Position numbers and translations under genes: made by a program. This document shows positions 1 through 64,000 of a DNA stretch of 64,000 nt, in pieces. The stretch is from the IMG/VR virus record IMGVR_UViG_3300049215_000772, positions 1-64,000 of that record. One strand, given 5' to 3'. Below the pieces are notes generated by a model. That model had not been told where the DNA came from, did no database searches, and saw nothing but the letters and a program-made list of their open reading frames with translations. Source of the stretch: a virus (Duplodnaviria > Heunggongvirae > Uroviricota > Caudoviricetes). Each line of letters starts with the position of its first letter. The first letter of the stretch is position 1.

Positions 1-765
1 CTAAATCAAGCTGATCTTCACTCGTAGCGCTGCTAACAGATGGCTGGCGCTCATCTTCTGGAAGGAACTTTTTTTCTTCCTCCTTGTTTTGACTATTTCT
101 TCCGCCATTTTTGCCGAGTCGATGACGCCGGGCATTGACTCGACATAGCCGACCAGTTCTTCTTGTGAGTAATCCATCAATTTGTCGTAGTCGAAAACTG
201 GCAATCCGAAGCGCTGGGCGTCCAGGAGCAGCTTGCGGGAGCATATCTCACAAGCGGCCACGGTTTTTTCGTTCAGTGTTTTGGCTGCCTGTATTGCATA
301 TTCGACACGACCTCTAGTGTCTTGGTCGAGAGCCTGCTTGTTCACTACCAATGAGTTGTAGATGGCATCATACCAGGCCATTACTTCCGGCCTGCCCGGT
401 GGGAAAACGAGTTCAGTTTTGCGTAGCAACACGAAGCATTGAAAGTGTTTTGAGAAGAATTCCACCTGGAAAGGACTGTAGTTTTCTTTGGTGAAGTTGT
501 ATTTTTCTTTCAGCCATGTTCTGCGGTAGGCTCGCTCACACGGCGCAGTTGGTTCGGCGATATGGTGGTAGTTACTGACCATTTCGCAACCGAATGCGTT
601 GCCGAGAGCGTCAGCGTGGTTCAGGTTGGTTATTGGATTAAAAAATTCACGAAAGTATCGGAGTGTCGGATTTTGTACCAACACCATGCTTGCCAGCCAG
701 TCCGTGCCCATGTTGGGCAGGCTCAACATTGCGATTTGCTCTGCCATTTTGCGACCCCCATTCAT
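1..765 (-). CDS. sulfotransferase-like protein (complete; stop at 1..3)
   Basis: 'LPNMGTDWLASMV' resembles the PAPS 5'-phosphosulfate-binding loop (PKSGTTW) of sulfotransferases; sits next to glf and a methyltransferase. Confidence 0.4.
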   Translation of the reverse strand: MNGGRKMAEQIAMLSLPNMGTDWLASMVLVQNPTLRYFREFFNPITNLNHADALGNAFGCEMVSNYHHIAEPTAPCERAYRRTWLKEKYNFTKENYSPFQVEFFSKHFQCFVLLRKTELVFPPGRPEVMAWYDAIYNSLVVNKQALDQDTRGRVEYAIQAAKTLNEKTVAACEICSRKLLLDAQRFGLPVFDYDKLMDYSQEELVGYVESMPGVIDSAKMAEEIVKTRRKKKSSFQKMSASHLLAALRVKISLI

Positions 766-972
766 ATATACAGCGTCCGATCAGTCTTCACCATGAGGGG
801 TAAGGGTTCCGACTGTCCGTATGGATGTTGGATCACTGAACTTGTGGAGGGATGTTTAGCCAATACGGGGCTGGGATGATTTAAGTCAGCGGCCAGGCGA
901 CACCCAAGGGTGACAAACACCAATCGGAGAAGGGAAGCCGTTGGCTCGTTGTCACGGTCTTCCCTTCCGTTT

Positions 973-2091
973 TTATGCCAACAGTTTTTCCACCTTGGTC
1001 ATGGCCGAGGCGATTGTCTGGTCGATGTCGAAGTATTGGTATTCTCCCAACCTCCCACCGAAAGTAACATCGGCCATTTTTTTCAACGCCGCATATTGCG
1101 AATACAAGATGGCGTTCTTGGGGTCACGAATGGGGTAATATGGCTCCGGGTGATCCTCGAACTTGATCGGTATGTCGTAGGAAACAACGGTAGTTGCATC
1201 TCCAAGATTCAGATCGTGGTGCTTCTTGTAGTTGCGGTCTAGGAAGTGCTTGTGTTCGATAGTGCGCAAATGAGGCACGGCTTCGTCGGCATGATTCATG
1301 ACCGCATTGCCCTGGAAATCGCCTTTGTAGAGTTTATGCTCGAAACGTAGGGTGTTGTAATCCAGCTTGCCGTACTGATAGTCGAAAAATTTGTCCACCG
1401 GCCCCGTGTAGACCAGGTGTCGTGCTATTTTCCGCCAGTTGTCCCGAATCCCGAAGAAATCCCGTTCGACTTCTACTTTCGCCCCATCCAGCATGTTCTC
1501 AACAATCTTGGTGTATCCCTCAACTGGCATTGCCTGGTAACAAGCGGTGAAGTAGTTTTCATCAAAGGTCAGTCTGATGGGCAGGCGTTGAACGATGGAA
1601 GCGGGTAGTTCCCGTGGTTCTTTGTGGTACTGTTTCTTGGTGTAGCCATAAATGAAGGTGTAATAGAGTTCGTGGCCGATCTTGGATAGTGCCCATTCCT
1701 CGAAGTTGCGGGGGTTGGAACAAGGCACCTGGACGCTACGCAGCTTCTCGGCAGCTTCTTGAGGGGTTGTGACGCCCCATATTTGGTGCAAGGTCATGAG
1801 GTTGATCGGGAAGGAGAATATCCGCCTGCCAGCGATGACCTTGGGCTTGTTGATGAACGGCTGCCATTCACCGAAGCAGTTCACGAATTTCCATATTCCA
1901 TCGTCGTGGGTGTGGAAAATGTGAGCGCCGTAGCTGCTCACGTTGATTCCCTCCATCTTCTGGTCGTGTGCCGCCCCAGCGACATGGGGCAGCTTGTCGA
2001 TTACTAGGCACGTTTTGCCTCGATTCATCGCCAGCCGTGCGAAAGTGGCTCCGAAAAAGCCTGCGCCAACAATAAGGAAGTCGTACATCAT
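973..2091 (-). CDS. glf: UDP-galactopyranose mutase
   Basis: N-terminal FAD Rossmann 'MYDFLIVGAGFFGA', 'GAHIFHT', 'IEHKHF', 'YYPI' and C-terminal 'FGGRLGEYQYFD'; near end-to-end colinearity with bacterial Glf. Confidence 0.9.
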   Translation of the reverse strand: MMYDFLIVGAGFFGATFARLAMNRGKTCLVIDKLPHVAGAAHDQKMEGINVSSYGAHIFHTHDDGIWKFVNCFGEWQPFINKPKVIAGRRIFSFPINLMTLHQIWGVTTPQEAAEKLRSVQVPCSNPRNFEEWALSKIGHELYYTFIYGYTKKQYHKEPRELPASIVQRLPIRLTFDENYFTACYQAMPVEGYTKIVENMLDGAKVEVERDFFGIRDNWRKIARHLVYTGPVDKFFDYQYGKLDYNTLRFEHKLYKGDFQGNAVMNHADEAVPHLRTIEHKHFLDRNYKKHHDLNLGDATTVVSYDIPIKFEDHPEPYYPIRDPKNAILYSQYAALKKMADVTFGGRLGEYQYFDIDQTIASAMTKVEKLLA

Positions 2092-2105
2092 TCTCTGATA
2101 GAGTT

Positions 2106-2726
2106 ATGGACCTGGAATCACTGAAGATAAATCTTCAACCAATGCTAGATGCCCGCCTGGTGAGTGGTAGAATGCTACTTGATAGGATGCGTGTTATTGA
2201 CGAATCGTCACGACGCACCGCCGCTTACGCCGATCCTATGTACACGCCTTTCTACTACCACCTTGGTAAGTTTTTGACCCCCACAACCATGTTGGAAGTT
2301 GGCTTCAGCCTGGCCCTACTCGGCTCCTGTTTCTTGAAATCTTGCAAAACGGTCAAGAAATACCTTGGGTTTCAGGAACAAACCCCACAATACTTCTCTC
2401 CCCGCCTGGGTATCGCCAACGTGAAGAACAACTTCAAGGGCGAACTAGATGTGTATGTAGGGGACGTGCATGATGAAGAGTTTACGCAAAAAATATCACC
2501 AAATTCGTGGGATTTAGTCATACTTAATGAGGAGGCTGGGTTCGACAAGCACTTGTTGCATCTGGACCTTCTTTGGCCTTATGTCTCCGAGAACGGGATT
2601 GTTGTAGCGGAGTACATAGGACGGCACACACCTGCCAAGGAAGCGTTTGAGGCTTTTTGTGAAAGCCAGAACAAGGTTCCAGTAGTTTTCGACACAAGGT
2701 ACGGGACCGGCCTGGTACAAAAATAA
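2106..2726 (+). CDS. class I SAM-dependent methyltransferase-like (possible sugar O-methyltransferase)
   Basis: About 200 aa Rossmann-like pattern (acidic 'DLVILNEEAG', 'GIVVAEY'); adjacent to glf and a sulfotransferase. Confidence 0.4.
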   Translation: MDLESLKINLQPMLDARLVSGRMLLDRMRVIDESSRRTAAYADPMYTPFYYHLGKFLTPTTMLEVGFSLALLGSCFLKSCKTVKKYLGFQEQTPQYFSPRLGIANVKNNFKGELDVYVGDVHDEEFTQKISPNSWDLVILNEEAGFDKHLLHLDLLWPYVSENGIVVAEYIGRHTPAKEAFEAFCESQNKVPVVFDTRYGTGLVQK

Positions 2727-2736
2727 AGGATGAGAA

Positions 2737-3813
2737 ATGAAAAAAGAAGACATTACCGAGTACGTTTTGCGAGACGCAGAAAGTCTTCGGGCGTTTAGTT
2801 TCAGTGAAACCTACATCAAGGAGTCCATCACCAACACCCGCAAGTGGGCGGCGACTGGACTGCTTCATGGGTTGGAAGACACTTTCATAGGCCGGCAAGT
2901 TGCCCGGTTGCTGGAAAATCAGCGCATGTTGAACGAAGAAGGTAAGGAAAGTTATCCGGTCCCGACGAATATGCAGTCTGACTGGAACCCGGCGCAGTGG
3001 CGACGGTGTAGCATACCAGCGATCCGCAGGGTGTTTGGTGATGGTTTTCTGCCCTACAAGTTGGTATCCGTACAGGCGATCAGCAGGCCGGAAGATCGGT
3101 TCCACTACACGAGCCTGGACGAACGGCAGAACAGTTTGTTGGTAACGGCCAAAACTCGTCATGTTGGGCGGGACTGGTGGGTTCCAAAAACTATTGACGA
3201 AGGCGGTAATTTTAACCTTGACCTGGAAGCGCAAGCGTTGGCGGAATTTTCCCAGCGGTATGCAACGGACGTGGCGAAGGAAGTTATCCGTGACTTGACG
3301 AACAATGCCGGCAGCAAGGCGAACGCCAAGTACACCGATCAGGATCATCTTGCCTCGTTGATTGAGGGGATGAGCGCTTACATTGCAGCCAAGATCAAAG
3401 GGCGAGATGCGACGTGGATCGTAGCCAGTCCGACCGTGGCGAATTTGCTGAAGCCGTTTGTGAATGAGTGGAAAGAACAGGAACAGTCACTCGATCCAGT
3501 TTTCCGTGGCGTGGTGAAGGATAAATGGGCCTTGTACGAGAATCCGTTGCAGCCTGAAGGAAAGGTGTTGATGGGATTCAAGGACAAGCGGAACCATTAC
3601 TTCAGTGGTTATTTCTACTGTCCATTTTACCCTTTCACGATGTCGCCGCCCGCTTGGAACGAAGAAATGCACCAGCACGGCATACTTTACTCACGCTATG
3701 GGAAGAAGTTGATTGATGCCAACTTCTACGGGGTGATTGATATATCTGATTTGCCGACTCCGAAGACCGAAGAAGCCCCGGTGGAGGAAAGCAAAGCCGA
3801 AAGTGAGGCATGA
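2737..3813 (+). CDS. putative major capsid protein (HK97-fold, T4 gp23/gp24-like)
   Basis: C-terminal blocks 'WIVASPTVANLL', 'GVVKDKWALYENP', 'MGFKDKRNHYFSGYFYCPFYPFT' are colinear with T4 gp23 'IIASRNVVNVL...GVLGGKYRVYIDQ...MGFKTRYGI'; RBS 'aaaggatgag' before the ATG. Confidence 0.5.
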   Translation: MKKEDITEYVLRDAESLRAFSFSETYIKESITNTRKWAATGLLHGLEDTFIGRQVARLLENQRMLNEEGKESYPVPTNMQSDWNPAQWRRCSIPAIRRVFGDGFLPYKLVSVQAISRPEDRFHYTSLDERQNSLLVTAKTRHVGRDWWVPKTIDEGGNFNLDLEAQALAEFSQRYATDVAKEVIRDLTNNAGSKANAKYTDQDHLASLIEGMSAYIAAKIKGRDATWIVASPTVANLLKPFVNEWKEQEQSLDPVFRGVVKDKWALYENPLQPEGKVLMGFKDKRNHYFSGYFYCPFYPFTMSPPAWNEEMHQHGILYSRYGKKLIDANFYGVIDISDLPTPKTEEAPVEESKAESEA

Positions 3814-4550
3814 TGGGATTTGAAGTTTTGTATTCGTACCACGAGAAAACAGACGCCGGATACAACAAAGAAGAAACGAAAAAGCTGAAGAAGCGAATCG
3901 GCGACCCTTTCGAGGAGGTTCCTTTGGAGAAGCTGGCTGCGGCGATCATGACGCAGTACGCCCGCAGGGACATATGGGTAGTCGATGTTGAAATCTTTGA
4001 GTTATCCAAGAAGGAAGTCAGTTTCCGTGAAGCCAAAAATGGCATAATCATCAAGAACAAGAAGTTTCTGTGGGGTGAGAACTCCAATATCGTTGTCGAG
4101 GACATGGAACAGGCTCCAGCGCCACAAGCGATGGTCCCAATACCGCAACAACCATTTCAACAACAAATGGCTGTTGCCGGCCAATCTCGTCCAGCGATAC
4201 AGCCCCATAACCAGGGTCAGTTGCGTCCGGTGAAGTACATGGTTTTCATGCCGGAATTGCAAATGATGCCGGAAGTCAAGCAGAAAGGGCTTCGCTTCAC
4301 GCCCGATAAGAAGTACCCTATCTTTCACATTCAACCTTCGCCCAACGGCATTGGGGAAATCTACAAGATGGTGGATGACACAGGGCGGGAGCAGCTTGTA
4401 TCGGACAAGTATTTTGTACCGTCAGACCCGGTGCTGTTTGCCGACCGGGAACTTGGTTTTTCCCAAAATCAAGCCGACCGGGATGGCGGGAAGTTGTATT
4501 GGGGTAGTGCCGAGAACGAACCGAATATGCCCGACATCAGGAGACGATGA
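3810..4550 (+). CDS. hypothetical protein (Gln/Pro-rich middle)
   Basis: ORF translationally coupled to the capsid gene (ATGA overlap); no recognisable motif. Confidence 0.45.
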   Translation: MMGFEVLYSYHEKTDAGYNKEETKKLKKRIGDPFEEVPLEKLAAAIMTQYARRDIWVVDVEIFELSKKEVSFREAKNGIIIKNKKFLWGENSNIVVEDMEQAPAPQAMVPIPQQPFQQQMAVAGQSRPAIQPHNQGQLRPVKYMVFMPELQMMPEVKQKGLRFTPDKKYPIFHIQPSPNGIGEIYKMVDDTGREQLVSDKYFVPSDPVLFADRELGFSQNQADRDGGKLYWGSAENEPNMPDIRRR

Positions 4551-4873
4551 TACCCGACGTAATTTATATCGAGCCAGGGTCAATACCCTCAATCATTGAT
4601 GAGTATTGGCCCGAACCGATGTACCCGCATAGTATTGAGGTAAAGGTAGAGTTCGACATCACCAAGTTACACGGCGATAGTGGCTGTGTGATGATAGTTC
4701 CCGAAAGGACGAAACATGCCAAATACGCAGAAAAAGTTCCTCAAGAAGAAGGAGCGAGAGAAGAAGGTGAAGGTCAAGCTGGCGAAACGCCGAGAGGCGA
4801 TCCGCAAGGAGGCCAAGGAAAGAGCGCACGAGGAACAGTTAGAGCGAGAGGCTTTCGAGCTAAGAAACGGTAA
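4547..4873 (+). CDS. hypothetical small protein; 3' portion runs in an alternate frame over the next gene
   Basis: ATG with GGAGA RBS; the first ~56 codons look protein-like, then low-complexity read-through with no stop until 4873, overlapping the 4716 ORF by 158 nt. Confidence 0.3.
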   Translation: MIPDVIYIEPGSIPSIIDEYWPEPMYPHSIEVKVEFDITKLHGDSGCVMIVPERTKHAKYAEKVPQEEGAREEGEGQAGETPRGDPQGGQGKSARGTVRARGFRAKKR

Positions 4874-5309
4874 GCCTGAGCCTATTTTGAATGATCCCGC
4901 CGCCATTGCCGCCCGTGAGGAACGGAAGAAGGCACAGGTCCAGGAGCGTCTGGAACGCAACCTGAAGATATTGGAGGCGCTGGAGAAGGAATACGACGAT
5001 ACCCATGCCGCTCACGAGAATATCCAGAAGAACCTGGAGGCCGAAGGGCACAAGTCCATCAAGGATAAACTCGCTGCTCTCCATGCCAAGGCCAAGGAAA
5101 TGCAAAGCATGAACGCCGCCCTGGAGGAATACAGCAAGCCGGCTCAGTCCGATATTGCCGATTCCATCGCCAAGGAGGAAGCGGCCCAGGCTAATCACCA
5201 GACCGGCTGCAACCTGAGCGTTGCCCCCGTTGCTACAGGATATACACCGGCCAGGATATTGGACGCCAAGGAAGCTGAAGAACAGGTGAGGGAGGAATTG
5301 AGTGGCTGA
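4716..5309 (+). CDS. coiled-coil Lys/Glu-rich protein
   Basis: RBS 'aaagga' upstream; heptad-like K/E-rich sequence throughout. Confidence 0.5.
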   Translation: MPNTQKKFLKKKEREKKVKVKLAKRREAIRKEAKERAHEEQLEREAFELRNGKPEPILNDPAAIAAREERKKAQVQERLERNLKILEALEKEYDDTHAAHENIQKNLEAEGHKSIKDKLAALHAKAKEMQSMNAALEEYSKPAQSDIADSIAKEEAAQANHQTGCNLSVAPVATGYTPARILDAKEAEEQVREELSG

Positions 5310-5703
5310 CAGGCGAGAATATGATAAGGCTCGGTACGAGTCCAACAAGTTAAAGAGAAGAGCCGCTAACAAGGCTTACTACGAAGCCAACAAGGAAAAA
5401 ACGAAGGAACGGAACAAGGCTAACTACGAAGCTAACAAGCAGCATTATCTCGAATTGGGAGCCATACGAAAAAGGAGGCGGTCGTATGGCATGGAAGCGG
5501 CACAATATACTTCACTGCTAGAAAAACAACGGGGCGTCTGCGCCATCTGCCAGAAGACTTGCGATGGTGGTGCATTGTGTGTGGATCACGATCATACAAC
5601 CGGAAGGGTCCGTGGTCTGCTTTGTAAGCGATGCAATTCAGCCCTGGGATTCTTCAATGACAATGAAGAATTGTTGCAGCGGGCCATCATGTACCTGTCT
5701 TAG
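5302..5703 (+). CDS. recombination endonuclease VII (T4 gp49-like Holliday junction resolvase)
   Basis: 'CAICQKTCDGGALCVDHDHTTGRVRGLLCKRCNSALG' is the Endo VII zinc/His-Me finger signature; N-terminal YEANK repeats as in phage Endo VII. Confidence 0.85.
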   Translation: MADRREYDKARYESNKLKRRAANKAYYEANKEKTKERNKANYEANKQHYLELGAIRKRRRSYGMEAAQYTSLLEKQRGVCAICQKTCDGGALCVDHDHTTGRVRGLLCKRCNSALGFFNDNEELLQRAIMYLS

Positions 5704-5862
5704 CATCTTGTTGGTCATTACAACCAGAAAATATGTATCGTGGGAAAAATCTGAAGATATTGGCTAAAGTCGTATTGGGCTTCTGCCGATATTGAGGTAG
5801 ACTGCTCGAAGTGGCAGTCATTCACTGCAACCTAACAACAACTTGACTGGAGACTACAACCA

Positions 5863-6876
5863 ATGGCACTTGAATATGAACCCCTTGATATGGCTGAGGT
5901 CGCAACCGAAGCCGAGCGTGTCAATGCGGAACCGGGTGCCGGCAATACGGACTGGATGGAAAAGTTCGTGAAGCTGCCGGATCGTGATGGTTTCGTGCTG
6001 ATGCGCATCTTGCCCCGCAAGAAGGGCCAGAAGCTCTATTGTGCGACTCGCACGCATCGTCTCACCAACCCCTCCGAGACGAACCCCAACAAGCGCAGCA
6101 AGTCCCTTCACTGCCCGAAGGAACTGGTGATGACTGACCGTGGCCCTCGCTGGCAGGGTGAGTGCATCATCTGCAAATACTACAGTGATCTTTGGCAGAA
6201 GTCCGAAAAGTTGTCCGGCAAGGCTCAGGAAGACCTTCAGCAGAAGGCTCGTGAGATCAAGCCTGTCGAGCGGTACTACTACAACGTGATCGTTCGTCAG
6301 GAGAAGCAGAAGGACGGCACGTTCCTCAAGAACGTCGGCCCGAAGATTTTCTCCTGTGGCAAAACCGTTCACGCCAAGATCATGCGGGCCATCGTGGGCG
6401 ACCAGACTGCTGGCGAGAAGCCGCTGGGCGACATCACTCACCCGCAAAACGGGCGTGACTTCCGCCTGGTCAAGAAGGTGGTCAAGGGTGGTGGCGGTGC
6501 CGAATACCCGAACTACGATAACTCGAAGTTCGAGGATGTGTCTCCTCTCGGCGAGATGGACGACATGGAGCAGTGGATCAGCAACCTCCATGACCTTCAG
6601 GCTCTCCGGGTGCTGAAGGAAGAAGATGTCCTCAAGCACGAGTTGAAGGTCCACCTGGGCCTCATCAAAGAAGAAGGCACCAAGGACGACCTGGCCGAGT
6701 TCCGTGGCGACGGCAGTGGTTCCACCAACCTCAGCGCTTCGACGGCGGAAGCCGAAGAAACGGTCAGGGAGGAACTGACCACGAAGCCGGAAGCTGCCAA
6801 GGCCGAGGCGAAGAAGTCTGAAGAAGATGTGCTGGCCGACGACGATTTCATGAAAGAACTCGGCGACATGCAGTAA
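5863..6876 (+). CDS. T4 gp32-like single-stranded DNA-binding protein
   Basis: Zinc motif 'LHCPKE...GECIICKY'; core blocks 'YYYNVIVRQ' and 'GRDFRLVKKVVKGGGGAEYPNYDNSKF' align with gp32 'YWANILVV...[22 protein letters not shown]'; acidic C-terminal tail 'DDDFMKELGDMQ'. Confidence 0.85.
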   Translation: MALEYEPLDMAEVATEAERVNAEPGAGNTDWMEKFVKLPDRDGFVLMRILPRKKGQKLYCATRTHRLTNPSETNPNKRSKSLHCPKELVMTDRGPRWQGECIICKYYSDLWQKSEKLSGKAQEDLQQKAREIKPVERYYYNVIVRQEKQKDGTFLKNVGPKIFSCGKTVHAKIMRAIVGDQTAGEKPLGDITHPQNGRDFRLVKKVVKGGGGAEYPNYDNSKFEDVSPLGEMDDMEQWISNLHDLQALRVLKEEDVLKHELKVHLGLIKEEGTKDDLAEFRGDGSGSTNLSASTAEAEETVREELTTKPEAAKAEAKKSEEDVLADDDFMKELGDMQ

Positions 6877-6907
6877 TCGGCCACAGTGAAAGCACCAGCA
6901 ACGACTA

Positions 6908-6948
6908 GGTGGCCGTGTAGGAACTTCCTATGCGGCCACCTATTTTTA
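6908..6948 (+). terminator. rho-independent terminator after the SSB gene
   Basis: 8-bp GC stem 'ggtggccg...cggccacc' followed by 'tatttttat'; a third copy of 'cggccac' lies just upstream. Confidence 0.5.
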
Positions 6949-7033
6949 TGGGGTGACGAGCAAAAGAGTTCCTGGAAACAGGCAGCCGCTTTCTCGTCAC
7001 CCCACCAATACACTCAACATAAGGAAATTACCA

Positions 7034-8320
7034 ATGGCAGGGAAAACAACAAAGAAGAAAACTACAAGCGCACGATCAATTGACGCAACGGGTGACGGGC
7101 CGACCAAAGACTTCTTCGCTAAAACAGCGAAGAAAACTGGTGGGGAAGTGCTGGCGAATATCGACAGTGTGAGCTATTTCGTCGATACCGGCAACCTGGC
7201 TGTGAACTATATTTGCAGTGGTTATTTCATCACGGGCGGTGTTCCTGGTGGAAAGCTGACGGAAATTTTCGGCCCCTCCTCATCCAGCAAGTCCTTGTTT
7301 GGCAACAACATCTTGTTTGGTTGTCAGAAGATCAACGGCGTGGCGGTCCTCATCGACGCCGAAAACTCGGCCAACAAGGAATTCATCAAGAAAGCCTCGC
7401 ACGCTGATCTGGATCAAATCTTGCGCTACACCCCTCCAACGCTGGAGCAAGTGTTCGCCAAAATCTACGAAGTCATCGAGTTCATTCGTGGCGAACTCGG
7501 ACCCAATGTCCCCATCGTCATTGTTTACGACTCGATCACGGTCAGCCCGTGTGAGCGGGAACTGCGTGAAGTCAAGCTGCCGGCTAATTACACTCAGGCT
7601 CAGTTCAAGGCCATCGTCGGTGCGAAGCAACAGCCTGGCGAACGTGCCCGCATTTGCTCGACCGAGTTCCGCAAGCTGAACACGATGATGGAAAAATACA
7701 ATGTGACTGTCATCGTCCTCAACCAGACCCGCAGCAAGATCGGCGTCCTCTACGGCAACCCGGAAACCACGGGTGGTGGCGGCAATGCTTTGGAGTTCTA
7801 CGCTTCTTGCCGGCTCAGGCCGCAGACGCAGAAGAAGATCGAACAGAAGTTGAGCGCCAAGAAGAAGAAGATTCTCGGCATCAACGTCAAGATGGTGAAC
7901 AAGAAGAACAAGACCCACCGCCCATTTGTCGAGTCGGACGGCATTCAATTGACGTTCGACAAGGGCATCAACCCGCTCGGCGGACTGCTTTCCTGTTTGC
8001 TGGATGCGGGCCGGATTGAGAACAAGGGTTCGGGTAACTTCTCGGTGAAGGAGCCGTGGGCGGCGGGTCAACAAGTTGCTTTCAAGGGCAGCCTCGACAC
8101 TAACAACACCGTCCCAGTGGACGTGTTGCTCCAGTGCCCGCTCCTGATCGACGCTCAAACCAGTGATGAGGTCAAGGCTTACCTTGATCCTTTCAAATCG
8201 GCTATGGAGTTCGAGATCGCTGGTGACGTGGAAGAAACCGATGTCACGGACGGCGACAGCGAGGAAGAAGGGATCGACGAGCAGATCGACGCCGAGTTGG
8301 AGTTGGGAGAATCCGAGTAA
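7034..8320 (+). CDS. uvsX: UvsX/RecA-family recombinase
   Basis: Walker A 'GPSSSSKS' in RecA-like context ('GGVPGGKLTEIFGPSSSSKSLF'), 'VIVYDSIT', 'VTVIVLNQTRSKIG'; acidic tail; the ORF begins at 6953 but the likely ATG with an 'aagga' RBS is at 7034. Confidence 0.8.
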   Translation: MAGKTTKKKTTSARSIDATGDGPTKDFFAKTAKKTGGEVLANIDSVSYFVDTGNLAVNYICSGYFITGGVPGGKLTEIFGPSSSSKSLFGNNILFGCQKINGVAVLIDAENSANKEFIKKASHADLDQILRYTPPTLEQVFAKIYEVIEFIRGELGPNVPIVIVYDSITVSPCERELREVKLPANYTQAQFKAIVGAKQQPGERARICSTEFRKLNTMMEKYNVTVIVLNQTRSKIGVLYGNPETTGGGGNALEFYASCRLRPQTQKKIEQKLSAKKKKILGINVKMVNKKNKTHRPFVESDGIQLTFDKGINPLGGLLSCLLDAGRIENKGSGNFSVKEPWAAGQQVAFKGSLDTNNTVPVDVLLQCPLLIDAQTSDEVKAYLDPFKSAMEFEIAGDVEETDVTDGDSEEEGIDEQIDAELELGESE

Positions 8321-9130
8321 TTAGGATCGAGCCAACTGATGGAATATAGGTTCAAGTTTTTTGTTCTTTTCTTCTTGGCGAAGTAGCTCCATCGCCAGGT
8401 CGGAATGCTCAGTGGCGAATCGGTCCCACGAAAAGTCGGGCCGAATCGCCATTGTTTTTCCTTCTACCATGAAGAAAGCGTTCAGCGGCGACGTAGGAGC
8501 CAGTAGTCCCACGTTGGCGTAGTCGAAGTCATCCATCAAGATCATTTTCTGATCCGAAAACCCGCCATAGATGTAGTAATAGCTTGTCTGTGCTACCACT
8601 TCCGTAAACATTGCTTTCGCTGCCAAACATTGTCCGGCTTTGACCTGGGCTGGGTTGCAAAGCGTTTTCAAGTGACGGTTGTAGGCTCCATATTCACCAC
8701 GGGCAGAGAAAGGGTGTTGGCCGGCGTAGTGGGCAATGATGTCATGGACGCCACGCTGCGTTACGTTGTCGTCGTTGCTGAAGTAGGGATGCCCGCCGCC
8801 CTTCTGTCCATCTAGTTGCGGTGGTTCGGCATACACAGGAATAACGGGTTTCTTCACGCCAGCGGCTTGCTGCGCATGAATGTCCCGTGTCATCGCCTTC
8901 ATGCTGGGGTAGGGGTCCGCCTGGCCTGGGTTGAATTGCCACTTGGAGGCCAGGAATTGGTCTTGTCGCCCGATTTTTTGTTTGAGGTCTGCGTAGGCAG
9001 CCTCAGCCCGTGGATCGGATGTAGGAGCAAGGTTGTAGATTGCTGCTACAAGCCTTTGAAAGATGGACCCCTTGTAGTTGCCCTTCAGCGCCAATGCTTC
9101 ATCAAATCTCAGCCATTTTGCAAAGTTCAT
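8321..9130 (-). CDS. hypothetical protein
   Basis: Long ORF convergent with uvsX; no motif recognised. Confidence 0.45.
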   Translation of the reverse strand: MNFAKWLRFDEALALKGNYKGSIFQRLVAAIYNLAPTSDPRAEAAYADLKQKIGRQDQFLASKWQFNPGQADPYPSMKAMTRDIHAQQAAGVKKPVIPVYAEPPQLDGQKGGGHPYFSNDDNVTQRGVHDIIAHYAGQHPFSARGEYGAYNRHLKTLCNPAQVKAGQCLAAKAMFTEVVAQTSYYYIYGGFSDQKMILMDDFDYANVGLLAPTSPLNAFFMVEGKTMAIRPDFSWDRFATEHSDLAMELLRQEEKNKKLEPIFHQLARS

Positions 9131-9138
9131 AGTTTTAT

Positions 9139-9615
9139 TTATGACTCAATGCAGTATTTACCCGCCCCCAGCTTCTTGAATTTGATTCCTTTTTTCTTCA
9201 GCGTATCCATCGCTTTGTGGATGTGATTGCAGAAGCAGGCCGTCGTCAACTTGTAGCGGCGGAATTTTTCCTTCATGGCGGCAAGACTGACTGTCTCCCC
9301 AGCCAGGAAACTTTCCACGATGGCATTTTGTATCTTGTCGGCGTTTTTCAGGATCGCCGTTCGGGTGTTGCTCCTGGGCAACATTTTGGTTTCGATTAGT
9401 TGGTAGCTCGAACGAGGTCGCCGATAGCCCGCATCACATAGGGCCGGCGCAAGTTCAGCCAGGTCAAGGATTTGCCCTTCCTCCAATTTGACAACCGAAA
9501 TCTCGGCATTGAAGGTTTTGGCGAAGTCGATCAGCATTGGGAAGTTTTTTTCATGGGTGAAGAACTTCCGCCGATCCGTGGTTTCGATCATTAAGCAGTT
9601 CATAAGCCCCTCCAC
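9139..9615 (-). CDS. hypothetical protein
   Basis: ORF on the same strand upstream of 8321..9130; no motif recognised. Confidence 0.45.
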   Translation of the reverse strand: MEGLMNCLMIETTDRRKFFTHEKNFPMLIDFAKTFNAEISVVKLEEGQILDLAELAPALCDAGYRRPRSSYQLIETKMLPRSNTRTAILKNADKIQNAIVESFLAGETVSLAAMKEKFRRYKLTTACFCNHIHKAMDTLKKKGIKFKKLGAGKYCIES

Positions 9616-9700
9616 AGTGTTGAATTATACCTCGTCCCAATGAAATTGGTGCCCCAATTCCTTTGATATTGGTAGCATACAATATCCTGGGGTATATCAT

Positions 9701-10723
9701 ATGGACGAGAAGAAGCCACATCTGGCTCTAACGTATTGCAGGCGGTTCGGAACCGAGATTGAAATCAATTCCTTCGACAACAGGAATCGTCCTCTCATCG
9801 AGAACGCTTTGCCGGAAGGTATTCATTATGTAGGAACACAAGTGAACAAAATCCTTGGTGAGAAGGTGTTGATTCACAAGTGGGGGCACGATCACAACAA
9901 CGATGTCTGGATCATCAAGCCCGACAGCAGTTGTGGGATGGAGGTTTGCAGCCCTGTCAGCAAAGGCTGGTACGGCCTCAAGCGAATTTGTCAGGTGATC
10001 GACATGCTGGGCGGTGATCCAAAGATCAAAGCCGACAACAGGTGTTCTCTCCACGTTCACGTCGATGTTTCCGACCTATCCACTGAACAGTTGGGAGCCG
10101 TTATATCTTGGTGGGTTAAAAGCGAGCCTGTTTTCCTGGATTCAGTTCCATCCAGGCGCAAACGCAATCGGTACTGCCAATTCCTTGGGTTGTGTGAGTT
10201 GTTCGAGCATGATGGTGTGTACGGATTGGAGACGTTAATCAAACGCCTGGGCACGGCGAAATATGGTACATTGAATACATATCACCTGAAAGCCGGCAAG
10301 CGCCAGACTATCGAGTTTCGTATCATGGAGAATGAGTGCTGCCGGAACGCTTATATGGCGAAGAACTGGATCAGACTAATTCTTCATTTTGTCGAGATGG
10401 CTTACCGGCGTGGTCTGCCCAAGGTGTACGAAGAAGGTAATCCCTGGAGCGGCTATTGCTGGTTGGACCCCAAGGAAGTTTTCCAGCTTCTTGGTTTTGA
10501 CGACTCCTACGATCTTTCTCCTGGTTTACAACAGGTGAAGGGGTGGTTCTTGACAAGGCTGATAAACAACGCCTCCAAAACTGGTTTGCCGGGCGTGATG
10601 TGTGATAAGGCAAGGAATGCGGCGTATGGGCAGTATAAGGATATTCTGCTGAGTTCGGGGTTGAGTATTTCGACGCCGAACGATATGGATGAGGCGATAT
10701 ACAGTGAGAACTTTCGAGTTTGA
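9701..10723 (+). CDS. glutamine-synthetase-like amidoligase (Amidoligase_2 family)
   Basis: Ordered signature blocks 'FGTEIEIN', 'CSLHVHVD', 'TIEFRIMEN' typical of phage/bacterial GS-like amidoligases. Confidence 0.6.
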   Translation: MDEKKPHLALTYCRRFGTEIEINSFDNRNRPLIENALPEGIHYVGTQVNKILGEKVLIHKWGHDHNNDVWIIKPDSSCGMEVCSPVSKGWYGLKRICQVIDMLGGDPKIKADNRCSLHVHVDVSDLSTEQLGAVISWWVKSEPVFLDSVPSRRKRNRYCQFLGLCELFEHDGVYGLETLIKRLGTAKYGTLNTYHLKAGKRQTIEFRIMENECCRNAYMAKNWIRLILHFVEMAYRRGLPKVYEEGNPWSGYCWLDPKEVFQLLGFDDSYDLSPGLQQVKGWFLTRLINNASKTGLPGVMCDKARNAAYGQYKDILLSSGLSISTPNDMDEAIYSENFRV

Positions 10724-10749
10724 GCCGGGTATATATTTTCGAGGTTGAT

Positions 10750-11199
10750 ATGTTCTACAAGCCAGAAACCCTTCAAAACACAGTCGAGCGTATGCGGAAG
10801 TTGGGGGACCAACTCGTTCCCTACAACTTGCCGCAGAATGAAGAAGACATCAACATACTGAAATCTACTGAAACTGTTGTTGATGGCTACGAAGTTTGCA
10901 TTTACTTCACCAAATCCAAGTTCGAGGATCACTGCACGGAAATCTGTCAGGTTTGGGGCAAATATGCACCATTCCTGCCGTTCGTCGTGGTGTGCAAGAT
11001 CGCTAAGTCGTTCTTGGGCAATTCCCATCTGTCGCTCGTGGAACTTTTCAAAGGCAACAGGAAGGTTTACTGCTGGGCCGTCAACACCAATCATGATGGC
11101 AAGCCAATTCGTTCTCCGTACAGCAGTAAAACCGAAGAATGTAGCTATGAGGGGTTCAATTATTCCTACATGCAGCCGAGCCAGGTCAACTTCTACTGA
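10750..11199 (+). CDS. hypothetical protein downstream of the amidoligase
   Basis: ATG with a GAGG RBS (a TTG alternative at 10720 overlaps the amidoligase stop); no motif. Confidence 0.4.
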   Translation: MFYKPETLQNTVERMRKLGDQLVPYNLPQNEEDINILKSTETVVDGYEVCIYFTKSKFEDHCTEICQVWGKYAPFLPFVVVCKIAKSFLGNSHLSLVELFKGNRKVYCWAVNTNHDGKPIRSPYSSKTEECSYEGFNYSYMQPSQVNFY

Positions 11200-11258
11200 T
11201 ATTGGGTAGCAGCGCAATACATATAGGGCAAGGAAGTCCCTAACCCAAGAGGTCATGG

Positions 11259-12155
11259 ATGAGACGAGCCTTTTGTATTTGCCTGCTTTTGTTGGCAACA
11301 GCCTTAGTTGGGCTGAAAGCGACCCCGACTCCCACGGCGGTTGAGGTTGAGCGACCTGTCTATCAGGTAATCAACACTCAGCGAGTGGAAACTCCATATC
11401 GCATTCGCTTGGTGGCTCTCAAACATTCACATATCAGCATGGCAGATGGGGACGCCAATCTTGCCATTCAAGCCGCCAACGCAGCACGTTCCAAGGGACT
11501 CGACATCCGAGATGTAGCGAACCAAAACATCGACCCCAACGGGGCTGTGAAGGTCGTTATGTGGACCGAGAACGATCCCGAAAAGCTGAAAGCCTACATC
11601 AGCAGCCTCATGAAGATTGATGCCCAGCCCGGCGATACCTTCATCATCTTCACTATTGGCCACGGCTCCCCTGATGGTAGTCTTCAGGGCATGGGACAGC
11701 GAGCATGGTTGTTCAAAGCATTCGCCGCCGCTGCCGAAGAAAACCAACAGCGTACTTTGTGGTGGCAGTTGAGTTGCCACGCCAGCGCCGGCCTGCCGGC
11801 CATTTCGACACTGCCACCCTCCCAGCAGGAGTATTTCAGCGTCTATGCTTCTTCCACGGCTCAAAATACGTCCGCAGCCGGCGTACAGGGCCGCATCATG
11901 GAGAAGGTGTTTCTTGCCCTTGCTAACAGGGATAGGAGCCTGGATGACGGCAGCGATATTGTGACGGCGGCTCGGCTGCGCAACTTCCTGAACGGCGTCA
12001 GCAACGCCAGCGGCAACTTGCTGTACGCTGCTAACCCGGACACGCCGATCTTCGGTGGCGGATTCGGCCTGGCGAACCAGTTGCCCATTGTGGACCGCAA
12101 TAGCCAGCCCCAGCAGTACCCCAAGAACTACATTCCACTTCCGAGGAGTCGCTAG
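11259..12155 (+). CDS. secreted caspase-like (clan CD, C13/C14-type) cysteine peptidase
   Basis: N-terminal signal peptide 'MRRAFCICLLLLATALVG'; His 'IGHGSPDG' and Cys 'LSCHASAG' about 46 residues apart, matching the caspase His-Cys dyad order and spacing. Confidence 0.5.
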   Translation: MRRAFCICLLLLATALVGLKATPTPTAVEVERPVYQVINTQRVETPYRIRLVALKHSHISMADGDANLAIQAANAARSKGLDIRDVANQNIDPNGAVKVVMWTENDPEKLKAYISSLMKIDAQPGDTFIIFTIGHGSPDGSLQGMGQRAWLFKAFAAAAEENQQRTLWWQLSCHASAGLPAISTLPPSQQEYFSVYASSTAQNTSAAGVQGRIMEKVFLALANRDRSLDDGSDIVTAARLRNFLNGVSNASGNLLYAANPDTPIFGGGFGLANQLPIVDRNSQPQQYPKNYIPLPRSR

Positions 12156-12239
12156 GCCGGGGTCGCAAAATTGCCGGAACTGTAACGCAGTTCCGTTTAC
12201 CTTGGTAGAGAGGCCGAAACTCTAACCAAGGAGACGACG

Positions 12240-12476
12240 ATGGCGTGTTTGTACACTTGCAAGGTGGAAGATGTCAGGCCCGGCAACAAGATGCACGTCG
12301 ATGGCGTGGGCTGGTGCATCAAGCTGGAACCCCAGGAAGGCGTCCCCTACAACGCAATGGTCGAGAGTACCTTCGACGAGTACCACAAGTCCTTCACCGA
12401 GAAGGGGGCTGGCCGACTGGTATTCGTGCCGGAAGGTACTGAAGTGACAAGCGGTTATGGCTGGGGACACAGGTGA
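12240..12476 (+). CDS. hypothetical small protein
   Basis: ORF preceded by 'aaggagacgacg'; no motif. Confidence 0.4.
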   Translation: MACLYTCKVEDVRPGNKMHVDGVGWCIKLEPQEGVPYNAMVESTFDEYHKSFTEKGAGRLVFVPEGTEVTSGYGWGHR

Positions 12477-12513
12477 TGTCATTTAGAAAAAGTGATCTAC
12501 TTTCTCCAAACGT

Positions 12514-12567
12514 AATGTCTCATACATGAGTCTGTATTGTGGATTACAGACTCATGTATGAGACATT
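12514..12567. terminator. bidirectional terminator hairpin (perfect 21-bp palindrome)
   Basis: 'aatgtctcatacatgagtctg' + 12-nt loop + exact reverse complement, sitting between convergent genes. Confidence 0.55.
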
Positions 12568-12569
12568 GT

Positions 12570-12980
12570 TCACGGTCGGGGTTTCTTGTTCCCGATGGTG
12601 ATGTGGAACACTTTCTCGAAGGAATCCGGGGGCCGGGTGTACAAGCTGGTGATGGGAAGCCCTAGTTCGACTCGGATTTCTTCAAGTCGTGTGCTGAAGG
12701 CGTTCAACCACCAGTAGACAGTGCCTTCGTAGATGTAGTTGGAGTAGGCGAACTCCACTTCATCGCCTTCGTATTTTCCCCACAGGTCCATCCGTGGCGG
12801 TACTTCCTTCCTGACGACGGAAATGTGCGGCGGGTACATCTGTGGGTAGCAGGTGTAGTACAGGGGCATCAGATCACGGTACAAGCTGACAATGCCGGGA
12901 TCGACCATCACGTTGAGTTTTGGTCGCCCGGCATTGTCTATGCTGTACCTGAGCGGGCCTTTCGACCAGAACAGGTCCAT
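12570..12980 (-). CDS. 2H phosphoesterase superfamily protein (LigT / cyclic phosphodiesterase / Acb1-like)
   Basis: Two H-x-T/S-x motifs, 'PHISVVRKE' and 'FHITIGNKK', at the expected spacing; the ATG at 12980 follows the CCA gene stop by 2 nt. Confidence 0.6.
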   Translation of the reverse strand: MDLFWSKGPLRYSIDNAGRPKLNVMVDPGIVSLYRDLMPLYYTCYPQMYPPHISVVRKEVPPRMDLWGKYEGDEVEFAYSNYIYEGTVYWWLNAFSTRLEEIRVELGLPITSLYTRPPDSFEKVFHITIGNKKPRP

Positions 12981-12982
12981 AT

Positions 12983-14212
12983 TTACATCACTCCGACGAG
13001 TCCATCGAGATAGCACTGCGCCTCGTAGCGGGCCATCGCCTTGCCGATCTCCGGGCCAGCCAGGTGCATGAAGTCTTCCGACTTGGCGACCGGCTGGTAT
13101 GCCAAGAAGTAGTCCATGTCACCGATGCTTGCGCCGGCGATTTCGGCGAAGTCACGAATGTCCTGCACCAACTCGGCCAATGCCTGCTCTCGCTGTTCCC
13201 CTTCAAGCTGCTTGTAGAGATCACGCTGCCGAAGCAGGTGGGCTACCTTGTCAACATTGAACAGATACAGTTTTTGCAGGAATTCCACCCGATCCGACAC
13301 GTCGTTCGGGTACTTCAGCTTGTTCAGGTGCTTCCGAACACCTTCACGTCCCTTCAGGAGCCATGCCAGGACCGCTTTCAGGTTCCGGCACCGACCGATC
13401 TTCTCGATGTCGGCGACGACCCCCAGGACGGCAGGCATCAGGCCCAGCGCCTCGTAGCTCTGGACGTACTTGGCAGGGTTTCGAGCCTTCTGCAAGCCGA
13501 CCGAGAACTCGTTGGCGATGCGCTCCGGGGACACACCCTTCAAGTCCCTGAACTCCTCGATGGCGTTCAAGGTGTCGGGGTCAAGGCTGATGTCGCTGTC
13601 CTTGAAGCGGTGGTAGAACCGTACCAGCCGGGGGATGCGTAGCTTGTCCTCCCGAAACCGATCACGGGCCACGCCTACTGGACGAACGACCAGGTTCTTG
13701 AGATCATCAAGTCCCTGTCCGAGTCCCTGTTCGTTGAGGTTGTAGTCCCGAATCTCCCGCTCGTGCAGGTGGTAGAACAAGGCGTTGATGGTCAGGTCAC
13801 GCCGAGCGGCGTCCTTGGCCGGCGTCGAGAAGACAACTTCATCGGGCCGACGACCATCACCAACGTCGGGGTCGTACCACTCCTCACGGAACGTGGCGAT
13901 TTCGTACTCGACTTCATCCAGCACGGCGCTGACGACGCCGAAGCTGACGCCCTTGGGGTAAGCGCTGATCCCCAACTTCTTTGCCTGCTGGCTGTTGAGG
14001 ATGCGGAGAACCTTGTCGGGATCGGCTTCAGTTGCCAGGTCCACGTCCTTGGGGTCGAAGTCGCCCCCGTGGAAGTGGCTGATGCCGAAGTCACGAACGA
14101 AACCACCGACGCCGTAAAGGTCTGCGTCGTGGGCGTTGAACAGGTTGTCCAGGGCGTAAACGGCCCCAGGCAGCGGAATTTCAGCTTTCAGTCGGTCGAA
14201 ACGGTCGCTCAT
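12983..14212 (-). CDS. cca: tRNA nucleotidyltransferase (CCA-adding enzyme, Pol-beta-like class II)
   Basis: 'GGFVRD', 'DVDLAT', 'RRDLTINAL' head-domain motifs in the canonical order. Confidence 0.8.
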   Translation of the reverse strand: MSDRFDRLKAEIPLPGAVYALDNLFNAHDADLYGVGGFVRDFGISHFHGGDFDPKDVDLATEADPDKVLRILNSQQAKKLGISAYPKGVSFGVVSAVLDEVEYEIATFREEWYDPDVGDGRRPDEVVFSTPAKDAARRDLTINALFYHLHEREIRDYNLNEQGLGQGLDDLKNLVVRPVGVARDRFREDKLRIPRLVRFYHRFKDSDISLDPDTLNAIEEFRDLKGVSPERIANEFSVGLQKARNPAKYVQSYEALGLMPAVLGVVADIEKIGRCRNLKAVLAWLLKGREGVRKHLNKLKYPNDVSDRVEFLQKLYLFNVDKVAHLLRQRDLYKQLEGEQREQALAELVQDIRDFAEIAGASIGDMDYFLAYQPVAKSEDFMHLAGPEIGKAMARYEAQCYLDGLVGVM

Positions 14213-14357
14213 GGCACCCTCCTTTCTATTGTAGAAGACGCTCCAGTGGCTTCGAGGTTCGGGAATTTTTCGGCGAAGCGTTTGGCCCCGACGCCGACTA
14301 TATACCTCGTCCGATCACCCGCTGATCGGCTTACATCCTACAAATAGGAGTCACATT

Positions 14358-14663
14358 ATGAGCAACAGCAAGAAGAAAATCCAGTCTCTTATCGTCACCC
14401 ACCTGTTGAAGCACGGCCAGATCGAGATCAAGCTACCGGATGGCATGGTCCTCGAAATCGGCGTCACGCAGGAAGGCGAGAATGGCGAGTTGGAAGTGAA
14501 GGACGATTACTGTTGGGTCATCGCTACACAGAAAGAACGTCAAGCGAGTATGGATTCCTACAATATGGGATTGAGGTTCGACGACAGGGACAATATAATC
14601 GTATTTGAGGACCGCTATATCGACCAGAATGGCGAAGCAGTCCGCCGACTAGACGTTGTTTGA
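14358..14663 (+). CDS. hypothetical protein
   Basis: AGGAG RBS ('aataggagtcacattatg'); upstream 7-bp palindrome 'ccgatcacccgctgatcgg' at 14311..14329, possible operator. Confidence 0.45.
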   Translation: MSNSKKKIQSLIVTHLLKHGQIEIKLPDGMVLEIGVTQEGENGELEVKDDYCWVIATQKERQASMDSYNMGLRFDDRDNIIVFEDRYIDQNGEAVRRLDVV

Positions 14664-15008
14664 ATCTTTGCGATATAGGTTTCCCAACGTCTGAATGTGT
14701 TTTATATCGCCAGTATTCGACAGGTGAAGTTCCGTCGTGCCCACCGCCACTGAATCAGTTTCGATGGGTACGTTGAATTCAACCCATAATATGAAGCCGG
14801 TGGGGACAATCTGGAATCTTGAGAGTGTCACCTGAACACCCTTGTTCCTTACATCAGTTGAAGGTATGATGGCAAAGGACTGCAAGCGATCACGAGCATT
14901 TTGCAGTGCGAAAGCCATCAGCTTTGAACTGTTGAGGAACTTGGTCCAGTTGGCGACAAGCAATTCTTCCAGCTTGTCTTCTTTCAAAACGTCCTTCATA
15001 TTTTCCAT
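14649..15008 (-). CDS. hypothetical protein
   Basis: ORF; start ambiguous (GTG at 15041, ATG at 15008 or 14999). Confidence 0.35.
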   Translation of the reverse strand: MENMKDVLKEDKLEELLVANWTKFLNSSKLMAFALQNARDRLQSFAIIPSTDVRNKGVQVTLSRFQIVPTGFILWVEFNVPIETDSVAVGTTELHLSNTGDIKHIQTLGNLYRKDSNNV

Positions 15009-15022
15009 AAGGATGTACACCC

Positions 15023-15277
15023 ATGAAGAAGCCTGAGACACTGCTAAAAGAGTACGCTCAGAGACTTTCTGATGAGAACCTGAAGTTCGTGAACGGACGC
15101 CTTACGCAGCGCCTTGCTGGTGATTTGCCAGAAGTCATGGACTTCTTGTCCAAGAGCAACGACGTTGATCGTTGGCTCTCGTCCGCAAAGTCATGTTGGG
15201 AACTGTACGATTTCCTGGATATGACTCACAAATTTGTTGACAAGGAATATACGAGGAGGTTCGGAGAAGACGAATGA
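15023..15277 (+). CDS. hypothetical small protein
   Basis: ORF coupled by ATGA overlap to the downstream peptidase gene. Confidence 0.4.
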   Translation: MKKPETLLKEYAQRLSDENLKFVNGRLTQRLAGDLPEVMDFLSKSNDVDRWLSSAKSCWELYDFLDMTHKFVDKEYTRRFGEDE

Positions 15278-15819
15278 AGTACGTTTTCTGTTTGATCCTT
15301 TCTCTCGCCGTGGCGTCTGTTGCCGGGGCGTTAGAAGTGCCGTCGAAAGCCAAGGTTGCCAATCGAGACAGTTATTGCTGCTGGGCTTGTTTGGAAACTT
15401 TGGGACGGACGCATCGCATTCAGGCTCTCTACGACTTGGTAGAGAATCGCAGAAGTGACCCCGATGATTTGGTCCTTGGACCTTGGGGTTGGGAGGTTCG
15501 GCCCAAAAATTACGGGTATGACCGCTCATTGAAGAACAAGCTGGATTCGCTCGGCGTGCGCTACACAATGCAGTTCACAGGCAATTATAGCCGTGGGCTG
15601 TTGCAACATGCCGACAGGGATGGATGCCTGGTAACAGTGAATCCCGGTGCTTTCGCTGGCATGACCAACGGGCACGGCATTGTGTTGACGCATTACGACG
15701 ACAGGCGGGTGGAGTTCTACGACCCGAACGACCCCAGCAGCATGTACGAGGCAACAAGAAGATGGTTCGACTACTACTGGACGGGTCTGGTGATCGTGAT
15801 TCCACAGCAACAAAGGTAA
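15274..15819 (+). CDS. secreted papain-like cysteine peptidase (C39-like)
   Basis: Signal peptide 'MKYVFCLILSLAVASVAGA'; 'SYCCWACLETLG' resembles the C39 catalytic Cys motif (G..C.AC); downstream His 'GHGIVLTHYDD' and 'DPND'. Confidence 0.45.
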   Translation: MKYVFCLILSLAVASVAGALEVPSKAKVANRDSYCCWACLETLGRTHRIQALYDLVENRRSDPDDLVLGPWGWEVRPKNYGYDRSLKNKLDSLGVRYTMQFTGNYSRGLLQHADRDGCLVTVNPGAFAGMTNGHGIVLTHYDDRRVEFYDPNDPSSMYEATRRWFDYYWTGLVIVIPQQQR

Positions 15820-16017
15820 CTTGGAGAGAGTGGACGGCAGATTGTTTGTCCACTTTTTTTTGGGTTTCGGTTGTTCTGCTGGCGCTTGGCGTGGGCGTTA
15901 TTGGCTGGATATTGGATAGTTTGTTCAATATGCTTGAGCCGAAAAAGCCTGCGCCACCGCCTATCGAACGAGATACCCTTGACATGACCTAAATATCCAT
16001 GTACCCTGTGGAGGACA

Positions 16018-18111
16018 ATGACAACTCAAACAAAGGACAAACAAATGCCACCCGTCACGAAAGTACAAGATCAGCCCGTTCTTGTTGCTTCAGCCGAATA
16101 CCCCTACGCCAAATGGAGTTTCGAGAAATTCAACCCGGTTCAAAGCCGGGCTTTTGAATTTTTTGACAAGGAAACCAGCGGCCTCATCGCCGCTATGACC
16201 AGCGCCGGCAAAACAGTGGTTGCCGAGATGTTCCTCGCCCATGAAATTCGCAAGCGTGGCGGTAAGGGCATGTTCCTTGCCCCGCTGCGTGCCTTGGCGC
16301 AGGAGAAGATCGACGACTGGACCGACAAGGAATATCATTTCAACGACAAGAAAATCTCCATTTGTACTGGCGATTACAGGCTCACTAAGGAGCGTGCCAA
16401 GGAGTTGAACGACGCCGATCTCATTATCATGACTTCGGAAATGCTCAACCATCGTTCCAGGAATTACAAATCGGAACAAAATGAGTGGCTGAAGGAAGTT
16501 GGCACCCTCATCGTTGATGAGTCCCACCTGCTCACTGTTCCTGGCCGTGGCGACCACCTGGAAGTGGGCCTCATGAAGTTCACTGAGATCAACCCCAATG
16601 CCCGACTGGTGTTGCTCAGTGCCACGATGCCTAATGTCGAGGAGATTGCCGAATGGGTGTCATATGCGCTCACCAAGCGTGATACTTTCGTATTGAGAAG
16701 TCAATATCGCCCGGTGCCTCTCAATACCCACTTCGAGAGCTACTACGACGGCTATCAGAAGTACGACGACAGGGAAGTGGAGAAGGTCAACAAAGCCCTC
16801 GACATCATCGAACACTACGACAAGGACAAGTTCCTTGTTTTCGCCCATACCAAGCGCACGGGCGAATTGATGAAGCAAGCCTGTCGTGCTGCTGGTATTA
16901 CCTGCGAGTTCCACAATGCCAACCTGGAAAAAAAAGATCGAGTGAAGCTGGAACACAACTTCCGCAAAGACCCAAAACTGCGAGTTGTTGTTGCCACGCC
17001 GACTTTGGCCTGGGGACTCAATATGCCGGCCCGCAGGGTCATCATCCTGGGTGTCCATCGTGGTCTGGAAGAAGTCGAAACTTACAACATTACGCAGATG
17101 ATCGGTCGTTCCGGTCGAGTGGGTCTGGACCCGCAGGGTGATGCCTATATCTTGCTGCCTGAGAGCAAGATGGATTTCTACAAGAACAGGCTCAAAAACC
17201 CCGACCGTATCGAGAGCCAACTGCTTTGCAAGGTGGGTGGAACGGGCGAATCGAAGCCCAAGCACAAGGTCTTGGCTTTTCATATTGTCAGTGAAATTCA
17301 TCACGGCGGCATCAAAACCACCGACGACGTTCACCACTGGTACAAGCGGAGTCTGGCTTGTTTCCAGAGCCTCGAACTGGAAGATGATGTCGTCAACGAC
17401 ACAATGGAACTGCTGAAGTTCAACGGGGCTGTGCGGGAAGAAAACGGCGAGTACAAGGTCACGCCTGTCGGCATGATCTCCAGTATGTTTTACTACAGTC
17501 CGTTCGACGTGAATGATCTGCGGAAGAATTTCAACGACCTGTTTGGCAACAACCATCAGGATGACGATTACTGGCTCTCGCTGGCCCTGGGCAACATCGA
17601 CACGAACCGCATGAACATCGTCACCAATGCGGAACGTGACGAGATGGCCACCTACGTCAACAAGATCAGGCAGTTGAATCCAGCGGGGTTTGGTTACAAG
17701 TGGTTCGATGCCGCAATGAAGGCTGGTTTCTGCTACTACAACCTGCTCAATGGCTTCAACAGCAATGTCCTGTCCGCAGTCCAGCGCAACCTTCAATTCG
17801 ACTACAATCGACTGAGCCAGGTTTTGATTGCCTTGGATTCGATGGGCTGCAAGTGGAGTCGGAGTGGTTGGCTCCATGCTTTGGAGCAGCGCATTTCCAG
17901 TGGCGTGCCGATGTACCTGGTTGACCTGTGCCGTATTCCCAACGTCGGCAAGGTGCGGGCCAAGAAGTTGTATGAGGCCGGGATCAAGACCGCTGAAGAG
18001 TTTGCTGATCTTGACCCCGCCGAGGCGAAAAAGCTGCTGAACATCAAGGACGAAATTCTCACTGAGATGATGTCGGAGGCGCAGAAGTTGGCATTGACCG
18101 GGGGACTGTAA
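16018..18111 (+). CDS. Ski2/Hel308-like superfamily 2 DNA helicase
   Basis: Q-motif/motif I 'FNPVQSRAF...AMTSAGKT', motif II 'VDESHLL', motif III 'LLSATMPN', motif VI 'QMIGRSGRVG', C-terminal helix-hairpin-helix 'IPNVGKVRAKKLYEAGIKTAEEF'; GGAGG RBS. Confidence 0.8.
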   Translation: MTTQTKDKQMPPVTKVQDQPVLVASAEYPYAKWSFEKFNPVQSRAFEFFDKETSGLIAAMTSAGKTVVAEMFLAHEIRKRGGKGMFLAPLRALAQEKIDDWTDKEYHFNDKKISICTGDYRLTKERAKELNDADLIIMTSEMLNHRSRNYKSEQNEWLKEVGTLIVDESHLLTVPGRGDHLEVGLMKFTEINPNARLVLLSATMPNVEEIAEWVSYALTKRDTFVLRSQYRPVPLNTHFESYYDGYQKYDDREVEKVNKALDIIEHYDKDKFLVFAHTKRTGELMKQACRAAGITCEFHNANLEKKDRVKLEHNFRKDPKLRVVVATPTLAWGLNMPARRVIILGVHRGLEEVETYNITQMIGRSGRVGLDPQGDAYILLPESKMDFYKNRLKNPDRIESQLLCKVGGTGESKPKHKVLAFHIVSEIHHGGIKTTDDVHHWYKRSLACFQSLELEDDVVNDTMELLKFNGAVREENGEYKVTPVGMISSMFYYSPFDVNDLRKNFNDLFGNNHQDDDYWLSLALGNIDTNRMNIVTNAERDEMATYVNKIRQLNPAGFGYKWFDAAMKAGFCYYNLLNGFNSNVLSAVQRNLQFDYNRLSQVLIALDSMGCKWSRSGWLHALEQRISSGVPMYLVDLCRIPNVGKVRAKKLYEAGIKTAEEFADLDPAEAKKLLNIKDEILTEMMSEAQKLALTGGL

Positions 18112-18826
18112 CTTTTTTCTTCAGGCGGAGCGCCATTTGTTTTGCGAAAATGGCGTTCCGCCTGATAGCTCTCATCCTGTTGATGATCGCTTGCTGCGAC
18201 ATAGCCATCATTCCCATCATTCCTGCACTGATGGTTTGTTCGCAAGCCGAGCAGTCCTCGCTGCTGTCATCGTTACTCAACCCAACGCTGATTCCATCGC
18301 CATCACTTCCGCTATAGGTGTAGTTGTTGCCGTTGACGGTCGGCGTCAAATTGCCGCAACCATTGATGAATGTTGGCGACACGCTGGCTGTGACCGTCCC
18401 ATCTCCAACCATTGCGATGCTCCCAACACCCCCACCCAGCCAAAAACCAAGTCCGGTCGTCGTAAGTGTAACAGTTGCCGTCGTGCAAGGAACGCAGCCA
18501 CCTGCGGCCAGGGCGAACACAAATGGTCCAGTTTCAAGTTCTTCTTCGTCGAAGGACGGCATTTGTGGAAGGCCAGGAAGGTTCTTGGCACGCAGGCCGG
18601 TGACAGACCCACAAACACAGCCTTCATTTCCAGTTGATTGCGCAGTGATTACCGGGCCGGCAAATCCGACTCTTGGAATTGGGGCCATCATTGACGGTCC
18701 ATCCCAAGCACTGGCGGGTGTGCCGATCTTGAAACCTACGTTCACTGATGTATAGAGCGGCTGTGGCGGGCAGCAGTTGCAGTTACAGCCACACCACCCG
18801 CCTGAGCCATTCTTGTAGGTCGCCAT
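18059..18826 (-). CDS. Cys/Gly/Thr-rich low-complexity protein
   Basis: AAGGA RBS; ATGA stop/start overlap with the upstream 91-aa ORF; N-terminus 'GWCGCNCNCCPPQP'; a stop-poor region in several frames, so weakly supported. Confidence 0.4.
   Translation of the reverse strand: MATYKNGSGGWCGCNCNCCPPQPLYTSVNVGFKIGTPASAWDGPSMMAPIPRVGFAGPVITAQSTGNEGCVCGSVTGLRAKNLPGLPQMPSFDEEELETGPFVFALAAGGCVPCTTATVTLTTTGLGFWLGGGVGSIAMVGDGTVTASVSPTFINGCGNLTPTVNGNNYTYSGSDGDGISVGLSNDDSSEDCSACEQTISAGMMGMMAMSQQAIINRMRAIRRNAIFAKQMALRLKKKVTVPRSMPTSAPPTSSQ
18122..18164 (+). terminator. imperfect hairpin after the helicase gene
   Basis: 'caggcggagcgccattt..aaatggcgttccgcctg' preceded by a T-run; lies inside the C-terminal region of the antisense 18059..18826 ORF. 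Confidence 0.35.
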
Positions 18827-19101
18827 CAGTCATCCTTGCCAAAGAAGCCCTCCGGGTACTCGATCTTGACCGTTCCGCTCCCTTTCTTGGGATTTCCATC
18901 CTCGTCCTCCACCCACCAGCGTACTTGTTGTACGGGTATGCCAAGTTCGTCCATGTGGCACTTGTCGTTTGGTTGTACAGGCAGATGATATTCATTTCCT
19001 TCTACCAGGATGGCGACTTTACATTGCCCCCTGTCGCCATCGTATAGCAGACAATTCCTGCATATTGGCTCAATGTGCTTCGTTTTCTTCTTCTTTGCCA
19101 T
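18826..19101 (-). CDS. small zinc-ribbon-like protein
   Basis: 'CRNC...C' and 'DKCHMD'; first gene of a two-gene minus-strand unit. Confidence 0.4.
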   Translation of the reverse strand: MAKKKKTKHIEPICRNCLLYDGDRGQCKVAILVEGNEYHLPVQPNDKCHMDELGIPVQQVRWWVEDEDGNPKKGSGTVKIEYPEGFFGKDD

Positions 19102-19196
19102 TTCATATTCTCCGCTTCAATTCGTTCGGGTATAATCCCGTCATCGGGTTAATACCCTGGTAATAAAGTAATCGGCTGCGATATTTGGAGGTTGTG

Positions 19197-19820
19197 ATGA
19201 AGGTAATTGGTATTGCCGGCCAGCTTGGTAACGGCAAGGATGTTGTTGCCGACTACTTGGCGGCTCGTTTGAATTATGACTGTGAGACGGATGGGTGGAA
19301 GCGGTCGGCTTTTGCCAACGCTGTGAAAGAAACTTTTGAGTCTGCGTTCGGGGTGGACAGGGATTTTATCGAGTCGTGGAAGCGCAACCCGGAACCGCCG
19401 CCTGGGTTTACCAAAAATGTGCGGCAAAGTCTTCAGTTCATTGGCGATGGGTTTCGGCAGATCAGGCCGAACATCTGGATTGAGGTTGCCCTGCGTGATG
19501 AAAGCAAGCAACTGATAATTTCTGACTCACGCTACATTAACGAAGCTAGGGCTGTGAAGGCGAAGGGCGGACTGATGATCGTGTTGTATCGTCCCGGCTT
19601 CCTGAATGATGATCCAAACCCATCTGAGGCTCAGATCAGGCCGGTGGTGGAGTGGTTCGCCAAAAACCTGAAGGAAGGTCCAGTGCCAAAGTGCATGGAC
19701 GAACCTGAATGGCTCCAGTTGTATGACTACTTCCTGGTGAACGACGGCACCCTGGAAGATTTGTATACGAAGATTGACAAAAGCCTGTTGCCGTGGATTC
19801 AGGGACAATATGAAAGCTAA
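19197..19820 (+). CDS. deoxynucleoside monophosphate kinase (T4 gp1-like)
   Basis: P-loop 'GIAGQLGNGKD'; C-terminal 'LVNDGTLEDLYTKI' matches T4 gp1 'ITNDGSLEELFSKI'; GGAGG RBS before ATG 19197 (the listed ORF begins at a TTG at 19185). Confidence 0.75.
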   Translation: MKVIGIAGQLGNGKDVVADYLAARLNYDCETDGWKRSAFANAVKETFESAFGVDRDFIESWKRNPEPPPGFTKNVRQSLQFIGDGFRQIRPNIWIEVALRDESKQLIISDSRYINEARAVKAKGGLMIVLYRPGFLNDDPNPSEAQIRPVVEWFAKNLKEGPVPKCMDEPEWLQLYDYFLVNDGTLEDLYTKIDKSLLPWIQGQYES

Positions 19821-20178
19821 GATGGTTCCGAAAGGATGGGGCGCAGAGTTTTGGATTGCCAACAAGCCTGAATACTGCGGCAAAATTCTGTCTATGCAGG
19901 GCGGCAAGCAAATGTCTTGGCACTATCACAAGCTGAAGGATGAAACCTTCAGCTTGCTTGATGGTGTCGTAACATTGCTATGGTCGATGGACGACTGTAT
20001 GGTGGACGGGAAGTTCGATCCCAGCCTGGCGAACGTCACGCAGCTACAGGAGGGTGACGTATTTCATGTTCCACGGGGGATGAAGCATCGGCTGATTGCG
20101 CATGTGCCGAGTCGGATAATGGAGGTTTCGACGCAGCATTTTGAGGAAGATTCGTATCGACTGGAGAAGGGAGACTAG
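19810..20178 (+). CDS. cupin-fold protein
   Basis: 'GWGAEFW...HYH...E.F..L.G...GDVFHVPRGMKHR' has the two cupin-motif spacing. Confidence 0.45.
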   Translation: MKAKMVPKGWGAEFWIANKPEYCGKILSMQGGKQMSWHYHKLKDETFSLLDGVVTLLWSMDDCMVDGKFDPSLANVTQLQEGDVFHVPRGMKHRLIAHVPSRIMEVSTQHFEEDSYRLEKGD

Positions 20179-20351
20179 GGGCTTCGTGGACATAGAACGT
20201 CCCCAGGGGGCAGATCACATCAACGTCCATAACAGTTTCAGGTCCGGTGTACCCCATCATGAGCGTGCCCAATTCCGGGTGCCAACCCCTGATCCATCGT
20301 CTTACTCTGCGGTAGCTGCCACTTTGGTCGAGAACCTGTTCGCCGACGATT

Positions 20352-21050
20352 TCAATTCTCTTCTCCATAGCCCTGGACCTTCCGTTTAAGTTTGCCGATC
20401 CCTACTTCTGTCATCACGATGAAATCCCATCCTCGTGCTTCACAGTGCTGTTGGCAGGCCGTCCATTTGGCCTTATTTTTTTCCAGGTGGGTCTGATTCG
20501 CTGGTTTGATCTCCCATATTTCTACCCTTCCATCATCGAATATGATACTTAAATCCGGGTTGTAGTCATGAACCTCGCCCTGATAGCTGTACTTGATGGC
20601 GAACGGCTCGACATCATATTTTACCACATCCGGCATCGCTTCGAGACATTCATATACATCACATTCGTAGCCAGATCGGTAGTGCATTTCCTTGCCGCCG
20701 TTTTTGTTGGAAAGCATATATCCTTCCCGGAACTTCGGCTTCCGCTGGCGCAATTGCGGCCCGCCTTTGCCTGGCCCGTTTTTTCCTTGTGGCTTCTGGT
20801 CTTTCCAGATCAAAGCCTTCATCTGGCCGGACTTCGGTGCTTTCTCGGATGGGTGCTTGCACTTGAAGTGCATTCTGATGTCCCGTACAGGCGCACCACA
20901 CCTTTCCAACGGACACACGACGAATTCTCTTCCTTCATCGTGCGTTGAAAGGATGTGTGACTTGAACTCATCAAACTCGGTAAACTGATGGCCGCACACG
21001 AAGCATTGCCATTTTCGTGAGCCGTCATCTTTCTCGAATGGTAGGGTCAT
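20352..21050 (-). CDS. C2H2 zinc-finger + PD-(D/E)xK nuclease (putative free-standing homing endonuclease)
   Basis: N-terminal 'CFVCGHQF...HILSTH' and 'CPLERCG...H..KH' fingers; C-terminal 'YNPDLSIIFDDGRVEIWEIKP' (D...E.K) as in TnsA/Hjc-like nucleases; same architecture as 52566..53567. Confidence 0.5.
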   Translation of the reverse strand: MTLPFEKDDGSRKWQCFVCGHQFTEFDEFKSHILSTHDEGREFVVCPLERCGAPVRDIRMHFKCKHPSEKAPKSGQMKALIWKDQKPQGKNGPGKGGPQLRQRKPKFREGYMLSNKNGGKEMHYRSGYECDVYECLEAMPDVVKYDVEPFAIKYSYQGEVHDYNPDLSIIFDDGRVEIWEIKPANQTHLEKNKAKWTACQQHCEARGWDFIVMTEVGIGKLKRKVQGYGEEN

Positions 21051-21436
21051 TTTTTCTTCTTTTTCTCCTTCTTAGACCGTTTCATCAACTCATCAACGGC
21101 TGAATCCTTGTCGATGAGGTTGATGTCTTTTAGGTCGTTGAGGCCGAACAGATTCTCGACGTGTTGTCCAAGTACGGACTGTAGTAGGTTACAGGCTATG
21201 AATTTAGCTTCTTCTTTCCATTTCTCAGGAAGGTCGTCATCGTTGCTTTTCAGTTTGGCAAATACCAATCTGCTTTCTTCGGGTGCGCCGAAGATGTCAT
21301 CGCCTTTCTTGAAAAACAAGATCATGCCCTTGCCGTCCATCATGGTGGAAAGTCCATCACGTTCTTCTTTCTCAGCCAGGCACGCATCCCATTTATCCAT
21401 CAAGAATCGAAATGACGAAAAAGCTGGTGACTGCAT
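21047..21436 (-). CDS. hypothetical protein (poly-Lys C-terminus)
   Basis: ORF overlapping the stop/start of 20352..21050. Confidence 0.4.
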   Translation of the reverse strand: MQSPAFSSFRFLMDKWDACLAEKEERDGLSTMMDGKGMILFFKKGDDIFGAPEESRLVFAKLKSNDDDLPEKWKEEAKFIACNLLQSVLGQHVENLFGLNDLKDINLIDKDSAVDELMKRSKKEKKKKK

Positions 21437-21481
21437 ATTTGAGAACTCCCGGAAAACAGTTGCCCGTCAGGTATATACGGT

Positions 21482-22033
21482 ATGCGAACCAATTTATCGG
21501 GCTTCAGGAAGTTCGTCGAGGATATGGATCAGTCCGTTGAGAAGAAGATGGGCGGGAACAAGGATAGTTCCGACAACACCAAGATGGATTACTTCGGCGG
21601 TCTTGGAGATGAAATGGGTATGGAGTGGAAAGACATTGTGCAATCCCTTGAACGGGAGCCGTGGGTGTCTGCGCACTTCGGTCTTGGTTCGCCAAAACAC
21701 GAGCTAATGTACAAGAAATCGGCCTGGAAGATCGTCCCAGGCAGTATGTCAGCCAACGGTGCTGACATCATGTTGGTTCCGAACAGGGGCGACCGCAGCT
21801 ATCTGAAAGGTGGCAAGATGCTCAACAAGGGCAAGCCCGACACCAAAACCTACCATATTAGTCGTGAACAACTCATCAAGTTCCTTACAGGTGGTTGGCA
21901 GCCTGCTGTGGATGCTGCCCAAGGCGGCGGGGCCGCTGCTGGTGGAATGCCGGGCGCTCCAGGCGCACCTCCTGGTGGTGCTGCCCCTCCAGGTGGAATG
22001 CCAGGGATGCCGGGAATGCCAGGAGGAATGTGA
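21482..22033 (+). CDS. hypothetical protein with Gly/Pro/Met-rich tail
   Basis: ORF; C-terminus 'GGMPGAPGAPPGGAAPPGGMPGMPGMPGGM'. Confidence 0.4.
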   Translation: MRTNLSGFRKFVEDMDQSVEKKMGGNKDSSDNTKMDYFGGLGDEMGMEWKDIVQSLEREPWVSAHFGLGSPKHELMYKKSAWKIVPGSMSANGADIMLVPNRGDRSYLKGGKMLNKGKPDTKTYHISREQLIKFLTGGWQPAVDAAQGGGAAAGGMPGAPGAPPGGAAPPGGMPGMPGMPGGM

Positions 22034-22233
22034 TGACTTTCAAGGAATGGTTGAAAATACAGGAAGTGGGCACAGGGACCAACGCTATCGCTGTTTTCGC
22101 TCGCCCTGTGTTCGATGAACCGTGGCGGCGAGGAAACTATGATGATTTGAAGCTCGGTGGAGAACACCATCGTAAGAAGCGCAAGAAAAAGGGACACCAT
22201 CACCATGAAGAGTTACCAGGATTGGCTGACTGA
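22033..22233 (+). CDS. hypothetical small basic/His-rich protein
   Basis: AGGAGG 6 nt upstream of the ATG; 'KKRKKKGHHHHEE'. Confidence 0.35.
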   Translation: MTFKEWLKIQEVGTGTNAIAVFARPVFDEPWRRGNYDDLKLGGEHHRKKRKKKGHHHHEELPGLAD

Positions 22234-22534
22234 AAGCACCGACAACAAGAAGCCGGCAGAAGAAAAACCTGAGAAGGGCAACAAGCGTCCACGAGGGAAG
22301 AAGCTGCGCAAAAGTGGCGGTGTTTATGTCGATCCCAAGGTCGCTCAACGTGTGGATTTGATCGTATTGCCTGGCGGCGTGGAAGGAACCAACTGTGGCA
22401 ACTGTGAGTATTTTGAGAAGTCCGGCGATATTGGCTGGTGTCAGCACCCCGAAATTAAACAGTGGGTGACGGCCCGCATGTGTTGTTCTTTGTGGGATCA
22501 TCCCCAGGTGAAACGATCCTGGAAGAAGGCTTGA
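22205..22534 (+). CDS. hypothetical Cys-rich (zinc-ribbon-like) protein
   Basis: 'CGNCEYF...WCQH...CC'. Confidence 0.35.
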   Translation: MKSYQDWLTESTDNKKPAEEKPEKGNKRPRGKKLRKSGGVYVDPKVAQRVDLIVLPGGVEGTNCGNCEYFEKSGDIGWCQHPEIKQWVTARMCCSLWDHPQVKRSWKKA

Positions 22535-22564
22535 TCTCTATATCCCATCGGGTTATATTCCATT

Positions 22565-22786
22565 ATGACCCAATCCTACAAGAATCCTTGGCTTGCCCTG
22601 GCCCGACGACGGCGACTTCAGAATGAACTGCGAAGCATGTTCATGGGCAAGAAATATCGTGAGTGTGCCAAAGAACTCACTCAATATGCCTATAACCACC
22701 AGGACTGGCAGCCCAATTTCGTTATCTATTCTAGCGTTGATGTTGGCGACCTGATTGACAGCTTGGAAGTACAGGAGTCTGTGTAA
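22565..22786 (+). CDS. hypothetical small protein
   Basis: ORF, ATGA-coupled to thyX. Confidence 0.35.
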   Translation: MTQSYKNPWLALARRRRLQNELRSMFMGKKYRECAKELTQYAYNHQDWQPNFVIYSSVDVGDLIDSLEVQESV

Positions 22787-23682
22787 TGCACGACGTATTG
22801 ACGAATTTGCCGCAAGCCTATGTTCAATGTCTCGACAAGGGGCTGGTTGGTCTTGTGGATGTGATGCCACGCCTCGTTCCTGAAGATCAGAAGACTGCCG
22901 ATTATGCCATCGTGCAGGCGGCACGAGTTTCCTATGGAGCAGGCACGAAAACCGTCAACGAAGATCGTGGCCTCATTCGCTACCTGATGCGACACTCTCA
23001 CACCACGCCGTTCGAGATGGTGGAGTTCAAATTCCACTGTAAGATGCCTATTTTCGTCGCCCGGCAGTGGATTCGACATCGGACGGCCAACGTGAATGAA
23101 GTGTCTGGAAGGTATTCCATCTTGAAGGATGAGTTCTATCTTCCCGAAGCTGACAACATTCGACAACAATCCAAATCCAACAAGCAGGGCGGCGATCAGA
23201 AGATTGAACTCACCACCGCTCAGGGCTTCCTGGATTACCTTGGCGAGTTGGCCGACAGCACCTATGCCAAGTACCTCGACGCTATCGAAGCAGGTGTGAC
23301 ACGAGAACAGGCTCGTATGATTTTGCCGGTCAATCTCTACACGGAATGGTACTGGAAAATTGATCTCCACAACTTGTTCCACTTCCTGGCCCTGCGGTGT
23401 GACGCCCACGCCCAATGGGAAATTCGTACTTTCGCCGATGCAATGTTACGGCTCATTGCTCCTATTGTTCCTTGGGCGGTCGAAGCCTGGGATGATTACC
23501 ATCCGATGCGGAGTGCTGTGAAACTTACACGGCTGGAGATCGACGCTTTGCAAACCTACATTGCACGGGGCAAAGAAACTGTTATGTATTCCCACGCCCC
23601 CAAACTCAAAACTGACAACAAACGGGAGCAGGTCGAGTGGGTCGATAAAGCCAGAAGATTCGGCCTCGAAGTGGAACAATGA
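22786..23682 (+). CDS. thyX: flavin-dependent thymidylate synthase
   Basis: ThyX signature 'RHRTANVNEVSGRY' (RHRx7S) plus conserved flanks 'HTTPFEMVEF', 'IFVARQWIRH'. Confidence 0.9.
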   Translation: MHDVLTNLPQAYVQCLDKGLVGLVDVMPRLVPEDQKTADYAIVQAARVSYGAGTKTVNEDRGLIRYLMRHSHTTPFEMVEFKFHCKMPIFVARQWIRHRTANVNEVSGRYSILKDEFYLPEADNIRQQSKSNKQGGDQKIELTTAQGFLDYLGELADSTYAKYLDAIEAGVTREQARMILPVNLYTEWYWKIDLHNLFHFLALRCDAHAQWEIRTFADAMLRLIAPIVPWAVEAWDDYHPMRSAVKLTRLEIDALQTYIARGKETVMYSHAPKLKTDNKREQVEWVDKARRFGLEVEQ

Positions 23683-24041
23683 GAAAGATCATCAAAACAG
23701 TCACGTTCGATTGGGACTCGGCTCTCGGCGACACGATCAAAGAAAAATACGAGGCTTTGTATGTGTTCCTTGCCGAGCAGGAGAAGCTGCTCACTCCGAA
23801 TAAGGGGCAGCTAACCGTCCAAGCGGCGGAAACTATATGCTCGATATTCGAGTGTACAGGTTCATGGGGATATTACAACAAAGACATTGTGCCGTTTTTC
23901 GTGAACGGTGTTTTGCGCTATTACGGTAACATCAACAACAGATGGGACTTGTGGCTCGACCCATTTATGTCGTTTGAGGAATTATGGCTGTACAATGACG
24001 ACGGGTTGGTGAAGGTGTTGATAGACAACTTGACCATCTGA
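23679..24041 (+). CDS. hypothetical protein
   Basis: ATGA-coupled ORF. Confidence 0.4.
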   Translation: MRKIIKTVTFDWDSALGDTIKEKYEALYVFLAEQEKLLTPNKGQLTVQAAETICSIFECTGSWGYYNKDIVPFFVNGVLRYYGNINNRWDLWLDPFMSFEELWLYNDDGLVKVLIDNLTI

Positions 24042-24073
24042 GAAATTGTGAGCTATACTTCAGTGGGTGACAT

Positions 24074-24298
24074 ATGAAAAACAGGAAGATTCACTGGCCG
24101 CTGCTTGTTGGTGTTACGGCGATTATGCTGGTGATGCTGCTGCTTGTGGTGGTGTTGCGAGCGGAGGTTTTCGTCGTAATTCTACCAATTGCAGCGATTG
24201 GGTTTGTGACCTACATTCTCTACGTTTTCCTCTTGTCCTTGGGCTACGGCGACAAGGCTGAGGAGAAGGAAACAAAAAATGAACAATCTGAGGCTTAA
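24074..24298 (+). CDS. small two-pass membrane protein
   Basis: Two hydrophobic helices. Confidence 0.4.
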   Translation: MKNRKIHWPLLVGVTAIMLVMLLLVVVLRAEVFVVILPIAAIGFVTYILYVFLLSLGYGDKAEEKETKNEQSEA

Positions 24299-25406
24299 AC
24301 TGATCGTGGGTGGGTTTGCCGGCCTGATGGTCTTGTGCGTTTTCGCCTTGATATTCGACACGGCGAAGGTGAGGGGCAATCAGGTTGGTGTGAAGGAAGG
24401 CTGGTGGACTGGTGTGAGTAATGACCCGCTCGGTCCTGGAACTTATTTCATCTGGCCCTGGGAGAAGGTCCAGGTGTACGATGCCGGCAACCAGGTCTTC
24501 GTCATGAACGACCGGACCCCACAACAGGGTGAGAAAAACAAAGGTCGAGACACGGACTCGTATTTGGTGCAGTCTTCGGACAGCCAGGATATGCACCTGA
24601 ACTTGATGGTTCAGTGGCGTATTGATCCGGCCCACGTTGTCAACTTGCACAAGATGGTTGGTCCCGACAACATCGAGGAACGTATTTTGCGTCCGACGAT
24701 GTTGCGTGTGGTGAAGGATGCCGCCACGGTGAAGAAAGCCCTGGACGTTTACTCCGGTGCGGGACTTGTCTCTCTCCAAAGTGAGATCGAGAAGGCTTTG
24801 AACGACCCCAAGGGTGAGTTGCGGGAGAGGGGCATCATTATCGACAGCTTCGTGATCGAACACATCAAGCTGGACCCGGAGTACGTCAAGGAAATCACGG
24901 CCCGCCAGGTTGCCGTGATGAAAGAACTTCGTGCCGCTCAGGAAGAAAAAGCGGCGCTGGCGATGTCATTGAAAGCCAAGGCTGAGGCTCGTGCGGACTA
25001 CGAGAAACAAGTTGTGGAGGCCGAGCGAGATGCTAAGGTCAAGGTGACGGCTGCCGAGGCTGCGGCCCAGCAACAGGTGTTGGCTGCCGAGGCCGAGAAG
25101 AAGAAAACCGTGTTGGCGGCTGAGGCTGAGAAGGAGTCTGGCGAGTTGAAGGCTGCCGCTATCTTGGCGGTTGGCAAGGCAACTGCCGAATCTGAGAAGC
25201 TGAAGCTGAGTGCTTACTCGGCTCCTGGAGCGGAACTCTTCACCAAGATCGAAGTTGCCAAAAGCCTGGGCGTGGCATACAGTGGTATCAAGGGCTACCT
25301 GCCTGAGAGCATGAACATATTCACGCTCGGAAACAACTATCAGCAGGCACTCGAAAACGTGTTGAGCGGCAGGGCTGTCCCGGTGCCAGTACCACAGAAG
25401 AAGTAA
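24279..25406 (+). CDS. SPFH/band-7 (stomatin/prohibitin/HflKC-like) membrane protein
   Basis: N-terminal transmembrane segment, SPFH core, long Ala/Glu/Lys coiled coil. Confidence 0.7.
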   Translation: MNNLRLKLIVGGFAGLMVLCVFALIFDTAKVRGNQVGVKEGWWTGVSNDPLGPGTYFIWPWEKVQVYDAGNQVFVMNDRTPQQGEKNKGRDTDSYLVQSSDSQDMHLNLMVQWRIDPAHVVNLHKMVGPDNIEERILRPTMLRVVKDAATVKKALDVYSGAGLVSLQSEIEKALNDPKGELRERGIIIDSFVIEHIKLDPEYVKEITARQVAVMKELRAAQEEKAALAMSLKAKAEARADYEKQVVEAERDAKVKVTAAEAAAQQQVLAAEAEKKKTVLAAEAEKESGELKAAAILAVGKATAESEKLKLSAYSAPGAELFTKIEVAKSLGVAYSGIKGYLPESMNIFTLGNNYQQALENVLSGRAVPVPVPQKK

Positions 25407-25777
25407 TGATCTATCGAACAAGGAAGATCGTCAAGCCTGGCGATCTGAACCCTGAAAACACACTCTTCGGCGGGCGCATGTTAGAATGGCTCGACGAGGA
25501 GTGTGCTATTTTTGCCGCCTGTCAGTTGGAAACAACCAGGCTGCGCACCAAGATCATTGGCGAGATTGACTTCAAAGCCCCTGCGTACCAAGGTGACATC
25601 ATCGAGATTGGAGTGGATGTTGTTTCGTTCGGCACGACCAGCATCACCATGAGGGCAGAGGCCCGCAACAAAAATAGTAGGCAGACCATCCTCACCATCG
25701 ACAAAGTTGTGATGGTTTACATCGGCGGTGATGGCAAACCGGCCCCACACGGTAAGACGAGTGTGAAGGAAGGGTAA
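25406..25777 (+). CDS. hotdog-fold acyl-CoA thioesterase (4HBT/YciA-like)
   Basis: 'NPENTLFGGRMLEWLDE' catalytic region. Confidence 0.55.
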   Translation: MIYRTRKIVKPGDLNPENTLFGGRMLEWLDEECAIFAACQLETTRLRTKIIGEIDFKAPAYQGDIIEIGVDVVSFGTTSITMRAEARNKNSRQTILTIDKVVMVYIGGDGKPAPHGKTSVKEG

Positions 25778-25789
25778 CTATGATAGGGC

Positions 25790-27199
25790 ATGAGTACACT
25801 ATCCGAATTCCTCAGACTTGACGCCGAGAAGAAGGTCCGCATCGCTGTTGCCGGTGATGCGATGGTGGATGAATACCACTACGTTACAGTGAAACGCATC
25901 AGCCCGGAGTTCCCCATTCCGGTGATGCTTTCACCACTTATGCAGCCCGATTATTCCCTTCCAGGCGGGGCTGCCAACGTCGCCTACCAACTCAGGCACT
26001 TCAACACTTCTGCGCATCTTGTCTCCCTAATCGACTCATATTCCTTGGCTGTGTTCGAGAAAGCCGGCCTGAGTGTGCATGGCTGTGTTGAGATGGTGTA
26101 CACCTACGGCAGCGTTCCTCGCAAGAAGCGTTTCTACAACAAAGACTTCGCCATGTATCGCTGGGACATCGAACGACCCAGGTATGGGATAGATGACGAT
26201 CATTTACACAGCTACCTTGCGCAATTGTTTGCCCAGCCGATTACTGCTCATGCCGACATCATCATCCTTTCCGATTACGACAAGGGGTTGTTTTGCGGCA
26301 AGCATCAGCGGGAGTTTCTGAACTGTGGCCTGCCTACCATTGTTGATCCGAAGGGGAAGGACATCGACAAGTGGCGTGGTTGTACTGTTTTCAAGCCCAA
26401 CAGCGTTGAGGCTGAAGCCCTATCGGGACAGAAGAAGTGGGAGCATCAGTGCAATTATTTCCGGGAGCGATTGGGCTGCCAGGCAGTTGTAATCACCCAG
26501 GAAGGAGATGGGGTTGTTGGGTTGTGTGCCGACAGCGCCGAATACTTCGAGTATAAGCCGAAGACCAAGGGTGTTCGGGCTGAAAGTGTGATTGGGGCCG
26601 GGGATTGTTTCATTGCGTTTTTGGCAATGGCGCTGGGGCATGGGTTTGCCGTACCACAAGCTGCTGAGGTTGCATTTGAAGCTGGAGCGTTGTATGTGCG
26701 TCGGAAACACAATGAGCCGATTACTCCACGGCAGTTGCGGCTCCGGGATGATCCGATTCAGGCGAAGATTGCGCCGATCAACGAGATCAAGGGGTGTCCG
26801 GGCAAGCTGGTGTTCACAAACGGATGTTTTGATCTTCTTCACAACGGGCATGTTGAAATGCTGAAGTTCGCCAAAACCAAGGGCGACCGGCTGGTGGTTG
26901 CCGTCAACACAGATGAAAGCGTAGCGAGGTTGAAACCTGGCAGGCCGTACATCAAGCTGGAAGATCGGATGAAGATGTTGGCGAGCCTGGAGATGGTTGA
27001 TTACGTCGTGAGTTTCGATGAAGACACGCCGCTCAGGTTGATCGAGGAGTTGGACCCGGATGTTCTGGTGAAGGGGTCCGAGTACAAGATGGAAAACATT
27101 GTGGGGGCAGAAATCGTCAAGGAAGTGTATGTTGCCCCTATGGTTGGCGGCATCTCGACGACTAGCCTGGTGGAAAAAATAAAGGCCCAGGAACCCTGA
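25790..27199 (+). CDS. hldE: bifunctional heptose-7-phosphate kinase / heptose-1-phosphate adenylyltransferase (RfaE/HldE-like)
   Basis: PfkB kinase blocks ('IAVAGDAMVDEY', 'GGAANVA', 'GAGDCFIAF') plus cytidylyltransferase blocks ('FTNGCFDLLHNGH', 'RLVVAVNTDES', 'VVSFDEDTP'), colinear with E. coli HldE. Confidence 0.85.
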   Translation: MSTLSEFLRLDAEKKVRIAVAGDAMVDEYHYVTVKRISPEFPIPVMLSPLMQPDYSLPGGAANVAYQLRHFNTSAHLVSLIDSYSLAVFEKAGLSVHGCVEMVYTYGSVPRKKRFYNKDFAMYRWDIERPRYGIDDDHLHSYLAQLFAQPITAHADIIILSDYDKGLFCGKHQREFLNCGLPTIVDPKGKDIDKWRGCTVFKPNSVEAEALSGQKKWEHQCNYFRERLGCQAVVITQEGDGVVGLCADSAEYFEYKPKTKGVRAESVIGAGDCFIAFLAMALGHGFAVPQAAEVAFEAGALYVRRKHNEPITPRQLRLRDDPIQAKIAPINEIKGCPGKLVFTNGCFDLLHNGHVEMLKFAKTKGDRLVVAVNTDESVARLKPGRPYIKLEDRMKMLASLEMVDYVVSFDEDTPLRLIEELDPDVLVKGSEYKMENIVGAEIVKEVYVAPMVGGISTTSLVEKIKAQEP

Positions 27200-27237
27200 G
27201 CCTTTATCAAGACGCACCGCCTTTATTGTTGGGGCGG

Positions 27238-27585
27238 TCAGTCGTCGCATTTTTCCATCTTCGGAGGGCAGCAGCCGTCCTTACAACAGCCAGATTTGGC
27301 CGGGCAGCACTTGCAGTTTGGTCCGCACTTCTTGTCAGCGCAGCACTTGCAATCTGGTCCGCACTTGCAGTCCTTGTTGCAACCACAATCTTTTTTGGCT
27401 TGCGGCTTGCAGCACGGGCAGCAGCCGTCGCAGCAGTCTGCGCAGGTGCAATTGCAGTTACAAGTGCAGTTGCAGCAGTTTGGATTGACGACGTGATGGT
27501 GATGGTGAACGAGACAAACCAACCCTCCTACGGCGAGGGCGATGGCCGTCAACGATCCCAGGAATGCACCAAAGAAAGTTTTCAT
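27238..27585 (-). CDS. secreted cysteine-rich metallothionein-like protein
   Basis: AAAGGAG RBS; signal peptide; His5 run; about 35% Cys in CC/CxC/CxxC arrays ('CCNCTCNCNCTCADCCDGCCPCC...'). Confidence 0.5.
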   Translation of the reverse strand: MKTFFGAFLGSLTAIALAVGGLVCLVHHHHHVVNPNCCNCTCNCNCTCADCCDGCCPCCKPQAKKDCGCNKDCKCGPDCKCCADKKCGPNCKCCPAKSGCCKDGCCPPKMEKCDD

Positions 27586-27626
27586 TTAAGTCTCCTTTCG
27601 AGTAAATGACCTCTATATGATAGGGT

Positions 27627-27908
27627 ATGGCGAAGAAAAAGTGTTCACGAAAGCAGATCAAGAAGCTGTACGACAAGAAGTGTTTCTTCTGCGGCCTGGA
27701 TGATTACGACCTGTTGGATGCCCATCGTATTTTTGAGGGCAGCGAGGGCGGAACCTACCATTGGATCAACATGCTGACTACTTGTTGTTTGTGTCACCGA
27801 AAGGTACACACGGGAAAGATCAAGATATTGGGGCATCATCCTAGCACCAAGGGCTGGTGTCTTCACTACATCGACGAAAATGGTGAAGAAAAATGGGTCC
27901 ACCACTAA
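27627..27908 (+). CDS. HNH endonuclease
   Basis: 'CFFCG...DAHRI...CCLCHRKVH' HNH/His-Me finger. Confidence 0.6.
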   Translation: MAKKKCSRKQIKKLYDKKCFFCGLDDYDLLDAHRIFEGSEGGTYHWINMLTTCCLCHRKVHTGKIKILGHHPSTKGWCLHYIDENGEEKWVHH

Positions 27909-27916
27909 ATACTTTC

Positions 27917-28222
27917 ATGAATCGGATCAAAAGTTTCACAGAATGGTTGCGTGTTCGTGAAGGGGCAGTTGCCGGCCCGCAGGCACAACTAACGCCAGCA
28001 CAGCAAACTGCTCAAGATGCTACAACTTCTGCATTGGCGAAAATGCCTATGAAGCCAGGCCAGAATCCGGCTGAACTTCTACAAGACCCCAAGGGGCAAC
28101 AGCAATTGCTTCAGGCTGCCAACAAGGAAGCCAAGCAGAAAGGCAAGCCGTTGAACATTGGTGCCGCCGCAGCGTCGATGGACGCCGCTGCCGCCACTGA
28201 TCCATCTGCCGCAGGAGTGTAA
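27917..28222 (+). CDS. hypothetical protein (Ala/Gln-rich)
   Basis: ORF only. Confidence 0.3.
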   Translation: MNRIKSFTEWLRVREGAVAGPQAQLTPAQQTAQDATTSALAKMPMKPGQNPAELLQDPKGQQQLLQAANKEAKQKGKPLNIGAAAASMDAAAATDPSAAGV

Positions 28223-28440
28223 TGAAAACTTTCGCCCAATTTCTGGCTGAGAAAGAAGAAATCTTTGCCGTGCAGAAGTACACCACCGGCACGTCCCCAG
28301 GCAAGATGATGGCAAGTGGCGTGGCGAAGCCCGCCAACCCAGCCAAGATCAAATCGCCTTATCAGGGCATCCATTTCCCCGAAATTTTCGGCAAGCCAGC
28401 AAAGCGTGGCGCTCCCGGTACGATTCATCCGGGGAAGTAA
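28222..28440 (+). CDS. hypothetical small protein
   Basis: ORF only. Confidence 0.3.
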   Translation: MKTFAQFLAEKEEIFAVQKYTTGTSPGKMMASGVAKPANPAKIKSPYQGIHFPEIFGKPAKRGAPGTIHPGK

Positions 28441-28452
28441 CTCAATTAGTGC

Positions 28453-29061
28453 ATGAAACAAATTACATCGACTGGCGACGGCATGAACGTGCTGATCGTT
28501 TGCGATTACTCTCCGCATCATCACTGGATGACGTTCGCCTCCTGGTATTCTTTCGCCAAGATGTTGCCGGATGCCAACGTGGAGATTTCTTGCAATCGCC
28601 TTCCTGTAACCTGGCAGATGTTTGATTGGGCCAGGACTTGTAAGGTCAAACTGCGCATTCATCAGCCGCTTACCAAAGAAGAAATCATCAGAAGTTATAG
28701 CGGCCCATTGATCGTGGTCGATCCAGATGTTTTGATGATTCGTGAAATTGCCGATAGCGAACTAGAATTCTACCAGAAGACTCCCTTTGCGAAATCGGGA
28801 AAGGTTTGGATTGTCAACGATCCAACTGCTGTTCCTACGCAAGCGGACGTGTGCTGCGATGTGAAAGAAGAGAAAATATGCACATTTGTAGCTTATCCGG
28901 GTGGGTGGGGTAAGTTTGTTACGTCATCATGGATAAATAAGATAAGTACGCCTTTCCAGCACAGGTTCGGGAAGGGCGAAATGACTTCCAATGAGGTCAA
29001 GGTCGAGAGATTGTGGAAGCAACTTTCACCCATTTTCCAAACCGTATCGAGGATAACATGA
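28453..29061 (+). CDS. hypothetical protein
   Basis: ORF only. Confidence 0.4.
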   Translation: MKQITSTGDGMNVLIVCDYSPHHHWMTFASWYSFAKMLPDANVEISCNRLPVTWQMFDWARTCKVKLRIHQPLTKEEIIRSYSGPLIVVDPDVLMIREIADSELEFYQKTPFAKSGKVWIVNDPTAVPTQADVCCDVKEEKICTFVAYPGGWGKFVTSSWINKISTPFQHRFGKGEMTSNEVKVERLWKQLSPIFQTVSRIT

Positions 29062-29357
29062 GACGATTCGATTATGACGACAACGAGGAATATCGTGAGG
29101 ATGTCGATAATTTCTTCGACAGTGGTAGCGATGAAGGTATTACGCCGGACGAATATCGTGCCATCGTCAAGCAAGAACAAGAGATGCAGGCAGTACAACT
29201 GAATCTTGCCTATCGTGACATGAACAGCCATCTTCTTTGTCGGGCCATCAAGATGTTGGAGAAAGGTTTCTGGTGGAGGTTCTACTCCCTCGATACTAAA
29301 CTGAAGATGATCGAAAGGACATACCATCGCCTGAAAAGGGCGGTAGATAGAGGATGA
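29058..29357 (+). CDS. hypothetical acidic protein
   Basis: GAGGA RBS; ATGA overlap with the upstream stop. Confidence 0.4.
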   Translation: MRRFDYDDNEEYREDVDNFFDSGSDEGITPDEYRAIVKQEQEMQAVQLNLAYRDMNSHLLCRAIKMLEKGFWWRFYSLDTKLKMIERTYHRLKRAVDRG

Positions 29358-29358
29358 A

Positions 29359-29700
29359 ATGCCACACTACGAGTTTCAATGCAAGAAGTGCGATTCGGTC
29401 TACGATGAGATCGTTTCCTACGACGAGAAGAACAAGTATCCGACAGTGAAGTGTCCCAAGTGCGGGAGCAAGAAGAAGACCAAACTGCTGAGTCAGATCG
29501 GCGGCATCATCTTCGCTAATGCCAGGGAATCCAGCAAGTGGGACAACTTCACCTACCGGGCCGGCAAAACGGCGGACGAGGCCAAGGAGTGCCGTCGCCA
29601 GGCAGAAGAAGCGTCCCATATGGGAGCCGATCCGTACCACAGTGCGGCACAGATCGCTGCTGACATCAACAACGACGCCAATTACGGCGAAGTTAAATAG
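29359..29700 (+). CDS. FmdB-family zinc-ribbon protein
   Basis: 'MPHYEFQCKKCDSVYDE...KCPKCGS'. Confidence 0.5.
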   Translation: MPHYEFQCKKCDSVYDEIVSYDEKNKYPTVKCPKCGSKKKTKLLSQIGGIIFANARESSKWDNFTYRAGKTADEAKECRRQAEEASHMGADPYHSAAQIAADINNDANYGEVK

Positions 29701-30490
29701 TCGTTGGGTCTTTTTCTTCTGTTTCCAGTACCTTCTCCTTCGGCGCACGGAACAACAGGGCTTCGATTTCTTGATCCCAGCCTTCTTCTCCAAGTGCTTC
29801 CCTCACTGCTTGTAGCACTTCGGGCTTCTGGTAGTCGGGATGCTCTAGGTAGTTGCTTTCGTAGACGTGGAAGCAGTTCTTGTTTCCTACCGCTCCCAAG
29901 TACAACTCCGTGAACCACAGCCCATGCTTGCCGTAGTTGACAGTGGACGTGACGTAGCAACGACCACCCGTTGACAGGCATGGCCACATGACTTTCCAGT
30001 GCCATTCCATCCTTGGGATGAAGGCTGCTTCGTCGATCACGAGATGGGTGCAAGCCCTGCCTCGTGCGGCTTGTGGGATGCTGAAGATGATGTCGCTGCC
30101 CGTGGCGGCGAATGTCTTCTCTCGTAGGTTGTTCCTTTCCATTCTTGGCTGCATCCAGGTCGGCAGCAGTTGAATTGATAGGTTGAACATTTCCGACCAG
30201 TTCTCGGCTTCTCCCTTGCTTTTGCAAATCCAGATGATTCGCTTCTTCTCCCGGAACATACATTGGTGCAAGCAGTACAGCATGTGAACGGTACTGATTC
30301 CACCTTGCCGCCATTTTTTAGAAATGACGAAACGATTCTCTTCTAATTCAGCCGCCAAGCGAAGTTGCCAAGACGACAATTCAAAGGGCAGCAGCCCCCG
30401 TAATGGGTGTTGGTACTTGATGTAATTCTTGCAGAAGTATGGGAAACTTTCGGCACACTTGATGATTTCGTTGGCTTGTTTTACCAGCAT
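29693..30490 (-). CDS. terminase large subunit-like ATPase domain (no nuclease domain)
   Basis: 'FPYFCKNYIKYQHP...PFELSSWQ...FVISKKWRQGGISTV' (deviant Walker A as in TerL families) and Walker B 'HLVIDEAAF'; only about 265 aa. Confidence 0.45.
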   Translation of the reverse strand: MLVKQANEIIKCAESFPYFCKNYIKYQHPLRGLLPFELSSWQLRLAAELEENRFVISKKWRQGGISTVHMLYCLHQCMFREKKRIIWICKSKGEAENWSEMFNLSIQLLPTWMQPRMERNNLREKTFAATGSDIIFSIPQAARGRACTHLVIDEAAFIPRMEWHWKVMWPCLSTGGRCYVTSTVNYGKHGLWFTELYLGAVGNKNCFHVYESNYLEHPDYQKPEVLQAVREALGEEGWDQEIEALLFRAPKEKVLETEEKDPTTI

Positions 30491-30604
30491 TGGTTTTCCT
30501 TTCTAATTAAGTCTTGTCGGGTTATATGGTCCGACTTACGATATTTATGCGGCTTGTCTCCATCTGCATCTGGAAAAAATATCGAGGATATTTCTACAGC
30601 ACAC

Positions 30605-30633
30605 TTGATCGAGGTTGAAGGCAAGGGTATATT
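30605..30633 (+). promoter_or_regulatory. sigma70-like promoter upstream of prkA
   Basis: TTGATC - 17 nt - TATATT, about 35 nt upstream of the AGGGAG RBS and ATG. Confidence 0.4.
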
Positions 30634-30667
30634 GCTCTGACACCTGGACTCAATACGCAGGGAGAAT

Positions 30668-32779
30668 ATGATGGAATACGCACCGGAGGTAAAGATGAAT
30701 CACCTGAAGAGAGTGACGGGACTTTTCGACAAGAACAAGTTTCGGCAACTGAACGCTGAGATGAGCATGGCAGAGTATCTTGACCTCTGCTTGAAGAACC
30801 CACGGCTGGGCCGGAATGCCTGGCAGATGATTTACGACATGATTATGGAGGATGGTTCCGAGACTTTCGAGCAATATCGGAAAACCTACACTCACTACAA
30901 CTTTTTCGACGACCCTGAAATCCCCATCATCGGTCTGGCTGAGACGAAGGACGCCTTGGTGAAGTTCATCAAGGGCGCTGCCGGTCACTACGGCACTGAG
31001 AAGCGTGTGCTTCTGTTGCACGGACCTGTCGGTAGCTCCAAGTCCACCATTTGCCGCCTTATCAAGCGGAGACTGGAAAAGTACAGTCACACGGATGCTG
31101 GCGCATGGTACTCCTACAAGTGGGTGAATTTGCCCACGGGTGAGGACGGTATCTACACCAACCCGGAGAACGAGTGCCCACTGCACGAGAATCCACTCAA
31201 GCTGCTTCCTTTGGAAGTGCGTGAGCCTTTCCTGGCGGAAATGAACGCCACCCTATTGGAAATGCAGGAGGCCGACAAGAAGGCGGGTGCCGCCAAGGAA
31301 CACTACACCCTTCGCATGGACGGCGAGTTGAATCCACGCTGCAAGTTGTTCATGAATGAACTGCTCAAGCGTTACCAGGGCGACCTGGAGAAAGTTTTGA
31401 GCGAACACATCGTTGTTGTCCGCAAGGTGTACAGCGAAGTGGATCGTTGTGGTATTGCAACCTTCCAGCCGAAGGATGAGAAGAACCAGGACTCGACCGA
31501 GTTGACGGGCGACATCAACTTCGGCCTCATCTCCAAGTTCGGTTCCGACTCTGACGCCCGTGCCTTCAATTTCGACGGCGAGTTTTGCTGCGGCAATCGT
31601 GGCATGATCGAGTTCATCGAAGCCCTGAAGCTGGATCAGGCGTTCCTGTATGACTTGCTGGGTGCCAGCCAGGAACAAAGCATCAAGCCGAAGAAGTTCA
31701 GCCAGGTGTTGATTGACGAAGCTATCTTCGCCCACACCAACGACGCTGAATACCAGAAGTTGAAGTCCAACCAGTACATGGAAGCCCTTCGTGACCGTAC
31801 CGTGAAGATCACGGTTCCGTACACCCGGAAGTGGGACGAAGAAACCAAGATTCTGGAGAAGGACTACGGCCCCGGCAAGGTTCGTCAACACATCGCTCCT
31901 CACACGAGGGAAATCGCCGCTTTGTGGGCAGTGCTGACCCGCCTCCAGGACGACAAGGATGGCAAACTATCCCTCGTCGAGAAGGCTGAATTGTACAACG
32001 GCAAGCTGCTCCCTGGTTGGACCGAGGACGCAGTGAAGGAACTGATGGACAAGCACCCCGAAGAAGGCATGACCGGCGTATCCGTGCGGTACGTTCAGGA
32101 CAAGTTCTCGAACTGCCTGTCCAACAACCACGAGTACGTCAATACCTTCATGGTGTTGAACGAACTGCGTGATGGTTTGCACGACTCGTCGCTGCTGACG
32201 AACAAGGATCAGGTTAGCCGGTACATTACCTGCATCGACCTGGCTCTCAAGAAGCTGACGGAAATCCTCAAGGCTGAAGTCCAGAAGGCTTTGGTCGGCG
32301 ATGAGGATTCGGCGATCAGGCTGTGCGCCAACTACATCGACAATGTGATGGCCTACATCAACAAGGCCAAGGTCCGTGACAAGGTGACGGGCCAGGACCG
32401 CAAGCCGGATGAGCGGCTGATGCGGCAGGTGGAAGAGAAGATCGAGATTCCCGACCAGGGAGCCGATGACTTCCGCCGTCAGATCGCTGCCTTCATCGGT
32501 GATCTTGCTCACAAGGGCAAGCAGTTCAAGTGGGATAGCAATCCGAAGCTGAAGAAGGCTTTGGAAATGAAGCTGTTCGAGGATGTGAAGGACACCATCA
32601 AGTTGTCGGCCCTCAATGTGTCGGCGGCTACGGTCGTGGACAAGGACATCCAGCAGCGTATCCAGGATTTGAAGACCAGACTCATTAACCAGTATGGTTA
32701 CAACGAACAGAGCGCAACTGACGTGCTGGACTTCGTTGGCGGCATCTTCGCCCGTGGCGACCTGGCAGAAGAAGAGTAA
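30668..32779 (+). CDS. prkA: PrkA/YeaG-family serine protein kinase (AAA+ N-domain + kinase domain)
   Basis: 'LLLHGPVGSSKST' P-loop, 'GNRGMIEFIEALK', 'AIFAHTNDAEY', and the PrkA C-domain; colinear with E. coli YeaG. Confidence 0.9.
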   Translation: MMEYAPEVKMNHLKRVTGLFDKNKFRQLNAEMSMAEYLDLCLKNPRLGRNAWQMIYDMIMEDGSETFEQYRKTYTHYNFFDDPEIPIIGLAETKDALVKFIKGAAGHYGTEKRVLLLHGPVGSSKSTICRLIKRRLEKYSHTDAGAWYSYKWVNLPTGEDGIYTNPENECPLHENPLKLLPLEVREPFLAEMNATLLEMQEADKKAGAAKEHYTLRMDGELNPRCKLFMNELLKRYQGDLEKVLSEHIVVVRKVYSEVDRCGIATFQPKDEKNQDSTELTGDINFGLISKFGSDSDARAFNFDGEFCCGNRGMIEFIEALKLDQAFLYDLLGASQEQSIKPKKFSQVLIDEAIFAHTNDAEYQKLKSNQYMEALRDRTVKITVPYTRKWDEETKILEKDYGPGKVRQHIAPHTREIAALWAVLTRLQDDKDGKLSLVEKAELYNGKLLPGWTEDAVKELMDKHPEEGMTGVSVRYVQDKFSNCLSNNHEYVNTFMVLNELRDGLHDSSLLTNKDQVSRYITCIDLALKKLTEILKAEVQKALVGDEDSAIRLCANYIDNVMAYINKAKVRDKVTGQDRKPDERLMRQVEEKIEIPDQGADDFRRQIAAFIGDLAHKGKQFKWDSNPKLKKALEMKLFEDVKDTIKLSALNVSAATVVDKDIQQRIQDLKTRLINQYGYNEQSATDVLDFVGGIFARGDLAEEE

Positions 32780-32793
32780 TCCCGTCTTAGGGT

Positions 32794-32841
32794 GGGGCGG
32801 GCGGCTTCCTTCAGTCCACGAGGCCGCACCGCCCCTTTTTT
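32794..32841 (+). terminator. rho-independent terminator after prkA
   Basis: 12-bp GC stem (one bulge) 'ggggcgggcggc...gccgcaccgcccc' followed by TTTTTT. Confidence 0.6.
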
Positions 32842-32855
32842 CAAGGTGGAGAGAC

Positions 32856-33071
32856 ATGAACAACCACTGGTTGAATGAAGCAAAGTACAAGAAGATGTTC
32901 AAGGAGATCGACGAGGCTGCAATGGAAGCCTGGGGTGAAGATGGCACGCTGGCCGATCTCATCAACTCCTTGGATGACGAGCAAACGGCGCTTTTGATGG
33001 GAATGAAGATCAAGGATGTTGCCGCCGACCTTGACGACTATGAGTTCGGCTTGACTCTCATCAAGCCATAA
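32856..33071 (+). CDS. small acidic protein
   Basis: GGTGGAGAG RBS; 71 aa. Confidence 0.4.
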   Translation: MNNHWLNEAKYKKMFKEIDEAAMEAWGEDGTLADLINSLDDEQTALLMGMKIKDVAADLDDYEFGLTLIKP

Positions 33072-33091
33072 CAACTAACAGGTAAACAACA

Positions 33092-34564
33092 ATGGACGAA
33101 TTTCAAGACTTTATCGACGTTTCTTGTCAAAGCGGCATTATTGAAGAATTGGCGAACAATAACTGTCCGTTTCTGTCGTTACTTTGTGAGCTAATTGACA
33201 ATGTGGCAGCAGAATTGGAACATTGTCAGACCGCCCGTGTTCACATCAAAATTGGTGGCCCTTGGACGACTATTGCCTCAAACAACAGTAAAGTCCTTGA
33301 TCTACAACAGGCATACATGGAGGTTTCTGATAACGCAACTGGCATTAAGTCTGACCGGCTTGCTCATTGTTTGTCGCTGGCTGCGAAACCGGAAAGCAGT
33401 GGTACGTTGCATGAGCATGGGCTGGGCATGAAGACGGCCATCATGAGTCTTGGTAAGTTGGATTATCTCATCACTAAGACGAAGGATGAGGATTTTGCTT
33501 CTCGCATCGACGAACTTACCATTGGTAAAATTCTGCGGCGCAAAGATACTGATACTTTCAAAAAAGGCGAAAGTGGCACGATCATTCGCCTCAAGAACTT
33601 GAAGCCGAAGGTTTACAAAGAGAAGCGATTGTATCTGAGGAATGTTATCGACCACCTTGGCGCTCGCTACGCCCGGCTTCTCACCAAGAACCAAATGACC
33701 GGACGCAAATTGGACATCCAATTTGATTTGCTCGATGAAAACGACAATGTGCGTGATAGCTGGACAATTCAGCCTTGTTTTCCTTTCTACGAAAACAACG
33801 GACGCAACATATTGAAAGAAGAGTTCGGCGGCAATAATTGGGGAGCGCAGCTTGAATTTGGATTCACTCCTTCTGAGTCAGAGTATATCCAAAATGGACT
33901 TGAGGTTCCGGCCAACTCCCATCCTTACAAACGGAATTGTCGGGTGATTGATGTTGTTCACCATGATAGAGTTCTTTGTCGGCTGGGAGCAGATGATTTG
34001 TACCCAGGCTCTCACTATATGTTTGCTCCATTTGTTGGCGTTCTTACTTTGAGGTATGGTTTTCGTACTTCGATGACCAAGGATGGGGTTTTGCGAGATG
34101 AGAACTGGAATGAACTTCTCGAAAAAGTGGTGGATGTCACCAAGGGACTTGTGGAGGAGTATGTTCGACGATACGAACGGCTCACCCAGGACGAAAAAGA
34201 CTACCGAGATCAGTTGTATCAAATTCAAACTAAAGGAGAGGACAAGGAGGTATTGAAAGAGTTTGCTGTTGAGGGAACTGATGGCAACATTGATTTGTTG
34301 GTCAATGACGAAGTGTGGGAACTCAAGGCAGAACAGGCCCAAGGGATTGATGTGTACCAGGTGTTGTATTACATCGACACCTGCGATAAAGCCAAGAAAA
34401 CTAGCGGACGCCTGATTGCTCCGTCTTTTTCTGACGGGTGTAAATGGACTGCCCAACATTTGAAAAAGACAAGGAAGGTTGATGTGAAGTTGAAGACATT
34501 TGAGGATGTCGGTTTGGTGAAGGGTATTGCAGCGAAAAAGAAAGCAAAAAAGAAGTCCATGTGA
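33092..34564 (+). CDS. GHKL (Bergerat-fold, HATPase_c) ATPase
   Basis: N-box 'ELIDNVAAE', G1 'SDNATGI', G2 'HGLGMKTA'. Confidence 0.6.
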   Translation: MDEFQDFIDVSCQSGIIEELANNNCPFLSLLCELIDNVAAELEHCQTARVHIKIGGPWTTIASNNSKVLDLQQAYMEVSDNATGIKSDRLAHCLSLAAKPESSGTLHEHGLGMKTAIMSLGKLDYLITKTKDEDFASRIDELTIGKILRRKDTDTFKKGESGTIIRLKNLKPKVYKEKRLYLRNVIDHLGARYARLLTKNQMTGRKLDIQFDLLDENDNVRDSWTIQPCFPFYENNGRNILKEEFGGNNWGAQLEFGFTPSESEYIQNGLEVPANSHPYKRNCRVIDVVHHDRVLCRLGADDLYPGSHYMFAPFVGVLTLRYGFRTSMTKDGVLRDENWNELLEKVVDVTKGLVEEYVRRYERLTQDEKDYRDQLYQIQTKGEDKEVLKEFAVEGTDGNIDLLVNDEVWELKAEQAQGIDVYQVLYYIDTCDKAKKTSGRLIAPSFSDGCKWTAQHLKKTRKVDVKLKTFEDVGLVKGIAAKKKAKKKSM

Positions 34565-35289
34565 TATTTGAAAGTTCTACACGAGCGCAGTACAATATGG
34601 GTATGCCAAACCATATATGCCAACAATGCGGTGTAGAATTCTACAACAAGAATAGCGGTGCTAGGTACTGCTCGCAGCAATGTACCAAGAACAGCACCAA
34701 GAAAGGCACGAGCGGCAAATGCTACAACTGCGGTAAGGAAGTTTATATTCCGAACCATAAGAACATCCAGAAGACCTTCTGTAGTTGGGAATGCAACATG
34801 GAGGCCCAGCGCAAGAGACGCCCGACTAGGGTGTGTAAGCACTGCGGAAGGGAATTCAAGAAGAAGGCCAGGAGCAATGCGATGTTTTGTTCTCCAGCCT
34901 GCCGTTTGAGTTCAGAATACAACATGCAACAACTTGCCGCCATGAGGAAGAAACAGGCCGGCAAGAAGCCCACCAAATTGGAATTATTGGGATATAGCAT
35001 CCTCGATGAGATCGGCCTGGAGTATGAGAAACAGTACATATTCGACAGATTTGTGGCCGATGCCTATGTTAAAGAACTGAACCTGATCGTACAATTTGAT
35101 GGCGATTACTGGCACGGCAATACCAGTAAGTTTCCGACGCTCTCGGAGTTTCAGATGAAGCAAACAGAAAGAGATCGCCGAGCAGATGCAAAAGCCCGTG
35201 ATCTTGGGCATCGAGTCATCCGGTTGTGGGAATCGGATGTCTACAAGGATCAACAAGCAGTGAAGAACCGCATACTGTTGAAGGAGTGA
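34561..35289 (+). CDS. zinc-ribbon + Vsr-like endonuclease (putative Vsr-family homing/nicking endonuclease)
   Basis: Several CxxC pairs at the N-terminus; C-terminus 'LIVQFDGDYWHGN...ERDRRADAKARDLGHRVIRLWESDV' matches the Vsr 'F.DGCFWHG...ERD.RD...L...GW.V..VWE'; GTG at 34561 or ATG at 34597. Confidence 0.6.
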   Translation: MIFESSTRAQYNMGMPNHICQQCGVEFYNKNSGARYCSQQCTKNSTKKGTSGKCYNCGKEVYIPNHKNIQKTFCSWECNMEAQRKRRPTRVCKHCGREFKKKARSNAMFCSPACRLSSEYNMQQLAAMRKKQAGKKPTKLELLGYSILDEIGLEYEKQYIFDRFVADAYVKELNLIVQFDGDYWHGNTSKFPTLSEFQMKQTERDRRADAKARDLGHRVIRLWESDVYKDQQAVKNRILLKE

Positions 35290-35292
35290 AAG

Positions 35293-36513
35293 ATGCCCCG
35301 GAGGATCGAAGAAGATCACAAAGATTTTCGAGACGTAGTTTCAGGAAAGATTCGCAAAGCCCTCAAGAAGTTCATCAAGTCGGGCCAGATATTCCGCAAC
35401 CGTGGAAAGAACGGCAAGATTTCCATTTCTATCCCCAAGATTGACATCCCTCACATCGTCTACGGCGACACGGGAGAAGGTGTTGGGCGTGGTCCTGGAA
35501 AGCCCGGTGACGTGATTGGCAAAGACCCGCAACCTGGACAGGGTGCAGGCCAGGAGTCCAGCGAAGGTATCACCATCAATCTGGACCTGGAAGAAGTCCT
35601 CAAGTTCATGCAGGACGACTTGGCCCTGCCGAACCTGAAGCCGAAGCCGAACGAGACGTTTGAAGACATCAAGATCAAGTACAACAACATCTCGCTGGTC
35701 GGCCCCGAAAGCCTGCGTCACAACCGCAGAACTTTCCTCCAGGCCATCAAGCGACAGGCGTGCATGGGCACCCTGGATGATCTGCACATGGTTCCTGGCT
35801 GCAAGGAACCCAGGAAGATCATCACTCCCTGGCCGGCTGACAAGCGTTACCGCCAGTACAACGAAATCCGCATTCCGTCGAGCAACGCCCTTATCGTCTA
35901 CGCCCGTGATGGGTCAGGAAGTATGGATGCTGTGAAGTGCGACATCGTGTCGGACATGGCGTGGTGGATCGACGTGTGGATCAGAAGGTTTTACACCCGT
36001 GTCGAGCGCATGTATGTCTGGCATGACTCCGCTGCGATGGAAGTGGACGAAGAGAAATTCTACAAGTACAGGTTCGGCGGCGGTACTACCTGTTCGTCTG
36101 CGTTGAAGTTTATCACCAAGCAGTTCGAGAACAGGTTCCCACCGCAGAAGTGGAATGTCTACGTTTTCTATTTCTCGGACGGCGAGAATTGGGGCGAAGA
36201 TAATGAAGTGTTCATCAACACCCTGAAGGAAGAGTTCCAGCCTCATATTGTGAACTTTGTCGGCATCACGCAGATTCTTGCTTACAATTACGATGGCTCC
36301 CTGAAGCATATTGTCGATGAGGCGATTAAGTCCAACATACTCGACAAGGATCAGGTGAGAACAGTGTCCATTGGTCAGGAAACTACGCCGGCTGCTGGTA
36401 GTCCGTGGAGTCCGCCCAGCTTGACGGAAGAACAACGCAACGAACAAGTGCTGCGGGCCATCAAGCAACTGCTGGGCAGCAAGAAGTCCGACAAGGAGGA
36501 GAAGGACGACTGA
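35293..36513 (+). CDS. yeaH: YeaH/YhbH (DUF444, vWA-like) protein
   Basis: 'DLALPNLK', 'DGSGSMD', 'SDGENWGED' match E. coli YeaH 'DLALPNLK', 'DVSGSMD', 'SDGDNW'. Confidence 0.85.
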   Translation: MPRRIEEDHKDFRDVVSGKIRKALKKFIKSGQIFRNRGKNGKISISIPKIDIPHIVYGDTGEGVGRGPGKPGDVIGKDPQPGQGAGQESSEGITINLDLEEVLKFMQDDLALPNLKPKPNETFEDIKIKYNNISLVGPESLRHNRRTFLQAIKRQACMGTLDDLHMVPGCKEPRKIITPWPADKRYRQYNEIRIPSSNALIVYARDGSGSMDAVKCDIVSDMAWWIDVWIRRFYTRVERMYVWHDSAAMEVDEEKFYKYRFGGGTTCSSALKFITKQFENRFPPQKWNVYVFYFSDGENWGEDNEVFINTLKEEFQPHIVNFVGITQILAYNYDGSLKHIVDEAIKSNILDKDQVRTVSIGQETTPAAGSPWSPPSLTEEQRNEQVLRAIKQLLGSKKSDKEEKDD

Positions 36514-36749
36514 TGTTTTACTACTGTATGGCCTGCGGTGAGGAGTTGGAGTCACCAGGAATAGGGTATTACTATTCCCAAGAGTGTAAGAAGTGTAACA
36601 AGTTCAACGTCAGTGTATATTGGTATGGCTACGATGTAAACATTGACGACAAGTTCTTCCATTTTGATGAATCTGGCTATGGGAACAGGGAAAGCCAACA
36701 AGCCTTAGAGGAATACCTCAAGCAAAGGAGCGAGCAAAATGGGCAATAA
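36512..36749 (+). CDS. small zinc-ribbon protein coupled to yeaH
   Basis: TGATG overlap with the yeaH stop; 'CMACGEE...CKKCNK'. Confidence 0.45.
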
Positions 36750-38334
36750 GTTCATGCACGGATCGAGCATCTTGCTCGGCGACAATACAGTTCCCGGCGT
36801 GCAACTCCCAAAGGAGATGAAGGAAAACGTCCCCATCATCCTTCAGGCTTGTCGGGATTGGGGGTTGGATTTCTACCCCACAGTGGTCCAACTGCTGACC
36901 TACGACGAAATCTCCGAGATCGCTGCCTACGGCGGCTTCCCGGTCAGGTATCCTCATTGGCAGTTCGGTATGGAGTACGAAGAACTTCAGCGGGGCTATG
37001 AGTTTGGGATGCACAAGATTTACGAGATGGTCATCAACACCAATCCCTGCTACCAGTGGTTGCTGAGTTCCAACAGTCTGGAAGACAACCTGACCGTCGT
37101 GGCTCATGCTACAGGGCACAATGACTTCTTCAAGAACAACATCCATTTCAGCGCCACCGACACCAACATGCTGAACAAGATGGCGAACCACGGCACCCGT
37201 ATTCGCCGTTACATGACCAGGTGGGGCAAGGAGCGTGTTGTTGAGTTCATCGACCATGTTCTGCGGCTGGAGACGTTGATCGACGGGGCTGAGGCGTGGA
37301 CACAGAAAACGATCCGGGACAGGAACCTTTCGGATCAAAGGAAGTACCGCCATCCGAGAAGGTTGAAGGTGAGCAAGGAACGGCTCTACATGGAACCGTT
37401 CATCAACACACGGGACTTCCGCCAGGAAGAAAACAAGCGGATTTCCAAGCTGGACACGGCGGACGAAATTGGCCTGTTCACTGATCCGACCAAGGATATT
37501 CTTGGTTTCCTGCGGGACAATGCTCCTCTCAAACCGTGGCAGCAGGACATTGTTGCCATGTTGTATGAAGAAAGTTTGTACTTCTATCCGCAAAGACAAA
37601 CTAAGGTAATGAACGAAGGGTGGGCCTCGCTGACCGACCATATTATCATGGCCCGGCAGGGTTATATCGCCCTGGGTCAGAAACAGCATGATATGGGTAT
37701 TGTTGAGTATGCCGCTCACAAGATGGGAGTTCTTGGCGGCAAGTACAGCATGAACCCGTACAAGCTGGGCTTCTACTTGTTCCTGGACATTGAAGAAAGA
37801 TGGAACAAGGGCCAGTTCGGTACGGAGTGGGATGAGTGCGACGACATCAGGAAGAAGGAAAAGTGGGACACTGGCGCAATGCTCGGCAAGGAGAAGATTT
37901 TCGAGATCAGGAAGTATTATGACGACCTGACTTTCCTGAATGAGTTCTTCACCGAGGACTTCTGCCGGGCACAGGAATACTTCTACTGGAAGCACTATCC
38001 GAATGGTGAGTACCGATTGGAGCATCGTGACTTCAAGGAAATCAAGGCTGGGTTGATGCGCCGCCACCTGAACGGAGGGTTGCCTTCCATCAAGCTGACT
38101 GAGCCGAACTACCGTGGCAAGGGGTTCATGATGCTCCAGCATGATTGGGACGGGCGTGCGATTTACGATCCGTATGTTCGTGATGTTATGACTTCGTTGC
38201 GATTCTTGTGGGGCAACGACATTTTCTTGGCAACGAAGGACGATGATGGCCGAGAAGCCATTTATGGTTGCTATGGAACTGCCGAGGATGATGTTGAATT
38301 GGTTTCCCGCAAGGACCATATGAAGGATTGGTAA
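36739..38334 (+). CDS. spoVR: SpoVR/YcgB-family protein
   Basis: 'WGLDFYP...AAYGGFPVRYPHWQFGMEYE', 'HATGHNDFFKNN' and full-length colinearity with SpoVR. Confidence 0.85.
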   Translation: MGNKFMHGSSILLGDNTVPGVQLPKEMKENVPIILQACRDWGLDFYPTVVQLLTYDEISEIAAYGGFPVRYPHWQFGMEYEELQRGYEFGMHKIYEMVINTNPCYQWLLSSNSLEDNLTVVAHATGHNDFFKNNIHFSATDTNMLNKMANHGTRIRRYMTRWGKERVVEFIDHVLRLETLIDGAEAWTQKTIRDRNLSDQRKYRHPRRLKVSKERLYMEPFINTRDFRQEENKRISKLDTADEIGLFTDPTKDILGFLRDNAPLKPWQQDIVAMLYEESLYFYPQRQTKVMNEGWASLTDHIIMARQGYIALGQKQHDMGIVEYAAHKMGVLGGKYSMNPYKLGFYLFLDIEERWNKGQFGTEWDECDDIRKKEKWDTGAMLGKEKIFEIRKYYDDLTFLNEFFTEDFCRAQEYFYWKHYPNGEYRLEHRDFKEIKAGLMRRHLNGGLPSIKLTEPNYRGKGFMMLQHDWDGRAIYDPYVRDVMTSLRFLWGNDIFLATKDDDGREAIYGCYGTAEDDVELVSRKDHMKDW

Positions 38335-38343
38335 TGAGGGTCA

Positions 38344-38526
38344 ATGGAGAAGTTTGAGATTACGTTATTCACAGGCGAAGGTTTGGCCGAGTTCACTGAT
38401 CGGCTCGGCTTCATTCTGATGGAACTTGGCGTGAAGTTCAGGGTGAAAGAGTTTCACGATGACTTCATGGTATTCGAGTTCATTCAGGCCGAGCGGCTAG
38501 ATGAAGATGGCAAGAAAAAAAGTTGA
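38344..38526 (+). CDS. hypothetical small protein
   Basis: ORF only. Confidence 0.3.
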   Translation: MEKFEITLFTGEGLAEFTDRLGFILMELGVKFRVKEFHDDFMVFEFIQAERLDEDGKKKS

Positions 38527-39184
38527 TTTGGTTGAATTGCTGGGCCAGGTTCACAACTACGAAGTGAACCTGGCTACCAGGGAAATTTACCTTCACAGTC
38601 ATTACAACGCCAGTGGGCCAGACGAAGAAAGTGGGGTGGAGTTTCGCATGGCTACCACCTTCATCAAGAATCTTCACGTTCTTGATCTCGCTGACGATGC
38701 GCCTATTTTAGTTCACCTTCAATCGCCTGGAGGGGATTGGGGTCACGGGATGGCGATATTCGACGCCATCCGAGCAACGAATTCCCCCGTCACTATCCTC
38801 GCTCACGGCGAAGTTTCATCCATGAGCGGCATCATATTCCAAGCGGCTGTACACCGCATAATGATGCCGAGTTGCGAGATGATGATCCACAGGGGCTTTT
38901 TGTCGTTGGATGGTGTTTCTTCAACAGTACAAGCCAACGCTTTGTGGAACAAAAGAACTGATACAAAGATGTTGCAAATATATGCGTCTCGTGCCATAAT
39001 GGGCAAGTATTTTACCCAGGGAAACATGACGCATCAGCAGGTGTTGCGTTTCATCGACCGAAAGATTCAGAAGGTTGGAGATTGGAACCTGGACGCCGAG
39101 CAAGCCGTTTTCTACGGTTTGGCAGATGGCATATATGGCGAGCCTGGGTATGACACACTCAAAGAAATTCGGAGATTAGCATGA
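38501..39184 (+). CDS. clpP: ClpP-family serine peptidase
   Basis: 'LQSPGGDWGHGMAIFDAI', Ser in 'GEVSSMSG', His in 'MMIHRG'. Confidence 0.7.
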   Translation: MKMARKKVDLVELLGQVHNYEVNLATREIYLHSHYNASGPDEESGVEFRMATTFIKNLHVLDLADDAPILVHLQSPGGDWGHGMAIFDAIRATNSPVTILAHGEVSSMSGIIFQAAVHRIMMPSCEMMIHRGFLSLDGVSSTVQANALWNKRTDTKMLQIYASRAIMGKYFTQGNMTHQQVLRFIDRKIQKVGDWNLDAEQAVFYGLADGIYGEPGYDTLKEIRRLA

Positions 39185-39786
39185 CCATTGATACTATGTC
39201 TTTCCAAGAAAGGGTTGTTTACGGGAAGGCGAAAGAAGATCAGATTCGGAAGTGCTTGAACGAGAATTACGAGGGTTTCAACCTTCAGGCGGCTACGTTT
39301 TCTGAGGATTGTGAAGACAAAACCGACTGTTGGCAAGTCGAGGGTGAGGAGAAGCGTCGGGTTGCCATCAAGGTCCGGGCGACCAAGCAGGATATTTTGG
39401 CTTGTTTATGGGAACCATTTTGGGGCACTATGGATAAGCGCACCAAGCGTGGCCGGGATATGCTGACTGAATATGCTTGGTATATTACCCTTTCTCCCGA
39501 CGAGAAGACTATTCGGGTTGCACTTGGAAGTGTCCTCCACAAAATCTACAATGAGATGTGGGGTGAATGGCTCGCTAAGGTCGGAGATATGTGCGACCAC
39601 ATCAAAAGCGAGCAATTGTACAAGAAGAAGATTCTCGCCTCCGTTAAACACCCTGACTGCGAGCTATGGCTGCATCGGGATCGGAAAAACAACAGGCCCA
39701 AAGTGTTGGGCTTCATCCCACCATCGTACTTGAAGGAAGGCGAGGAGATTAACTACTATCCTTTTCTGGTGAAAAATGAAAATTGA
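39181..39786 (+). CDS. hypothetical protein (possible PD-(D/E)xK-like)
   Basis: ATGA coupling to clpP; 'DCWQVEGEEKRRVAIKV' suggests a D...E.K motif. Confidence 0.35.
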   Translation: MTIDTMSFQERVVYGKAKEDQIRKCLNENYEGFNLQAATFSEDCEDKTDCWQVEGEEKRRVAIKVRATKQDILACLWEPFWGTMDKRTKRGRDMLTEYAWYITLSPDEKTIRVALGSVLHKIYNEMWGEWLAKVGDMCDHIKSEQLYKKKILASVKHPDCELWLHRDRKNNRPKVLGFIPPSYLKEGEEINYYPFLVKNEN

Positions 39787-40012
39787 TGTAAATGTTCTTC
39801 TCAGTGACGAGTTCATAGCGTTTTCCAACAAGATTGCCGCTATCCACAATGAGAAGAAAAAGAAGAAACAAGAACTGAAAGCCTTCTACGACAAGATTCA
39901 ACTTGAACTTGCCGCTCTCGACGATCAGGCTAAGGCCACGGCGTTGGAGTTCGATGAGTGGAAGAAACAGTTCACCAAGGAAGAAAAAGAGGAAGCTGAT
40001 GCCGCTGAGTGA
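39776..40012 (+). CDS. small coiled-coil protein
   Basis: ORF only. Confidence 0.35.
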   Translation: MKIDVNVLLSDEFIAFSNKIAAIHNEKKKKKQELKAFYDKIQLELAALDDQAKATALEFDEWKKQFTKEEKEEADAAE

Positions 40013-40298
40013 AGCAGAAGTGAATGAGCGCATTCGAGTTAATCCCGCTCGTGCCAACGAACTTGAGTCAATCTTCTACAGCAAGATTATCGACATCCAG
40101 GAAAATCTCAACCGACTGATTCGCCTGGTGAAACAGTCACGGGAATCTGGTGTGAGCAACGCCTGGAACACGATGATTAACAAGTATCCGAAGTTGTGCG
40201 AAATTGACGGAAGTGTTAGAATCATGAGCGAAGCCTTGGATTACGATCTGAACTCTCCACTTGGGAACGAACCTTGGCGCAACTGTGGCGACGGCTGA
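39997..40298 (+). CDS. hypothetical protein
   Basis: ATG overlapping the upstream stop. Confidence 0.35.
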
Positions 40299-40486
40299 CG
40301 CACCGAAGCATCGACACCCCTTGGGGTGATGACTACATCTTCCTGACGAAGAAGTTTCCGCCGCTGCGCACTTACCAGGAAATCGCCAAGCATATCGCTG
40401 ATGAGTATGATCTGACCCATTTCAGGCGTATCAAGATACCGCTCATCAGGAGAATATATCCCCAACTATTGCTCCAAACCCCATGA
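40274..40486 (+). CDS. hypothetical protein, paralog A (shares its N-terminus with the next gene)
   Basis: N-terminus 'RSIDTPWGDDYIFLTKKFPPLRTYQEI'; about 80-nt direct repeat with 40505..40585. Confidence 0.4.
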   Translation: MAQLWRRLTHRSIDTPWGDDYIFLTKKFPPLRTYQEIAKHIADEYDLTHFRRIKIPLIRRIYPQLLLQTP

Positions 40487-40839
40487 AGAAGCGAATCCCT
40501 TCCCGAAGCATCGACACCCCTTGGGGTGATGACTACATTTTCCTGACGAAGAAGTTTCTGCCGTTGCGCACCTACAAGGAAATCTACGACGAGATCGTGT
40601 ACGAGCGCTGGACGCCGCCCACGGACGACGAGAGTGGTTGGTGGCCGATTCGTCCCAACCAGCAACCGCCAAAGTGCAAGACGTGCGGCTACCAATACTC
40701 CTGGGGCGACCAGCGCCTATATCAGCGCTGTAGTTGCGAGCGGCGTGCAGATTCGCTTGTCGTAGTTAAAACCTTTGCAATTATCGCTGGCATTGTTGGC
40801 GGGCTTCTGATATTGTGTCGTATAGTATTTTCCAACTAA
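40483..40839 (+). CDS. hypothetical protein, paralog B with zinc ribbon and C-terminal transmembrane helix
   Basis: N-terminus 'RSIDTPWGDDYIFLTKKFLPLRTYKEI'; 'CKTCGY...CSCE'; hydrophobic C-terminus. Confidence 0.4.
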   Translation: MKKRIPSRSIDTPWGDDYIFLTKKFLPLRTYKEIYDEIVYERWTPPTDDESGWWPIRPNQQPPKCKTCGYQYSWGDQRLYQRCSCERRADSLVVVKTFAIIAGIVGGLLILCRIVFSN

Positions 40840-40849
40840 GGAGACTATC

Positions 40850-41155
40850 ATGACCCTTCTCGATTCCATCGTCTGCTTCGCAGCCATTTTTGGCTTCATC
40901 TTCATGCTGTTCGGCCTGGGTGAAGTTGGCTACAATAATGTCTACCGTGTTTTCATCATGCTCTACGCCTGGGCGCTGGCGGGTGGATACGCCGCCCAAC
41001 ATTGGCTGGAACATAAACCATCCGACTTCATGGGCTTCCCCTTGATGGGGATATTCTGCTGGGGTGCCATCGGAGCGATGCAAATACTTCACATAAGGAT
41101 GAATATCAGGAAACATGCCCAAGAAGAAGAACGTCTACAGGAGTATCGACGCTGA
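40850..41155 (+). CDS. small multi-pass membrane protein
   Basis: Three hydrophobic helices. Confidence 0.4.
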   Translation: MTLLDSIVCFAAIFGFIFMLFGLGEVGYNNVYRVFIMLYAWALAGGYAAQHWLEHKPSDFMGFPLMGIFCWGAIGAMQILHIRMNIRKHAQEEERLQEYRR

Positions 41156-41465
41156 GTGGAACCCCGGCAACATAGTTCATCCGAGGCCGGAAGATGTTGA
41201 AGCATCTTCCGTGTTCGATGAGAAACTTTGTCACGGGAATCCGAACCTAGTTTTCTTCGGCTCACGATATGACGAATCGCTGGGCGAAGGCAGTCGTCGG
41301 GCCGAAGCTAACCCCGAATGGGAGATGCCGATTTTGCGAAGGCGTGATGCTCCTATTGTCCCGCCCCGGCCTCCTGTGGTATCACTACCTTCAGCCCCAC
41401 AACAAACCCCTACACCAGAATCTTTCGCCAAGAAGATCACTTCTTGGATCAAGGAATTTTTCTAA
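41115..41465 (+). CDS. hypothetical Pro-rich protein
   Basis: ORF only. Confidence 0.35.
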   Translation: MPKKKNVYRSIDAEWNPGNIVHPRPEDVEASSVFDEKLCHGNPNLVFFGSRYDESLGEGSRRAEANPEWEMPILRRRDAPIVPPRPPVVSLPSAPQQTPTPESFAKKITSWIKEFF

Positions 41466-41474
41466 CGAGGTTGT

Positions 41475-42902
41475 ATGAAGAAATGTGAAATTTGCGGGTT
41501 TGAACACCTGCATCTCCATACCGATTTCAGCCTTCTCGATGGCTATGGGATGGTTGAGGAATATGCTCTCCGGGCACCCAAAATCAACCAGAAATTTCTG
41601 ACAGTTTCCGACCACGGTATGATGGGCGTGGTCCCCCGTCAGATCAAAGCATGTGAGAACATCTGCAAAGCCAACGGCAAAGATGCCCTCTCCCCCATTT
41701 TTGCCTGTGAACTATATGTCAACCGCCTCCAGCCTGAATGCAACAACCCGAACGATATGCAGAAGTTCATGAAGGGTCTGAATGAGGAAGACCTTCGTGA
41801 AGTGCGCCAATATGGGGCACACCTTCTTGCTATCGCCTACAACGAAACAGGTTACAAAAACCTGGTCCGACTTTCTTCCTGGGGCTGGACCAAGGGCTTC
41901 TATCGCCGGCCCAGGGTTAATTACGATCAACTCATCAAGCATCGTGAGGGCTTGTTTTTCACGTCCTGCTGCTACGCTTCTGAGGTCGGCAAAGCCTTCG
42001 ACCGTGGCCTCAAGATCAGCGAAGAAGCCGCCTACGAAGCTGGATACCAGATGATCCAGCGCTACCTGGATATGTTTGGTCGGGAGCATTACTTTCTGGA
42101 AATGATGCTCCTTGACTTCAAGAAACAGAAGCCCTATGACAAATTCATCGTGGCGGCTGCCGAGAAGTTTGGGTTGCGGCTCATCATCACCAATGATTGC
42201 CACTACTGCCAGCAGGAAGACAGCCACTACCAGCGGCTTATGTTGATGGTGCAGACGAACCGCACCCTCCAGGAAATCCAGAAGGCAATGGCTGAAGACT
42301 CCATGCAGGACTTCTTCGAGTTGCAGGACGCCAACTTGTGGATGAAGTCCGAGGAGGAAATCAACGAGAAGTGGTTGCGGGACTACAGCGATGTGATCCC
42401 CTACGAACTTTTCTGTGAGGCCAAGCGCAACACGGTCTGGATTTGCAACAAGGCCAAGGGCGTCAAGTTGGATCGCAGCCTCAAGTTGCCCGTGTTGGAT
42501 GGGGCCGATGAAAAACTCAAGGAAGAGATCATGAGGGGTTTCGCCAAGCGTGGACTGCCCAAAACCCGTGAATATCTGGATCGTATCAAGGAAGAATACA
42601 GCCTCATCTGGCGGAAGGGGTTTTCCTCCTACTTCCTGCTTCAGAAGATGATGACCGATGAGGCTCGGCGTGTCAGCCCGCAATTGTTGGGTTGGGGTGA
42701 CGGCAGCGAAGCCGTGGGTCCGGGCCGTGGTAGCGCTGTTGGTGCCCTCACTTGCTACTGTTTGGGAATTACCGACGTGGACCCCGTATATGAAGGGTTG
42801 TTGTTCAGCCGCTTCATGAGCGAGGCCCGTGGCGGTAGGCATATTGTGTTGGATTTCCGTAACATTGATCCCCTGCCGCCCGACGAGGCATTCGCAGCAT
42901 GA
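41475..42902 (+). CDS. dnaE: DNA polymerase III alpha (DnaE-type) N-terminal fragment: PHP domain through the start of the palm
   Basis: 'HLHLHTDFSLLDG' PHP motif; 'GPGRGSAVGALTCYCLGITDVDPV...LLFSRF' matches DnaE '[30 protein letters not shown]'; stops before the catalytic 'PDxDxD'. Confidence 0.8.
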   Translation: MKKCEICGFEHLHLHTDFSLLDGYGMVEEYALRAPKINQKFLTVSDHGMMGVVPRQIKACENICKANGKDALSPIFACELYVNRLQPECNNPNDMQKFMKGLNEEDLREVRQYGAHLLAIAYNETGYKNLVRLSSWGWTKGFYRRPRVNYDQLIKHREGLFFTSCCYASEVGKAFDRGLKISEEAAYEAGYQMIQRYLDMFGREHYFLEMMLLDFKKQKPYDKFIVAAAEKFGLRLIITNDCHYCQQEDSHYQRLMLMVQTNRTLQEIQKAMAEDSMQDFFELQDANLWMKSEEEINEKWLRDYSDVIPYELFCEAKRNTVWICNKAKGVKLDRSLKLPVLDGADEKLKEEIMRGFAKRGLPKTREYLDRIKEEYSLIWRKGFSSYFLLQKMMTDEARRVSPQLLGWGDGSEAVGPGRGSAVGALTCYCLGITDVDPVYEGLLFSRFMSEARGGRHIVLDFRNIDPLPPDEAFAA

Positions 42903-43132
42903 AACGCTTCATTCATGTTAATCAACACATCATCAAGGCCAACAGGAAGTACGGCAAGCGTGACCCGGTGCTGACCGTGAAAACCTACAAGGACAATGAA
43001 TATGGACACGAAGTCCATATCGACGGTCCCTGCAAGATTGTCTATAGGCCAGACAAGCCGCTTTCGTGCGGGGCAACGGTCTGGATTGAAACGGACTCGG
43101 AAGTTTTCGTGGTTCGTGCCGACGCAGGCTGA
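42899..43132 (+). CDS. hypothetical small protein
   Basis: ATGA-coupled to the dnaE fragment. Confidence 0.35.
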   Translation: MKRFIHVNQHIIKANRKYGKRDPVLTVKTYKDNEYGHEVHIDGPCKIVYRPDKPLSCGATVWIETDSEVFVVRADAG

Positions 43133-43148
43133 TTGCTTTACAATCACA

Positions 43149-43177
43149 AAGCCCCGTGGTAGAATCCACGGGGCTTT
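43149..43177 (+). terminator. rho-independent terminator
   Basis: 9-bp stem 'gccccgtgg tagaat ccacggggc' followed by TTTTT. Confidence 0.5.
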
Positions 43178-43194
43178 TTCTATTTGGAGACAAC

Positions 43195-45051
43195 ATGAGC
43201 CGAGAAATCGACCAGAAGTGGCAGCAGAAGTGGGAAGAAACAGGTTTGTATAACGTGGACCTGAATACGGAGGGTCCAAAGTTCTACCTGCTTTCCATGT
43301 TCCCCTATCCGAGCGGGAATCTGCATCTCGGCCACTGGTATGCCCTGGCCCCCGCAGATGCCTACGCTCGCTTCCAGCGTATGCACGGCAAGGAAGTCTT
43401 CTTCCCGATGGGTTTCGACGCCTTCGGACTGCCGGCAGAAAATGCCGCCATCAAGCACAAGGTACAGCCGAAGGAATGGACGGAGAAGAATATCGCCCGG
43501 ATGACGGAACAACTCAAGACAATGGGTTGCATGTTCCCCTGGGAGTACACGCTGAGAACGTGTGATCCAAATTACTACAAGTGGAACCAGTGGTTGTTCC
43601 TTCAGTTCTACCACAAGGGACTGGTCTACAAGGACAACGCCCCCGTGGACTTCTGCCCGCAGTGCCAAACGACTGTGGCCAAAGAACAAGTTGTTGATGG
43701 CGACTGTGAGCGCTGTGGCACGCCGGTTGTTCAGAAGGCGATTCCTTCCTGGAAGTTGAGAATTACTTCCTACAAGGACGATTTGTTGAACTTCGCTGGC
43801 CTGGACTGGCCTGAGAAGGTCATCAAGATGCAGGAGAACTGGATCGCCGATCTGAGGGATTGGAACGTCTCTCGTCAGCGCATGTGGGGCACGCCCATCC
43901 CGATGATTAAGTGCCCGCAGTGTGGTGATGTGCCGGTGTCTACCTTCGATCTGCCGATCATGCTCCCGGATGATGCCGAATTCCTGCCCACGGGTGAGAG
44001 TCCACTGAAGCAACACCCGACTTTCAAGCATGTGGAATGTCCCAATTGTGAAGGTCCAGCCGAGCGGGAAACCGACACGCTGGACACTTTCTTCTGTTCG
44101 TCCTGGTATCAGTACGCCTACCTGAACCGGGATCGGGAGAATCAGGCATTCTACACCGATTGGGTCAACAACTGGTGTCCGGTGAACTTGTACACGGGCG
44201 GCATCGAACATGCTTGTATGCACTTGTTGTACTTCCGATTCTTCAGCAAGGCGATGCTGGATTGTGGCATCTTGTCGGAAGAGTTCACGATTCCTCGTGC
44301 TGAACCTGCCAAGAAGTTGTTCAATCAGGGCATGATCTTGGGGCCGGACGGCTACAAGATGAGCAAGTCCAGGGGCAACGTGGTCGATCCCGATGAATTG
44401 GTTGAGGACTACGGGGCAGACGTGGTTCGGGCGGCTTTGATGTTCATTGGGCCGTGGGACCAGGGCGGCACCTGGAGTATCAACCTGGCGGGCATCGAGC
44501 GATTCCTGAATGATGTCGAGAAGATTGCCGCCATGCCGCCGAGGAATCAGGATCGGCTCAACCCGGAGTGTGCTGTTACCAGGGCGATAAATCGTACTTG
44601 TCCCAGGGTTTACAAGGACTATGAGGCGATGAAGTTCAACACTGTCATCTCCTGGCTGATGCAGCTTCGGAACGTGATGTTGGAACACTACGACACGACG
44701 CCGGGCTTGTCCTGGCAGAATGCCGTGGACTGTCTGTTGCTGATGCTGGCTCCTATCTGTCCTCATCGTACTGAGGAGGCGTGGAGCAAGATTCACAGTG
44801 AAGTAGGCAGCATTCACAAATACCCATTCCCGGCGAAGATCGCCCTGGAAGACCCGGAAACAGCAACTATTGTTATTCAGATCAACGGCAAGAAGCGGGC
44901 GCTGGTGGAACAAATGGACGGAGATGATCTGGACGACGTGTTGGAGTACCCCGAAGTGCAGGCCGTGGTAGAAGGGTTGGAAATTACCAGGACGGTGAAA
45001 GTTCCGGGTAGGATCATCAACTTCGTTGTGAAACGAACAATTGACGACTGA
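43195..45051 (+). CDS. leuS: leucyl-tRNA synthetase lacking the CP1 editing domain
   Basis: 'PYPSGNLHLGHW' (HIGH), 'GFDAFGLPAE', 'MQENWIADLRDWNVSRQRMWGTPIP', 'GGIEHACMHLLYFRFF', 'YKMSKSRGN' (KMSKS); where E. coli has about 190 aa of CP1 between 'MQRNWIG' and 'LRDWGVSRQR', here the two are directly fused; GGAG RBS. Confidence 0.85.
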   Translation: MSREIDQKWQQKWEETGLYNVDLNTEGPKFYLLSMFPYPSGNLHLGHWYALAPADAYARFQRMHGKEVFFPMGFDAFGLPAENAAIKHKVQPKEWTEKNIARMTEQLKTMGCMFPWEYTLRTCDPNYYKWNQWLFLQFYHKGLVYKDNAPVDFCPQCQTTVAKEQVVDGDCERCGTPVVQKAIPSWKLRITSYKDDLLNFAGLDWPEKVIKMQENWIADLRDWNVSRQRMWGTPIPMIKCPQCGDVPVSTFDLPIMLPDDAEFLPTGESPLKQHPTFKHVECPNCEGPAERETDTLDTFFCSSWYQYAYLNRDRENQAFYTDWVNNWCPVNLYTGGIEHACMHLLYFRFFSKAMLDCGILSEEFTIPRAEPAKKLFNQGMILGPDGYKMSKSRGNVVDPDELVEDYGADVVRAALMFIGPWDQGGTWSINLAGIERFLNDVEKIAAMPPRNQDRLNPECAVTRAINRTCPRVYKDYEAMKFNTVISWLMQLRNVMLEHYDTTPGLSWQNAVDCLLLMLAPICPHRTEEAWSKIHSEVGSIHKYPFPAKIALEDPETATIVIQINGKKRALVEQMDGDDLDDVLEYPEVQAVVEGLEITRTVKVPGRIINFVVKRTIDD

Positions 45052-45059
45052 AAGAAAAA

Positions 45060-45085
45060 GGCCAGTCAAGTGACTGGCCTTTTTT
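45060..45085. terminator. bidirectional rho-independent terminator
   Basis: Perfect hairpin 'ggccagtcaagtgactggcc' followed by TTTTTT, between convergent genes. Confidence 0.6.
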
Positions 45086-45087
45086 CG

Positions 45088-46305
45088 TTACATTGAGAGG
45101 TTGCCCCCGCCCATTGCTCCCATACCGCCCGCATCTTGTCCCATCGGGCTATCTTTGAGTGCTGCCATCAAGTGATGGTGAGCGTGCTTTTTCTTCTTCT
45201 TTCTGGTTGGCATGATCTTGCTGCCTGGTGCGAGATCGGCATCTTTGTCGCCGTGGTGTCCATGCGGTCCCATTGTTGGGTCGTGGTCATCTCCACCCAG
45301 GCCCATATCATCGCCGCCTAGTCCCATGTCATCGCCACCCATGCCGCCCATGCCCATATCATCGTCGCCGCCTAGTCCCATGTCATCGCCGCCCATTGGG
45401 TGTCCGTGCGGCCCATCCATGTCGTGATGGCCGTGGTGTCCGTGAGGAGGCCCGCCCAGGCCCATATCATCGCCGCCCATGCCCATGTCGTCATCGCCCA
45501 TACCCATGTCCATATCATCATCAGAGCCGTGCATGTCTTCCGGGTGGGGTGGTTTCGATGGATCGTCGTCATCGTCGTCGATGTCGTCTTTGTGTGCTGG
45601 TGGGCCAACCATCTCGTTCATGGCCCTGACGAGACGGCGGGCGTATTTTTCATCACGCTCCATGAAGTGAGCCATGACTTTGTAGGTTTCGTCGTGCTGA
45701 AGCATCTCGGCAACCATCTTGCCGAACGCCTTGTTTCGCTTCATTTCACGGACGAGGGTAATCATGACCGACTGGTTGGCGTTTGCCAAAGCGACAGCCT
45801 GGCGAACAACATCGTTGGCCGACTCCTGGCAGGCACACTCGTTGGTGATCTTGTCGATTCCCTTGGAGGTAGTCTTCTGGATCATCTTGGTGAATTCGGC
45901 CAGGGACATGCCCTTGGTGCGGTTCAGCCATTCCTGGGTTTTGGTTTTGTTCCAATCACTGGAAACAGTTTTGCCACCCGGAACACCAGCAGCTTCTTTG
46001 CCGCCCGTGATGAAGTTACCTTTTTCCTTGTCGCCCGGAGTGTATTTCAAATCTTTGTCACCCTTGTCGGCAAAACCACCATCTAGCTTGCCCTTGTTGG
46101 GGTCTTTGGCGTCTTTGCCGCCCTTGTAGGGTTTTGGTTGACCCTGGCCTTTGCCGCCAGCGTCTTTGTGTTTGTTTTCTTTCTTAGGCGCAGATTCCTT
46201 GGGACCGCTGTAGTCGGCCTTGGCTTCGATTTTGCCTTTGGTAGAAAACTTCGACTTGGTGTCGAGATATTCCTGAAATGTCTTGTGGGCCATGTGTTTC
46301 TCCAT
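45088..46305 (-). CDS. acidic repeat protein ('DDMG[LM]GG' x ~10, His-rich)
   Basis: 405-aa ORF; basic N-terminal third, central helical domain, C-terminal tandem Asp/Met/Gly repeats; the matching nucleotide tandem repeats span about 45283..45520. Confidence 0.5.
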   Translation of the reverse strand: MEKHMAHKTFQEYLDTKSKFSTKGKIEAKADYSGPKESAPKKENKHKDAGGKGQGQPKPYKGGKDAKDPNKGKLDGGFADKGDKDLKYTPGDKEKGNFITGGKEAAGVPGGKTVSSDWNKTKTQEWLNRTKGMSLAEFTKMIQKTTSKGIDKITNECACQESANDVVRQAVALANANQSVMITLVREMKRNKAFGKMVAEMLQHDETYKVMAHFMERDEKYARRLVRAMNEMVGPPAHKDDIDDDDDDPSKPPHPEDMHGSDDDMDMGMGDDDMGMGGDDMGLGGPPHGHHGHHDMDGPHGHPMGGDDMGLGGDDDMGMGGMGGDDMGLGGDDMGLGGDDHDPTMGPHGHHGDKDADLAPGSKIMPTRKKKKKHAHHHLMAALKDSPMGQDAGGMGAMGGGNLSM

Positions 46306-46314
46306 TTGGGTTAT

Positions 46315-46485
46315 TTATGCTTCATTGGGCATTAGTACCCACAGAATCAGGTAAATAATTGGGCCAATGCCGAAAAGTAGGAATGCCAAGACGAACAACA
46401 AACGCATTAGAACAGGGTCCATGCCCAGGTCTTTTGCAAGTCCGCCGCAAACGCCGGCAATCACTCGATCTTTGGTTCTTACCAT
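46315..46485 (-). CDS. PspC-domain small membrane protein (56 aa; below the ORF-track length cutoff)
   Basis: GGAGG 5 nt upstream of the ATG; 'MVRTKDRVIAGVCGGLAKDLGMDPVLMRLLFVLAFLLFGIGPIIYLILWVLMP' matches the PspC domain consensus. Confidence 0.55.
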   Translation of the reverse strand: MVRTKDRVIAGVCGGLAKDLGMDPVLMRLLFVLAFLLFGIGPIIYLILWVLMPNEA

Positions 46486-46515
46486 TTAATCCTCCAGGTT
46501 GAAGGTATTTAGTCC

Positions 46516-47043
46516 TCATAGCCCAAAAAAGGATGCAAACTCCTCGTCGGAACCTTTGAAGGCACCCCTCAGTGGATGGCTCGCATATTTGCTGCTTTGC
46601 GCAGGTGCAGTCCGTGGAGCGTTCAGGTGAGGGGTTGCTGGTTTCTGACAGGCATTGGGCAGGTTTTGCTGAAGCTGACGTATATATCTTTGGAATAGCC
46701 TATCCCGAACAGCGGCCCCTGTGTCTGTGCCCCCTGTGGCTGGTGTATAGGTGATTTTTGTTGGGTCTACCGGGCCGAACTTCCGACATACATCATTGGC
46801 GAACTGGTTCATGATGCTCATGATGTTGACAGATTTATCAATGGGTTGGTCTTTGTCGGAGTCATCGCCAAGGAAGTTGATGTGGAGTTCGTCGCCGTTC
46901 AAAGCGAACAAAGCTATGAAGGATCGGCTTCCGGTTGGGGTTGTCACGGTGTAGCGGGCTGTGCCGGGGTTGCCAGTTCTGGAGGTAATGCCTCCAGATA
47001 CTTGTTGGTTTTCCATCAAGTGCAGCCAGTTTTTGAACATCAC
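46516..47043 (-). CDS. hypothetical protein
   Basis: ORF only. Confidence 0.4.
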   Translation of the reverse strand: MMFKNWLHLMENQQVSGGITSRTGNPGTARYTVTTPTGSRSFIALFALNGDELHINFLGDDSDKDQPIDKSVNIMSIMNQFANDVCRKFGPVDPTKITYTPATGGTDTGAAVRDRLFQRYIRQLQQNLPNACQKPATPHLNAPRTAPAQSSKYASHPLRGAFKGSDEEFASFFGL

Positions 47044-47084
47044 GAGGTATATATTAAGGTGAAGAATTTCCCTTGAGGGGCGAT

Positions 47085-47366
47085 ATGGAATTCATGCGGT
47101 TTGCACAATTTCTGAAACAACGGGATGAGAAGATGGCTGAAAACGTCACTGCCAACAAAGAAGCGATGGCGTTTGACACCAAGATTCAGGCGTTCCGCAA
47201 CCGATTCCCGGATGGTGATGGCGAGCGGATCGTCAAGCTGGCCGGCTACCCGGACGTTCGTGCCTTCCTGCACGACCCGGACGAGGCGAAGTGGGCGAAA
47301 CTGAAAATCCCTGGGCAAGATAACTACGTCAAGAACCATCCTCACCACCGGAATTCGTTGATCTGA
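47085..47366 (+). CDS. hypothetical small protein
   Basis: ORF only. Confidence 0.35.
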   Translation: MEFMRFAQFLKQRDEKMAENVTANKEAMAFDTKIQAFRNRFPDGDGERIVKLAGYPDVRAFLHDPDEAKWAKLKIPGQDNYVKNHPHHRNSLI

Positions 47367-47559
47367 CTTGACAACCCCGAAAAATCGGGGTAGTATGAGA
47401 TCACCGGACCTGGGGAGAAAGGCACAAGCCGGTCTTACCCAGCGCAGGCCCGTCAAGTTGGGAATGGGCGCAAATAGAAGAGCTAGAATGGGTTCCGTCC
47501 AGGTTCCCCCTATAGCCGCCCAGCAAATAGCCCGCTTGATGAAAACCTGGGCAAACTTC

Positions 47560-47920
47560 GGGGGCGCAACGGCTTCTACGGAGTGTGATGTGACTGAAGT
47601 GGCACGCACTGGTTGGTCAGCAGGCCAGTATAAAAGCAGACCATCGCTTTAACCGGCGAAACTCAGTTCGCAATGGCGGCTTGACCGCCAGGGCTTGAAG
47701 GAAGCGACGTGATTTAGCGTCTTTCTAGCCCTCGCAAAATAATCACTGGCTTCACCCTTGCAGATACGGTGAAGTGAGAAACCGATTCTGCTGGTCCCAA
47801 CCGGCCTTTGTCTGTTGTCGGTAAGTTGGGGTGAGACGCCGAAAGGCAAAACAACAGAACAAGCGTGTAGATGCTCATTCACTAGCAGTTCGGACAGGGG
47901 TTCGACTCCCCTCGCCTCCA
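47560..47920 (+). ncRNA. ssrA: tmRNA (ssrA), one-piece, about 361 nt, CCA not encoded
   Basis: 5' 'GGGGGCGCAACGGCUUCUACGG' (compare E. coli 'GGGGCUGAUUCUGGAUUCGACGG'); 3' 'UUCGGACAGGGGUUCGACUCCCCUCGCCUCCA' (compare 'UUCGGACGCGGGUUCAACUCCCGCCAGCUCCA'). The 7-bp acceptor stem GGGGGCG/CGCCUCC keeps the G3:U70 alanine identity pair. Internal tag frame 47646..47684 'GCU UUA ACC GGC GAA ACU CAG UUC GCA AUG GCG GCU UGA' gives (AL)TGETQFAMAA*. Confidence 0.75.
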
Positions 47921-47935
47921 CTGGTGATTAGGCCA

Positions 47936-47966
47936 GAAGCCCGACAAGGGTAACATCTTGTCGGGC
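47936..47966 (+). terminator. terminator after the tmRNA
   Basis: 'gcccgacaagggtaacatcttgtcgggc' followed by 'tttgtcctttt'. Confidence 0.5.
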
Positions 47967-47989
47967 TTTGTCCTTTTAGGGGAAGCATC

Positions 47990-48337
47990 ATGCAAGAATC
48001 CGCCATTGTGTTCGGCAATTCCAAGGGTGTTGTTTTCCAGTGGGGCAATGTTGAATTCACCCTTGAATTGTCCAAATGCAACGAGTTGATCGACCTGGCT
48101 GAAGTGTTGCAATCCAGTGGCTTCGAGGATGACGATGATCTTGTTACTGACTTGTGGGTTGGCAAAAAACTTCTGCGCTGGGGTGGCATTCGAGTCCCGA
48201 TTGACCTGAAGACCTTCTATCCCAACCTTCTCAATGCTGTTCGCCGGCATCAGGACCACCTGGACGATGTTGAACATCTCAAAAACGCTGAATCGGCTTT
48301 GAAGGAGATCACAGACGGACTCGGCCTGGATAAATAG
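47990..48337 (+). CDS. hypothetical protein
   Basis: ORF with a GGGGAAG RBS. Confidence 0.4.
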   Translation: MQESAIVFGNSKGVVFQWGNVEFTLELSKCNELIDLAEVLQSSGFEDDDDLVTDLWVGKKLLRWGGIRVPIDLKTFYPNLLNAVRRHQDHLDDVEHLKNAESALKEITDGLGLDK

Positions 48338-48341
48338 CCAC

Positions 48342-48971
48342 ATGAAGTACATCATCGTGGTTGGGATGGCCCATTCCGGGACGACAATACTTACAAGAAC
48401 TTTGAGTCAGCACCCTTCTGTGGTCTGTTATCGCACTGGTCCTCAAGCCTGGTTGTACGAAAACGATGCTTTGGCGAGCGGTGACGCCTTCCCTGTTTTT
48501 GAGTTTGCGGCGAGGCAATCGGTCCCTTACATCCTCATGAAGCGGCCCTGGGTGTGTCATCGCCCATATTTCCTGGTTGCCAACTGGCCCGACGCATATT
48601 ACTTGTACATGCAGCGGGAGCGGGAGGAGATTTTCAAAAGTTGGGCCAAACCCACCAGCATGGTTGAAACTAGAACCGAGCGTGCGGTTCAGGAAGCCAA
48701 ATACAACGACAGTTTGGAAGCCGCTGCACGCCTTGAAGCAATGGTGCCTCATTTTCTTCGCATCAAACATGAGGAGTTGTGTCTTGATCCCGCCGCAATC
48801 TTCAAACAAATAATCAAGTTTACTGATTTGCCTGATTTTGGCTTCGATTTCAGTGAAATCAACAGTGTAGACATCAAGAAATTGTTGTTGTTTGAAATGG
48901 AGATGCGATTTTTACGAGAGCAAATCCAAATCCGACACAAGAACAAAGCACGTCGTCCCGTACTACTATGA
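48342..48971 (+). CDS. sulfotransferase-family protein
   Basis: 'GMAHSGTTILTR' PAPS 5'-PSB P-loop at the N-terminus. Confidence 0.55.
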   Translation: MKYIIVVGMAHSGTTILTRTLSQHPSVVCYRTGPQAWLYENDALASGDAFPVFEFAARQSVPYILMKRPWVCHRPYFLVANWPDAYYLYMQREREEIFKSWAKPTSMVETRTERAVQEAKYNDSLEAAARLEAMVPHFLRIKHEELCLDPAAIFKQIIKFTDLPDFGFDFSEINSVDIKKLLLFEMEMRFLREQIQIRHKNKARRPVLL

Positions 48972-48978
48972 GTTTATG

Positions 48979-49206
48979 TTGAACGTATGGCTGTCCGCCA
49001 GGGACATCAAATCTCGATTTCCAATCAATTCCAAGGTGAAAATCCAGTGGCCGGGGCACGCCCATGATGGGGTGAGCGGCCACGTTCTAGGCTACAACTT
49101 CTACGGCAAGAATCGTCAATACTTGTTGGAAGTCGAGATGACGTTCTGGACCAGTCTGGGACGTGTCATTTTGAACATCCCCTGGAATCGCCTGGATCGT
49201 GTTTAA
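48979..49206 (+). CDS. hypothetical small protein
   Basis: Internal ATG of ORF 48892..49206 just after the sulfotransferase stop. Confidence 0.3.
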   Translation: MNVWLSARDIKSRFPINSKVKIQWPGHAHDGVSGHVLGYNFYGKNRQYLLEVEMTFWTSLGRVILNIPWNRLDRV

Positions 49207-49574
49207 TCTTGGGTTGTGTGTCCTTTGCTGGTCCACATCTTGATGCCTTCCTTGCTCAATATCTCATCCCTCGACACTTCCCTTCTTCCGAAAGTCCAAT
49301 TGGGCTGAAGTCTTACTTCCTCGTTGCGAAACAGCCAGGATTCCCCTGTGGCGTCGATGAAGACTTGCCATATCAGGGAATGCTCGGTGCTGTAGTCGAT
49401 GATGATATGCGCCATGCCCCGCCCTTTGGGAGTTTCCAACGGTATTGGTGGGTTGAGTTGTACAATCACAACATATATCCTTTCGATATTCTGCTCTTTT
49501 ATCGTTCGATTCAAAGCCGTATAATCCATCGTACCTGGAGGATATACGATGACACGATCCGATGAGAATCGCAA
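49203..49574 (-). CDS. hypothetical protein
   Basis: ORF only. Confidence 0.35.
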   Translation of the reverse strand: MRFSSDRVIVYPPGTMDYTALNRTIKEQNIERIYVVIVQLNPPIPLETPKGRGMAHIIIDYSTEHSLIWQVFIDATGESWLFRNEEVRLQPNWTFGRREVSRDEILSKEGIKMWTSKGHTTQD

Positions 49575-50613
49575 GCTAAACGAGCTTCTTGAAAATCAGA
49601 ATACTGCTGCCCATCATAAATTTGCCAGAGTGAGTTGTAGTGGGGATTCCCCTGTTGCCGATGGAGTGCCTACAACATCGAGTGACGAGAAGGATTTGGC
49701 GGGACTTGTTCAGTGGACGACGGGGGATGGCAAGCGTTTCGTCCCAGCCAGTCACACTGCTGAGAAGTTGACGCCTGGCGTGTACGAGATTCAGCACTCG
49801 AACACCATTGGCATTTATTTCGAGAGAATCCCGGTCCTGACATTGGGCCTGTTGCGTTTTCCGCAAACCAACTCCGAACGGGTGTTGGAGGAAATCCAGA
49901 AGTTTTGGCAGAAGGCAGACATTTTCAAAGAATACAACCTGACCCACAAGCGGGGCATCATCATGTGGGGACCGCCCGGTAGCGGTAAATCCTGCACGAT
50001 CCAACTCATCATGAAAGATGTCGTGGACCGCAACGGTGTGGTCATCAAGTTCACCCACCCGCACTTGTTCAACGAGGGCATGAGGAAGTTCCGGGAGATT
50101 GAACCGGATACACCTGTGGTTGTTCTAATGGAGGATATTGACTCGATATTGGAGCAGTTCAACGAGTCTGAAGTCCTCAATATCCTCGACGGCATCAATC
50201 AAATCGAGAAGGCTGTCTTCTTGGCAACCACCAATTACCCGGAGCGGCTGGGTGCCAGGATCATCAATCGGCCTTCTCGTTTCGACAAGCGATTCTTCAT
50301 CGGACATCCCGACGAGGAAAGCCGCAAGTTGTACTTCCGGCATATCATTGGTGATGATAAGATCAAGCAACTCAGTATCGACCTGGACAGGTGGGTTGCT
50401 GATACCGACGAGTTCTCCATCGCTCACCTGAAGGAGTTGTTTACTGCCGTCGTCATCTTGGGTGACGATTATGACGAGGCCGTTGAAACTCTAAAAACGA
50501 TGAAGGAAGAATACATTACTTCCGACAACGATGAGCGCCGCAATCCAATGGGATTTGGCAATATGCCAAAGCGACTTACCGCCACGAGAAAGCAGAGGTC
50601 TAGCTATGAATGA
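49549..50613 (+). CDS. classic-clade AAA ATPase with a unique ~150-aa N-domain
   Basis: Walker A 'GPPGSGKS', Walker B 'VVLMEDIDS', sensor-1/SRH 'FLATTNYPERLGARIINRPSRFDKRFFIG'. Confidence 0.75.
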   Translation: MTRSDENRKLNELLENQNTAAHHKFARVSCSGDSPVADGVPTTSSDEKDLAGLVQWTTGDGKRFVPASHTAEKLTPGVYEIQHSNTIGIYFERIPVLTLGLLRFPQTNSERVLEEIQKFWQKADIFKEYNLTHKRGIIMWGPPGSGKSCTIQLIMKDVVDRNGVVIKFTHPHLFNEGMRKFREIEPDTPVVVLMEDIDSILEQFNESEVLNILDGINQIEKAVFLATTNYPERLGARIINRPSRFDKRFFIGHPDEESRKLYFRHIIGDDKIKQLSIDLDRWVADTDEFSIAHLKELFTAVVILGDDYDEAVETLKTMKEEYITSDNDERRNPMGFGNMPKRLTATRKQRSSYE

Positions 50614-51151
50614 AGTCCTTGTTAGTGAAGATTACATCTTGGTCATTGACCTGGATCGTTATGCCGGACCCATCGCTGATCCCCTTTGCGCCTACTGCAC
50701 TGGTTTCGCAGGAGAGGAAGCGTCCTATCATTCCAGCGAGATGTGTGAGTTGTACTACAGCGACCTGGGCATTGAGGATGATGACGGTCCCTACGGCGAC
50801 CTGGCTGACGACAAGAACCCATTGCGTGATCTTGTTGTTGACCAGCAGGATGAAACTGGTCATTGGCAACCGTGTGCCGTGTGGCCGAGCCGTGTGTACG
50901 GCATGAATGCCGAGGGCAAGGCGGCAAAACTGAACGATCAGAATTACGAAGACTACAATTTTCCTGCCGGATATTCCGTTGGGATTTTCTTGTACAGCAA
51001 GCCAACGGATGAGCAATTTGCAACCATCAAGCAGCGTGCCACTGCTTTTTTCAACGACATTTGGCCCAAGTTGAAAGATGGGGAGAAAGTCAACATCGAG
51101 GGCTACCGCCTGATTCGACATCGCAAGACCGCCGAAGAAGTCCGACTGTAA
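50607..51151 (+). CDS. hypothetical acidic protein
   Basis: ATG overlapping the AAA gene stop (ATGAATGA). Confidence 0.4.
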
Positions 51152-51213
51152 GAATCATTCAACCTGTGTGTGCAGCTTAGTCTTTCGGGGCGCTGCGCCG
51201 TTAAGGAGCGACA

Positions 51214-52524
51214 ATGGTTACTAGGGAACTGTTTGAGTCCACTTGTCAGAAGAAGCTCGAAGATATGGGGGTCGCTGATGACCCCCGCTACAAGAAGCGA
51301 CTCGCCTGGGAACTTGGCGAGATCAATGCCAAGGGCAAGCACGATTACTTCTGGTCGATGCACGAGAAGAAGGTCCGCTATCCCCTCAATCAGAACAATT
51401 TGCTCATCTGCAAGTTGCTGGGAATTTGCAAAGACTACAACATCGAGAACGACCCAAACTGCGAGTACGGCAGCTACCCCGACATCGACATCGACTACCT
51501 CGACATCGTTCGGGACTACCTGAAAACTGATTGGGCACCCCGTATCTTCGGGGAAGAATATGTCTGCAACATCGGCAACTACACCACTTTCAAGATCAAA
51601 TCGGCCCTCATCGACATGGCTCGTGTCCACAGCGAGAGTCGTGAAGAAATCCAGGCCATCACCAAAAACCTTGACGACAAGGACGACGAGGGCAAGGCCA
51701 TCACTTGGGATGCAGCGATGAAGCTGTACCCGGACCTGAAGAAATACTGTGAGGAACACAAGGACGTTGCTGAAGCCGCCAAACGACTTCTCAACCGCAA
51801 CCGTGGGATGGGCGTCCACGCCGGGGGACTCATCATCTCCAGCATCCCCCTTTCCGACCTGGTGCCGCTCGTCAAGCGTAAGGACAATCCACAGGCCAGT
51901 GCGTGGGTGGAAGGTTTGCACGGCCAGGACTTGGGGCCGGTCGGCCTGGTGAAGTTCGACTTGCTGGTAATCAACAACCTGCTCCAGATTGCTAAGTGCT
52001 GCAAACTTGTCAAGGAGCGGCATGGGCTGGCTGGTATTTGCGCCCTGCCCGGCAAAAGCGATTGGACCGATGTGAATGCCTGGCGCAACGATCCCAAAGC
52101 CCTGGCAATGGCTGACAAGGGCGACCTGAAGGGTATCTTCCAGTTCGACAAAGATACTGTTCGCACAATGGCCCGCAGGGGTGGCGTGACCAGGTTTGAA
52201 GACCTGATTGCCTACACCAGCCTTAACCGGCCAGGGCCGATGCAGTGTGTGAAGGAAAGCACGAATGTTTCGACATCCGTGGGGCAGAGTCCAATCGAGA
52301 AACTTGAGCCTGGGCATGATGAAATTGCTTATCTCGGCGGCGATGGTATGTTGAAACACACCAAGCGATACTTCGTCACCAAAACGAAGAAAAAGAGTCT
52401 GTTGAAAATCACGACTCGTTCCGGCAAGGTGCTGTACGTCTCTCCCGACCACCGCATTCTCACCGAAAGCGGGTATATCCGAGCCGATAATCTCGAAAAA
52501 AGCCAGAAAGTTGCTTCCATTTAA
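51214..52524 (+). CDS. dnaE: DnaE middle fragment (palm with catalytic 'PDIDIDY') fused to a split-intein N-fragment
   Basis: 'YPDIDIDYLD', 'GVHAGGLII', 'GLVKFDLLVI', 'GIFQFDK', 'LNRPGPMQ' match E. coli DnaE palm motifs; then 'CVKEST...GKVLYVSPDHRILTESGYIRADNL' shows Hint block A (Cys1, Thr6) and block B (TxxH as 'SPDH'). Confidence 0.8.
   Translation: MVTRELFESTCQKKLEDMGVADDPRYKKRLAWELGEINAKGKHDYFWSMHEKKVRYPLNQNNLLICKLLGICKDYNIENDPNCEYGSYPDIDIDYLDIVRDYLKTDWAPRIFGEEYVCNIGNYTTFKIKSALIDMARVHSESREEIQAITKNLDDKDDEGKAITWDAAMKLYPDLKKYCEEHKDVAEAAKRLLNRNRGMGVHAGGLIISSIPLSDLVPLVKRKDNPQASAWVEGLHGQDLGPVGLVKFDLLVINNLLQIAKCCKLVKERHGLAGICALPGKSDWTDVNAWRNDPKALAMADKGDLKGIFQFDKDTVRTMARRGGVTRFEDLIAYTSLNRPGPMQCVKESTNVSTSVGQSPIEKLEPGHDEIAYLGGDGMLKHTKRYFVTKTKKKSLLKITTRSGKVLYVSPDHRILTESGYIRADNLEKSQKVASI
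52246..52521 (+). mobile_element. split intein N-fragment (IntN, about 92 aa) at the DnaE 'RPGPMQ|C' junction
   Basis: Begins with Cys directly after the conserved 'RPGPMQ'; the Hint N-terminal blocks align with cyanobacterial DnaE IntN 'CLSYETEILT...ATKDHKFMT'. Confidence 0.65.
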
Positions 52525-52565
52525 CATGCCAAGCATATATACTTCCATATAGACCTGGAGGTTAT

Positions 52566-53567
52566 ATGCTGTGTAAGATATGTGGTCGTGATATTTCTGG
52601 CAAGTTCTATTTGCATCTGAACGGCAGCCACAAGATGCGGAAGGATGATTATTTACAGATGTTTCCTGAGCAGGCTGCTGAATATGATGGTCAGGTTCCC
52701 AAGCAGGCTTGGAACAAAGGTTTGACAAAACATACTCATCCTTCTGTGGCTAGATGCGCAGAGCAGGCGGCGGTATACTCTCGACGTGAAGATGTTCGTA
52801 TTTTCCGCTCTGAGCATATGAAACAGCGATATGAGGGTGGTGATATTGTGGACTCGGCAACACGAGCAAGGATTGTCGAAGCAGGCACGCATGGTTGGGT
52901 AAAAAAAATTCAATCTGCTTCTGAAGAAGAACGACGAAAACTTCTTTTTGCTTTCACACGGGCCGGGAATGCCCGTCAGGAGGAGTTGAGAGCGACCCGC
53001 ACGCCAGAAGACTTTCAGAAGTTATACCCTTGGGCAAAAGGTATTGCTACTTGGGGAAGTTGTTATGGATGTGGGAAGCAGATGATTATTTGGCTCGGCG
53101 GCAAACCACGACCCAAACGAAGATTTTGTTCTTCGGAGTGTTGTGTCGAGTATAGAAAGAAGCACCCATATTTCACTTTTGAGACAGGCATGAGATATTA
53201 TTCGACCAAGATGGAAACGGAATTTTATCTGCGATCCAATTTAGAGGTATGGTTCGCAGAGACATTGGATGCTTGTGAGAAGGTGAGGGGATGGATTGCA
53301 AGTCCATGCTCTATTGAGTATGGCCTCAATGGTAAAACTCGCACTTATCATCCTGATTTTTTGGTGGATGGCTATTGGTTGATGGAGTTGAAGTCTGGCT
53401 ATGTATACAGCATCAGGAAAGAAGAAACCGAAGCGAAGTTGAAAGCGGCTACAAAGTACGCTTCCAACAACGGCCTAGAGTTTGTATATTGGCAATTCAA
53501 TGAGTCCAATATGACGGCTGCAAAGTTTGCAGCCGATCTACGGGTGAAAGCATTTATGGGTGAATGA
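52566..53567 (+). CDS. zinc-finger + PD-(D/E)xK nuclease (free-standing homing endonuclease candidate between the intein halves)
   Basis: 'CKICGRDIS...H', 'CYGCGK...CSSEC'; C-terminal 'YHPDFLVDGYWLMELKSG' (D...E.K); same family as 20352..21050. Confidence 0.5.
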   Translation: MLCKICGRDISGKFYLHLNGSHKMRKDDYLQMFPEQAAEYDGQVPKQAWNKGLTKHTHPSVARCAEQAAVYSRREDVRIFRSEHMKQRYEGGDIVDSATRARIVEAGTHGWVKKIQSASEEERRKLLFAFTRAGNARQEELRATRTPEDFQKLYPWAKGIATWGSCYGCGKQMIIWLGGKPRPKRRFCSSECCVEYRKKHPYFTFETGMRYYSTKMETEFYLRSNLEVWFAETLDACEKVRGWIASPCSIEYGLNGKTRTYHPDFLVDGYWLMELKSGYVYSIRKEETEAKLKAATKYASNNGLEFVYWQFNESNMTAAKFAADLRVKAFMGE

Positions 53568-54097
53568 TGGATGCGGACATTGTGGTTATGTCGGATTGGC
53601 TGCTTTCTTTCCCTGATTTTGAGCGTAGGTTTGTGTCTACAGTAAGACATGCTGTGTCCTATGCTCTCTATCCAATCGGCGAGGAGTTACAGGATATTGG
53701 AAAGGCCGAGAAGACCATTATCGGAATTAAGTGGGAGCAATTCTTTCGACGAGAATTCGACATTCCTCCCGGTGAAAATCTGGATTGTAGCCTTTTGATT
53801 CCTTGGAGGTCTAGGGGGATTGAATTCGATTGCAAGTTGACAGTTGGCAATCAGTGGATGATCCCACCTGAATTGATACGGATTGAAGGATTGTGCCTGG
53901 TTTGTCAATACAGTGAGGCGCAGCACATCCGGGCAGGCGTACTCAGGGTGAAGGAAGAATATCTGAATATGGCTGGAAGCAACCGAGATCGAAAAAGGAT
54001 TCTCAACCAACATGGTAGGGAAGCCATTGATTGGATTTTGGAAGAGTCAAATTCTCCGCACATGATCCGGCCACTGCAAGCTATTATTGGAGGTTGA
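53564..54097 (+). CDS. hypothetical protein (possible nuclease partner of the adjacent methyltransferase)
   Basis: ATGA-coupled to the upstream gene and overlapping the MTase start; no clear motif. Confidence 0.35.
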   Translation: MMDADIVVMSDWLLSFPDFERRFVSTVRHAVSYALYPIGEELQDIGKAEKTIIGIKWEQFFRREFDIPPGENLDCSLLIPWRSRGIEFDCKLTVGNQWMIPPELIRIEGLCLVCQYSEAQHIRAGVLRVKEEYLNMAGSNRDRKRILNQHGREAIDWILEESNSPHMIRPLQAIIGG

Positions 54098-54872
54098 AGT
54101 GTTCTACTATTTTGGACGAAAGAGCCGTTTGGCTGACCTTTACCCCGCTCCTCGCCATGAACTGGTGATTGAGCCTTTTGCTGGGTCAATGGCATATACG
54201 TTGTATCACCAACCAACTAGGGCTATTGGCATTGAGTTGGATGATACTGTGGTTGAAGTTTGGAGCAAAATCTGTGGTTTGACGGCTCAGGAGTTGTTGG
54301 ATTATCCCGAACCGAAACGTGGAGATCGAACAGAAGATCGCTGGTGTATGATGGCGGGCGGCAGTCACGGAACGGCTAAGGCTAAGTCTTATCTGTGGAC
54401 CGAGAGAATGGAGCGTGATCTTCGCAAGCAAAAGCGAATGGCTGCCCGGTATGTTGATTATGCAAAGCAGCATATCGAATACAAATCGGGAAAATACCAG
54501 GATGCTCCAGATGAGGAGGCGACCTGGTTTATTGATCCGCCCTATCAGAACATCAAGCGGGGGTATCGCAGGGACGTTGATTACAAGGAACTTGCGGATT
54601 GGTGTAAGAAGCGACGAGGGCTGGTGATCGTCTGTGAACAGAGCGGGGCGGATTGGCTGCCTTTTAAGCCTTTGGAGAATATCAAGGGAACCAACAACAA
54701 GCGCACTTCGGAAGTTGTCTGGCTTGCTCTCAATGGTAAGGAAATAGTAAATGTCCGTCCTCATGTGAAGTTGCCCTGGTCAATTTACGCTCGTTTTAAG
54801 AAGGATTGCCGTCAAAATCGCAAGAAACAGTCGGATGTTTTGGCGAAGTTGATTGAACAACATCTTGGTTGA
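54087..54872 (+). CDS. dam: DNA N6-adenine methyltransferase (Dam-like, alpha group)
   Basis: Motif I 'EPFAGSMAY' (FxGxG) and motif IV 'DPPY' in alpha-class order. Confidence 0.65.
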   Translation: MEVEVFYYFGRKSRLADLYPAPRHELVIEPFAGSMAYTLYHQPTRAIGIELDDTVVEVWSKICGLTAQELLDYPEPKRGDRTEDRWCMMAGGSHGTAKAKSYLWTERMERDLRKQKRMAARYVDYAKQHIEYKSGKYQDAPDEEATWFIDPPYQNIKRGYRRDVDYKELADWCKKRRGLVIVCEQSGADWLPFKPLENIKGTNNKRTSEVVWLALNGKEIVNVRPHVKLPWSIYARFKKDCRQNRKKQSDVLAKLIEQHLG

Positions 54873-54879
54873 GGTTTCC

Positions 54880-55003
54880 ATGACGATTGCCTGGGATGAA
54901 ATTGTCTCTATTGAGCAAGTGGAGGATGGACAGTGCTATGACATCACTCTTCTCGAAGATGATGTTTACTTGGATGAGCCGAATTTCATTGCTGATGGGA
55001 TCG
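54880..55003 (+). mobile_element. split intein C-fragment (IntC, about 41 aa)
   Basis: Blocks F/G 'CYDITL...[12 protein letters not shown]' (compare Npu IntC 'VYDIGVERDHNFALKNGFIASN|C'). Confidence 0.65.
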
Positions 55004-56739
55004 TTGTCCATAATTGTGGTATGGACAAGCGGTATATCGAGCGCAAGCGTGGCCGGGAAAGTTTCGAGTTGCATCCGATCCTGAAACCTATCTTGCAGAA
55101 GACCTACGGCGTTATTGTGTACCAGGAGCAGGTAATGGCCGTCCTGAACGCTGTTGGGGAGATTTCCTGGCAGAACTGTTGGGATGTCTGCAAGGCCATG
55201 TCGAAGAAGAAGATCACTGGTTTCGAGAAATACAAGGAAATGTTCATCACGAATGGACAGAAGAACCTTGGTGTTTCCGACAAGGAGATCAATGACCTGT
55301 GGAACCAGTTGGAAGCCTTCTCTGAGTACGGGTTCAATTCCAGCCACGCCACGGCGTACACCTACATTTCTGGCTGGCTGTTGTGGCTGAAGGCTCATTA
55401 CCCGCATGAGTTCTACACTGCCATTTTGTCATGCGAGACGCTGGCGGAAAAAATGAAGGAGTACAAGATCGAGGCGTTCGTTCATGGCGTCAACATGCAC
55501 CAGTTGGACATCAACAAGTCCAAACTGACTTTCGATCTTGTGGGCGACACGATTTATTTCGGTCTTTCCAACGTCAAGGGCATTGGGGAGGAGCCGGCCA
55601 AGCGTATTTTGGCTGGGCAGCCTTACAAGGACATCGAGGACTTCCTGCGGCGGTTTGGGACGGATGCCAACGTGTTGAAGCCGTTGATTGGCTTGCGCTG
55701 TTTCCGTGAATCTGACCCGGTGACTTTGTGGAAGTTTGCTGAGTTCTACAAAGACAAGCACAAGAAGTACGAGGACAAGAAGAAGCGTTTTACTGCTAGT
55801 GTGGCCCGTTACCAGGAGCAGTTTGAGGAACTGACGGGCATGAAGGTGAAGTTGTCGGAGTTGGAGATGCCCAACTCCGGGAAGAATCCATTCGACAATG
55901 ACGAGTGGCGGTCCAAATTCGACATCAACGAAGAAATCGAAGTGGACAAGGAAATCGAGTGTGAGCCGCACGAGGAGGGTGCGGAGGCTCGCTGGGAGAT
56001 GGTGCCGGTGTTGATTGAGGGTACGGAGGACGAGTACATTGACAAGGAAGTTCAGCGGTACTACAAGATGGGGAAGGTGAAGAAGAAGTACAACAAATGG
56101 AAGAACATCGTGACGCTGTGGAATCGTTACCAGCGGGCGATTCAGAAGCAAAGGGAAGCGCCGGGTTTGCAATTGCCCAAGTTGGCGGAATTCAACGCCG
56201 CCGAGTGGGAAATTGACGATGATTTGGTGAAGGAATTGCGGCATCCTGTGAAGTGCGAAACTAAGTATTATGGTTTCGCCTGGGTTCACGATCTGGAGAA
56301 AAGCCCCGATTACAAGGGGAATATGACTTTCGAGCAATTCCGCAGCAACCCTGATCTCAAAACATCGCCCGTGGAGATCAAGGTGTTGAAAGTTAGCAAG
56401 CGGGACGGCAAGAAGGTCCAGTTCTATCAGATTGAGTGTGAGGATGCGACCAATGAGTTTGCCAAGTTCAACGTGTGGATGGACGACTGGCAGCGGTGGG
56501 GACCGGAATTGAAGAAGGGTAACTTACTTAGGGTTAGGTTGATGCCGCCTTCTGGTGGGTATCCAACCTACACCTTCGAGAGTCCTCCCAGGCATCAGCG
56601 TTGGAAACTTCCGAAGAACAAGGAGGATGATTTCCGGCTTGTTGTTATGCGACCCGGAAAAGAACAAGTGGATGACGTACTCACCAATGAGGAGGCTCTG
56701 GAACAGTTCTCTGAATGTGTTTACGGAGACGAAGAATGA
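54880..56739 (+). CDS. dnaE: split-intein C-fragment fused to the DnaE C-terminal fragment (fingers onward)
   Basis: IntC '[45 protein letters not shown]' ends in HN followed by the +1 Cys; the extein '[17 protein letters not shown]...[13 protein letters not shown]...[26 protein letters not shown]' matches DnaE 'SGMVDNFIDRKHGREEISY...YQEQVMQIA...[26 protein letters not shown]'. Confidence 0.8.
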   Translation: [619 protein letters not shown]

Positions 56740-56987
56740 AAAAAATACTGATCGCCTTGCTCCTCGCCCTTGCCAGCTTGCTGTGTATCGCCGGCTGTAA
56801 CACGACGGAAAGGAAAATCAGGATCAGCGGCACGGTTGTCGGTCGTCAATTCGACCACGCTCATGACGGGCAGCCCAACAGGTGGTTCATTCTCATCCGT
56901 GACAAGGGAGGAGAAATCTGGATTTCCGTCGATGAGGGTACATATAGCAAACTGAAAAACGGAGATAGGTGGACTACTAATGAGTGA
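56736..56987 (+). CDS. small lipoprotein
   Basis: 'MKKILIALLLALASLLCIAGC' signal peptide with lipobox. Confidence 0.45.
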   Translation: MKKILIALLLALASLLCIAGCNTTERKIRISGTVVGRQFDHAHDGQPNRWFILIRDKGGEIWISVDEGTYSKLKNGDRWTTNE

Positions 56988-57507
56988 AGAAATCGTAATC
57001 GAGAAGAAGGAAGAAACCGAGTTGGTAATCGACAATTCCAACTTCGATCAATACTTCTTCGATGTCCGTATGCACAGGCCGCAGCGTGGACAAGTGATGG
57101 CTCGGTATTGTGCCACTGCCGAGTTTGTCGGTGGCAGGTTGAAAAAAGACATCATCGACCTGATTGTGAACAGGGACAAAGCGGAAGCTGCTACCAGGGT
57201 TATGCGAAAGCTGGGTTGCGCCGTCGAGCGTGATTCGATCCGGGTAGTGAAGGAGATTGCCAAGGATTTGGCGAGTGGCATGACCCCGCAGGAAGTTGAA
57301 GACAAACCTTACAAGTATGGCGTTGAGGTCTTCTATTATACGAAGAAAGAATATGTTCCTGATAATGACCCGCATTGGTCATTGATCGCTCTCAAGAACC
57401 TGGATGAGTTCTTGGATGCTGCTGGAAACAAACTACAAATGAGGTCCAGAATCGTTGAACAGGATGTCAACGACAAGGAGGACTCGATTCATGTCAAAGA
57501 CGAGTGA
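56980..57507 (+). CDS. hypothetical protein
   Basis: ORF only. Confidence 0.4.
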   Translation: MSEEIVIEKKEETELVIDNSNFDQYFFDVRMHRPQRGQVMARYCATAEFVGGRLKKDIIDLIVNRDKAEAATRVMRKLGCAVERDSIRVVKEIAKDLASGMTPQEVEDKPYKYGVEVFYYTKKEYVPDNDPHWSLIALKNLDEFLDAAGNKLQMRSRIVEQDVNDKEDSIHVKDE

Positions 57508-58054
57508 AGCGCTTTTGTACATTGACACTCCCTACCGTCCCGAACCAGGGTCTTTTTGTAAGCCCAAGGGGACTACGGGCGGGCGTTACATCGCCGGACA
57601 ATGGTACGAGTGTCGTGAGATATGGCACTACGAGTTGAAAGATTTGCCGTTATTTTTCTACTCACACATCAGCGGGAAAACTCGTGCTGTAGCTGCTTTC
57701 ATTACCAAAGTGGAAAACATCCTCGATGTCAGGCCGAGGTCGCATATTGGCCCGACCCAACGTAAAACCATTTGCTGGGTTGAGCCATCATCATGGTGGA
57801 CCCGGCTCGCCATGCGGCGCTCGCTGTTTACAATTTTGCTGCGTGTGGCCCAGCACTATCATACAGAAGAAGACAACTTCCGGGATGCTTTGTACAGCCA
57901 TCACTATACCAAAAACACTCGTTACGCCGTCGAAAGATTCTTGAACGGTTACACCCACTACACTGGTAGGAAGCGTGGTTGGTACAATCAGTTTTGTATT
58001 CTTGGACCCAGCGCCCAGGAAGTGGACGGGCTGCTCATTTCTCGATCTTCTTGA
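57491..58054 (+). CDS. hypothetical protein
   Basis: ORF only (internal ATG of 57455..58054). Confidence 0.35.
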   Translation: MSKTSEALLYIDTPYRPEPGSFCKPKGTTGGRYIAGQWYECREIWHYELKDLPLFFYSHISGKTRAVAAFITKVENILDVRPRSHIGPTQRKTICWVEPSSWWTRLAMRRSLFTILLRVAQHYHTEEDNFRDALYSHHYTKNTRYAVERFLNGYTHYTGRKRGWYNQFCILGPSAQEVDGLLISRSS

Positions 58055-58655
58055 CAAGTTCTTTGCAGATGTCTACTCGTTTCTGCGTCGGCAAACCAGG
58101 GATATGGATGGCGAAGTGCCCTGGTTTGTAGTTTCCCGCCATATAATCGTGCTGCGGGTAATGTTGGTAGAGGTAGGAATTGAATGCTATTTGGGGGTGG
58201 ACGTGCCATTTTTCTTTTGGTTCCCGGTACAACAGCATGGCGATGGCGGTCTGTTCTCTACAAGTCCAGGAGTCGAATTTCAATCCCTCATACCATAATG
58301 TGTATAAGAAATGATGGCTCCAGGATGTATTTCTCAGAAAAATCACGCCGGCCATGAACCCGTGGATGTCGTAGGAGGAGACTAGATCGGCTTCTGTGTC
58401 GTTTGTGAATGTCGTCAGTGGAACTTTGTGGTCCATGATGACCCAATCCGTATCCGCCAAGCAAAGCCAGTCTGTAGTTCTCAATTCTTTCATTGCGAGT
58501 CGAAATTTCCACCATGCTGGATGTCTGTTTGATACTTGTTCTCCAGCATTGGTGATGAGGTCGTACCCGTGCTTGACGCAGTATTCTTTCAATAGCGGAT
58601 TTGTAATGTCCGCCAGCGGTTGGTATGCTTTGTCCCAGGTAACGATGATTTTCAT
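58035..58655 (-). CDS. DXD-motif glycosyltransferase (GT-A fold)
   Basis: 'WLCLADTDWVI' DXD region. Confidence 0.5.
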   Translation of the reverse strand: MKIIVTWDKAYQPLADITNPLLKEYCVKHGYDLITNAGEQVSNRHPAWWKFRLAMKELRTTDWLCLADTDWVIMDHKVPLTTFTNDTEADLVSSYDIHGFMAGVIFLRNTSWSHHFLYTLWYEGLKFDSWTCREQTAIAMLLYREPKEKWHVHPQIAFNSYLYQHYPQHDYMAGNYKPGHFAIHIPGLPTQKRVDICKELVKKIEK

Positions 58656-59350
58656 TTTAGATAAACGGCGTTTGGCCGACGAAAAATACAGTTGGGCATA
58701 TCCTGACTTACTTCTTGAATGAATGGCTTGTCTAACGCAATGGCTACAGCCATCGGCGAGGACTGATTCCCCATAAAAACATCTGCTCCGTTAATCACTT
58801 CGGCCAGGTCGAGCATGGTTGGCGTTTCGTAGTAAGGAATTACCACAATGTCACGAATGAACGAACAATGTTCTTCGGGGGTGCCGACAAAAACGGCCTC
58901 ATTGTTGTGCATCGCAAGACATTCTCGCCATGTTTTTTCTATGTCGATTGAGTGGTTGCGATAGTTGAATGTTCTGTTGACAACGACCGGGGCGATTTTT
59001 TTCTCCCCACACTGAATCCACGCTTTTTGCGGCACTGGAACGCCGAAAGGGTTACAGCAAGCAGCACATAGTTGTTCTCGAACAGTAGTTTGCCCCACCA
59101 CACGAAAAGCATCCAGGTCTACAAAAGTTACTTGGCCTTTGTAGACTTTGACATCTTTGATGTAGGGTTGTTGCATTAGGAGTGGTGTCAGGGACTTAAT
59201 CGTTTTGTGGTTGAGGCCACTGCGCATTCCATCTTGTTTGATCCCAATTCCCCTTGGGTTTAAGTACAAGATACCTTCTCCATAATGTCTAATGACGGGC
59301 AGGCTGTAGATCAGATCGCCGATGTCACCAGAATGTTTGAACGTCAGCAT
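58652..59350 (-). CDS. GT9-family glycosyltransferase (heptosyltransferase-like)
   Basis: N-terminal 'MLTFKHSGDIGDLIYSLPVIRH' matches the GT9 'SSLGDVILTLPAL' block; ATGA-coupled to the neighbouring genes. Confidence 0.6.
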   Translation of the reverse strand: MLTFKHSGDIGDLIYSLPVIRHYGEGILYLNPRGIGIKQDGMRSGLNHKTIKSLTPLLMQQPYIKDVKVYKGQVTFVDLDAFRVVGQTTVREQLCAACCNPFGVPVPQKAWIQCGEKKIAPVVVNRTFNYRNHSIDIEKTWRECLAMHNNEAVFVGTPEEHCSFIRDIVVIPYYETPTMLDLAEVINGADVFMGNQSSPMAVAIALDKPFIQEVSQDMPNCIFRRPNAVYLK

Positions 59351-59874
59351 AGGTACTTGATGTCCCCGTTCTCGAAAGGCTCATGATCTTCGGGCAACGT
59401 CACTCCCACCTGGTCGAACAGCCATTTCTTGTAAGATGCCCGTTCCAGGTTCAGGTACACCACTGGTATGAAGCGAACTTGTTTTTTCATCAAGTGATCG
59501 AAGATGAATGGGTATGCTTTGGTAATGTTGTTCATTCCTTCTTCAATTGTTTTGACGTGCCCTATTTTCAGTTGGCTTTTTGCCATCAATGTTTGATCCC
59601 TAAACATCACAAACACTGTAATATCGTAGTTCAAGCCTTGAAGGTACTCGATGATGGCGGAAATGTTTGGCCAACAGCCGCCATGTGGCAAGCTGCGGAA
59701 AATTACAATTCTCGGCACTTCAACCGGAGGAAGGGAAACGCTGTAGTTGTTTTTTATGTTGTCGAATGGCTGGGAAAAAGCGCCTCTGCCAATAAAGCCT
59801 GCTTCGGCAAACAGCCTTGTCAGATAGCGATTCCCGGCTGATTCAGGACCAAAAACCAAGATTGCTTGTTTCAT
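59344..59874 (-). CDS. P-loop protein (sulfotransferase-like?)
   Basis: 'LVFGPESAGNRYLTRLF' P-loop; internal ATG of ORF 59344..59919. Confidence 0.35.
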   Translation of the reverse strand: MKQAILVFGPESAGNRYLTRLFAEAGFIGRGAFSQPFDNIKNNYSVSLPPVEVPRIVIFRSLPHGGCWPNISAIIEYLQGLNYDITVFVMFRDQTLMAKSQLKIGHVKTIEEGMNNITKAYPFIFDHLMKKQVRFIPVVYLNLERASYKKWLFDQVGVTLPEDHEPFENGDIKYLC

Positions 59875-60824
59875 ATTGTCGCCCTGTGATATGTTTTGTA
59901 TTTGTTGTACAAACCCCAATACTCGGTGAGTTTCAGTTTTTTCTCCAGGTCGAAGACTTCTACGCCTGGTTTTGGCCTCATGCGATGGTGGCTGCCACCC
60001 TCACAGTGATACAAGATTTCATCACTGAACTGTGTCATCTCGTACCCTTTGGTTTTCAATTGTACGAATAGCCAAGCGCCGATTTCCAGGCTGAGATTCT
60101 TGTATGGATGCGGCTCGCTGTTTTGTAATGTCGGGGCTATCAATCCGGTGTTGTTCCGATACCAGTCGATGCTTTCTTTCGGCAGATCAAATTCTTTGCG
60201 AACGTAGTAACCACGCCACGGCGCTCCCGACCCTCGAATGAGGTACTGCCTGCACAAACTGAAGATGGTGTTGAAATGCGGCATCGACAATGTTTCTTTG
60301 CCAAAATACTCGCCGAAGGTGTTGACGCTTGGGTTGCCCCAGGTTTTTACTACTGCTTTCTCGTTGGCGAAGAATTCCTTTGCTTCTTCCTGCCATTGTT
60401 CGGACAGCAAGATTACATCATCGTGCATGACGAGGTAGTGCTGGGTGTGGACCCAGGCGAGTGCAGACTCCAAAGACTCAGGGTGTCCGACCCGGCTCCA
60501 GGTCCGACTTACTGTGATGGGCATGTCCTTGGGCGTCCATGAATTGTTGATGGAGTGCCATTTCATGTCCCGCAATTCTTCAAGGAACTTCTGTTTGTTA
60601 TCTTGAAGTGAAGTGTCGCCGGTTCTTCTGTCTGCGCCGTTTATCGAAACGATGAAATGTTCGAGAACATCGGGCGATGAGTTAAGGAGCAGTGAGAACA
60701 CCGACCACATCAGGTAGTCTATCGGACTCTGACAGGTTGGGATCACCGCTGTTATTTTCGCCGGCAATGTCGAGTATTTCTCGCACTCCTCCAGCGTGAA
60801 GGGTATTTGTGGATATTGGTTCAT
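59871..60824 (-). CDS. GT2-family glycosyltransferase
   Basis: 'ITAVIPTCQSP', 'VSINGADRR', 'LVMHDDVIL' (GT-A with DXD/HDD). Confidence 0.55.
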   Translation of the reverse strand: MNQYPQIPFTLEECEKYSTLPAKITAVIPTCQSPIDYLMWSVFSLLLNSSPDVLEHFIVSINGADRRTGDTSLQDNKQKFLEELRDMKWHSINNSWTPKDMPITVSRTWSRVGHPESLESALAWVHTQHYLVMHDDVILLSEQWQEEAKEFFANEKAVVKTWGNPSVNTFGEYFGKETLSMPHFNTIFSLCRQYLIRGSGAPWRGYYVRKEFDLPKESIDWYRNNTGLIAPTLQNSEPHPYKNLSLEIGAWLFVQLKTKGYEMTQFSDEILYHCEGGSHHRMRPKPGVEVFDLEKKLKLTEYWGLYNKYKTYHRATI

Positions 60825-61788
60825 TTTTCCACCTGCTGATTCTTTCGAGGGCTTCTTGTCTTGCTGCATTATACCATTCCTTCACTAGCTTGAAATAAGG
60901 CGGGGAGTACATTTTCCCTGCCGTGTAGCTTCTGAAATGGTCAATGTTTTCGTCTTTTGTCCGCATCTGGTTTTCTTCGCTGCCGATTAGATGTGGTTTG
61001 ATGTTGTGTTTTCTTAGTATGTAGTTTCCCAATATCTCGGTATCCGGCCAGTTGGGTCGCATCGGGTCCGGTTCGTAGTTTACAATGCCAAATCCATTGC
61101 ACAGCCTTCGTAGGCTCCAGCCAAACCCGATTTTATCCATGATCTTGATGTCGTACATGCTGGCCGTGTGAGACAACATGCCTTGCCAGTCATTGTGTGC
61201 CCGTGGGGTGATCTCGTATCCCACTGCGCTGTGAACTTTGCACAAATTAACTGCATAATCCAGGAAGTCTCGGCGACGAAGAAAGCAGTCGGCGTGGGTT
61301 GCGAATATGTACGGAGAGCGGCAAAGGGTAAGGGCCAAGTCCATAGCCATTGCTGGGTAATCTGATGGGTGTCGAACACCATTCAAGGCGATGCTGTGAA
61401 CTTCTACATCTTCTGCCCGCAGTGCTAGAGTTTTTTTCAAGTGTTCATCTATACTACCCGTGTCAATTATCAGAATGTATGGACGGTTGGTTTGCAGTCG
61501 CAGTAGTTCGATGCAAATGGGTAGTGTTTCTGACGTGTTGAGACAAGGGATGGCGGCTGTGATTTCATACTCCCAGGGTTTTTTGATACATGAACCCTCC
61601 CAGGGAGACTCGACAGTTAAATTTCCGTATAGCGGTGAAATGTCAACCGAAGTAAACTCTTCAACCGGCTCCCACCTGGATTCCGTTTCGATCCAAATGT
61701 AGGGCTGGCCATTTTCAGTTTTCTTTCGGTTTTTTGGAGCCGCATCCCAGCGGGACTGCGAAATCTTCATTTTACTGTTCCCTTCCAT
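60682..61788 (-). CDS. GT2-family glycosyltransferase
   Basis: 'ITAAIPCLNT', 'ILIIDTGS', 'IFATHADCFL'; the 3' end overlaps the next GT2 gene by about 140 nt. Confidence 0.55.
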   Translation of the reverse strand: MEGNSKMKISQSRWDAAPKNRKKTENGQPYIWIETESRWEPVEEFTSVDISPLYGNLTVESPWEGSCIKKPWEYEITAAIPCLNTSETLPICIELLRLQTNRPYILIIDTGSIDEHLKKTLALRAEDVEVHSIALNGVRHPSDYPAMAMDLALTLCRSPYIFATHADCFLRRRDFLDYAVNLCKVHSAVGYEITPRAHNDWQGMLSHTASMYDIKIMDKIGFGWSLRRLCNGFGIVNYEPDPMRPNWPDTEILGNYILRKHNIKPHLIGSEENQMRTKDENIDHFRSYTAGKMYSPPYFKLVKEWYNAARQEALERISRWKNEPISTNTLHAGGVREILDIAGENNSGDPNLSESDRLPDVVGVLTAP

Positions 61789-61835
61789 TCCGACTTTTTG
61801 AGAAAAGCCCTATATACCAGAAAGGAGTATCCGTT

Positions 61836-62429
61836 ATGAAAAACATCCAATCCGATCTCAACAAGTTTGCCGACCAGTGGGACAAGGCTCTCAAGGACGG
61901 GATTTTCGACGACGCCCCACATCTGCCGGCCCCTAAACAGCCTGATTTCTTCGGGCAATGGGATGGCGATGAGGATGTCCCTTTGAATGAATGTGACGCC
62001 AAGTATTGGGCACGAGTTTACGAACTCTCCAAGGGCAACGGTCCAGGTTGCGCCCCGGACCCGCTGACGGAAGTAAATCTTCCTTCATGGGAAGAACTCG
62101 TCAAACCTTCAGAAACCAAAGGCGACAAGGATTTGCTCAAAAAAAAAGCTGACATGGTAGCCGACGACCCAAACCCACAATACCCACAAGGCTATGGTCA
62201 GGACGGCGTTTCAGCGGCAACAGGTCGCACCCGCATCAGTGCTGGCTGGGCTGCCGAGGAGCGTATCCAGGAACTTCACGACCTGAAGGTGAAGTTGTAC
62301 GAACTGGAATGCAAGGTCGCCGAGATGAAAGATACCAAGGGCCAGGACAAGATCGAATCCATCAAGAAGCAAATCGACGATCTGAGCAACGATCTGCACG
62401 GCACCTGGGCTACTTCGCATATGTACTGA
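61836..62429 (+). CDS. hypothetical protein with C-terminal coiled coil
   Basis: AAAGGAG RBS 9 nt upstream of the ATG. Confidence 0.45.
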   Translation: MKNIQSDLNKFADQWDKALKDGIFDDAPHLPAPKQPDFFGQWDGDEDVPLNECDAKYWARVYELSKGNGPGCAPDPLTEVNLPSWEELVKPSETKGDKDLLKKKADMVADDPNPQYPQGYGQDGVSAATGRTRISAGWAAEERIQELHDLKVKLYELECKVAEMKDTKGQDKIESIKKQIDDLSNDLHGTWATSHMY

Positions 62430-62458
62430 TGCGTAGAATGCCATGATGGAGGAATATC

Positions 62459-63031
62459 ATGGCAGTCAACCCTTGGAAATGTCCCAACGATATTTTGGAA
62501 CTGATCCATTCAGTCCAAATCAAAAACCACCAACCCAGGCTTGCTTTGGCATCGGTAGCTGCGTGCTTCGATGACAGCAAGCCTTTTGTCCACAACAAAC
62601 TCAACCTTGGCAAAGTCGCTAAGTTCTCGCCATTTATGAGGTTATGGCAAGACAAGCAGCACGATTTTTGCCTGGTAATCCCTTCCGATCTATGGGTAAG
62701 CGTTCTGAATTCCGAGCAGCGGGAAGCCTATCTCGATTTACAACTGACTCGCTGCGAGGTAGAATATGAGCCTGACTTTGCCGAAGTTGCCGGAAGGGGC
62801 GGCAAGACCAAGAAGGTCAAGATCAAGGACGAGTGGGGTCGTATTCAGTACAGCGACCGCATGAGGTACGACGACGTTACTGGCGAGCCGAAGTGGAAGG
62901 TTCTTCCCCTGGACCTGGAGGTTTTCACCCGGAACGTGCGTAGATATGGATTGTGGCTCGACGAGTTGATGGAGTTCAAAAACGCCATCGAGAGGGGGCC
63001 ACGACTTCCTCAACCGGATGCGGTGGTATGA
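62459..63031 (+). CDS. hypothetical protein
   Basis: ORF only. Confidence 0.4.
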   Translation: MAVNPWKCPNDILELIHSVQIKNHQPRLALASVAACFDDSKPFVHNKLNLGKVAKFSPFMRLWQDKQHDFCLVIPSDLWVSVLNSEQREAYLDLQLTRCEVEYEPDFAEVAGRGGKTKKVKIKDEWGRIQYSDRMRYDDVTGEPKWKVLPLDLEVFTRNVRRYGLWLDELMEFKNAIERGPRLPQPDAVV

Positions 63032-63480
63032 ACAGCAGAACCATCAAATTGCTGGCGGCTATAGTTGTCCTTGTGACGGCGCTTTTGTTGCTTACTAGGG
63101 ATCAGTGGTTCCCTCCACTTAACGAGTGGTACACAAAGGAGTTCAAGCATGTAACCGAAGTAGCCCCACCACTTACTCCACCTGGCCTGAAGGCTGGGCA
63201 GGAGTTTGCGGTCAAGCGTGTGCAAGTCTTGAAGGGCGACCAGTTCGACATCACGCTGGATGGCGATGCTCGAATCCTGGGTCGGTTGACAGTTCGAGCG
63301 GTTGACGGCATAAAACATAAAGTTGTTGATTTGCTGAACAATTGCGAGAACCCAAGAATCCGTCTTGTGAGGAAGCTAGAAGACGGAGAGTGGTTGGTTG
63401 ATTTCCGAGTAACGCAGAATGGCAGGGACGTGGACATTGCTACTTGGTTGTCAGACAACAAGCTGGTGTACAAACAATGA
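63028..63480 (+). CDS. membrane-anchored protein, possibly SNase/thermonuclease-like
   Basis: N-terminal transmembrane helix; 'VKRVQVLKGDQFDITLDGDARILGRLTVRAVDG' loosely resembles the SNase 'V.RV.DGDT....G...VRL.GID' block. Confidence 0.3.
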   Translation: MNSRTIKLLAAIVVLVTALLLLTRDQWFPPLNEWYTKEFKHVTEVAPPLTPPGLKAGQEFAVKRVQVLKGDQFDITLDGDARILGRLTVRAVDGIKHKVVDLLNNCENPRIRLVRKLEDGEWLVDFRVTQNGRDVDIATWLSDNKLVYKQ

Positions 63481-64000
63481 ATGAGGATAATGCTGGTTTG
63501 GCGGTCGTCAGTCAAAGCCGACGATCTGGCGACAAGCATCTGAGTGGTATCAGCGAGGAAGTACCTTCACCCAAACGCAAGGAGTCATGTCTGGAGAAAG
63601 TTCTCAAACTCCTTGCTGAAAAATGTAAGTTGGGGAAGACAGCGATCTTCACCCACCCATGCCCTGACCCCGATGCCATTGGTTCGATGATGGGTTTGGC
63701 CTGGTGCATTCGCAAGGCGTTTGACGCTGAGGTTGACTGTTTTTACGATGGGCATGTGTCCCACCCACAGAACCAGCGAATGTGCAACTTGCTCGACCCT
63801 GAGTTGCATTTATTTGACAAGTTCAAAAACGAGGACTATGCTCTTCGTGTGTGTGTTGATACCGTTCCGGCGCATTGTGCCTGTCCGCAAGGGATGGATT
63901 TTGACCTGGACCTGGATCACCACAAGGAAATTCCCAACGGCGGCTTCAAGGGTTTGTTCTTGAACCTCCGGGCGGGAAGCTGTTGTGCAACCATCTACCA
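63477..64000 (+). CDS. DHH-family phosphoesterase (NrnA/RecJ-like), 3'-truncated at the window edge
   Basis: DHH motifs I-III: 'IFTHPCPDPDAIGS', 'DLDHH'. Confidence 0.6.
   Translation, partial: MNEDNAGLAVVSQSRRSGDKHLSGISEEVPSPKRKESCLEKVLKLLAEKCKLGKTAIFTHPCPDPDAIGSMMGLAWCIRKAFDAEVDCFYDGHVSHPQNQRMCNLLDPELHLFDKFKNEDYALRVCVDTVPAHCACPQGMDFDLDLDHHKEIPNGGFKGLFLNLRAGSCCATIY

Follow-up and report, generated by a model that had tools for sequence, protein, structure and literature searches.

Within the 64-kb window, as we call the whole stretch of viral DNA analyzed here, a small gene on the minus strand lies between a convergent gene for an HldE-like bifunctional heptose kinase/adenylyltransferase and a divergent gene for a small HNH endonuclease (27627-27908, plus strand). 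It begins with ATG, ends with a stop codon at 27238-27240 and encodes the product MKTFFGAFLGSLTAIALAVGGLVCLVHHHHHVVNPNCCNCTCNCNCTCADCCDGCCPCCKPQAKKDCGCNKDCKCGPDCKCCADKKCGPNCKCCPAKSGCCKDGCCPPKMEKCDD, which opens with MKTFFGAFLGSLTAIALAVGGLVCLVHHHHHVVNPNCCNCTC and closes with KCDD. The features of the locus are collected in Table 1. Besides an ORF of 115 aa with an excellent ribosome-binding site, a sequence-only reading of this stretch had noted a run of five His and an interspersion of Lys and Asp among the Cys residues, all of which are found here. Its figure of about 35% Cys holds for the tail that follows the His run, in which 29 of the 84 residues are Cys (34.5%, or 33 to 35% for a tail taken as 84 to 89 aa), but not for the protein as a whole, which has 30 Cys (26%). 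This content is far beyond chance: across the whole window, even a loose filter for Cys was passed only by this ORF, by a shadow ORF overlapping it and by a 44-aa Arg/Cys-rich shadow ORF.

Table 1. Coordinates of the Cys-rich gene, its parts and its convergent neighbor in the window
Feature	Positions	Strand	Basis or remarks
hldE-like bifunctional heptose kinase/adenylyltransferase	25790..27199	+	PfkB and CTP_transf_like domains, phrog_7878; convergent neighbor
Cys-rich membrane protein CDS, 115 aa	27238..27585	-	ORF and translation, homologs at the same position, dN/dS 0.06-0.34, BLASTP E = 1e-11 to L008
Metallothionein-like tail, residues 32-115	27241..27492	-	29 Cys, 13 Lys and 9 Asp; free of Arg and aromatic residues
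Conserved core DCKCGPDCKCCADKKCGPNCKC, residues 72-93	27307..27372	-	Aligned with L001, L008, L015, L045 and L058; tandem 18-nt and 36-nt duplications
His5 run, residues 27-31, adjoining the anchor	27493..27507	-	Translation; encoded by a GTGATG micro-repeat (2.7 copies)
Predicted transmembrane anchor TFFGAFLGSLTAIALAVGGLVCLV, residues 3-26	27508..27579	-	24-residue hydrophobic run, AlphaFold helix, GxxxG enrichment in the family
Shine-Dalgarno sequence AAAGGAG	27592..27598	-	6 nt before the ATG, read directly; comparable AGGAG-like site in most family members
CTATCATATAG, possible phage promoter element	27613..27623	-	28-38 nt before the ATG; by inference only

Before turning to the relatives of this gene, the possibility has to be considered that it is no gene at all, being either a chance ORF or the shadow of a gene on the opposite strand, where an Ala-rich frame of 127 aa (27226-27609) does indeed lie open across it. 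We regard this as barely credible. The plus-strand frame starts with a TTG situated inside the intergenic hairpin and is preceded by no Shine-Dalgarno sequence; each of the antisense frames is uninterrupted in 6 or fewer of the 32 members of the family described below, and the overlapping plus-strand ORF of the relative L001 lies in a different frame. The minus-strand frame, for its part, is under purifying selection. By the Nei-Gojobori method, dN/dS ranges from 0.06 to 0.34 in the 12 pairs with computable dS, and in the pair L046/L062, whose proteins are 95% identical, pS is 0.31 against a pN of 0.028, with synonymous changes in 8 of 19 Cys codons. Aligned Cys columns thus remain Cys despite swaps between TGC and TGT. 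The sequence-only reading had itself named a real gene on the opposite strand as an outcome that would undo it; the antisense frames, none of them consistently open, and the dN/dS well below 1 on the minus strand contradict that outcome. On these comparative grounds, we take the Ala-rich ORF to be a shadow and the minus-strand ORF, with its ribosome-binding site and its syntenic homologs, to be a true protein-coding gene of a huge phage.

The homologs came to light by means of synteny. A conserved hypothetical protein encoded nearby (28453-29061) led to a 146-kb IMG/VR contig (IMGVR_UViG_3300045125_000119; locus L001), where an ORF of 71 aa on the minus strand takes up the slot between hldE and the HNH gene. 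This ORF has an AAGGAG site, 20 Cys, a hydrophobic N terminus and a core, DCKCxDCKCxADKKC, that it has in common with the window protein. A Logan contig (L005) has a gene call for the identical protein, and in the 595-kb uncultured phage LR756511 (L006), hldE is followed by a convergent ORF of 70 aa with a ribosome-binding site, a transmembrane segment and a tail with 12 Cys. With an alignment of four HldE proteins as the query, we then obtained 80 IMG/VR loci, many of them on contigs of 200 to 460 kb. A convergent small ORF combining a hydrophobic N terminus with a Cys-dense tail follows hldE at 38 of these, its stop codon falling mostly between -28 and +52 nt from that of hldE and frequently overlapping it by 4 nt; in the window, the two genes end at 27199 (hldE) and 27238 (Cys-rich gene). 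Two further loci have short Cys/His variants, and the rest, including the 436-kb contig L003, are without the gene. Short ORFs of related character near hldE comprise one of 53 aa in L025 (4238-4399, minus strand), which lies about 300 nt beyond hldE, is Cys-rich and lacks a transmembrane segment, and, just past hldE, a lipobox-type ORF of 43 aa with 4 Cys plus HH in L031 and a transmembrane ORF of 47 aa with a CxxC plus His in L066. In the IMG/VR contig of L001, hldE itself appears as two overlapping ORFs (3880-5213), whereas the Logan contig from that phage has it unbroken (476 aa); the break is probably an assembly frameshift.

For the purposes of this study, membership in the family required a hydrophobic anchor or signal at the N terminus and, after it, a tail containing no fewer than 7 Cys in 30 residues. 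The window protein has this architecture as well as the convergent position directly downstream of hldE, and it is accompanied by 31 other non-redundant sequences. Composition-adjusted BLASTP with the window protein gave E = 1e-11 for L008, over the full length including the anchor, E = 2e-6 for L058, from residue 4 onward, and E = 8e-5 for L001; the first two alignments are colinear and take in the N terminus MKxFFGAFLGxL, which is devoid of Cys. Homology of the close relatives, which share this motif and the core DCKCxxDCKCxADKKC, hence goes beyond composition, and the distant subfamilies are assigned by synteny and architecture only. In sum, the comparisons indicate a conserved family of small, membrane-targeted proteins that huge phages encode at a fixed spot convergent with hldE. 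Where its members are publicly annotated, they are called as genes and named “hypothetical protein.”

Conventional searches were nearly silent on this family. The window protein matches no Pfam family at E <= 0.1, and 28 members searched at E <= 1 match no metallothionein family in Pfam, nor Chlam_OMP3. None of the members has a match in NCBIfam or PHROGs, and PDB sequences gave none either, even with a profile of the 28 members. A word search of 5.8 billion proteins with the window protein returned nothing, and HMMER against 1.84 billion representatives returned a single match, a fungal repeat protein, which we rejected as a homolog, the match being compositional only. Isolated phages gave no match by tblastn or blastn. 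Peptide-pattern scans of IMG/VR found nothing with the window protein and one match with the subfamily alignment, and the 28-member profile retrieved just 5 database proteins. Full-text literature searches recovered no report of phage metallothionein-like proteins or of Cys-rich proteins from huge or jumbo phages. The family is therefore previously undescribed within the scope of Pfam, NCBIfam, PHROGs, PDB sequences and these literature searches, in keeping with the earlier remark that no phage counterpart was well described. Its composition leaves profile- and word-based searches largely blind, so that it could be recovered only through the synteny with hldE.

The flanks of the gene hint at how it may be expressed. 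Since it is convergent with hldE, the two are not cotranscribed. In 15 of the 32 non-redundant members (loci L012-L063), against 0.8 expected, the start codon is preceded at a distance of 19 to 40 nt by a TATATA/ATATAT hexamer, and CTATCATATAG, the corresponding possible element of the window gene, is not enriched elsewhere in the 64-kb window. This suggests that the Cys-rich gene has its own phage promoter, with the hexamer as a candidate element of this phage clade. On the other side, the hairpin that separates hldE from the Cys-rich gene does not significantly exceed shuffled sequences in stability (z = -1.4 and -1.2). Terminator calling gave no clean candidate there, and the region matches no Rfam family. 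No evidence of a functional link between the two genes was found either; their pairing may simply reflect a conserved core block of hldE, the Cys-rich gene, HNH, conserved hypotheticals, a Zn-ribbon protein and PrkA. The position of the HNH gene is kept in L001, L003 and L005, and the three conserved hypotheticals and the Zn-ribbon protein that come after it in the window stand in the same order in L001 and L003. Directly upstream (24279-27199, plus strand), an SPFH/Band 7 membrane protein and a 4HBT thioesterase precede the bifunctional HldE, making up a set of envelope/sugar-nucleotide auxiliary genes.

The tail of the protein is metallothionein-like in composition, and in this respect the sequence-only reading agrees with what is seen across the family, whose tails average 28% Cys, 17% Lys, 7% Gly, 7% Asp and 6% Glu, with merely 0.9% Arg and 1.6% aromatics. 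The CC, CxC and CxxC arrays that it had described do occur in the window tail (8, 10 and 2 instances, respectively, among the gaps between successive Cys), but their spacing does not differ significantly from that of shuffles of the protein’s own composition (for CxC, 10 observed against 6.2 expected; P = 0.07). In the family, CxC ranks first (34%), before CC (20%) and CxxC (17%), a profile close to that of human MT2A. The number of Cys per tail varies from 8 to 33, their fraction from 20 to 39%, and their parity is mixed, with 20 even and 13 odd counts in 33 tails; this variability fits an expandable array of ligands better than a fixed disulfide fold. The arrays expand by tandem duplication: the window gene has two copies of a 36-nt unit with 83% identity (KCGPNCKCCPAK and KCGPDCKCCADK), as well as periods of 18 and 12 nt. 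The His5 run is not kept in the relatives, and His residues near the anchor or at the C terminus recur in several members. In a compact subfamily, the motif HDHKxCxxCxCExxCxC(6)CxxKCLCD has two invariant His followed by eight invariant Cys. AlphaFold assigned pLDDT values below 50 to residues 27-83 and 85-115 of the window protein and gave a like result for a compact relative, by which the tail is predicted to lack an autonomous fold.

For the N terminus of the window protein, by contrast, AlphaFold gives one helix that spans residues 2-29; the block means of pLDDT over residues 1-20 are 68 and 76. Residues 3-26 form a stretch of 24 residues devoid of any charged or strongly polar side chain and carry a stripe of small residues at four-residue spacing, G6-G10-A14-A18. 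This is a recurrent property of the family: GxxxG pairs in the hydrophobic segments number 22, against 6.6 +/- 2.3 in shuffles, and stripes of at least three small residues at such spacing are present in 15 of the 32 members, against 4.5 expected. A conserved packing stripe of this kind points to a hydrophobic segment that is retained and self-associating, rather than to a signal peptide that is discarded. A Sec (SPase I) signal peptide is expected to have a positive n-region, an h-region of about 7 to 15 residues and a polar c-region with small residues at -3/-1; the window protein offers an MK n-region and a possible site at A16-L17-A18, but its hydrophobic run extends 8 residues further, to 24 in total. 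No lipobox was found in it with a PROSITE-type pattern. Of the signal peptide claimed by the sequence-only reading, then, the targeting to the membrane or the export machinery is supported, and cleavage is the less likely outcome, the unbroken run and the single predicted helix suiting an anchor better; by the same token, the epithet “secreted” becomes doubtful. We conclude that the N terminus of the window protein is probably an uncleaved, GxxxG-rich transmembrane helix. Long transmembrane anchors also occur in L007, L008, L015, L045 and L058. In other relatives, the N terminus takes different forms, namely, a PROSITE-type lipobox pattern that ends a short h-region and runs straight into the Cys-rich part (L012, L013 and L069, with near-misses in L028 and L044) and classic signal peptides (L030 and L090, the latter with MKMKRSAVLVALLVSVFAMGAFA followed by GEQCC, on a short contig in a bacterial MAG).

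Because relatives bear these lipobox and signal peptide variants, the tail is likely to be extracytoplasmic, and because of the charge difference across the anchor, with MK (+1) on its N side and HHHHHVVNPN... (0) on its C side, the window protein itself is predicted to be oriented N-in/C-out. In the subfamily of L037, L043, L046, L060, L063 and L084, an acidic or neutral N-terminal tail is paired with a Lys/Arg-rich C-terminal flank (+1 to +5, mostly at least +2), which predicts a cytoplasmic tail; the topology of the family may thus not be uniform.

Several known systems offer parallels. Metallothioneins (the vertebrate/crustacean type of Pfam Metallothio; the bacterial SmtA/BmtA of Metallothio_Pro; the mycobacterial MymT) are likewise small, and Cys, spaced as CxC, CC and CxxC, makes up about 30% of their residues. 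They are rich in Lys, almost free of Arg and without aromatics, have no hydrophobic core or predicted metal-free fold, and they too grow by modular duplication. Measured against an operational definition of metallothioneins (low mass, about 30% Cys in CxC/CC/CxxC, aromatic-free, little or no His, soluble and cytosolic), the size and Cys content of the window tail agree; the tail has no aromatics, yet is preceded by the His5 run, and the 24-residue hydrophobic helix is at odds with a soluble cytosolic protein. Bacterial metallothioneins do use His, SmtA having a Cys9His2 cluster. Unlike these soluble, cytosolic proteins, the members of the phage family have a transmembrane anchor, a lipobox or a signal peptide, match none of the corresponding HMMs and are encoded in huge phages at a fixed place beside hldE. 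By sequence criteria, the family is metallothionein-like in composition yet stands outside every curated metallothionein family, from which the membrane anchor sets it apart. The chlamydial outer-membrane lipoprotein OmcA (Chlam_OMP3), which acts through intermolecular disulfides in the outer-membrane complex, is another small protein rich in Cys that is exported and held in the envelope by a lipid or membrane anchor. L012, L013 and L069, with their lipobox patterns, are similar to it; the window protein differs from it in having no lipobox, a higher density of Cys and no HMM match. The copper storage proteins Csp1 and Csp3 share with the proposed role of the tail the idea of storing metal on Cys thiolates, but they are folded four-helix bundles with a Cys-lined core, in contrast to a phage tail with no predicted fold and no match to any PDB chain. 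T4 Imm and T5 Llp are, again, small phage envelope proteins with their own expression signals and fast divergence, though not Cys-rich and without detectable similarity in PHROGs. Finally, the eukaryotic tail-anchored CYSTM and high-sulfur keratin-associated proteins are membrane linked or extremely Cys-rich and of low complexity, a likeness that is compositional only: they belong to another kingdom, CYSTM proteins have their Cys inside a C-terminal transmembrane segment, and the keratin-associated proteins are soluble cross-linkers.

Considering these parallels, we propose as the favored role of the window protein, with somewhat less than even confidence, that of a membrane-tethered metal-thiolate array. 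It would be held in the inner membrane by its uncleaved, self-associating (GxxxG) transmembrane helix and, in the most likely N-in/C-out orientation, would expose the 29 Cys of the tail, together with the His5 run, on its periplasmic side. There the tail, having no hydrophobic core, could capture soft metals such as Zn, Cu(I) and Cd through its array of thiolates (plus His), and the metal might be buffered or sequestered at the membrane surface while a huge phage completes its long infection cycle. What favors this role is the lack of a hydrophobic core or predicted fold, the bias of Lys over Arg, the conserved His and the variable number of Cys. Several points tell against it: no member matches a metallothionein family of Pfam, one subfamily is predicted to have a cytoplasmic tail, and the Cys spacing of the window protein is indistinguishable from that of its own shuffled composition. 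Further, a periplasmic tail is expected to be oxidized to disulfides by the host DsbA, and known periplasmic metal binders mostly rely on Met and His rather than Cys. Csp1 is exported to the periplasm, an example showing that Cys can serve to bind metal beyond the cytoplasm. An oxidizing periplasm suits better the main rival of the metal-thiolate array, namely, an envelope protein whose tail is oxidized into a knotted or intermolecular mesh that stiffens the envelope or blocks receptor or DNA entry, perhaps as a superinfection-exclusion factor. Models exist for both effects, in that Cys-rich proteins stiffen the chlamydial envelope and T4 Imm and T5 Llp are small superinfection-exclusion factors. 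The extracytoplasmic placement of the tail by the lipobox and signal peptide variants and the predicted N-in/C-out orientation would agree with such a mesh, as would the GxxxG stripe, which hints at oligomers gathering the tails, and the small, fast-evolving, moron-like character of a gene with its own ribosome-binding site and promoter-like motif. We nevertheless consider it unlikely, though deserving of weight: a Cys number that ranges so widely and is so often odd leaves no fixed disulfide framework, a disulfide knot has no evident use for the conserved His or for the preference of Lys over Arg, one subfamily seems to face the cytoplasm, and neither Chlam_OMP3 nor another Pfam family is matched.

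The remaining alternatives make other uses of the same features. The very high density of thiols on a membrane tether, in arrays grown by duplication as if the dosage of Cys outweighed exact structure, might suggest a redox sink or decoy, in which the 29 Cys of a periplasmic substrate titrate DsbA/DsbB/DsbC or scavenge oxidants and so alter the oxidative folding of host envelope proteins. This appears improbable to us, as the strong purifying selection on DCKCxxDCKCxADKKC and HDHKxCxxCxC is an excess of constraint for a generic sink and no thioredoxin- or Dsb-like CxxC motif is found among the ORFs of the window. Attention could instead be given to the helix, whose enriched and conserved GxxxG stripes would permit a holin- or viroporin-like protein that oligomerizes through a glycine zipper into a pore or lesion, with the Cys/Lys tail timing its action via metal or redox state. 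The small size, the one transmembrane segment and the highly charged tail bear a general resemblance to holins; we think this quite improbable all the same, given that the neighbors are hldE, HNH and conserved hypotheticals, with no endolysin or spanin gene nearby, and that the lipobox and signal peptide variants have no long transmembrane segment. The sequence-only reading had also entertained a precursor of a heavily cross-linked peptide, which would here be a RiPP precursor, for instance one of sactipeptide or ranthipeptide type. Although the ORF is short and Cys-rich, neither the window nor the related loci inspected have a radical-SAM or other maturase adjacent to it, its flanks being hldE and the HNH gene, and its N terminus is better read as a membrane anchor than as a leader peptide, which makes this highly improbable. 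The same reading’s suggestion of a virion decoration sits poorly with a protein that has a membrane anchor or a lipobox, and we rejected it as unlikely.

Returning to the metal-thiolate array, we would extend it from the window protein to the family at large, somewhat more tentatively: huge phages might bear conserved, hitherto unrecognized membrane-bound metallothioneins, in which glycine-zipper anchors, or lipid anchors in some lineages, carry expandable Cys/Lys/His arrays. With these, the phage would take up or buffer soft metals, or else thiol redox equivalents, in the envelope of its host during infection. In our assessment of the comparative data, the family is robust, widespread and unannotated, and its metal-binding function is putative. 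Should the membrane-bound metallothionein reading prove right, these proteins would be the first viral class of membrane-tethered metallothioneins. If the tail binds metal, it would give phages a route to steer the metal and redox homeostasis of the host at the membrane, a mechanism that our literature searches did not turn up. The Cys-rich gene also provides a conserved and readily recognized marker for a large clade of uncultured huge phages, and comparable low-complexity families may be systematically missed in viral dark matter. Phage Cys-rich proteins of this kind might, in addition, serve as compact metal binders for membrane display.

The window comes from a huge phage. It encodes RecA (6953-8320, plus strand), a CCA-adding/polyA polymerase (12983-14212, minus strand), a DEAD-box helicase (16018-18111, plus strand) and a class I aminoacyl-tRNA synthetase (43156-45051, plus strand), a set of genes typical of huge phages, together with a PrkA/DUF444/SpoVR module and pieces of DnaE. 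The module (30668-38334, plus strand) is a run of PrkA, HATPase_c_3, DUF444 and SpoVR proteins that resembles the bacterial yeaG-yeaH-ycgB stress module; its PrkA-like protein is 65% identical to the copy in LR756511.1 and about 30% identical to the PrkA of Thermus jumbo phages. DnaE, the alpha subunit of DNA polymerase III, seems to be encoded in pieces, on two or more ORFs with about 12 kb between them (41475-42902 and 54853-56739, both on the plus strand), one with the PHP plus an NTPase domain and the other with the finger and HHH domains. A stand-alone ORF of 265 aa (29693-30490, minus strand) matches the large terminase (PF03237, phrog_5989) in its N-terminal ATPase part only, and such a stand-alone terminase ATPase gene is also called in the related Logan contig (L005, 959-1756). 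In the same contig, a 215-aa ORF (10300-10947, plus strand) with an N-terminal CWADCCNCCSSSGGGGGGGGCGDCGWEW segment represents another Cys/Gly-rich protein in a related phage.

Follow-up and report, generated by a model that had tools for sequence, protein, structure and literature searches.

The stretch of DNA analysed here (64,000 nucleotides, hereafter the window) carries intact genes for PrkA, DUF444/YeaH and SpoVR, and this trio is a clade-wide, vertically inherited block of huge phages rather than a one-off auxiliary set. Taken as a whole, the data are best explained, with reasonable confidence, by a single capture by a huge phage, descent of the trio as one block and a role for its products as a molecular machine. 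All three genes are full length and lie on the + strand, with prkA at 30668–32779, yeaH at 35293–36513 and spoVR at 36739–38334.

The trio is encoded by a huge phage

The source contig of the window is ~673 kb in size, and an identical protein is found on a 673,178-bp contig. The nearest GenBank phage match is LR756511.1, the complete 595 kb genome of an uncultured phage (65% identity for PrkA and 59% for SpoVR). PHROG matches in the window include a terminase as well as a major head protein, a gp32-like SSB and UvsX/RecA, and further genes specify a tmRNA, an aminoacyl-tRNA synthetase, an intein-split DnaE and a CCA-adding enzyme. The genes around the trio are chiefly concerned with replication and translation, and the sole major-head-like gene lies 27 kb away.

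It was considered whether the DNA could be a mis-classified chromosome or plasmid fragment, with the trio an ordinary host operon. The RecA-like, DnaE, aminoacyl-tRNA synthetase, CCA-adding enzyme and tmRNA genes do look bacterial, and two near relatives (L084 and P0108) are on record as contigs of bacterial or archaeal MAGs. However, both are single contigs of ~546 kb that look mis-binned, and L084 has a phage-type block including zinc-ribbon and ClpP-like genes. Furthermore, genuine bacterial PrkA sequences are all ≤54% identical to that of the window, and the nearest curated record is a complete phage genome. A bacterial origin is hence highly improbable, being largely ruled out by the phage genes in the window, the 595-kb phage relative and the 135 IMG/VR viral contigs that share the block. 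As originally predicted, the trio-bearing DNA is that of a phage and not a bacterial chromosome.

The three proteins are intact

PrkA (703 aa) is an AAA+ ATPase with a PrkA C-terminal (pseudo)kinase-like domain, matching Pfam AAA_PrkA at 246.8 bits (profile positions 1–355 of 358) and the C-terminal PrkA domain at 251.8 bits (1–255 of 255). It matches a solved structure titled 'Serine protein kinase' (PDB 9xip, E = 7e-200), and its Walker A motif reads GPVGSSKS. Over 155 phage and bacterial homologs, 150 PrkA columns are ≥97% conserved. YeaH (406 aa; DUF444, 211.3 bits) consists of an N-terminal region and, at its C-terminus, a vWA domain that structure modelling shows and whose MIDAS motif is intact. 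SpoVR (531 aa) scores 353.2 bits across profile positions 6–403 of 407. The Pfam scores of all three ORFs far exceed the gathering scores, and every residue invariant in the three families is retained. This supports the original prediction, which had assigned the ORFs to these families and described them as co-oriented, full length and in possession of their signature motifs. Their scores are under the equivalog cut-offs that NCBIfam sets for the enterobacterial and Bacillus counterparts. The idea that the phage offers a 'minimal version' of the system does not hold, as the phage proteins equal or exceed the bacterial ones in length.

SpoVR resembles zincin metalloproteins, with H123, H127 and E293 forming a probable His-His-Glu metal site. 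An invariant Ala or Val takes the place of the catalytic Glu in its HExxH motif, and SpoVR may therefore bind metal yet not be a peptidase. A search for a sequence-level link between SpoVR and any peptidase family found none.

Comparison with the closest relative (IMGVR_UViG_3300049216_000192, hereafter L004) gave dN/dS values of 0.10 (prkA), 0.08 and 0.07. The trio is under strong purifying selection and is intact rather than decaying, in agreement with the earlier view that these are not decayed host fragments.

The trio is a conserved block within a phage clade

A close relative of the window PrkA (E ≤ 1e-3) occurs on at least 135 IMG/VR viral contigs. We fetched the best 80 of these 135 (PrkA 61–87% identical), and the order prkA-yeaH-spoVR is retained in all fetched loci with sufficient flank. 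At least 120 SpoVR protein clusters (59–86% identical) and at least 120 YeaH clusters (68–93%) were found, on contigs of up to 609 kb. The phage sequences are monophyletic for all three proteins in neighbour-joining trees whose bacterial sampling comprised only the homologs nearest by pattern search. In trimmed alignments, pairs within the phage clade are 46–100% identical, compared to 31–58% between phage and bacteria, while the pairwise distances of the three proteins co-vary (r = 0.88–0.93). The separate phage clade, low dN/dS and co-varying distances suggest a single ancient acquisition: the forebear of a large huge-phage clade would have taken the trio just once from bacteria, and its descendants would have inherited it vertically as a single block under strong purifying selection. 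In 20 of 79 relatives, SpoVR carries classic inteins at two invariant positions, inteins typically lodging in functional sites that are conserved; the spoVR of the window is intein-free.

In most relatives the block forms a tight operon made up of an FmdB-type zinc-ribbon gene, prkA, yeaH and spoVR, and a ClpP-like peptidase gene often comes next. The window encodes the zinc-ribbon protein (113 aa, CxxC...CxxC) at 29359–29700 (+), with matches to Pfam Zn_ribbon_8 (2.5e-9) and NCBIfam TIGR02605 (3e-12). Among 82 related phage loci, 75 carry it, normally immediately 5' of prkA (in 63, ≤400 bp away on the same strand), and none of 79 bacterial loci does; it is a companion specific to the phage clade. 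Ancestrally two genes 5' of prkA lies an ORF of no known function (29013–29357, +; 114 aa), present in 80 of the 82 phage loci by profile search and 68% identical to its L004 counterpart, with no match in Pfam or NCBIfam. The ClpP-like serine peptidase gene (38501–39184, +; 227 aa) is located 3' of spoVR. It matches Pfam CLP_protease (6.4e-22), with its NCBIfam ClpP and head-maturation-protease matches all under cut-off. Of the 67 loci with sufficient flank, 24 have such a gene <1 kb 3' of spoVR in the same orientation, and the bacterial trios have none beside them.

Accessory DNA interrupts the block in the window

The original description of a complete module stands as far as all three genes are present, but it omitted a 71-aa ORF and the GHKL-ATPase and endonuclease genes that interrupt them. 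Between prkA and yeaH lie a terminator, the acidic 71-aa ORF (32856–33071, +) and a 2.2-kb insertion. The 71-aa ORF is of no known function, is preceded by a Shine-Dalgarno motif and has also been gene-called in independent assemblies; L004 is the sole sharer (79% identity, dN/dS 0.14). Window positions 33072–35292 stand in place of 9 bp in L004. The first half of this insertion encodes an accessory GHKL-type ATPase (33092–34564, +; 490 aa; Pfam HATPase_c_3, 6.3e-6) that does not belong to the trio. Its gene has no Shine-Dalgarno motif, is absent from all 82 related phage loci and gave no PADLOC hit. Just 10 homologs were found among 5.8 billion proteins, two of them at unrelated places in other phage genomes. 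The second half encodes a zinc-finger and DUF559/Vsr-like protein (34561–35289, +; 242 aa from GTG, or 230 aa from ATG at 34597) that is probably a free-standing homing endonuclease, judging from matches to Pfam DUF559 (5.3e-7), NCBIfam vsr (2.5e-7) and the HNH and homing-endonuclease families of PHROGs. A 50% identical homolog occupies the same prkA-yeaH junction in two distant relatives, L082 and L083.

A second zinc-ribbon ORF (CxxC...CxxC, 78 aa) is located between yeaH and spoVR at 36513–36749 (+). Its predicted translational coupling to yeaH is borne out by the TGATG overlap at 36511–36515, and its end overlaps the start of spoVR. It cannot be counted as part of the module: 232 bp of the window (36506–36737) stand in place of 9 bp in L004, whose yeaH runs straight into spoVR through a stop-start overlap (TAATG), and the ORF has no homolog in the 82 related loci and no Pfam or PHROGs family match. 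It is an insertion private to the window genome. Between the FmdB-type gene and prkA, on the opposite strand, lies a terminase-large-subunit-like N-terminal ATPase fragment (29693–30490, −; 265 aa; PHROG 5989, 1.4e-26; Pfam Terminase_6N, 2.5e-4, under the Pfam cut-off). This is common to the window and L004 only, and absent from the other 81 related loci.

Three insertions in one block might indicate a recently acquired passenger set, useless to the phage and decaying. There is scarcely any probability left for this reading, given the dN/dS of 0.07–0.10, the retention of every invariant residue and a monophyletic phage clade spanning 46–100% identity, and these conservation data refute it. Accessory DNA has entered the block and left the three genes undamaged; the insertions sit exactly between genes and translational coupling is preserved.

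Comparison with bacterial and other phage trios

The window proteins share their Pfam families and invariant motifs with the bacterial cluster (E. coli yeaGH and ycgB; B. subtilis prkA-yhbH and spoVR), and gene order and orientation are as in most bacteria. PrkA is of the long (~690-aa) form seen in Chloroflexota, Planctomycetota, Myxococcota, Calditrichota and Bdellovibrionota. The nearest bacterial copies are 50–54% (PrkA), 34–42% (YeaH) and 36–42% (SpoVR) identical, and bacterial loci lack the phage-specific 5' FmdB-type zinc ribbon and 3' ClpP-like neighbours. The block is syntenic and collinear in both L004 (DNA 74–81%, protein 85–90% identical) and LR756511.1 (proteins 57–65% identical). 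In contrast to the window, both lack the GHKL-endonuclease cassette and the 78-aa zinc-ribbon ORF, and LR756511.1 also lacks the terminase-like fragment. Inteins are present in the spoVR of many relatives, unlike that of the window.

The presence of the whole set on a virus is not new: the phage-borne trio has been on record since 2006. Genes 56–59 of the cultured Thermus phage phiYS40/TMA (phiYS40 GenBank record DQ997624; genome paper dated 2006 as cited in PMC4605624) cluster all three families, annotated as 'conserved bacterial protein', SpoVR, hypothetical and serine kinase. This represents a separate acquisition (PrkA 31%, YeaH 32% and SpoVR 24% identical to the window), with a different order (yeaH-spoVR-X-prkA), a 152 kb genome and a thermophile host. 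The 344 kb Ralstonia jumbo phage RsoM2USA has contiguous prkA-yeaH-spoVR genes in window order (ORF30-29-28; PMC8504454). With 25–32% identity and a short E. coli-type PrkA (648 aa), this is an independent capture; its authors classed SpoVR with replication/repair and PrkA with signal transduction and took the analysis no further (PMC8504454). PHROGs already holds families for each trio protein.

Proposed role of the trio

We propose that the trio is likely to constitute one ATP-driven protein-remodelling or proteolytic machine. PrkA would act as a ring-forming AAA+ ATPase, YeaH as a vWA/MIDAS adaptor like those working with AAA+ ATPases in NorQ-NorD, midasin and the proteasome, and SpoVR as a zincin-like module using its probable metal site. 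Such a machine could work on host or phage proteins while a huge phage completes its lengthy infection cycle. The likeness to NorQ-NorD, midasin/Rea1 and proteasome Rpn10 (AAA+ with vWA/MIDAS partner) and to FtsH (AAA+ with zincin) is an analogy that does not place the trio among these systems: PrkA does not belong to the MoxR-type ATPases, and SpoVR lacks the HExxH glutamate. In six bacteria yeaG, yeaH and ycgB are tightly cofit (bioRxiv 10.1101/072470). B. subtilis PrkA was reported to hydrolyse casein in an ATP-dependent manner (PMC9512850), and PrkA groups with the FtsH/YME1-type AAA+ clade (PMC13001217), but an attempt to repeat the protease finding with B. anthracis PrkA was unsuccessful (PMC13001217).

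Two other readings were weighed against this machine model. Bacillus prkA and spoVR mutants have defects in spore-coat and cortex assembly, which would be echoed if the trio and the adjoining ClpP-like peptidase acted on phage proteins, in head maturation, scaffold removal or the building of a large proteinaceous structure. The head-maturation-protease matches of the ClpP-like gene directly 3' of spoVR, in the window and 24 of 67 relatives, fit such a role, as do the large terminase gene situated ~1 kb from the phiYS40 trio and the terminase-like fragment adjoining prkA in the window. Most relatives, however, have no ClpP-like gene beside the trio, its matches fall under all curated cut-offs, the one major-head-like gene is 27 kb off and the neighbours mainly serve replication and translation, making this role distinctly unlikely. 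Somewhat better placed, if still doubtful, is signalling that reprograms the host, a view put forward in the original prediction. Here PrkA would be a Ser/Thr kinase assisted by its co-factors YeaH and SpoVR. By phosphorylating host proteins, it would overrule or take advantage of a starvation, stationary-phase or dormancy programme, so that a starved cell stays productive. The trio acts as a single pathway in six bacteria (bioRxiv 10.1101/072470), E. coli YeaG is reported to be needed to adapt to sustained nitrogen starvation (PMC4664914), and huge phages are rich in host-takeover genes, the window having a tmRNA and an aminoacyl-tRNA synthetase. In contrast, the kinase activity of PrkA is disputed: neither B. 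subtilis nor B. anthracis PrkA showed detectable kinase or autophosphorylation activity, and the Hanks motifs are degenerate (PMC9512850, PMC13001217). The sequence is also silent on a target. Signalling differs from the machine model in chemistry and not in biology, and both could be partly true.

Expression signals around prkA

A candidate sigma70-type promoter (TTGATC-17-TATATT, 30605–30633, +) is located in the 177-bp divergent intergenic region 5' of prkA. The original prediction took this as the trio's own promoter. In favour, it matches the consensus at 9/12 positions, and both hexamers fall in blocks identical to L004, the one relative arranged alike. Identity to L004 reaches 86% across the intergenic region, compared to ~74% in flanking coding DNA. 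However, the 10-kb region contains 13 such 9/12 matches versus 7.2 ± 2.7 in shuffles, an enrichment that is not clear, and the assignment is at best tentative.

The predicted strong terminator after prkA is well supported. An intrinsic-terminator-like element (32794–32841, +) directly 3' of the gene comprises a G+C-rich hairpin (32794–32835) and T6 (32836–32841). The 75-nt stretch has a folding energy of −36.9 kcal/mol (z −3.3), and none of 200 shuffled sequences was equally stable. It was overlooked by a consensus scanner because the loop exceeds 8 nt. Among 61 distinct relatives, 20 have a similar hairpin and T-run after prkA, and the remaining ones lack the space for it because yeaH starts too near. 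The presence of the terminator in this sublineage suggests the trio products need not be equal in amount.

Three genes of the PrkA, DUF444 and SpoVR families

The original prediction assigned three full-length, co-oriented genes to the PrkA/YeaG, YeaH and SpoVR/YcgB families, and a profile search against Pfam places all three proteins there far above the cut-offs, with all three genes on the + strand. The prkA gene (30668-32779, +) encodes a 703 aa protein that matches AAA_PrkA at its N-terminus (PF08298, 4.5e-73; 246.8 bits against a gathering cut-off of 25, profile positions 1-355 of 358) and the PrkA C-terminal domain (PF06798, 1.1e-74; 251.8 bits against 25, positions 1-255 of 255). For yeaH (35293-36513, +; 406 aa) the match is to DUF444 (PF04285, 3.3e-62; 211.3 bits against 27), and for spoVR (36739-38334, +; 531 aa) to SpoVR (PF04293, 2.1e-105; 353.2 bits against 27, positions 6-403 of 407). 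The SpoVR C-terminal domain PF24755, for which many close SpoVR relatives have a precomputed match, scores 19.9 bits in the window protein against a cut-off of 27.6. The corresponding PHROGs families are 22605 (PrkA), 19072 (YeaH, 1.6e-64) and 35217 (SpoVR). PrkA keeps the Walker A P-loop GPVGSSKS at residues 119-126 and the family blocks FQPKDEKNQD, NRG..EF.E.LK and LYDLL.ASQE, while 150 columns of an alignment of 155 homologs are at least 97% conserved. In YeaH the MIDAS motif (DxSxS...T...D) of the vWA fold is intact.

Against the NCBIfam equivalog models, whose cut-offs were set for the proteins of E. coli and Bacillus, PrkA reached 196 bits (NF011999, enterobacterial YeaG; cut-off 576), YeaH at best 310.9 bits with the PRK05325 variants (cut-off 388) and 198 bits with spore_yhbH (cut-off 468), and SpoVR 171 bits (NF008737, E. 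coli YcgB; cut-off 679). The three are therefore family members and not orthologue-grade YeaG, YeaH and YcgB. The phage PrkA also matches, over its full length (E = 7e-200), the 692 aa 'Serine protein kinase' of PDB 9xip, 9xiq and 9xir. These three recent entries comprise 30 chains in all and should show how long-form PrkA oligomerises and how its domains are arranged; a literature search found no publication behind them.

The trio is a core block of a huge-phage clade

Hallmark genes and affiliation with curated phage identify the source of the window as a huge (>200 kb) tailed phage, in agreement with the phage origin proposed earlier. Major-head-protein-like, terminase-like, gp32-like SSB and UvsX/RecA genes are present, together with a helicase, thymidylate synthase, CCA-adding enzyme, class I aminoacyl-tRNA synthetase and tmRNA. 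This gene mix is typical of huge phages; no portal or tail genes were seen within the 64-kb window. Among 50,697 GenBank phage records, nucleotide-level similarity was confined to LR756511.1, an uncultured phage of 595 kb in which prkA, yeaH and spoVR follow the same order. The source contig is 673 kb, and an identical (100%) copy of the GHKL-type protein encoded between prkA and yeaH was found on a 673,178-bp contig. A pattern scan of IMG/VR with PrkA returned at least 135 viral contigs with a close relative (E <= 1e-3), the best 80 of which are 61-87% identical and lie on contigs of up to 572 kb.

When the scan was repeated on 185,579 species genomes, bacterial PrkA proteins were at most 54% identical, with one exception encoded on a contig deposited as a Bacteriovoracaceae MAG, which is probably a mis-binned phage. 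A bacterial chromosome as the source of the window is effectively excluded by the phage hallmarks, the match to the 595-kb phage and this 54% ceiling. The exceptional contig (CALFYV010000090.1, 546,147 bp) carries the phage-type zinc-ribbon-prkA-yeaH-spoVR-ClpP block. A 'Crenarchaeota archaeon' SpoVR (P0108) from a 546,492-bp contig likewise belongs to the phage clade, with 61% identity, and both contigs appear to be genomes of huge phages that were assigned to cellular MAGs during binning.

The co-occurrence of the trio, raised in the original prediction as a matter for survey, proved to be general: by tblastn the order prkA-yeaH-spoVR is present at 78 of 82 related phage loci, which is every locus with enough flank, the other four stopping before yeaH or spoVR. 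Profile searches of the relatives add two neighbours. An FmdB-type zinc-ribbon gene (29359-29700, +, in the window) accompanies the trio at 75 of the 82 loci, in 63 of them on the same strand and within 400 bp upstream of prkA. At 24 of the 67 loci with enough flank, a ClpP-like gene (38501-39184, +, in the window) follows spoVR at a distance of no more than 1 kb. Neither neighbour was present at any of 79 bacterial loci.

Neighbour-joining trees of each protein unite the huge-phage sequences in one clade without a bacterial member. On trimmed alignments, identities within this clade are 56-100% for PrkA, 46-100% for YeaH and 50-100% for SpoVR, and those between phage and bacterial sequences are 49-58%, 31-44% and 33-42%, respectively. 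Pairwise distances of the three proteins correlate (r = 0.88-0.93). Relative to the closest relative, IMGVR_UViG_3300049216_000192 (L004), dN/dS is 0.10 for PrkA, 0.08 for YeaH and 0.07 for SpoVR. Monophyly, distance correlation and low dN/dS thus indicate that the block is old, vertically inherited and under purifying selection, and that it belongs to the core of the lineage as opposed to being a recent add-on.

Layout of the block and window-specific insertions

L004 follows the window collinearly, with 74-81% DNA identity, and departs from it at two places, both inside the block. Window positions 33072-35292 (2,221 bp) stand where L004 has 9 bp, and positions 36506-36737 stand where it again has 9 bp. 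The complete module envisaged in the original prediction is consequently upheld in gene order and strand, but not in adjacency, which is broken by these insertions without counterpart in L004. The larger one holds genes for a 490 aa GHKL-type ATPase (33092-34564, +; HATPase_c_3 at 6e-6) and a 242 aa protein recognised by Pfam, PHROGs and NCBIfam as a zinc finger joined to a DUF559/Vsr-like endonuclease (34561-35289, +); yeaH begins 3 nt past the latter. The smaller one corresponds to a 78-aa CxxC...CxxC zinc-ribbon ORF (36513-36749, +). Its predicted coupling to yeaH is seen as a stop/start overlap, TGATG, at 36511-36515, and its 3' end in turn overlaps the start of spoVR at 36739; in L004 the yeaH stop and the spoVR start overlap directly (TAATG). 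Strong Shine-Dalgarno motifs precede most block genes, the GHKL and endonuclease genes having none.

By tblastn, neither the 78-aa ORF nor the GHKL protein has any counterpart in the related phage loci. An endonuclease homolog with 50% identity does occupy the same prkA/yeaH junction in two distant loci (L082:12104-12811 and L083:12104-12811) whose PrkA is only 61% identical, and for this reason the gene would seem to behave as a free-standing homing endonuclease specific for that junction. The GHKL family is very rare: a set of 5.8 billion proteins contains just 10 clusters of it, of which one comes from Lysinibacillus. Because the few homologs of the GHKL protein sit elsewhere in other phages, as on a T4-like and a 487-kb phage contig (L167 and L168) that have it at different positions, a functional link to the trio was rejected. 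With PADLOC, no defence model matched PrkA, YeaH, SpoVR, the zinc-ribbon ORF or the GHKL protein, and the endonuclease gave only a marginal Vsr match (E = 0.0012). A further gene between the FmdB-type zinc-ribbon gene and prkA (29693-30490, -; 265 aa), common only to the window and L004, matches just the N-terminal ATPase part of large terminases; it may represent a terminase copy that has been split or has degenerated, or else an ATPase in its own right. The GHKL, endonuclease, 78-aa and terminase-like genes all fall outside the conserved module.

The terminator proposed after prkA was recovered as a G+C-rich hairpin (32794-32835, +) followed by T6 (32836-32841), the 75-nt stretch folding at -36.9 kcal/mol (z -3.3). 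A consensus terminator scan missed this element because its loop exceeds 8 nt; it was recognised by direct reading and folding. A 71-aa ORF (32856-33071, +) separates it from the GHKL gene. As a hairpin and T-run lie 3' of prkA in 20 of 61 distinct relatives, the terminator is a sublineage feature; elsewhere yeaH begins within a few tens of bases. The block had also been credited with its own promoter. The candidate at 30605 matches the consensus at 9 of 12 positions, and its hexamers are identical in L004, the sole relative with the same layout, but such matches are barely enriched in the region (13 versus 7.2 +/- 2.7 expected). The intergenic stretch 30491-30667 is 86% identical to L004:3448-3635, compared with ~74% for the flanking genes. 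Together, hexamer and intergenic conservation are suggestive, if weakly, of a sigma70-like promoter upstream of prkA. This divergent intergenic region shares long identical blocks with L004, among them AAATATC ... GATATTT, an imperfect inverted repeat to which a regulator might bind.

Relation to other phage-borne trios

The original prediction holds as regards an intact trio of phage origin. The virus with the whole set on which it remarked is not a novelty, GenBank having contained trios from phages since 2006. No new kind of system is established here; the suggestion that the window supplies a minimal version of the system was wrong, and the reprogramming of the host is a hypothetical role. 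A tblastn search of the 50,697 phage records found PrkA in 17 and SpoVR in 11. In the Thermus phages phiYS40 and TMA and their relatives, DUF444, SpoVR and 'serine kinase' genes are clustered in an order that differs from that of the window, whereas the Ralstonia jumbo phage RsoM2USA has PrkA-DUF444-SpoVR contiguous; three other uncultured phages of 634-642 kb hold distant copies. All of these are 24-33% identical to the window proteins and are separate captures. In the literature searched, no paper treats the trio as a module of phages or considers its occurrence in huge phages. The present analysis adds the status of the trio as a core block throughout a clade of huge phages, its phage-specific neighbours, and a SpoVR that hosts inteins and may be zincin-like. 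A gene annotated YeaG opens the record of Enterobacter phage LAU1 (MN688132.1, 30,772 bp; positions 52-1875) and is likely host DNA at the record end, not a phage gene.

SpoVR as a candidate zincin-like protein

Two invariant histidines of SpoVR, H123 and H127, lie four residues apart on one long helix; a helix farther along the chain bears the NEGWAS motif (292-297), which is likewise invariant. We take this motif to resemble the third-ligand motif 'LNEGFA' of M1 peptidases. The catalytic Glu of HExxH is absent from all 98 phage and bacterial sequences, the motif reading H123-[A/V]-x-[G/A]-H127 with Ala or Val always after the first His. A sequence-level link to peptidases failed in both searches: the SpoVR profile found no match among PDB sequences at E <= 10, and SpoVR fragments, including one with the 142-261 insertion deleted, retrieved only SpoVR from Pfam at E <= 10. 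Foldseek against PDB likewise gave nothing significant. Our confidence in a zincin-like link is moderate, despite the lack of support from these three approaches.

In-frame inserts interrupt spoVR in 20 of 79 relatives at two recurrent sites, N100/T101 (VIN/T) and A296/S297 within NEGWAS, some genes having both. They are textbook inteins (...VVN|C...HN|T NPC and ...NEGWA|C...HN|S) with Intein_splicing and LAGLIDADG domains. Examples are L010:9526-12411, L013:13322-16066 and 18 further IMG/VR loci, as well as P0055, P0057, P0059 and P0100 from the protein-cluster search; the spoVR of the window is intein-free. The insertion sites serve as independent pointers to the same SpoVR sites. Taken with the fold matches, they make H123, H127, E293 and N100 candidate functional residues accessible to mutagenesis in E. 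coli or Bacillus.

A model for the trio

The trio is among the most widely conserved bacterial gene sets with unsettled biochemistry, having been called kinase, protease and neither. The three genes show tight cofitness in six bacteria (bioRxiv 10.1101/072470), the same preprint reporting an L-arginine growth phenotype in E. coli. ATP-dependent casein hydrolysis was reported for B. subtilis PrkA (PMC9512850); a study of the B. anthracis protein did not reproduce it and assigned this PrkA to the FtsH/YME1 AAA+ clade (PMC13001217). The two studies contradict each other on the biochemical activity of PrkA, an ATPase whose action as a kinase or protease is disputed. The most economical model would be a single ATP-driven protein-remodelling or proteolytic machine, in which PrkA would be the AAA+ motor, YeaH the MIDAS adaptor and SpoVR the zincin-like module.

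In its most specific form the model is tentative, and we hold it to be rather doubtful. SpoVR would be a metalloprotein of diverged zincin fold, without the catalytic Glu and with His123, His127 and Glu293 as candidate ligands, and the universally co-inherited trio would be a three-part AAA+/vWA-MIDAS/metalloprotein machine that resembles an FtsH-type ATP-dependent protease split into separate proteins. The huge-phage clade would have kept this machine for long, extending it by the FmdB-type zinc-ribbon protein and often by a ClpP-like peptidase, in order to act on particular proteins of host or phage by remodelling or degrading them. If this is true, the inteins placed exactly at VIN/T and NEGWA/S mark the functional centre of SpoVR. 

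That the clade keeps its own trio under strong purifying selection implies that the machine has uses beyond stress regulation by the cell itself. With the trio, the cell-like functions of huge phages gain a module that is conserved and unexplained, and the clade offers hundreds of diverged, co-evolving triplets for covariation analysis and complex modelling.

Translation and replication genes of the window

The window has a tmRNA (47560-47921, +) with a class I aminoacyl-tRNA synthetase gene near it (43156-45051) and a CCA-adding enzyme gene farther away (12983-14212, -), all translation genes typical of huge phages. The tmRNA tag peptide, GETQFAMAA, might suggest a Bacteroidota host, a reading that was rejected because the strong Shine-Dalgarno motifs of most block genes do not support it. 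DnaE, the DNA polymerase III alpha subunit, is split into at least three ORFs across 15 kb (41475-42902, 51214-52524 and 54853-56739, all +), with other genes between them and intein remnants, the middle piece terminating in an intein-splicing-like stretch.

Follow-up and report, generated by a model that had tools for sequence, protein, structure and literature searches.

The locus examined here raises the question of whether two genes lying between prkA and yeaH of a huge phage extend the PrkA-YeaH-SpoVR module or merely occupy the space between its genes. The DNA analysed, referred to below as the window, is a stretch of 64,000 nt, and all coordinates are given on its plus strand, on which every feature described lies. 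The slot is flanked on the left by prkA (30668..32779; 703 aa; Pfam AAA_PrkA, 4.5e-73, and PrkA, 1.1e-74) and on the right by yeaH/DUF444 (35293..36513; 406 aa; Pfam DUF444, 3.3e-62). The list of open reading frames places between them an acidic ORF of 71 aa (32857..33071), a GHKL ORF of 490 aa (33092..34564) and a zinc-ribbon/Vsr-like ORF that ends at 35289 and has candidate starts at 34561, 34597 and 34603; the latter two are positioned as described in an earlier, sequence-only reading of this DNA. Directly 3' of the prkA stop codon, a G+C-rich hairpin followed by TTTTTT (32793..32841) was read from the sequence as a terminator-like element, which was missed by the terminator scan because its loop exceeds 8 nt, and which may act as a terminator.

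Comparison with the closest relative (L011; PrkA 87% identical to that of the window) using blastn delimited the insert. DNA homology stops at 33071, at the stop codon of the acidic ORF, and restarts at 35293, and in L011 the acidic ORF and a 9-nt spacer are all that separates prkA from yeaH; the whole insert (33072..35292) comprises 2221 nt that replace this spacer. The acidic ORF is indeed present ahead of the GHKL gene, as the sequence-only reading had reported, but it is a resident, clade-specific gene outside the insert, with homologues detected by a homologue HMM in 27 related loci, in each case after prkA. Its product (16 D+E versus 7 K+R) matched no Pfam or PHROG family.

The composition of the insert is foreign to the window: its GC content is 0.46, compared with 0.511 ± 0.022 for the window, representing the lowest 2.2-kb stretch (0.24% of windows were as low). 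The GC3 values of the GHKL and Vsr-like genes are 0.49 and 0.59, respectively, versus 0.70-0.75 for the flanking genes. The slot itself is highly variable among relatives. Both prkA and yeaH were present in 78 of 81 related loci, with an intergenic gap ranging from 12 to 2728 nt (100 nt or less in 33 loci). Other occupants of the junction include an HNH endonuclease in L087 (phrog_2255, 2.7e-14), an ORF with a weak match to an ApaLI-like nuclease in L154 and, in some relatives, unrelated ORFs, while spoVR of L012 is interrupted by two LAGLIDADG inteins. Neither a near-identity DNA search with 30-39 kb of the window nor a search with the GHKL protein returned a match in 50,697 phage records, and the best PrkA match in these records (LR756511.1) was 65%; the phage is thus without a close relative in that collection.

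The reading we favour, and consider reasonably probable, is that two genes, each acquired horizontally and independently of the other, make up the 2.2-kb block, which occupies a hypervariable slot in a conserved module of huge phages and does not extend the PrkA system. The evidence for each gene is considered in turn below.

The GHKL protein was modelled by AF2 with a pLDDT of 86. Its N-terminal part (residues 1-~175; 33092..33616) was identified by Pfam, alignments and the AF2 model as a Bergerat-fold GHKL ATPase domain with the characteristic alpha/beta sandwich, bearing out that part of the sequence-only reading. The N-box (E33, D36 and N37), G1 (D80 and G84) and G2 (E108-H109-G110, G112 and K114) residues are invariant or nearly so in alignments of 10 and 54 sequences, and the G2 box adjoins an ATP lid (residues 98-108) modelled with low confidence. 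Pfam HATPase_c_3 matched 54 of 54 family members, and the family profile matched MLH1 among PDB entries (8e-5). The ATPase domain is followed by an S5-like transducer domain (residues ~176-335; 33617..34096), in which the nearly invariant K330 represents the conserved basic residue reaching the nucleotide, as described for MORC and paraMORC proteins. A long single helix (residues 337-382; 34097..34240), supported by AF2 secondary structure and the family alignment, links the transducer to the remainder of the protein and holds the nearly invariant E368; this helix may contribute to dimerisation.

The C-terminal part contains a NucS/RecB-like PD-(D/E)xK nuclease domain (residues ~384-475; 34241..34516), with matches to NucS, Cas4 and AF1548. 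Its residues D401, E410-x-K412 and Q423-x-x-x-Y427, together with E368, correspond to the nuclease motif of paraMORC3-type proteins. Across 54 divergent members, E33, D36, N37, D80, G84, G112, K114, K330, E368, D401, E410, K412, Q423 and Y427 are all conserved. This nuclease domain had been overlooked in the sequence-only reading, and its presence changes the identity of the GHKL protein from an ATPase to a putative combined ATPase and nuclease. The protein ends in a Lys-rich tail (34517..34564, stop codon included), of which residues 477-490 were modelled with a pLDDT below 50.

An exhaustive profile search, in which the best 150 of 1747 matches were considered, yielded 95 representatives of this family at E < 1e-30, mostly of 480-550 aa; a word-indexed search started from the 54-sequence alignment contributed scarcely any further members. 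Members were found in phages, Bacillota, Chloroflexota and Acidobacteriota. Bacterial chromosomes commonly encode full-length relatives, as does one plasmid, next to methylases and restriction genes: the bacterial neighbours include C5 and MT-A70 methyltransferases, HNH and BglII-like nucleases and integrases, and one member lies within an island holding RES and HEPN_AbiV genes. The closest relatives, P0005 and P0007, are encoded on short contigs that offer no usable gene context. No neighbouring family was common to the 21 full-length GHKL loci, apart from synteny in three related phages, and none of prkA, yeaH, spoVR or the Vsr gene was present in 43 loci with GHKL relatives. The protein matched no PADLOC or NCBIfam model, and DUF4263 (PF14082), the hallmark of Shedu, was not detected in 54 members; the analogy to defence systems is therefore one of architecture and genomic context. 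On these two grounds, the findings point to a DNA-attacking enzyme of a defence or restriction type.

A role in repair or recombination, in which a MutL-like ATPase would be combined with a NucS-like nuclease acting on mismatched or branched DNA to help maintain the 673-kb genome, was considered in the light of the likeness of the protein to MutL/MLH1 and NucS/EndoMS. It would also suit the three syntenic phages (L005, L091 and L092), where the homologue is flanked by the genes for DNA polymerase A and a UvsX-like recombinase, a position explained as readily by repair or recombination as by conflict; however, these phages are related and amount to a single observation. The gene is missing from all of the approximately 78 related huge phages, including the one with 87% PrkA identity, its distribution is sporadic, its composition is foreign to the window, and the bacterial contexts abound in islands, methylases and integrases. 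We consequently regard a repair function as unlikely.

The second gene of the insert is preceded by a non-coding leader (34553..34602) that is conserved as the same block in L153 and L154, although the upstream gene differs there. The leader contains TTGAAA (34568-34573) and, after 17 nt, TACAAT (34591-34596), a sigma-70-like arrangement with a match score of 10/12, and the ATG at 34603 is situated 6 nt past the -10 hexamer. As the overall scan for promoters and terminators did not exceed chance (4 promoter-like sites versus 3.1 expected), only this site, conserved across phages, was retained; judged from its sequence, the leader may function as a promoter and give rise to a leaderless mRNA. 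Translation probably starts at ATG 34603 and not at GTG 34561, because close homologues begin with MPN or MPY; the product would then comprise 228 aa. Initiation at GTG 34561, with a 4-nt overlap serving translational coupling to the GHKL gene, was rejected, since the overlapping nucleotides are part of the leader that is conserved under different upstream genes.

The N-terminal part of the encoded protein (34603..34920) was shown by alignments to consist of three FCS/MYM-type zinc-ribbon units (C-x2-C ... [FY]-C-S-x2-C), the Cys columns of which are invariant in alignments of 15 and 28 sequences. Several distant homologues carry Pfam PF06467 (zf-FCS) and just one carries NUMOD3, and the region matches PHROG families labelled 'HNH endonuclease' and 'homing endonuclease'; the ribbons are presumed to bind DNA. 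The C-terminal part (34960..35289) represents a nuclease domain with the Vsr superfamily (Vsr/DUF559) fold that retains the catalytic Asp and His. Its characteristic residues, numbered from GTG 34561, are D167, Q178-F-D180-G-D182-Y-W-H185, D205, R221 and W223-E224. The resemblance to I-Bth0305I proposed in the sequence-only reading was upheld at the level of the fold, which matches both Vsr and I-Bth0305I, but the sequence is nearer to true Vsr (3.1e-7 versus 0.067 for I-Bth0305I) and the N-terminus is devoid of NUMOD or HTH elements. In the alignment to Vsr, 'HGCFWHHHHC' pairs with 'DGDYWHGN', so that the Cys and His ligands of the zinc site in the Vsr catalytic domain are missing.

The two genes of the insert lie side by side and share a strand, and the final ~10 nt of the GHKL gene, including its TGA, fall within the conserved leader of the endonuclease gene, so the two may be co-expressed. 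This arrangement, together with a GC content below that of the flanks for both genes, would be compatible with a single two-gene restriction or repair cassette, in which the ATPase licenses nicking by the Vsr-like protein in a manner comparable to MutL and Vsr in Escherichia coli; neighbourhoods of MORC and paraMORC genes, moreover, often hold Vsr-superfamily endonucleases and cytosine methylases (PMC2292703). However, five other lineages carry the Vsr-like gene at this site but lack the GHKL gene, and comparison with L153 showed the GHKL gene to be a clean 1.5-kb indel (33072-34552). A Vsr-family HMM found no match in the 43 GHKL-relative loci, the leader is retained regardless of the upstream gene, the GC3 values of the two genes are unequal, and no methyltransferase gene is adjacent in the window, where none was identified at 28-40 kb. 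A joint cassette is accordingly quite improbable.

The suggestion that the Vsr-like gene is a mobile insertion was corroborated by its distribution. Homologues with 50-66% identity abut yeaH in L089/L090, L153, L154, L155/L156 and L157, and in all six carrying lineages (the window included) the gene abuts or overlaps the start of yeaH. The carriers other than the window constitute five scattered tips in the PrkA tree, each with endonuclease-free nearest neighbours, and L014 and L157, the flanks of which share 87-89% nt identity, provide a natural pair of an empty and a filled site, with 765 nt of endonuclease in place of 240 nt. The GC content of the gene is below that of its flanks in L089 as well as in the window. 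A fixed site, patchy presence and insertion at conserved genes are the behaviour of a mobile element, and the conserved 5' end of yeaH (MPRRIEEDHKDFRDV) is likely to be the neighbourhood of the endonuclease target. The amino-acid identity of the endonucleases declines in step with that of the flanks, and much of this history could therefore reflect vertical descent and loss and not active homing.

In actinophages such as Camster, homologues are located antisense within a DNA methylase gene, which is cut into pieces of 398 and 84 aa. As these homologues adjoin methylases, a Dcm-Vsr repair pairing was considered, and was rejected since the ORF runs antisense to a methylase gene and interrupts it, and the DPPY motif of this methylase is indicative of the N6/N4 type and not C5. 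More generally, a true very-short-patch repair nickase acting for a phage cytosine methylase was weighed as an alternative; against it stand the lack of an adjacent methylase in the window, the three extra zinc-ribbon units, the single intergenic site with its patchy occupancy, and a TIGR00632 (vsr) score of 31 bits, below the cut-off of 97.85. We hold such a function to be very doubtful.

Under the favoured reading of two independent acquisitions, the region 34553-35289 would represent a free-standing homing-endonuclease unit fixed at a site just upstream of yeaH, in which a promoter-like leader of its own precedes the gene for a Vsr-fold nuclease whose three FCS-type zinc ribbons presumably recognise DNA. 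The endonuclease probably cuts the endonuclease-free junctions of co-infecting relatives, after which the gene would be copied in by recombinational repair. A GAAGGAG sequence within the last endonuclease codons (35280..35286) was read as the yeaH Shine-Dalgarno sequence, and AAGGAG is likewise found inside the 3' end of the homologue in L089; the endonuclease gene would thus supply the yeaH ribosome-binding site, leaving the host module functional. The GHKL gene (33092-34564) would constitute separate cargo that entered behind the resident acidic ORF and ahead of the leader of the endonuclease. Its product is proposed to be a single-protein ATP-dependent nuclease composed of a MORC/MutL-like ATPase with transducer, a long helix and a NucS/RecB-like nuclease. 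By analogy to MutL, MORC and the GHKL-Shedu protein VcSduA, its N-terminal domains would pair on binding ATP and close around DNA as a clamp, and ATP binding would thereby allow the C-terminal nuclease domains, likewise paired, to cleave. The most likely target would be foreign DNA of co-infecting phages or other mobile elements, possibly also the host chromosome, from which the phage would be expected to benefit. More speculatively, the slot upstream of the Vsr-type endonuclease could act as a cargo bay in which 'weapon' genes are exchanged (the GHKL-NucS-like gene here and the weak ApaLI-like nuclease in L154), with endonuclease-triggered recombination spreading a Shedu-like exclusion weapon, although we would give this scenario a rather low probability.

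The sequence-only reading had offered two other roles for the GHKL protein. As an anti-defence factor, it would, for example, break down signalling molecules or nucleic acids used in host defence; its status as phage-encoded accessory cargo would suit such a role, and there are phage proteins of the GHKL fold, rIIA among them, that act against host exclusion systems. The structural matches in BFVD (topoisomerase, rIIA and Hsp90-like proteins) are nevertheless partial, limited to the GHKL part with TM values of at most 0.46, and the combined ATPase and nuclease architecture, along with bacterial chromosomal and plasmid relatives beside methylases and restriction genes, is a signature of defence, making an anti-defence function highly improbable. 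That the protein assists the PrkA-YeaH-SpoVR module as an accessory partner can be dismissed almost entirely, on the very outcome that the sequence-only reading had named as refuting it, as its one argument is the position between prkA and yeaH in a single genome, whereas the GHKL gene, unlike the acidic ORF, never occurs together with the module in related genomes (absent from ~78 related prkA-yeaH-spoVR loci and five further Vsr-bearing loci, ~85 module loci, with the module equally absent from the 43 GHKL-relative loci), and the same slot is filled by unrelated genes in other phages.

The tempting lead of a new partner for the poorly understood PrkA-YeaH-SpoVR module is thereby removed, and the insert is best described as an ordinary mobile insertion carrying a member of a moderately interesting, uncharacterised nuclease family. 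The analysis nonetheless flags what appears, by analogy, to be a compact family of single-protein ATP-dependent nucleases, with ~95 representatives (E < 1e-30) in a search space of 1.84 billion, to which PADLOC and NCBIfam are blind and which shares its architecture with the sole GHKL-Shedu protein that has been validated by experiment. Should the family prove active, the class of GHKL-nuclease immune or conflict enzymes would be broadened, with huge phages added to its carriers. In addition, a zinc-ribbon variant of Vsr-type homing endonucleases was defined, with natural filled and empty sites. The phage PrkA module emerges as a magnet for selfish elements, with endonucleases at the prkA-yeaH junction and inteins in spoVR, which is the usual mark of conserved genes that are important to the phage.

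Compared with known systems, the endonuclease shares its C-terminal Vsr-like catalytic domain with I-Bth0305I and the EDxHD family (PMC3239194). It differs from I-Bth0305I in that its N-terminus consists of FCS-type zinc ribbons instead of NUMOD/HTH elements and in that its gene occupies an intergenic spacer by itself and is not carried by an intron, and from the EDxHD motif in having Gln at the first position (QFDGDYWH). From E. coli Vsr, it is set apart by the added zinc ribbons, the lack of an adjacent C5 methylase, a score under the TIGR00632 cut-off and its behaviour as a site-specific mobile gene.

The GHKL protein lacks the C-terminal dimerisation/endonuclease domain of MutL, having a PD-(D/E)xK nuclease instead, and is without the CW or coiled-coil domains of eukaryotic MORCs. 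With NucS/EndoMS it shares the C-terminal RecB-like nuclease domain, the NucS matches covering only residues ~385-470; the N-terminal dimerisation and DNA-binding domain of those enzymes is replaced by 335 residues of GHKL and transducer. Set beside the published description of paraMORC3 (Iyer, Abhiman & Aravind 2008; PMC2292703), the protein appears similar in architecture, in that an S5-type transducer follows a GHKL domain whose motifs are intact and the C-terminus adds a RecB-like restriction-endonuclease-fold domain with E-D-ExK; both are also sporadic, laterally mobile and often near methylases, and their genes can stand alone. The proteins from which paraMORC3 was originally described came mainly from proteobacteria and Bacteroidetes, whereas the present one occurs in phages, Bacillota, Chloroflexota and Acidobacteriota.

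Shedu is distantly related to the NucS-like nuclease lineage (bioRxiv 10.1101/2023.08.10.552762), and the GHKL family differs from it in the lack of DUF4263 (0/54), while resembling it as a single gene with no conserved partner (21 loci). Defence by VcSduA (type I-D Shedu) requires the ATPase residue E27 and the nuclease residue K557 (PMC12137116; bioRxiv 10.1101/2023.08.10.552793), and VcSduA alone has been shown to confer antiphage protection that depends on both nuclease and ATPase residues (PMC12137116). It is this protein that the GHKL protein resembles in combining, within one polypeptide and with no obligatory partner, a GHKL ATPase, a middle clamp domain and a C-terminal PD-(D/E)xK nuclease.

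ORF mapping and family scans placed prkA (30668-32779, +), the 490-aa GHKL ORF (33092-34564, +), the zinc-ribbon/Vsr ORF (ending at 35289, +), yeaH/DUF444 (35293-36513, +), spoVR (36739-38334) and, after spoVR, a ClpP-like gene in the window; the ORF map also has a 71-aa acidic ORF (32857-33071, +) ahead of the GHKL ORF. The order prkA, acidic ORF, GHKL gene, Vsr-like gene and yeaH proposed in the sequence-only reading was thus upheld, and the N-box, G1 and G2 motifs it had named were found in the GHKL ORF and shown to be conserved among homologues. The window derives from a 673-kb contig, i.e. a huge phage, whose nearest deposited relative is the 595-kb uncultured phage LR756511.1 (65% PrkA identity). 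A strong G+C-rich hairpin followed by six T's was read directly after the prkA stop codon (32793-32841), which suggests that transcription of prkA is separate from that of the insert and the acidic ORF; a promoter/terminator scan of the region missed this hairpin because of its loop of ~17 nt.

It is near certain that the GHKL gene is independent of PrkA. An IMG/VR scan with PrkA yielded 80 related loci, to which LR756511.1 was added; prkA and yeaH are both present in 78 of these loci, separated by 12-2728 nt (≤100 nt in 33 loci), and none of the 78 carries the GHKL gene. In the closest relative, L011 (PrkA 87%, YeaH 89%), prkA is followed by the acidic ORF and then, after a 9-nt spacer alone, by yeaH, and blastn homology with the window ends at 33071 and restarts at 35293. 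Conversely, prkA, yeaH, spoVR and the Vsr gene were absent from all 43 loci encoding relatives of the GHKL protein, and no neighbouring gene was conserved across 21 full-length GHKL loci. The earlier suggestion of a PrkA-module partner is therefore refuted on a ground set beforehand, namely that the ATPase never co-occurs with prkA-yeaH elsewhere. The acidic ORF, found in 27 loci and always after prkA, belongs to the prkA module in this phage clade.

The prkA-yeaH interval represents an insertion hot spot. Within the 64 kb, GC content is lowest over the 2.2 kb of the window insert, where GC3 values are 0.49 for the GHKL gene and 0.59 for the Vsr gene; those of prkA, yeaH and spoVR are 0.70-0.75. 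The same junction holds an HNH endonuclease in L087 (phrog_2255, 2.7e-14) and assorted unrelated ORFs in further relatives. In L154, the acidic ORF and the Vsr endonuclease flank a 165-aa ORF (2003-2500) whose ApaLI-like match is weak (E 5.7e-4; 20.1 bits, below the curated cut-off of 25); it takes the position of the GHKL gene in the window and ends at the conserved TGA of the endonuclease leader. Relative to L153, the GHKL gene constitutes a clean indel (33072-34552). The slot would first have comprised prkA, acidic ORF, endonuclease and yeaH, as in L153 and L157, the GHKL gene inserting subsequently after the acidic ORF and ahead of the endonuclease leader.

Other junctions harbour further candidate cargo. 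The 97-aa ORF of L001 (12346-12639) matches both ends of a 196-aa ORF in L081 (from ~10322), sharing MKFYLRD...AWQMFF and ...ILCPGLGTAVG...QMYEAYKAIWL, and is therefore what remains of another cargo gene of the junction after an internal deletion; by eye it resembles a macro-domain protein. L085 contains a DPPY-motif ORF of 306 aa and two paralogous ORFs of ~227 aa (family guessed by eye), and L065 contains, among others, a 238-aa HLGH-motif ORF that by eye resembles class I aminoacyl-tRNA synthetases. The gaps of L026/L042 and L050-L053 hold ORFs of 282 and 270 aa with no family assignment, the former (L026) without a match in PHROGs.

Endonuclease homologues with 50-66% identity were found at the identical site in L089/L090, L153, L154, L155/L156 and L157, abutting or overlapping the yeaH start in every case; the GHKL gene is absent from all of these loci, and the two genes are independent of one another. 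The carriers represent five scattered tips on the PrkA tree, the nearest neighbours of each being endonuclease-free, and in the close pair L014/L157 (flanks 87-89% nt identity) 765 nt of endonuclease sequence stand in place of 240 nt. The gene also has a GC content below that of its flanks, both in the window and in L089. In actinophages such as Camster, a homologue lies antisense inside a DPPY-motif DNA methylase gene, parting a 398-aa piece from an 84-aa C-terminal piece that are contiguous in intact homologues. Its fixed site, its scattered distribution, the filled/empty pair and the split methylase mark the Vsr-like gene as a mobile, site-specific endonuclease, in line with the earlier suspicion of a mobile insertion. 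Endonuclease identity follows that of the flanks, so much of the spread may be old or vertical.

In the Camster locus itself (L152, Mycobacterium phage Camster MW055902.1, 2599-4888), the methylase pieces are genes 54 (398 aa) and 57 (84 aa), the latter corresponding to residues ~409-468 of intact homologues. An insert of ~850 bp causes the split, and its opposite strand codes for a zinc-ribbon/Vsr homologue of full length; in the deposited annotation, gene 55, a 'hypothetical protein', is placed on the methylase strand instead.

The predicted model of the Vsr-like protein (pLDDT 92) matched three structures. In an alignment with Vsr, its catalytic Asp and His and its ERDRR and R-x-WE segments have counterparts, but the Vsr zinc ligands have none. 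The N-terminal half consists of three C-x2-C...[FY]CS-x2-C units with invariant cysteines; distant homologues are annotated as zf-FCS, and one has NUMOD3. A block of ~50 nt upstream of the ORF (34553-34602) is kept in the window, L153 and L154, each with a different upstream gene, and contains TTGAAA-17-TACAAT, the best promoter-like match of the region; the GHKL stop codon (34562-34564) falls within it. Since close homologues start with MPN.../MPY..., ATG 34603 is the likely start, and its position 6 nt past the -10 hexamer is consistent with an mRNA that may be leaderless. At the other end, the last endonuclease codons encode the yeaH ribosome-binding site GAAGGAG in both the window and L089. 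Public gene calls for 34561-35289 conflict, giving either 230 aa from ATG 34597 (P0165) or only the C-terminal 135 aa (P0168, from the 673-kb record, named 'very-short-patch-repair endonuclease'), the latter dropping all three zinc ribbons.

Downstream of yeaH, a 79-aa ORF (36510-36749) with C-x2-C pairs, a GC content of 0.43 and weak zinc-ribbon Pfam matches below cut-off precedes spoVR. It has no homologue in related loci, and in L011 yeaH and spoVR are separated by ~5 nt; it appears to be a second, small insert of the prkA-yeaH-spoVR module. The spoVR gene of L012 (11323-15432) forms one ORF of 1369 aa that contains two large inserts in frame; LAGLIDADG-like motifs (LVGDGSI, MIGDGHI) and Cys...HN junctions make both of them probable inteins. 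Split spoVR matches were likewise observed in L013, L022-L025, L027, L037, L038, L049 and L087; the window spoVR (531 aa) lacks inserts of this kind.

Profile evidence identifies the GHKL protein as a fusion of an ATPase with a nuclease, matching MLH1 at residues 70-177 (8e-5) and, in its C-terminal domain, NucS (1.1e-5), EndoMS (6.4e-4) and Cas4 (1.9e-3). In the structure model, a 46-residue helix (337-382) connects one half to the other, and the protein ends in a Lys-rich tail. Exhaustive profile searching across 1.84 billion representatives returned 1747 matches, 95 of which were below 1e-30, mostly full length (480-550 aa). Among 54 divergent members, (near-)invariant residues comprise E33, D36, N37, D80, G84, E108-H109-G110, G112 and K114 of the ATPase, K330 of the transducer, and E368, D401, E410-x-K412 and Q423-x-x-x-Y427 of the nuclease, so both active sites are under selection.

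The genomic contexts of this family form a pattern of restriction/defence-type accessory genes. Among bacterial members, that of L125 follows a C5 methyltransferase, that of L127 directly follows an MT-A70 methyltransferase, and that of L096 is preceded by HNH and BglII-like nucleases. Integrases adjoin the members in L095 and L004, and the L004 island also contains a Cas3-like helicase, RES and HEPN_AbiV; a further bacterial context is a Priestia plasmid. Phage members occur in another huge phage (L003) and in a T4-like contig (L002), after gp23 and preceded by NUMOD3 and endonuclease-VII/TnsA-like genes. In L125 (5610-9371, a Pseudomonadales MAG), the methyltransferase (Pfam E 3.6e-66), a 261-aa ORF without a family match and a 552-aa GHKL-nuclease homologue run head to tail and may constitute a restriction-modification-like operon. 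A repair role is possible, and the placement of the gene in three related phages, with DNA polymerase A on one side and a UvsX-like recombinase on the other, is compatible with it; a role in conflict stands at about even odds against repair and other rivals.

In the proposed mechanism, the GHKL domains would dimerise in an ATP-driven manner, as in MutL and MORC, and trap DNA, licensing the two NucS-like domains to cut, and the phage would deploy this nuclease against competing DNA. The Vsr-type protein would cut endonuclease-free junctions near the conserved yeaH 5' end, its gene being copied in by recombinational repair. Overall, this account of a composite insertion is moderately favoured, and it would pair a Vsr-type homing endonuclease bearing a new DNA-binding module with an uncharacterised paraMORC3-like ATPase-nuclease as phage cargo.

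According to Iyer et al. 2008 (PMC2292703), the paraMORC3 proteins are defined by GHKL and S5 domains with a C-terminal RecB-like E-D-ExK nuclease, occur sporadically and are frequently associated with restriction-modification genes. The GHKL protein displays every architectural feature of that definition, a likeness at the level of architecture. Type I-D Shedu comprises GHKL-bearing DUF4263 proteins (Gu et al., bioRxiv 10.1101/2023.08.10.552793). Shedu identity was rejected, as DUF4263 was detected in none of the 54 GHKL-family members and PADLOC returned no SduA match; NucS_C was found in two of the 54, and NCBIfam matches were restricted to NucS, MutL and MzaB fragments. As the Shedu nuclease has itself been described as a distant relative of NucS (bioRxiv 10.1101/2023.08.10.552762), the family is best regarded as a variant of the Shedu-type design that is NucS-like. 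By analogy, it probably works like VcSduA, which protects against phages and requires both E27 (ATPase) and K557 (nuclease) (Adams et al., PMC12137116).
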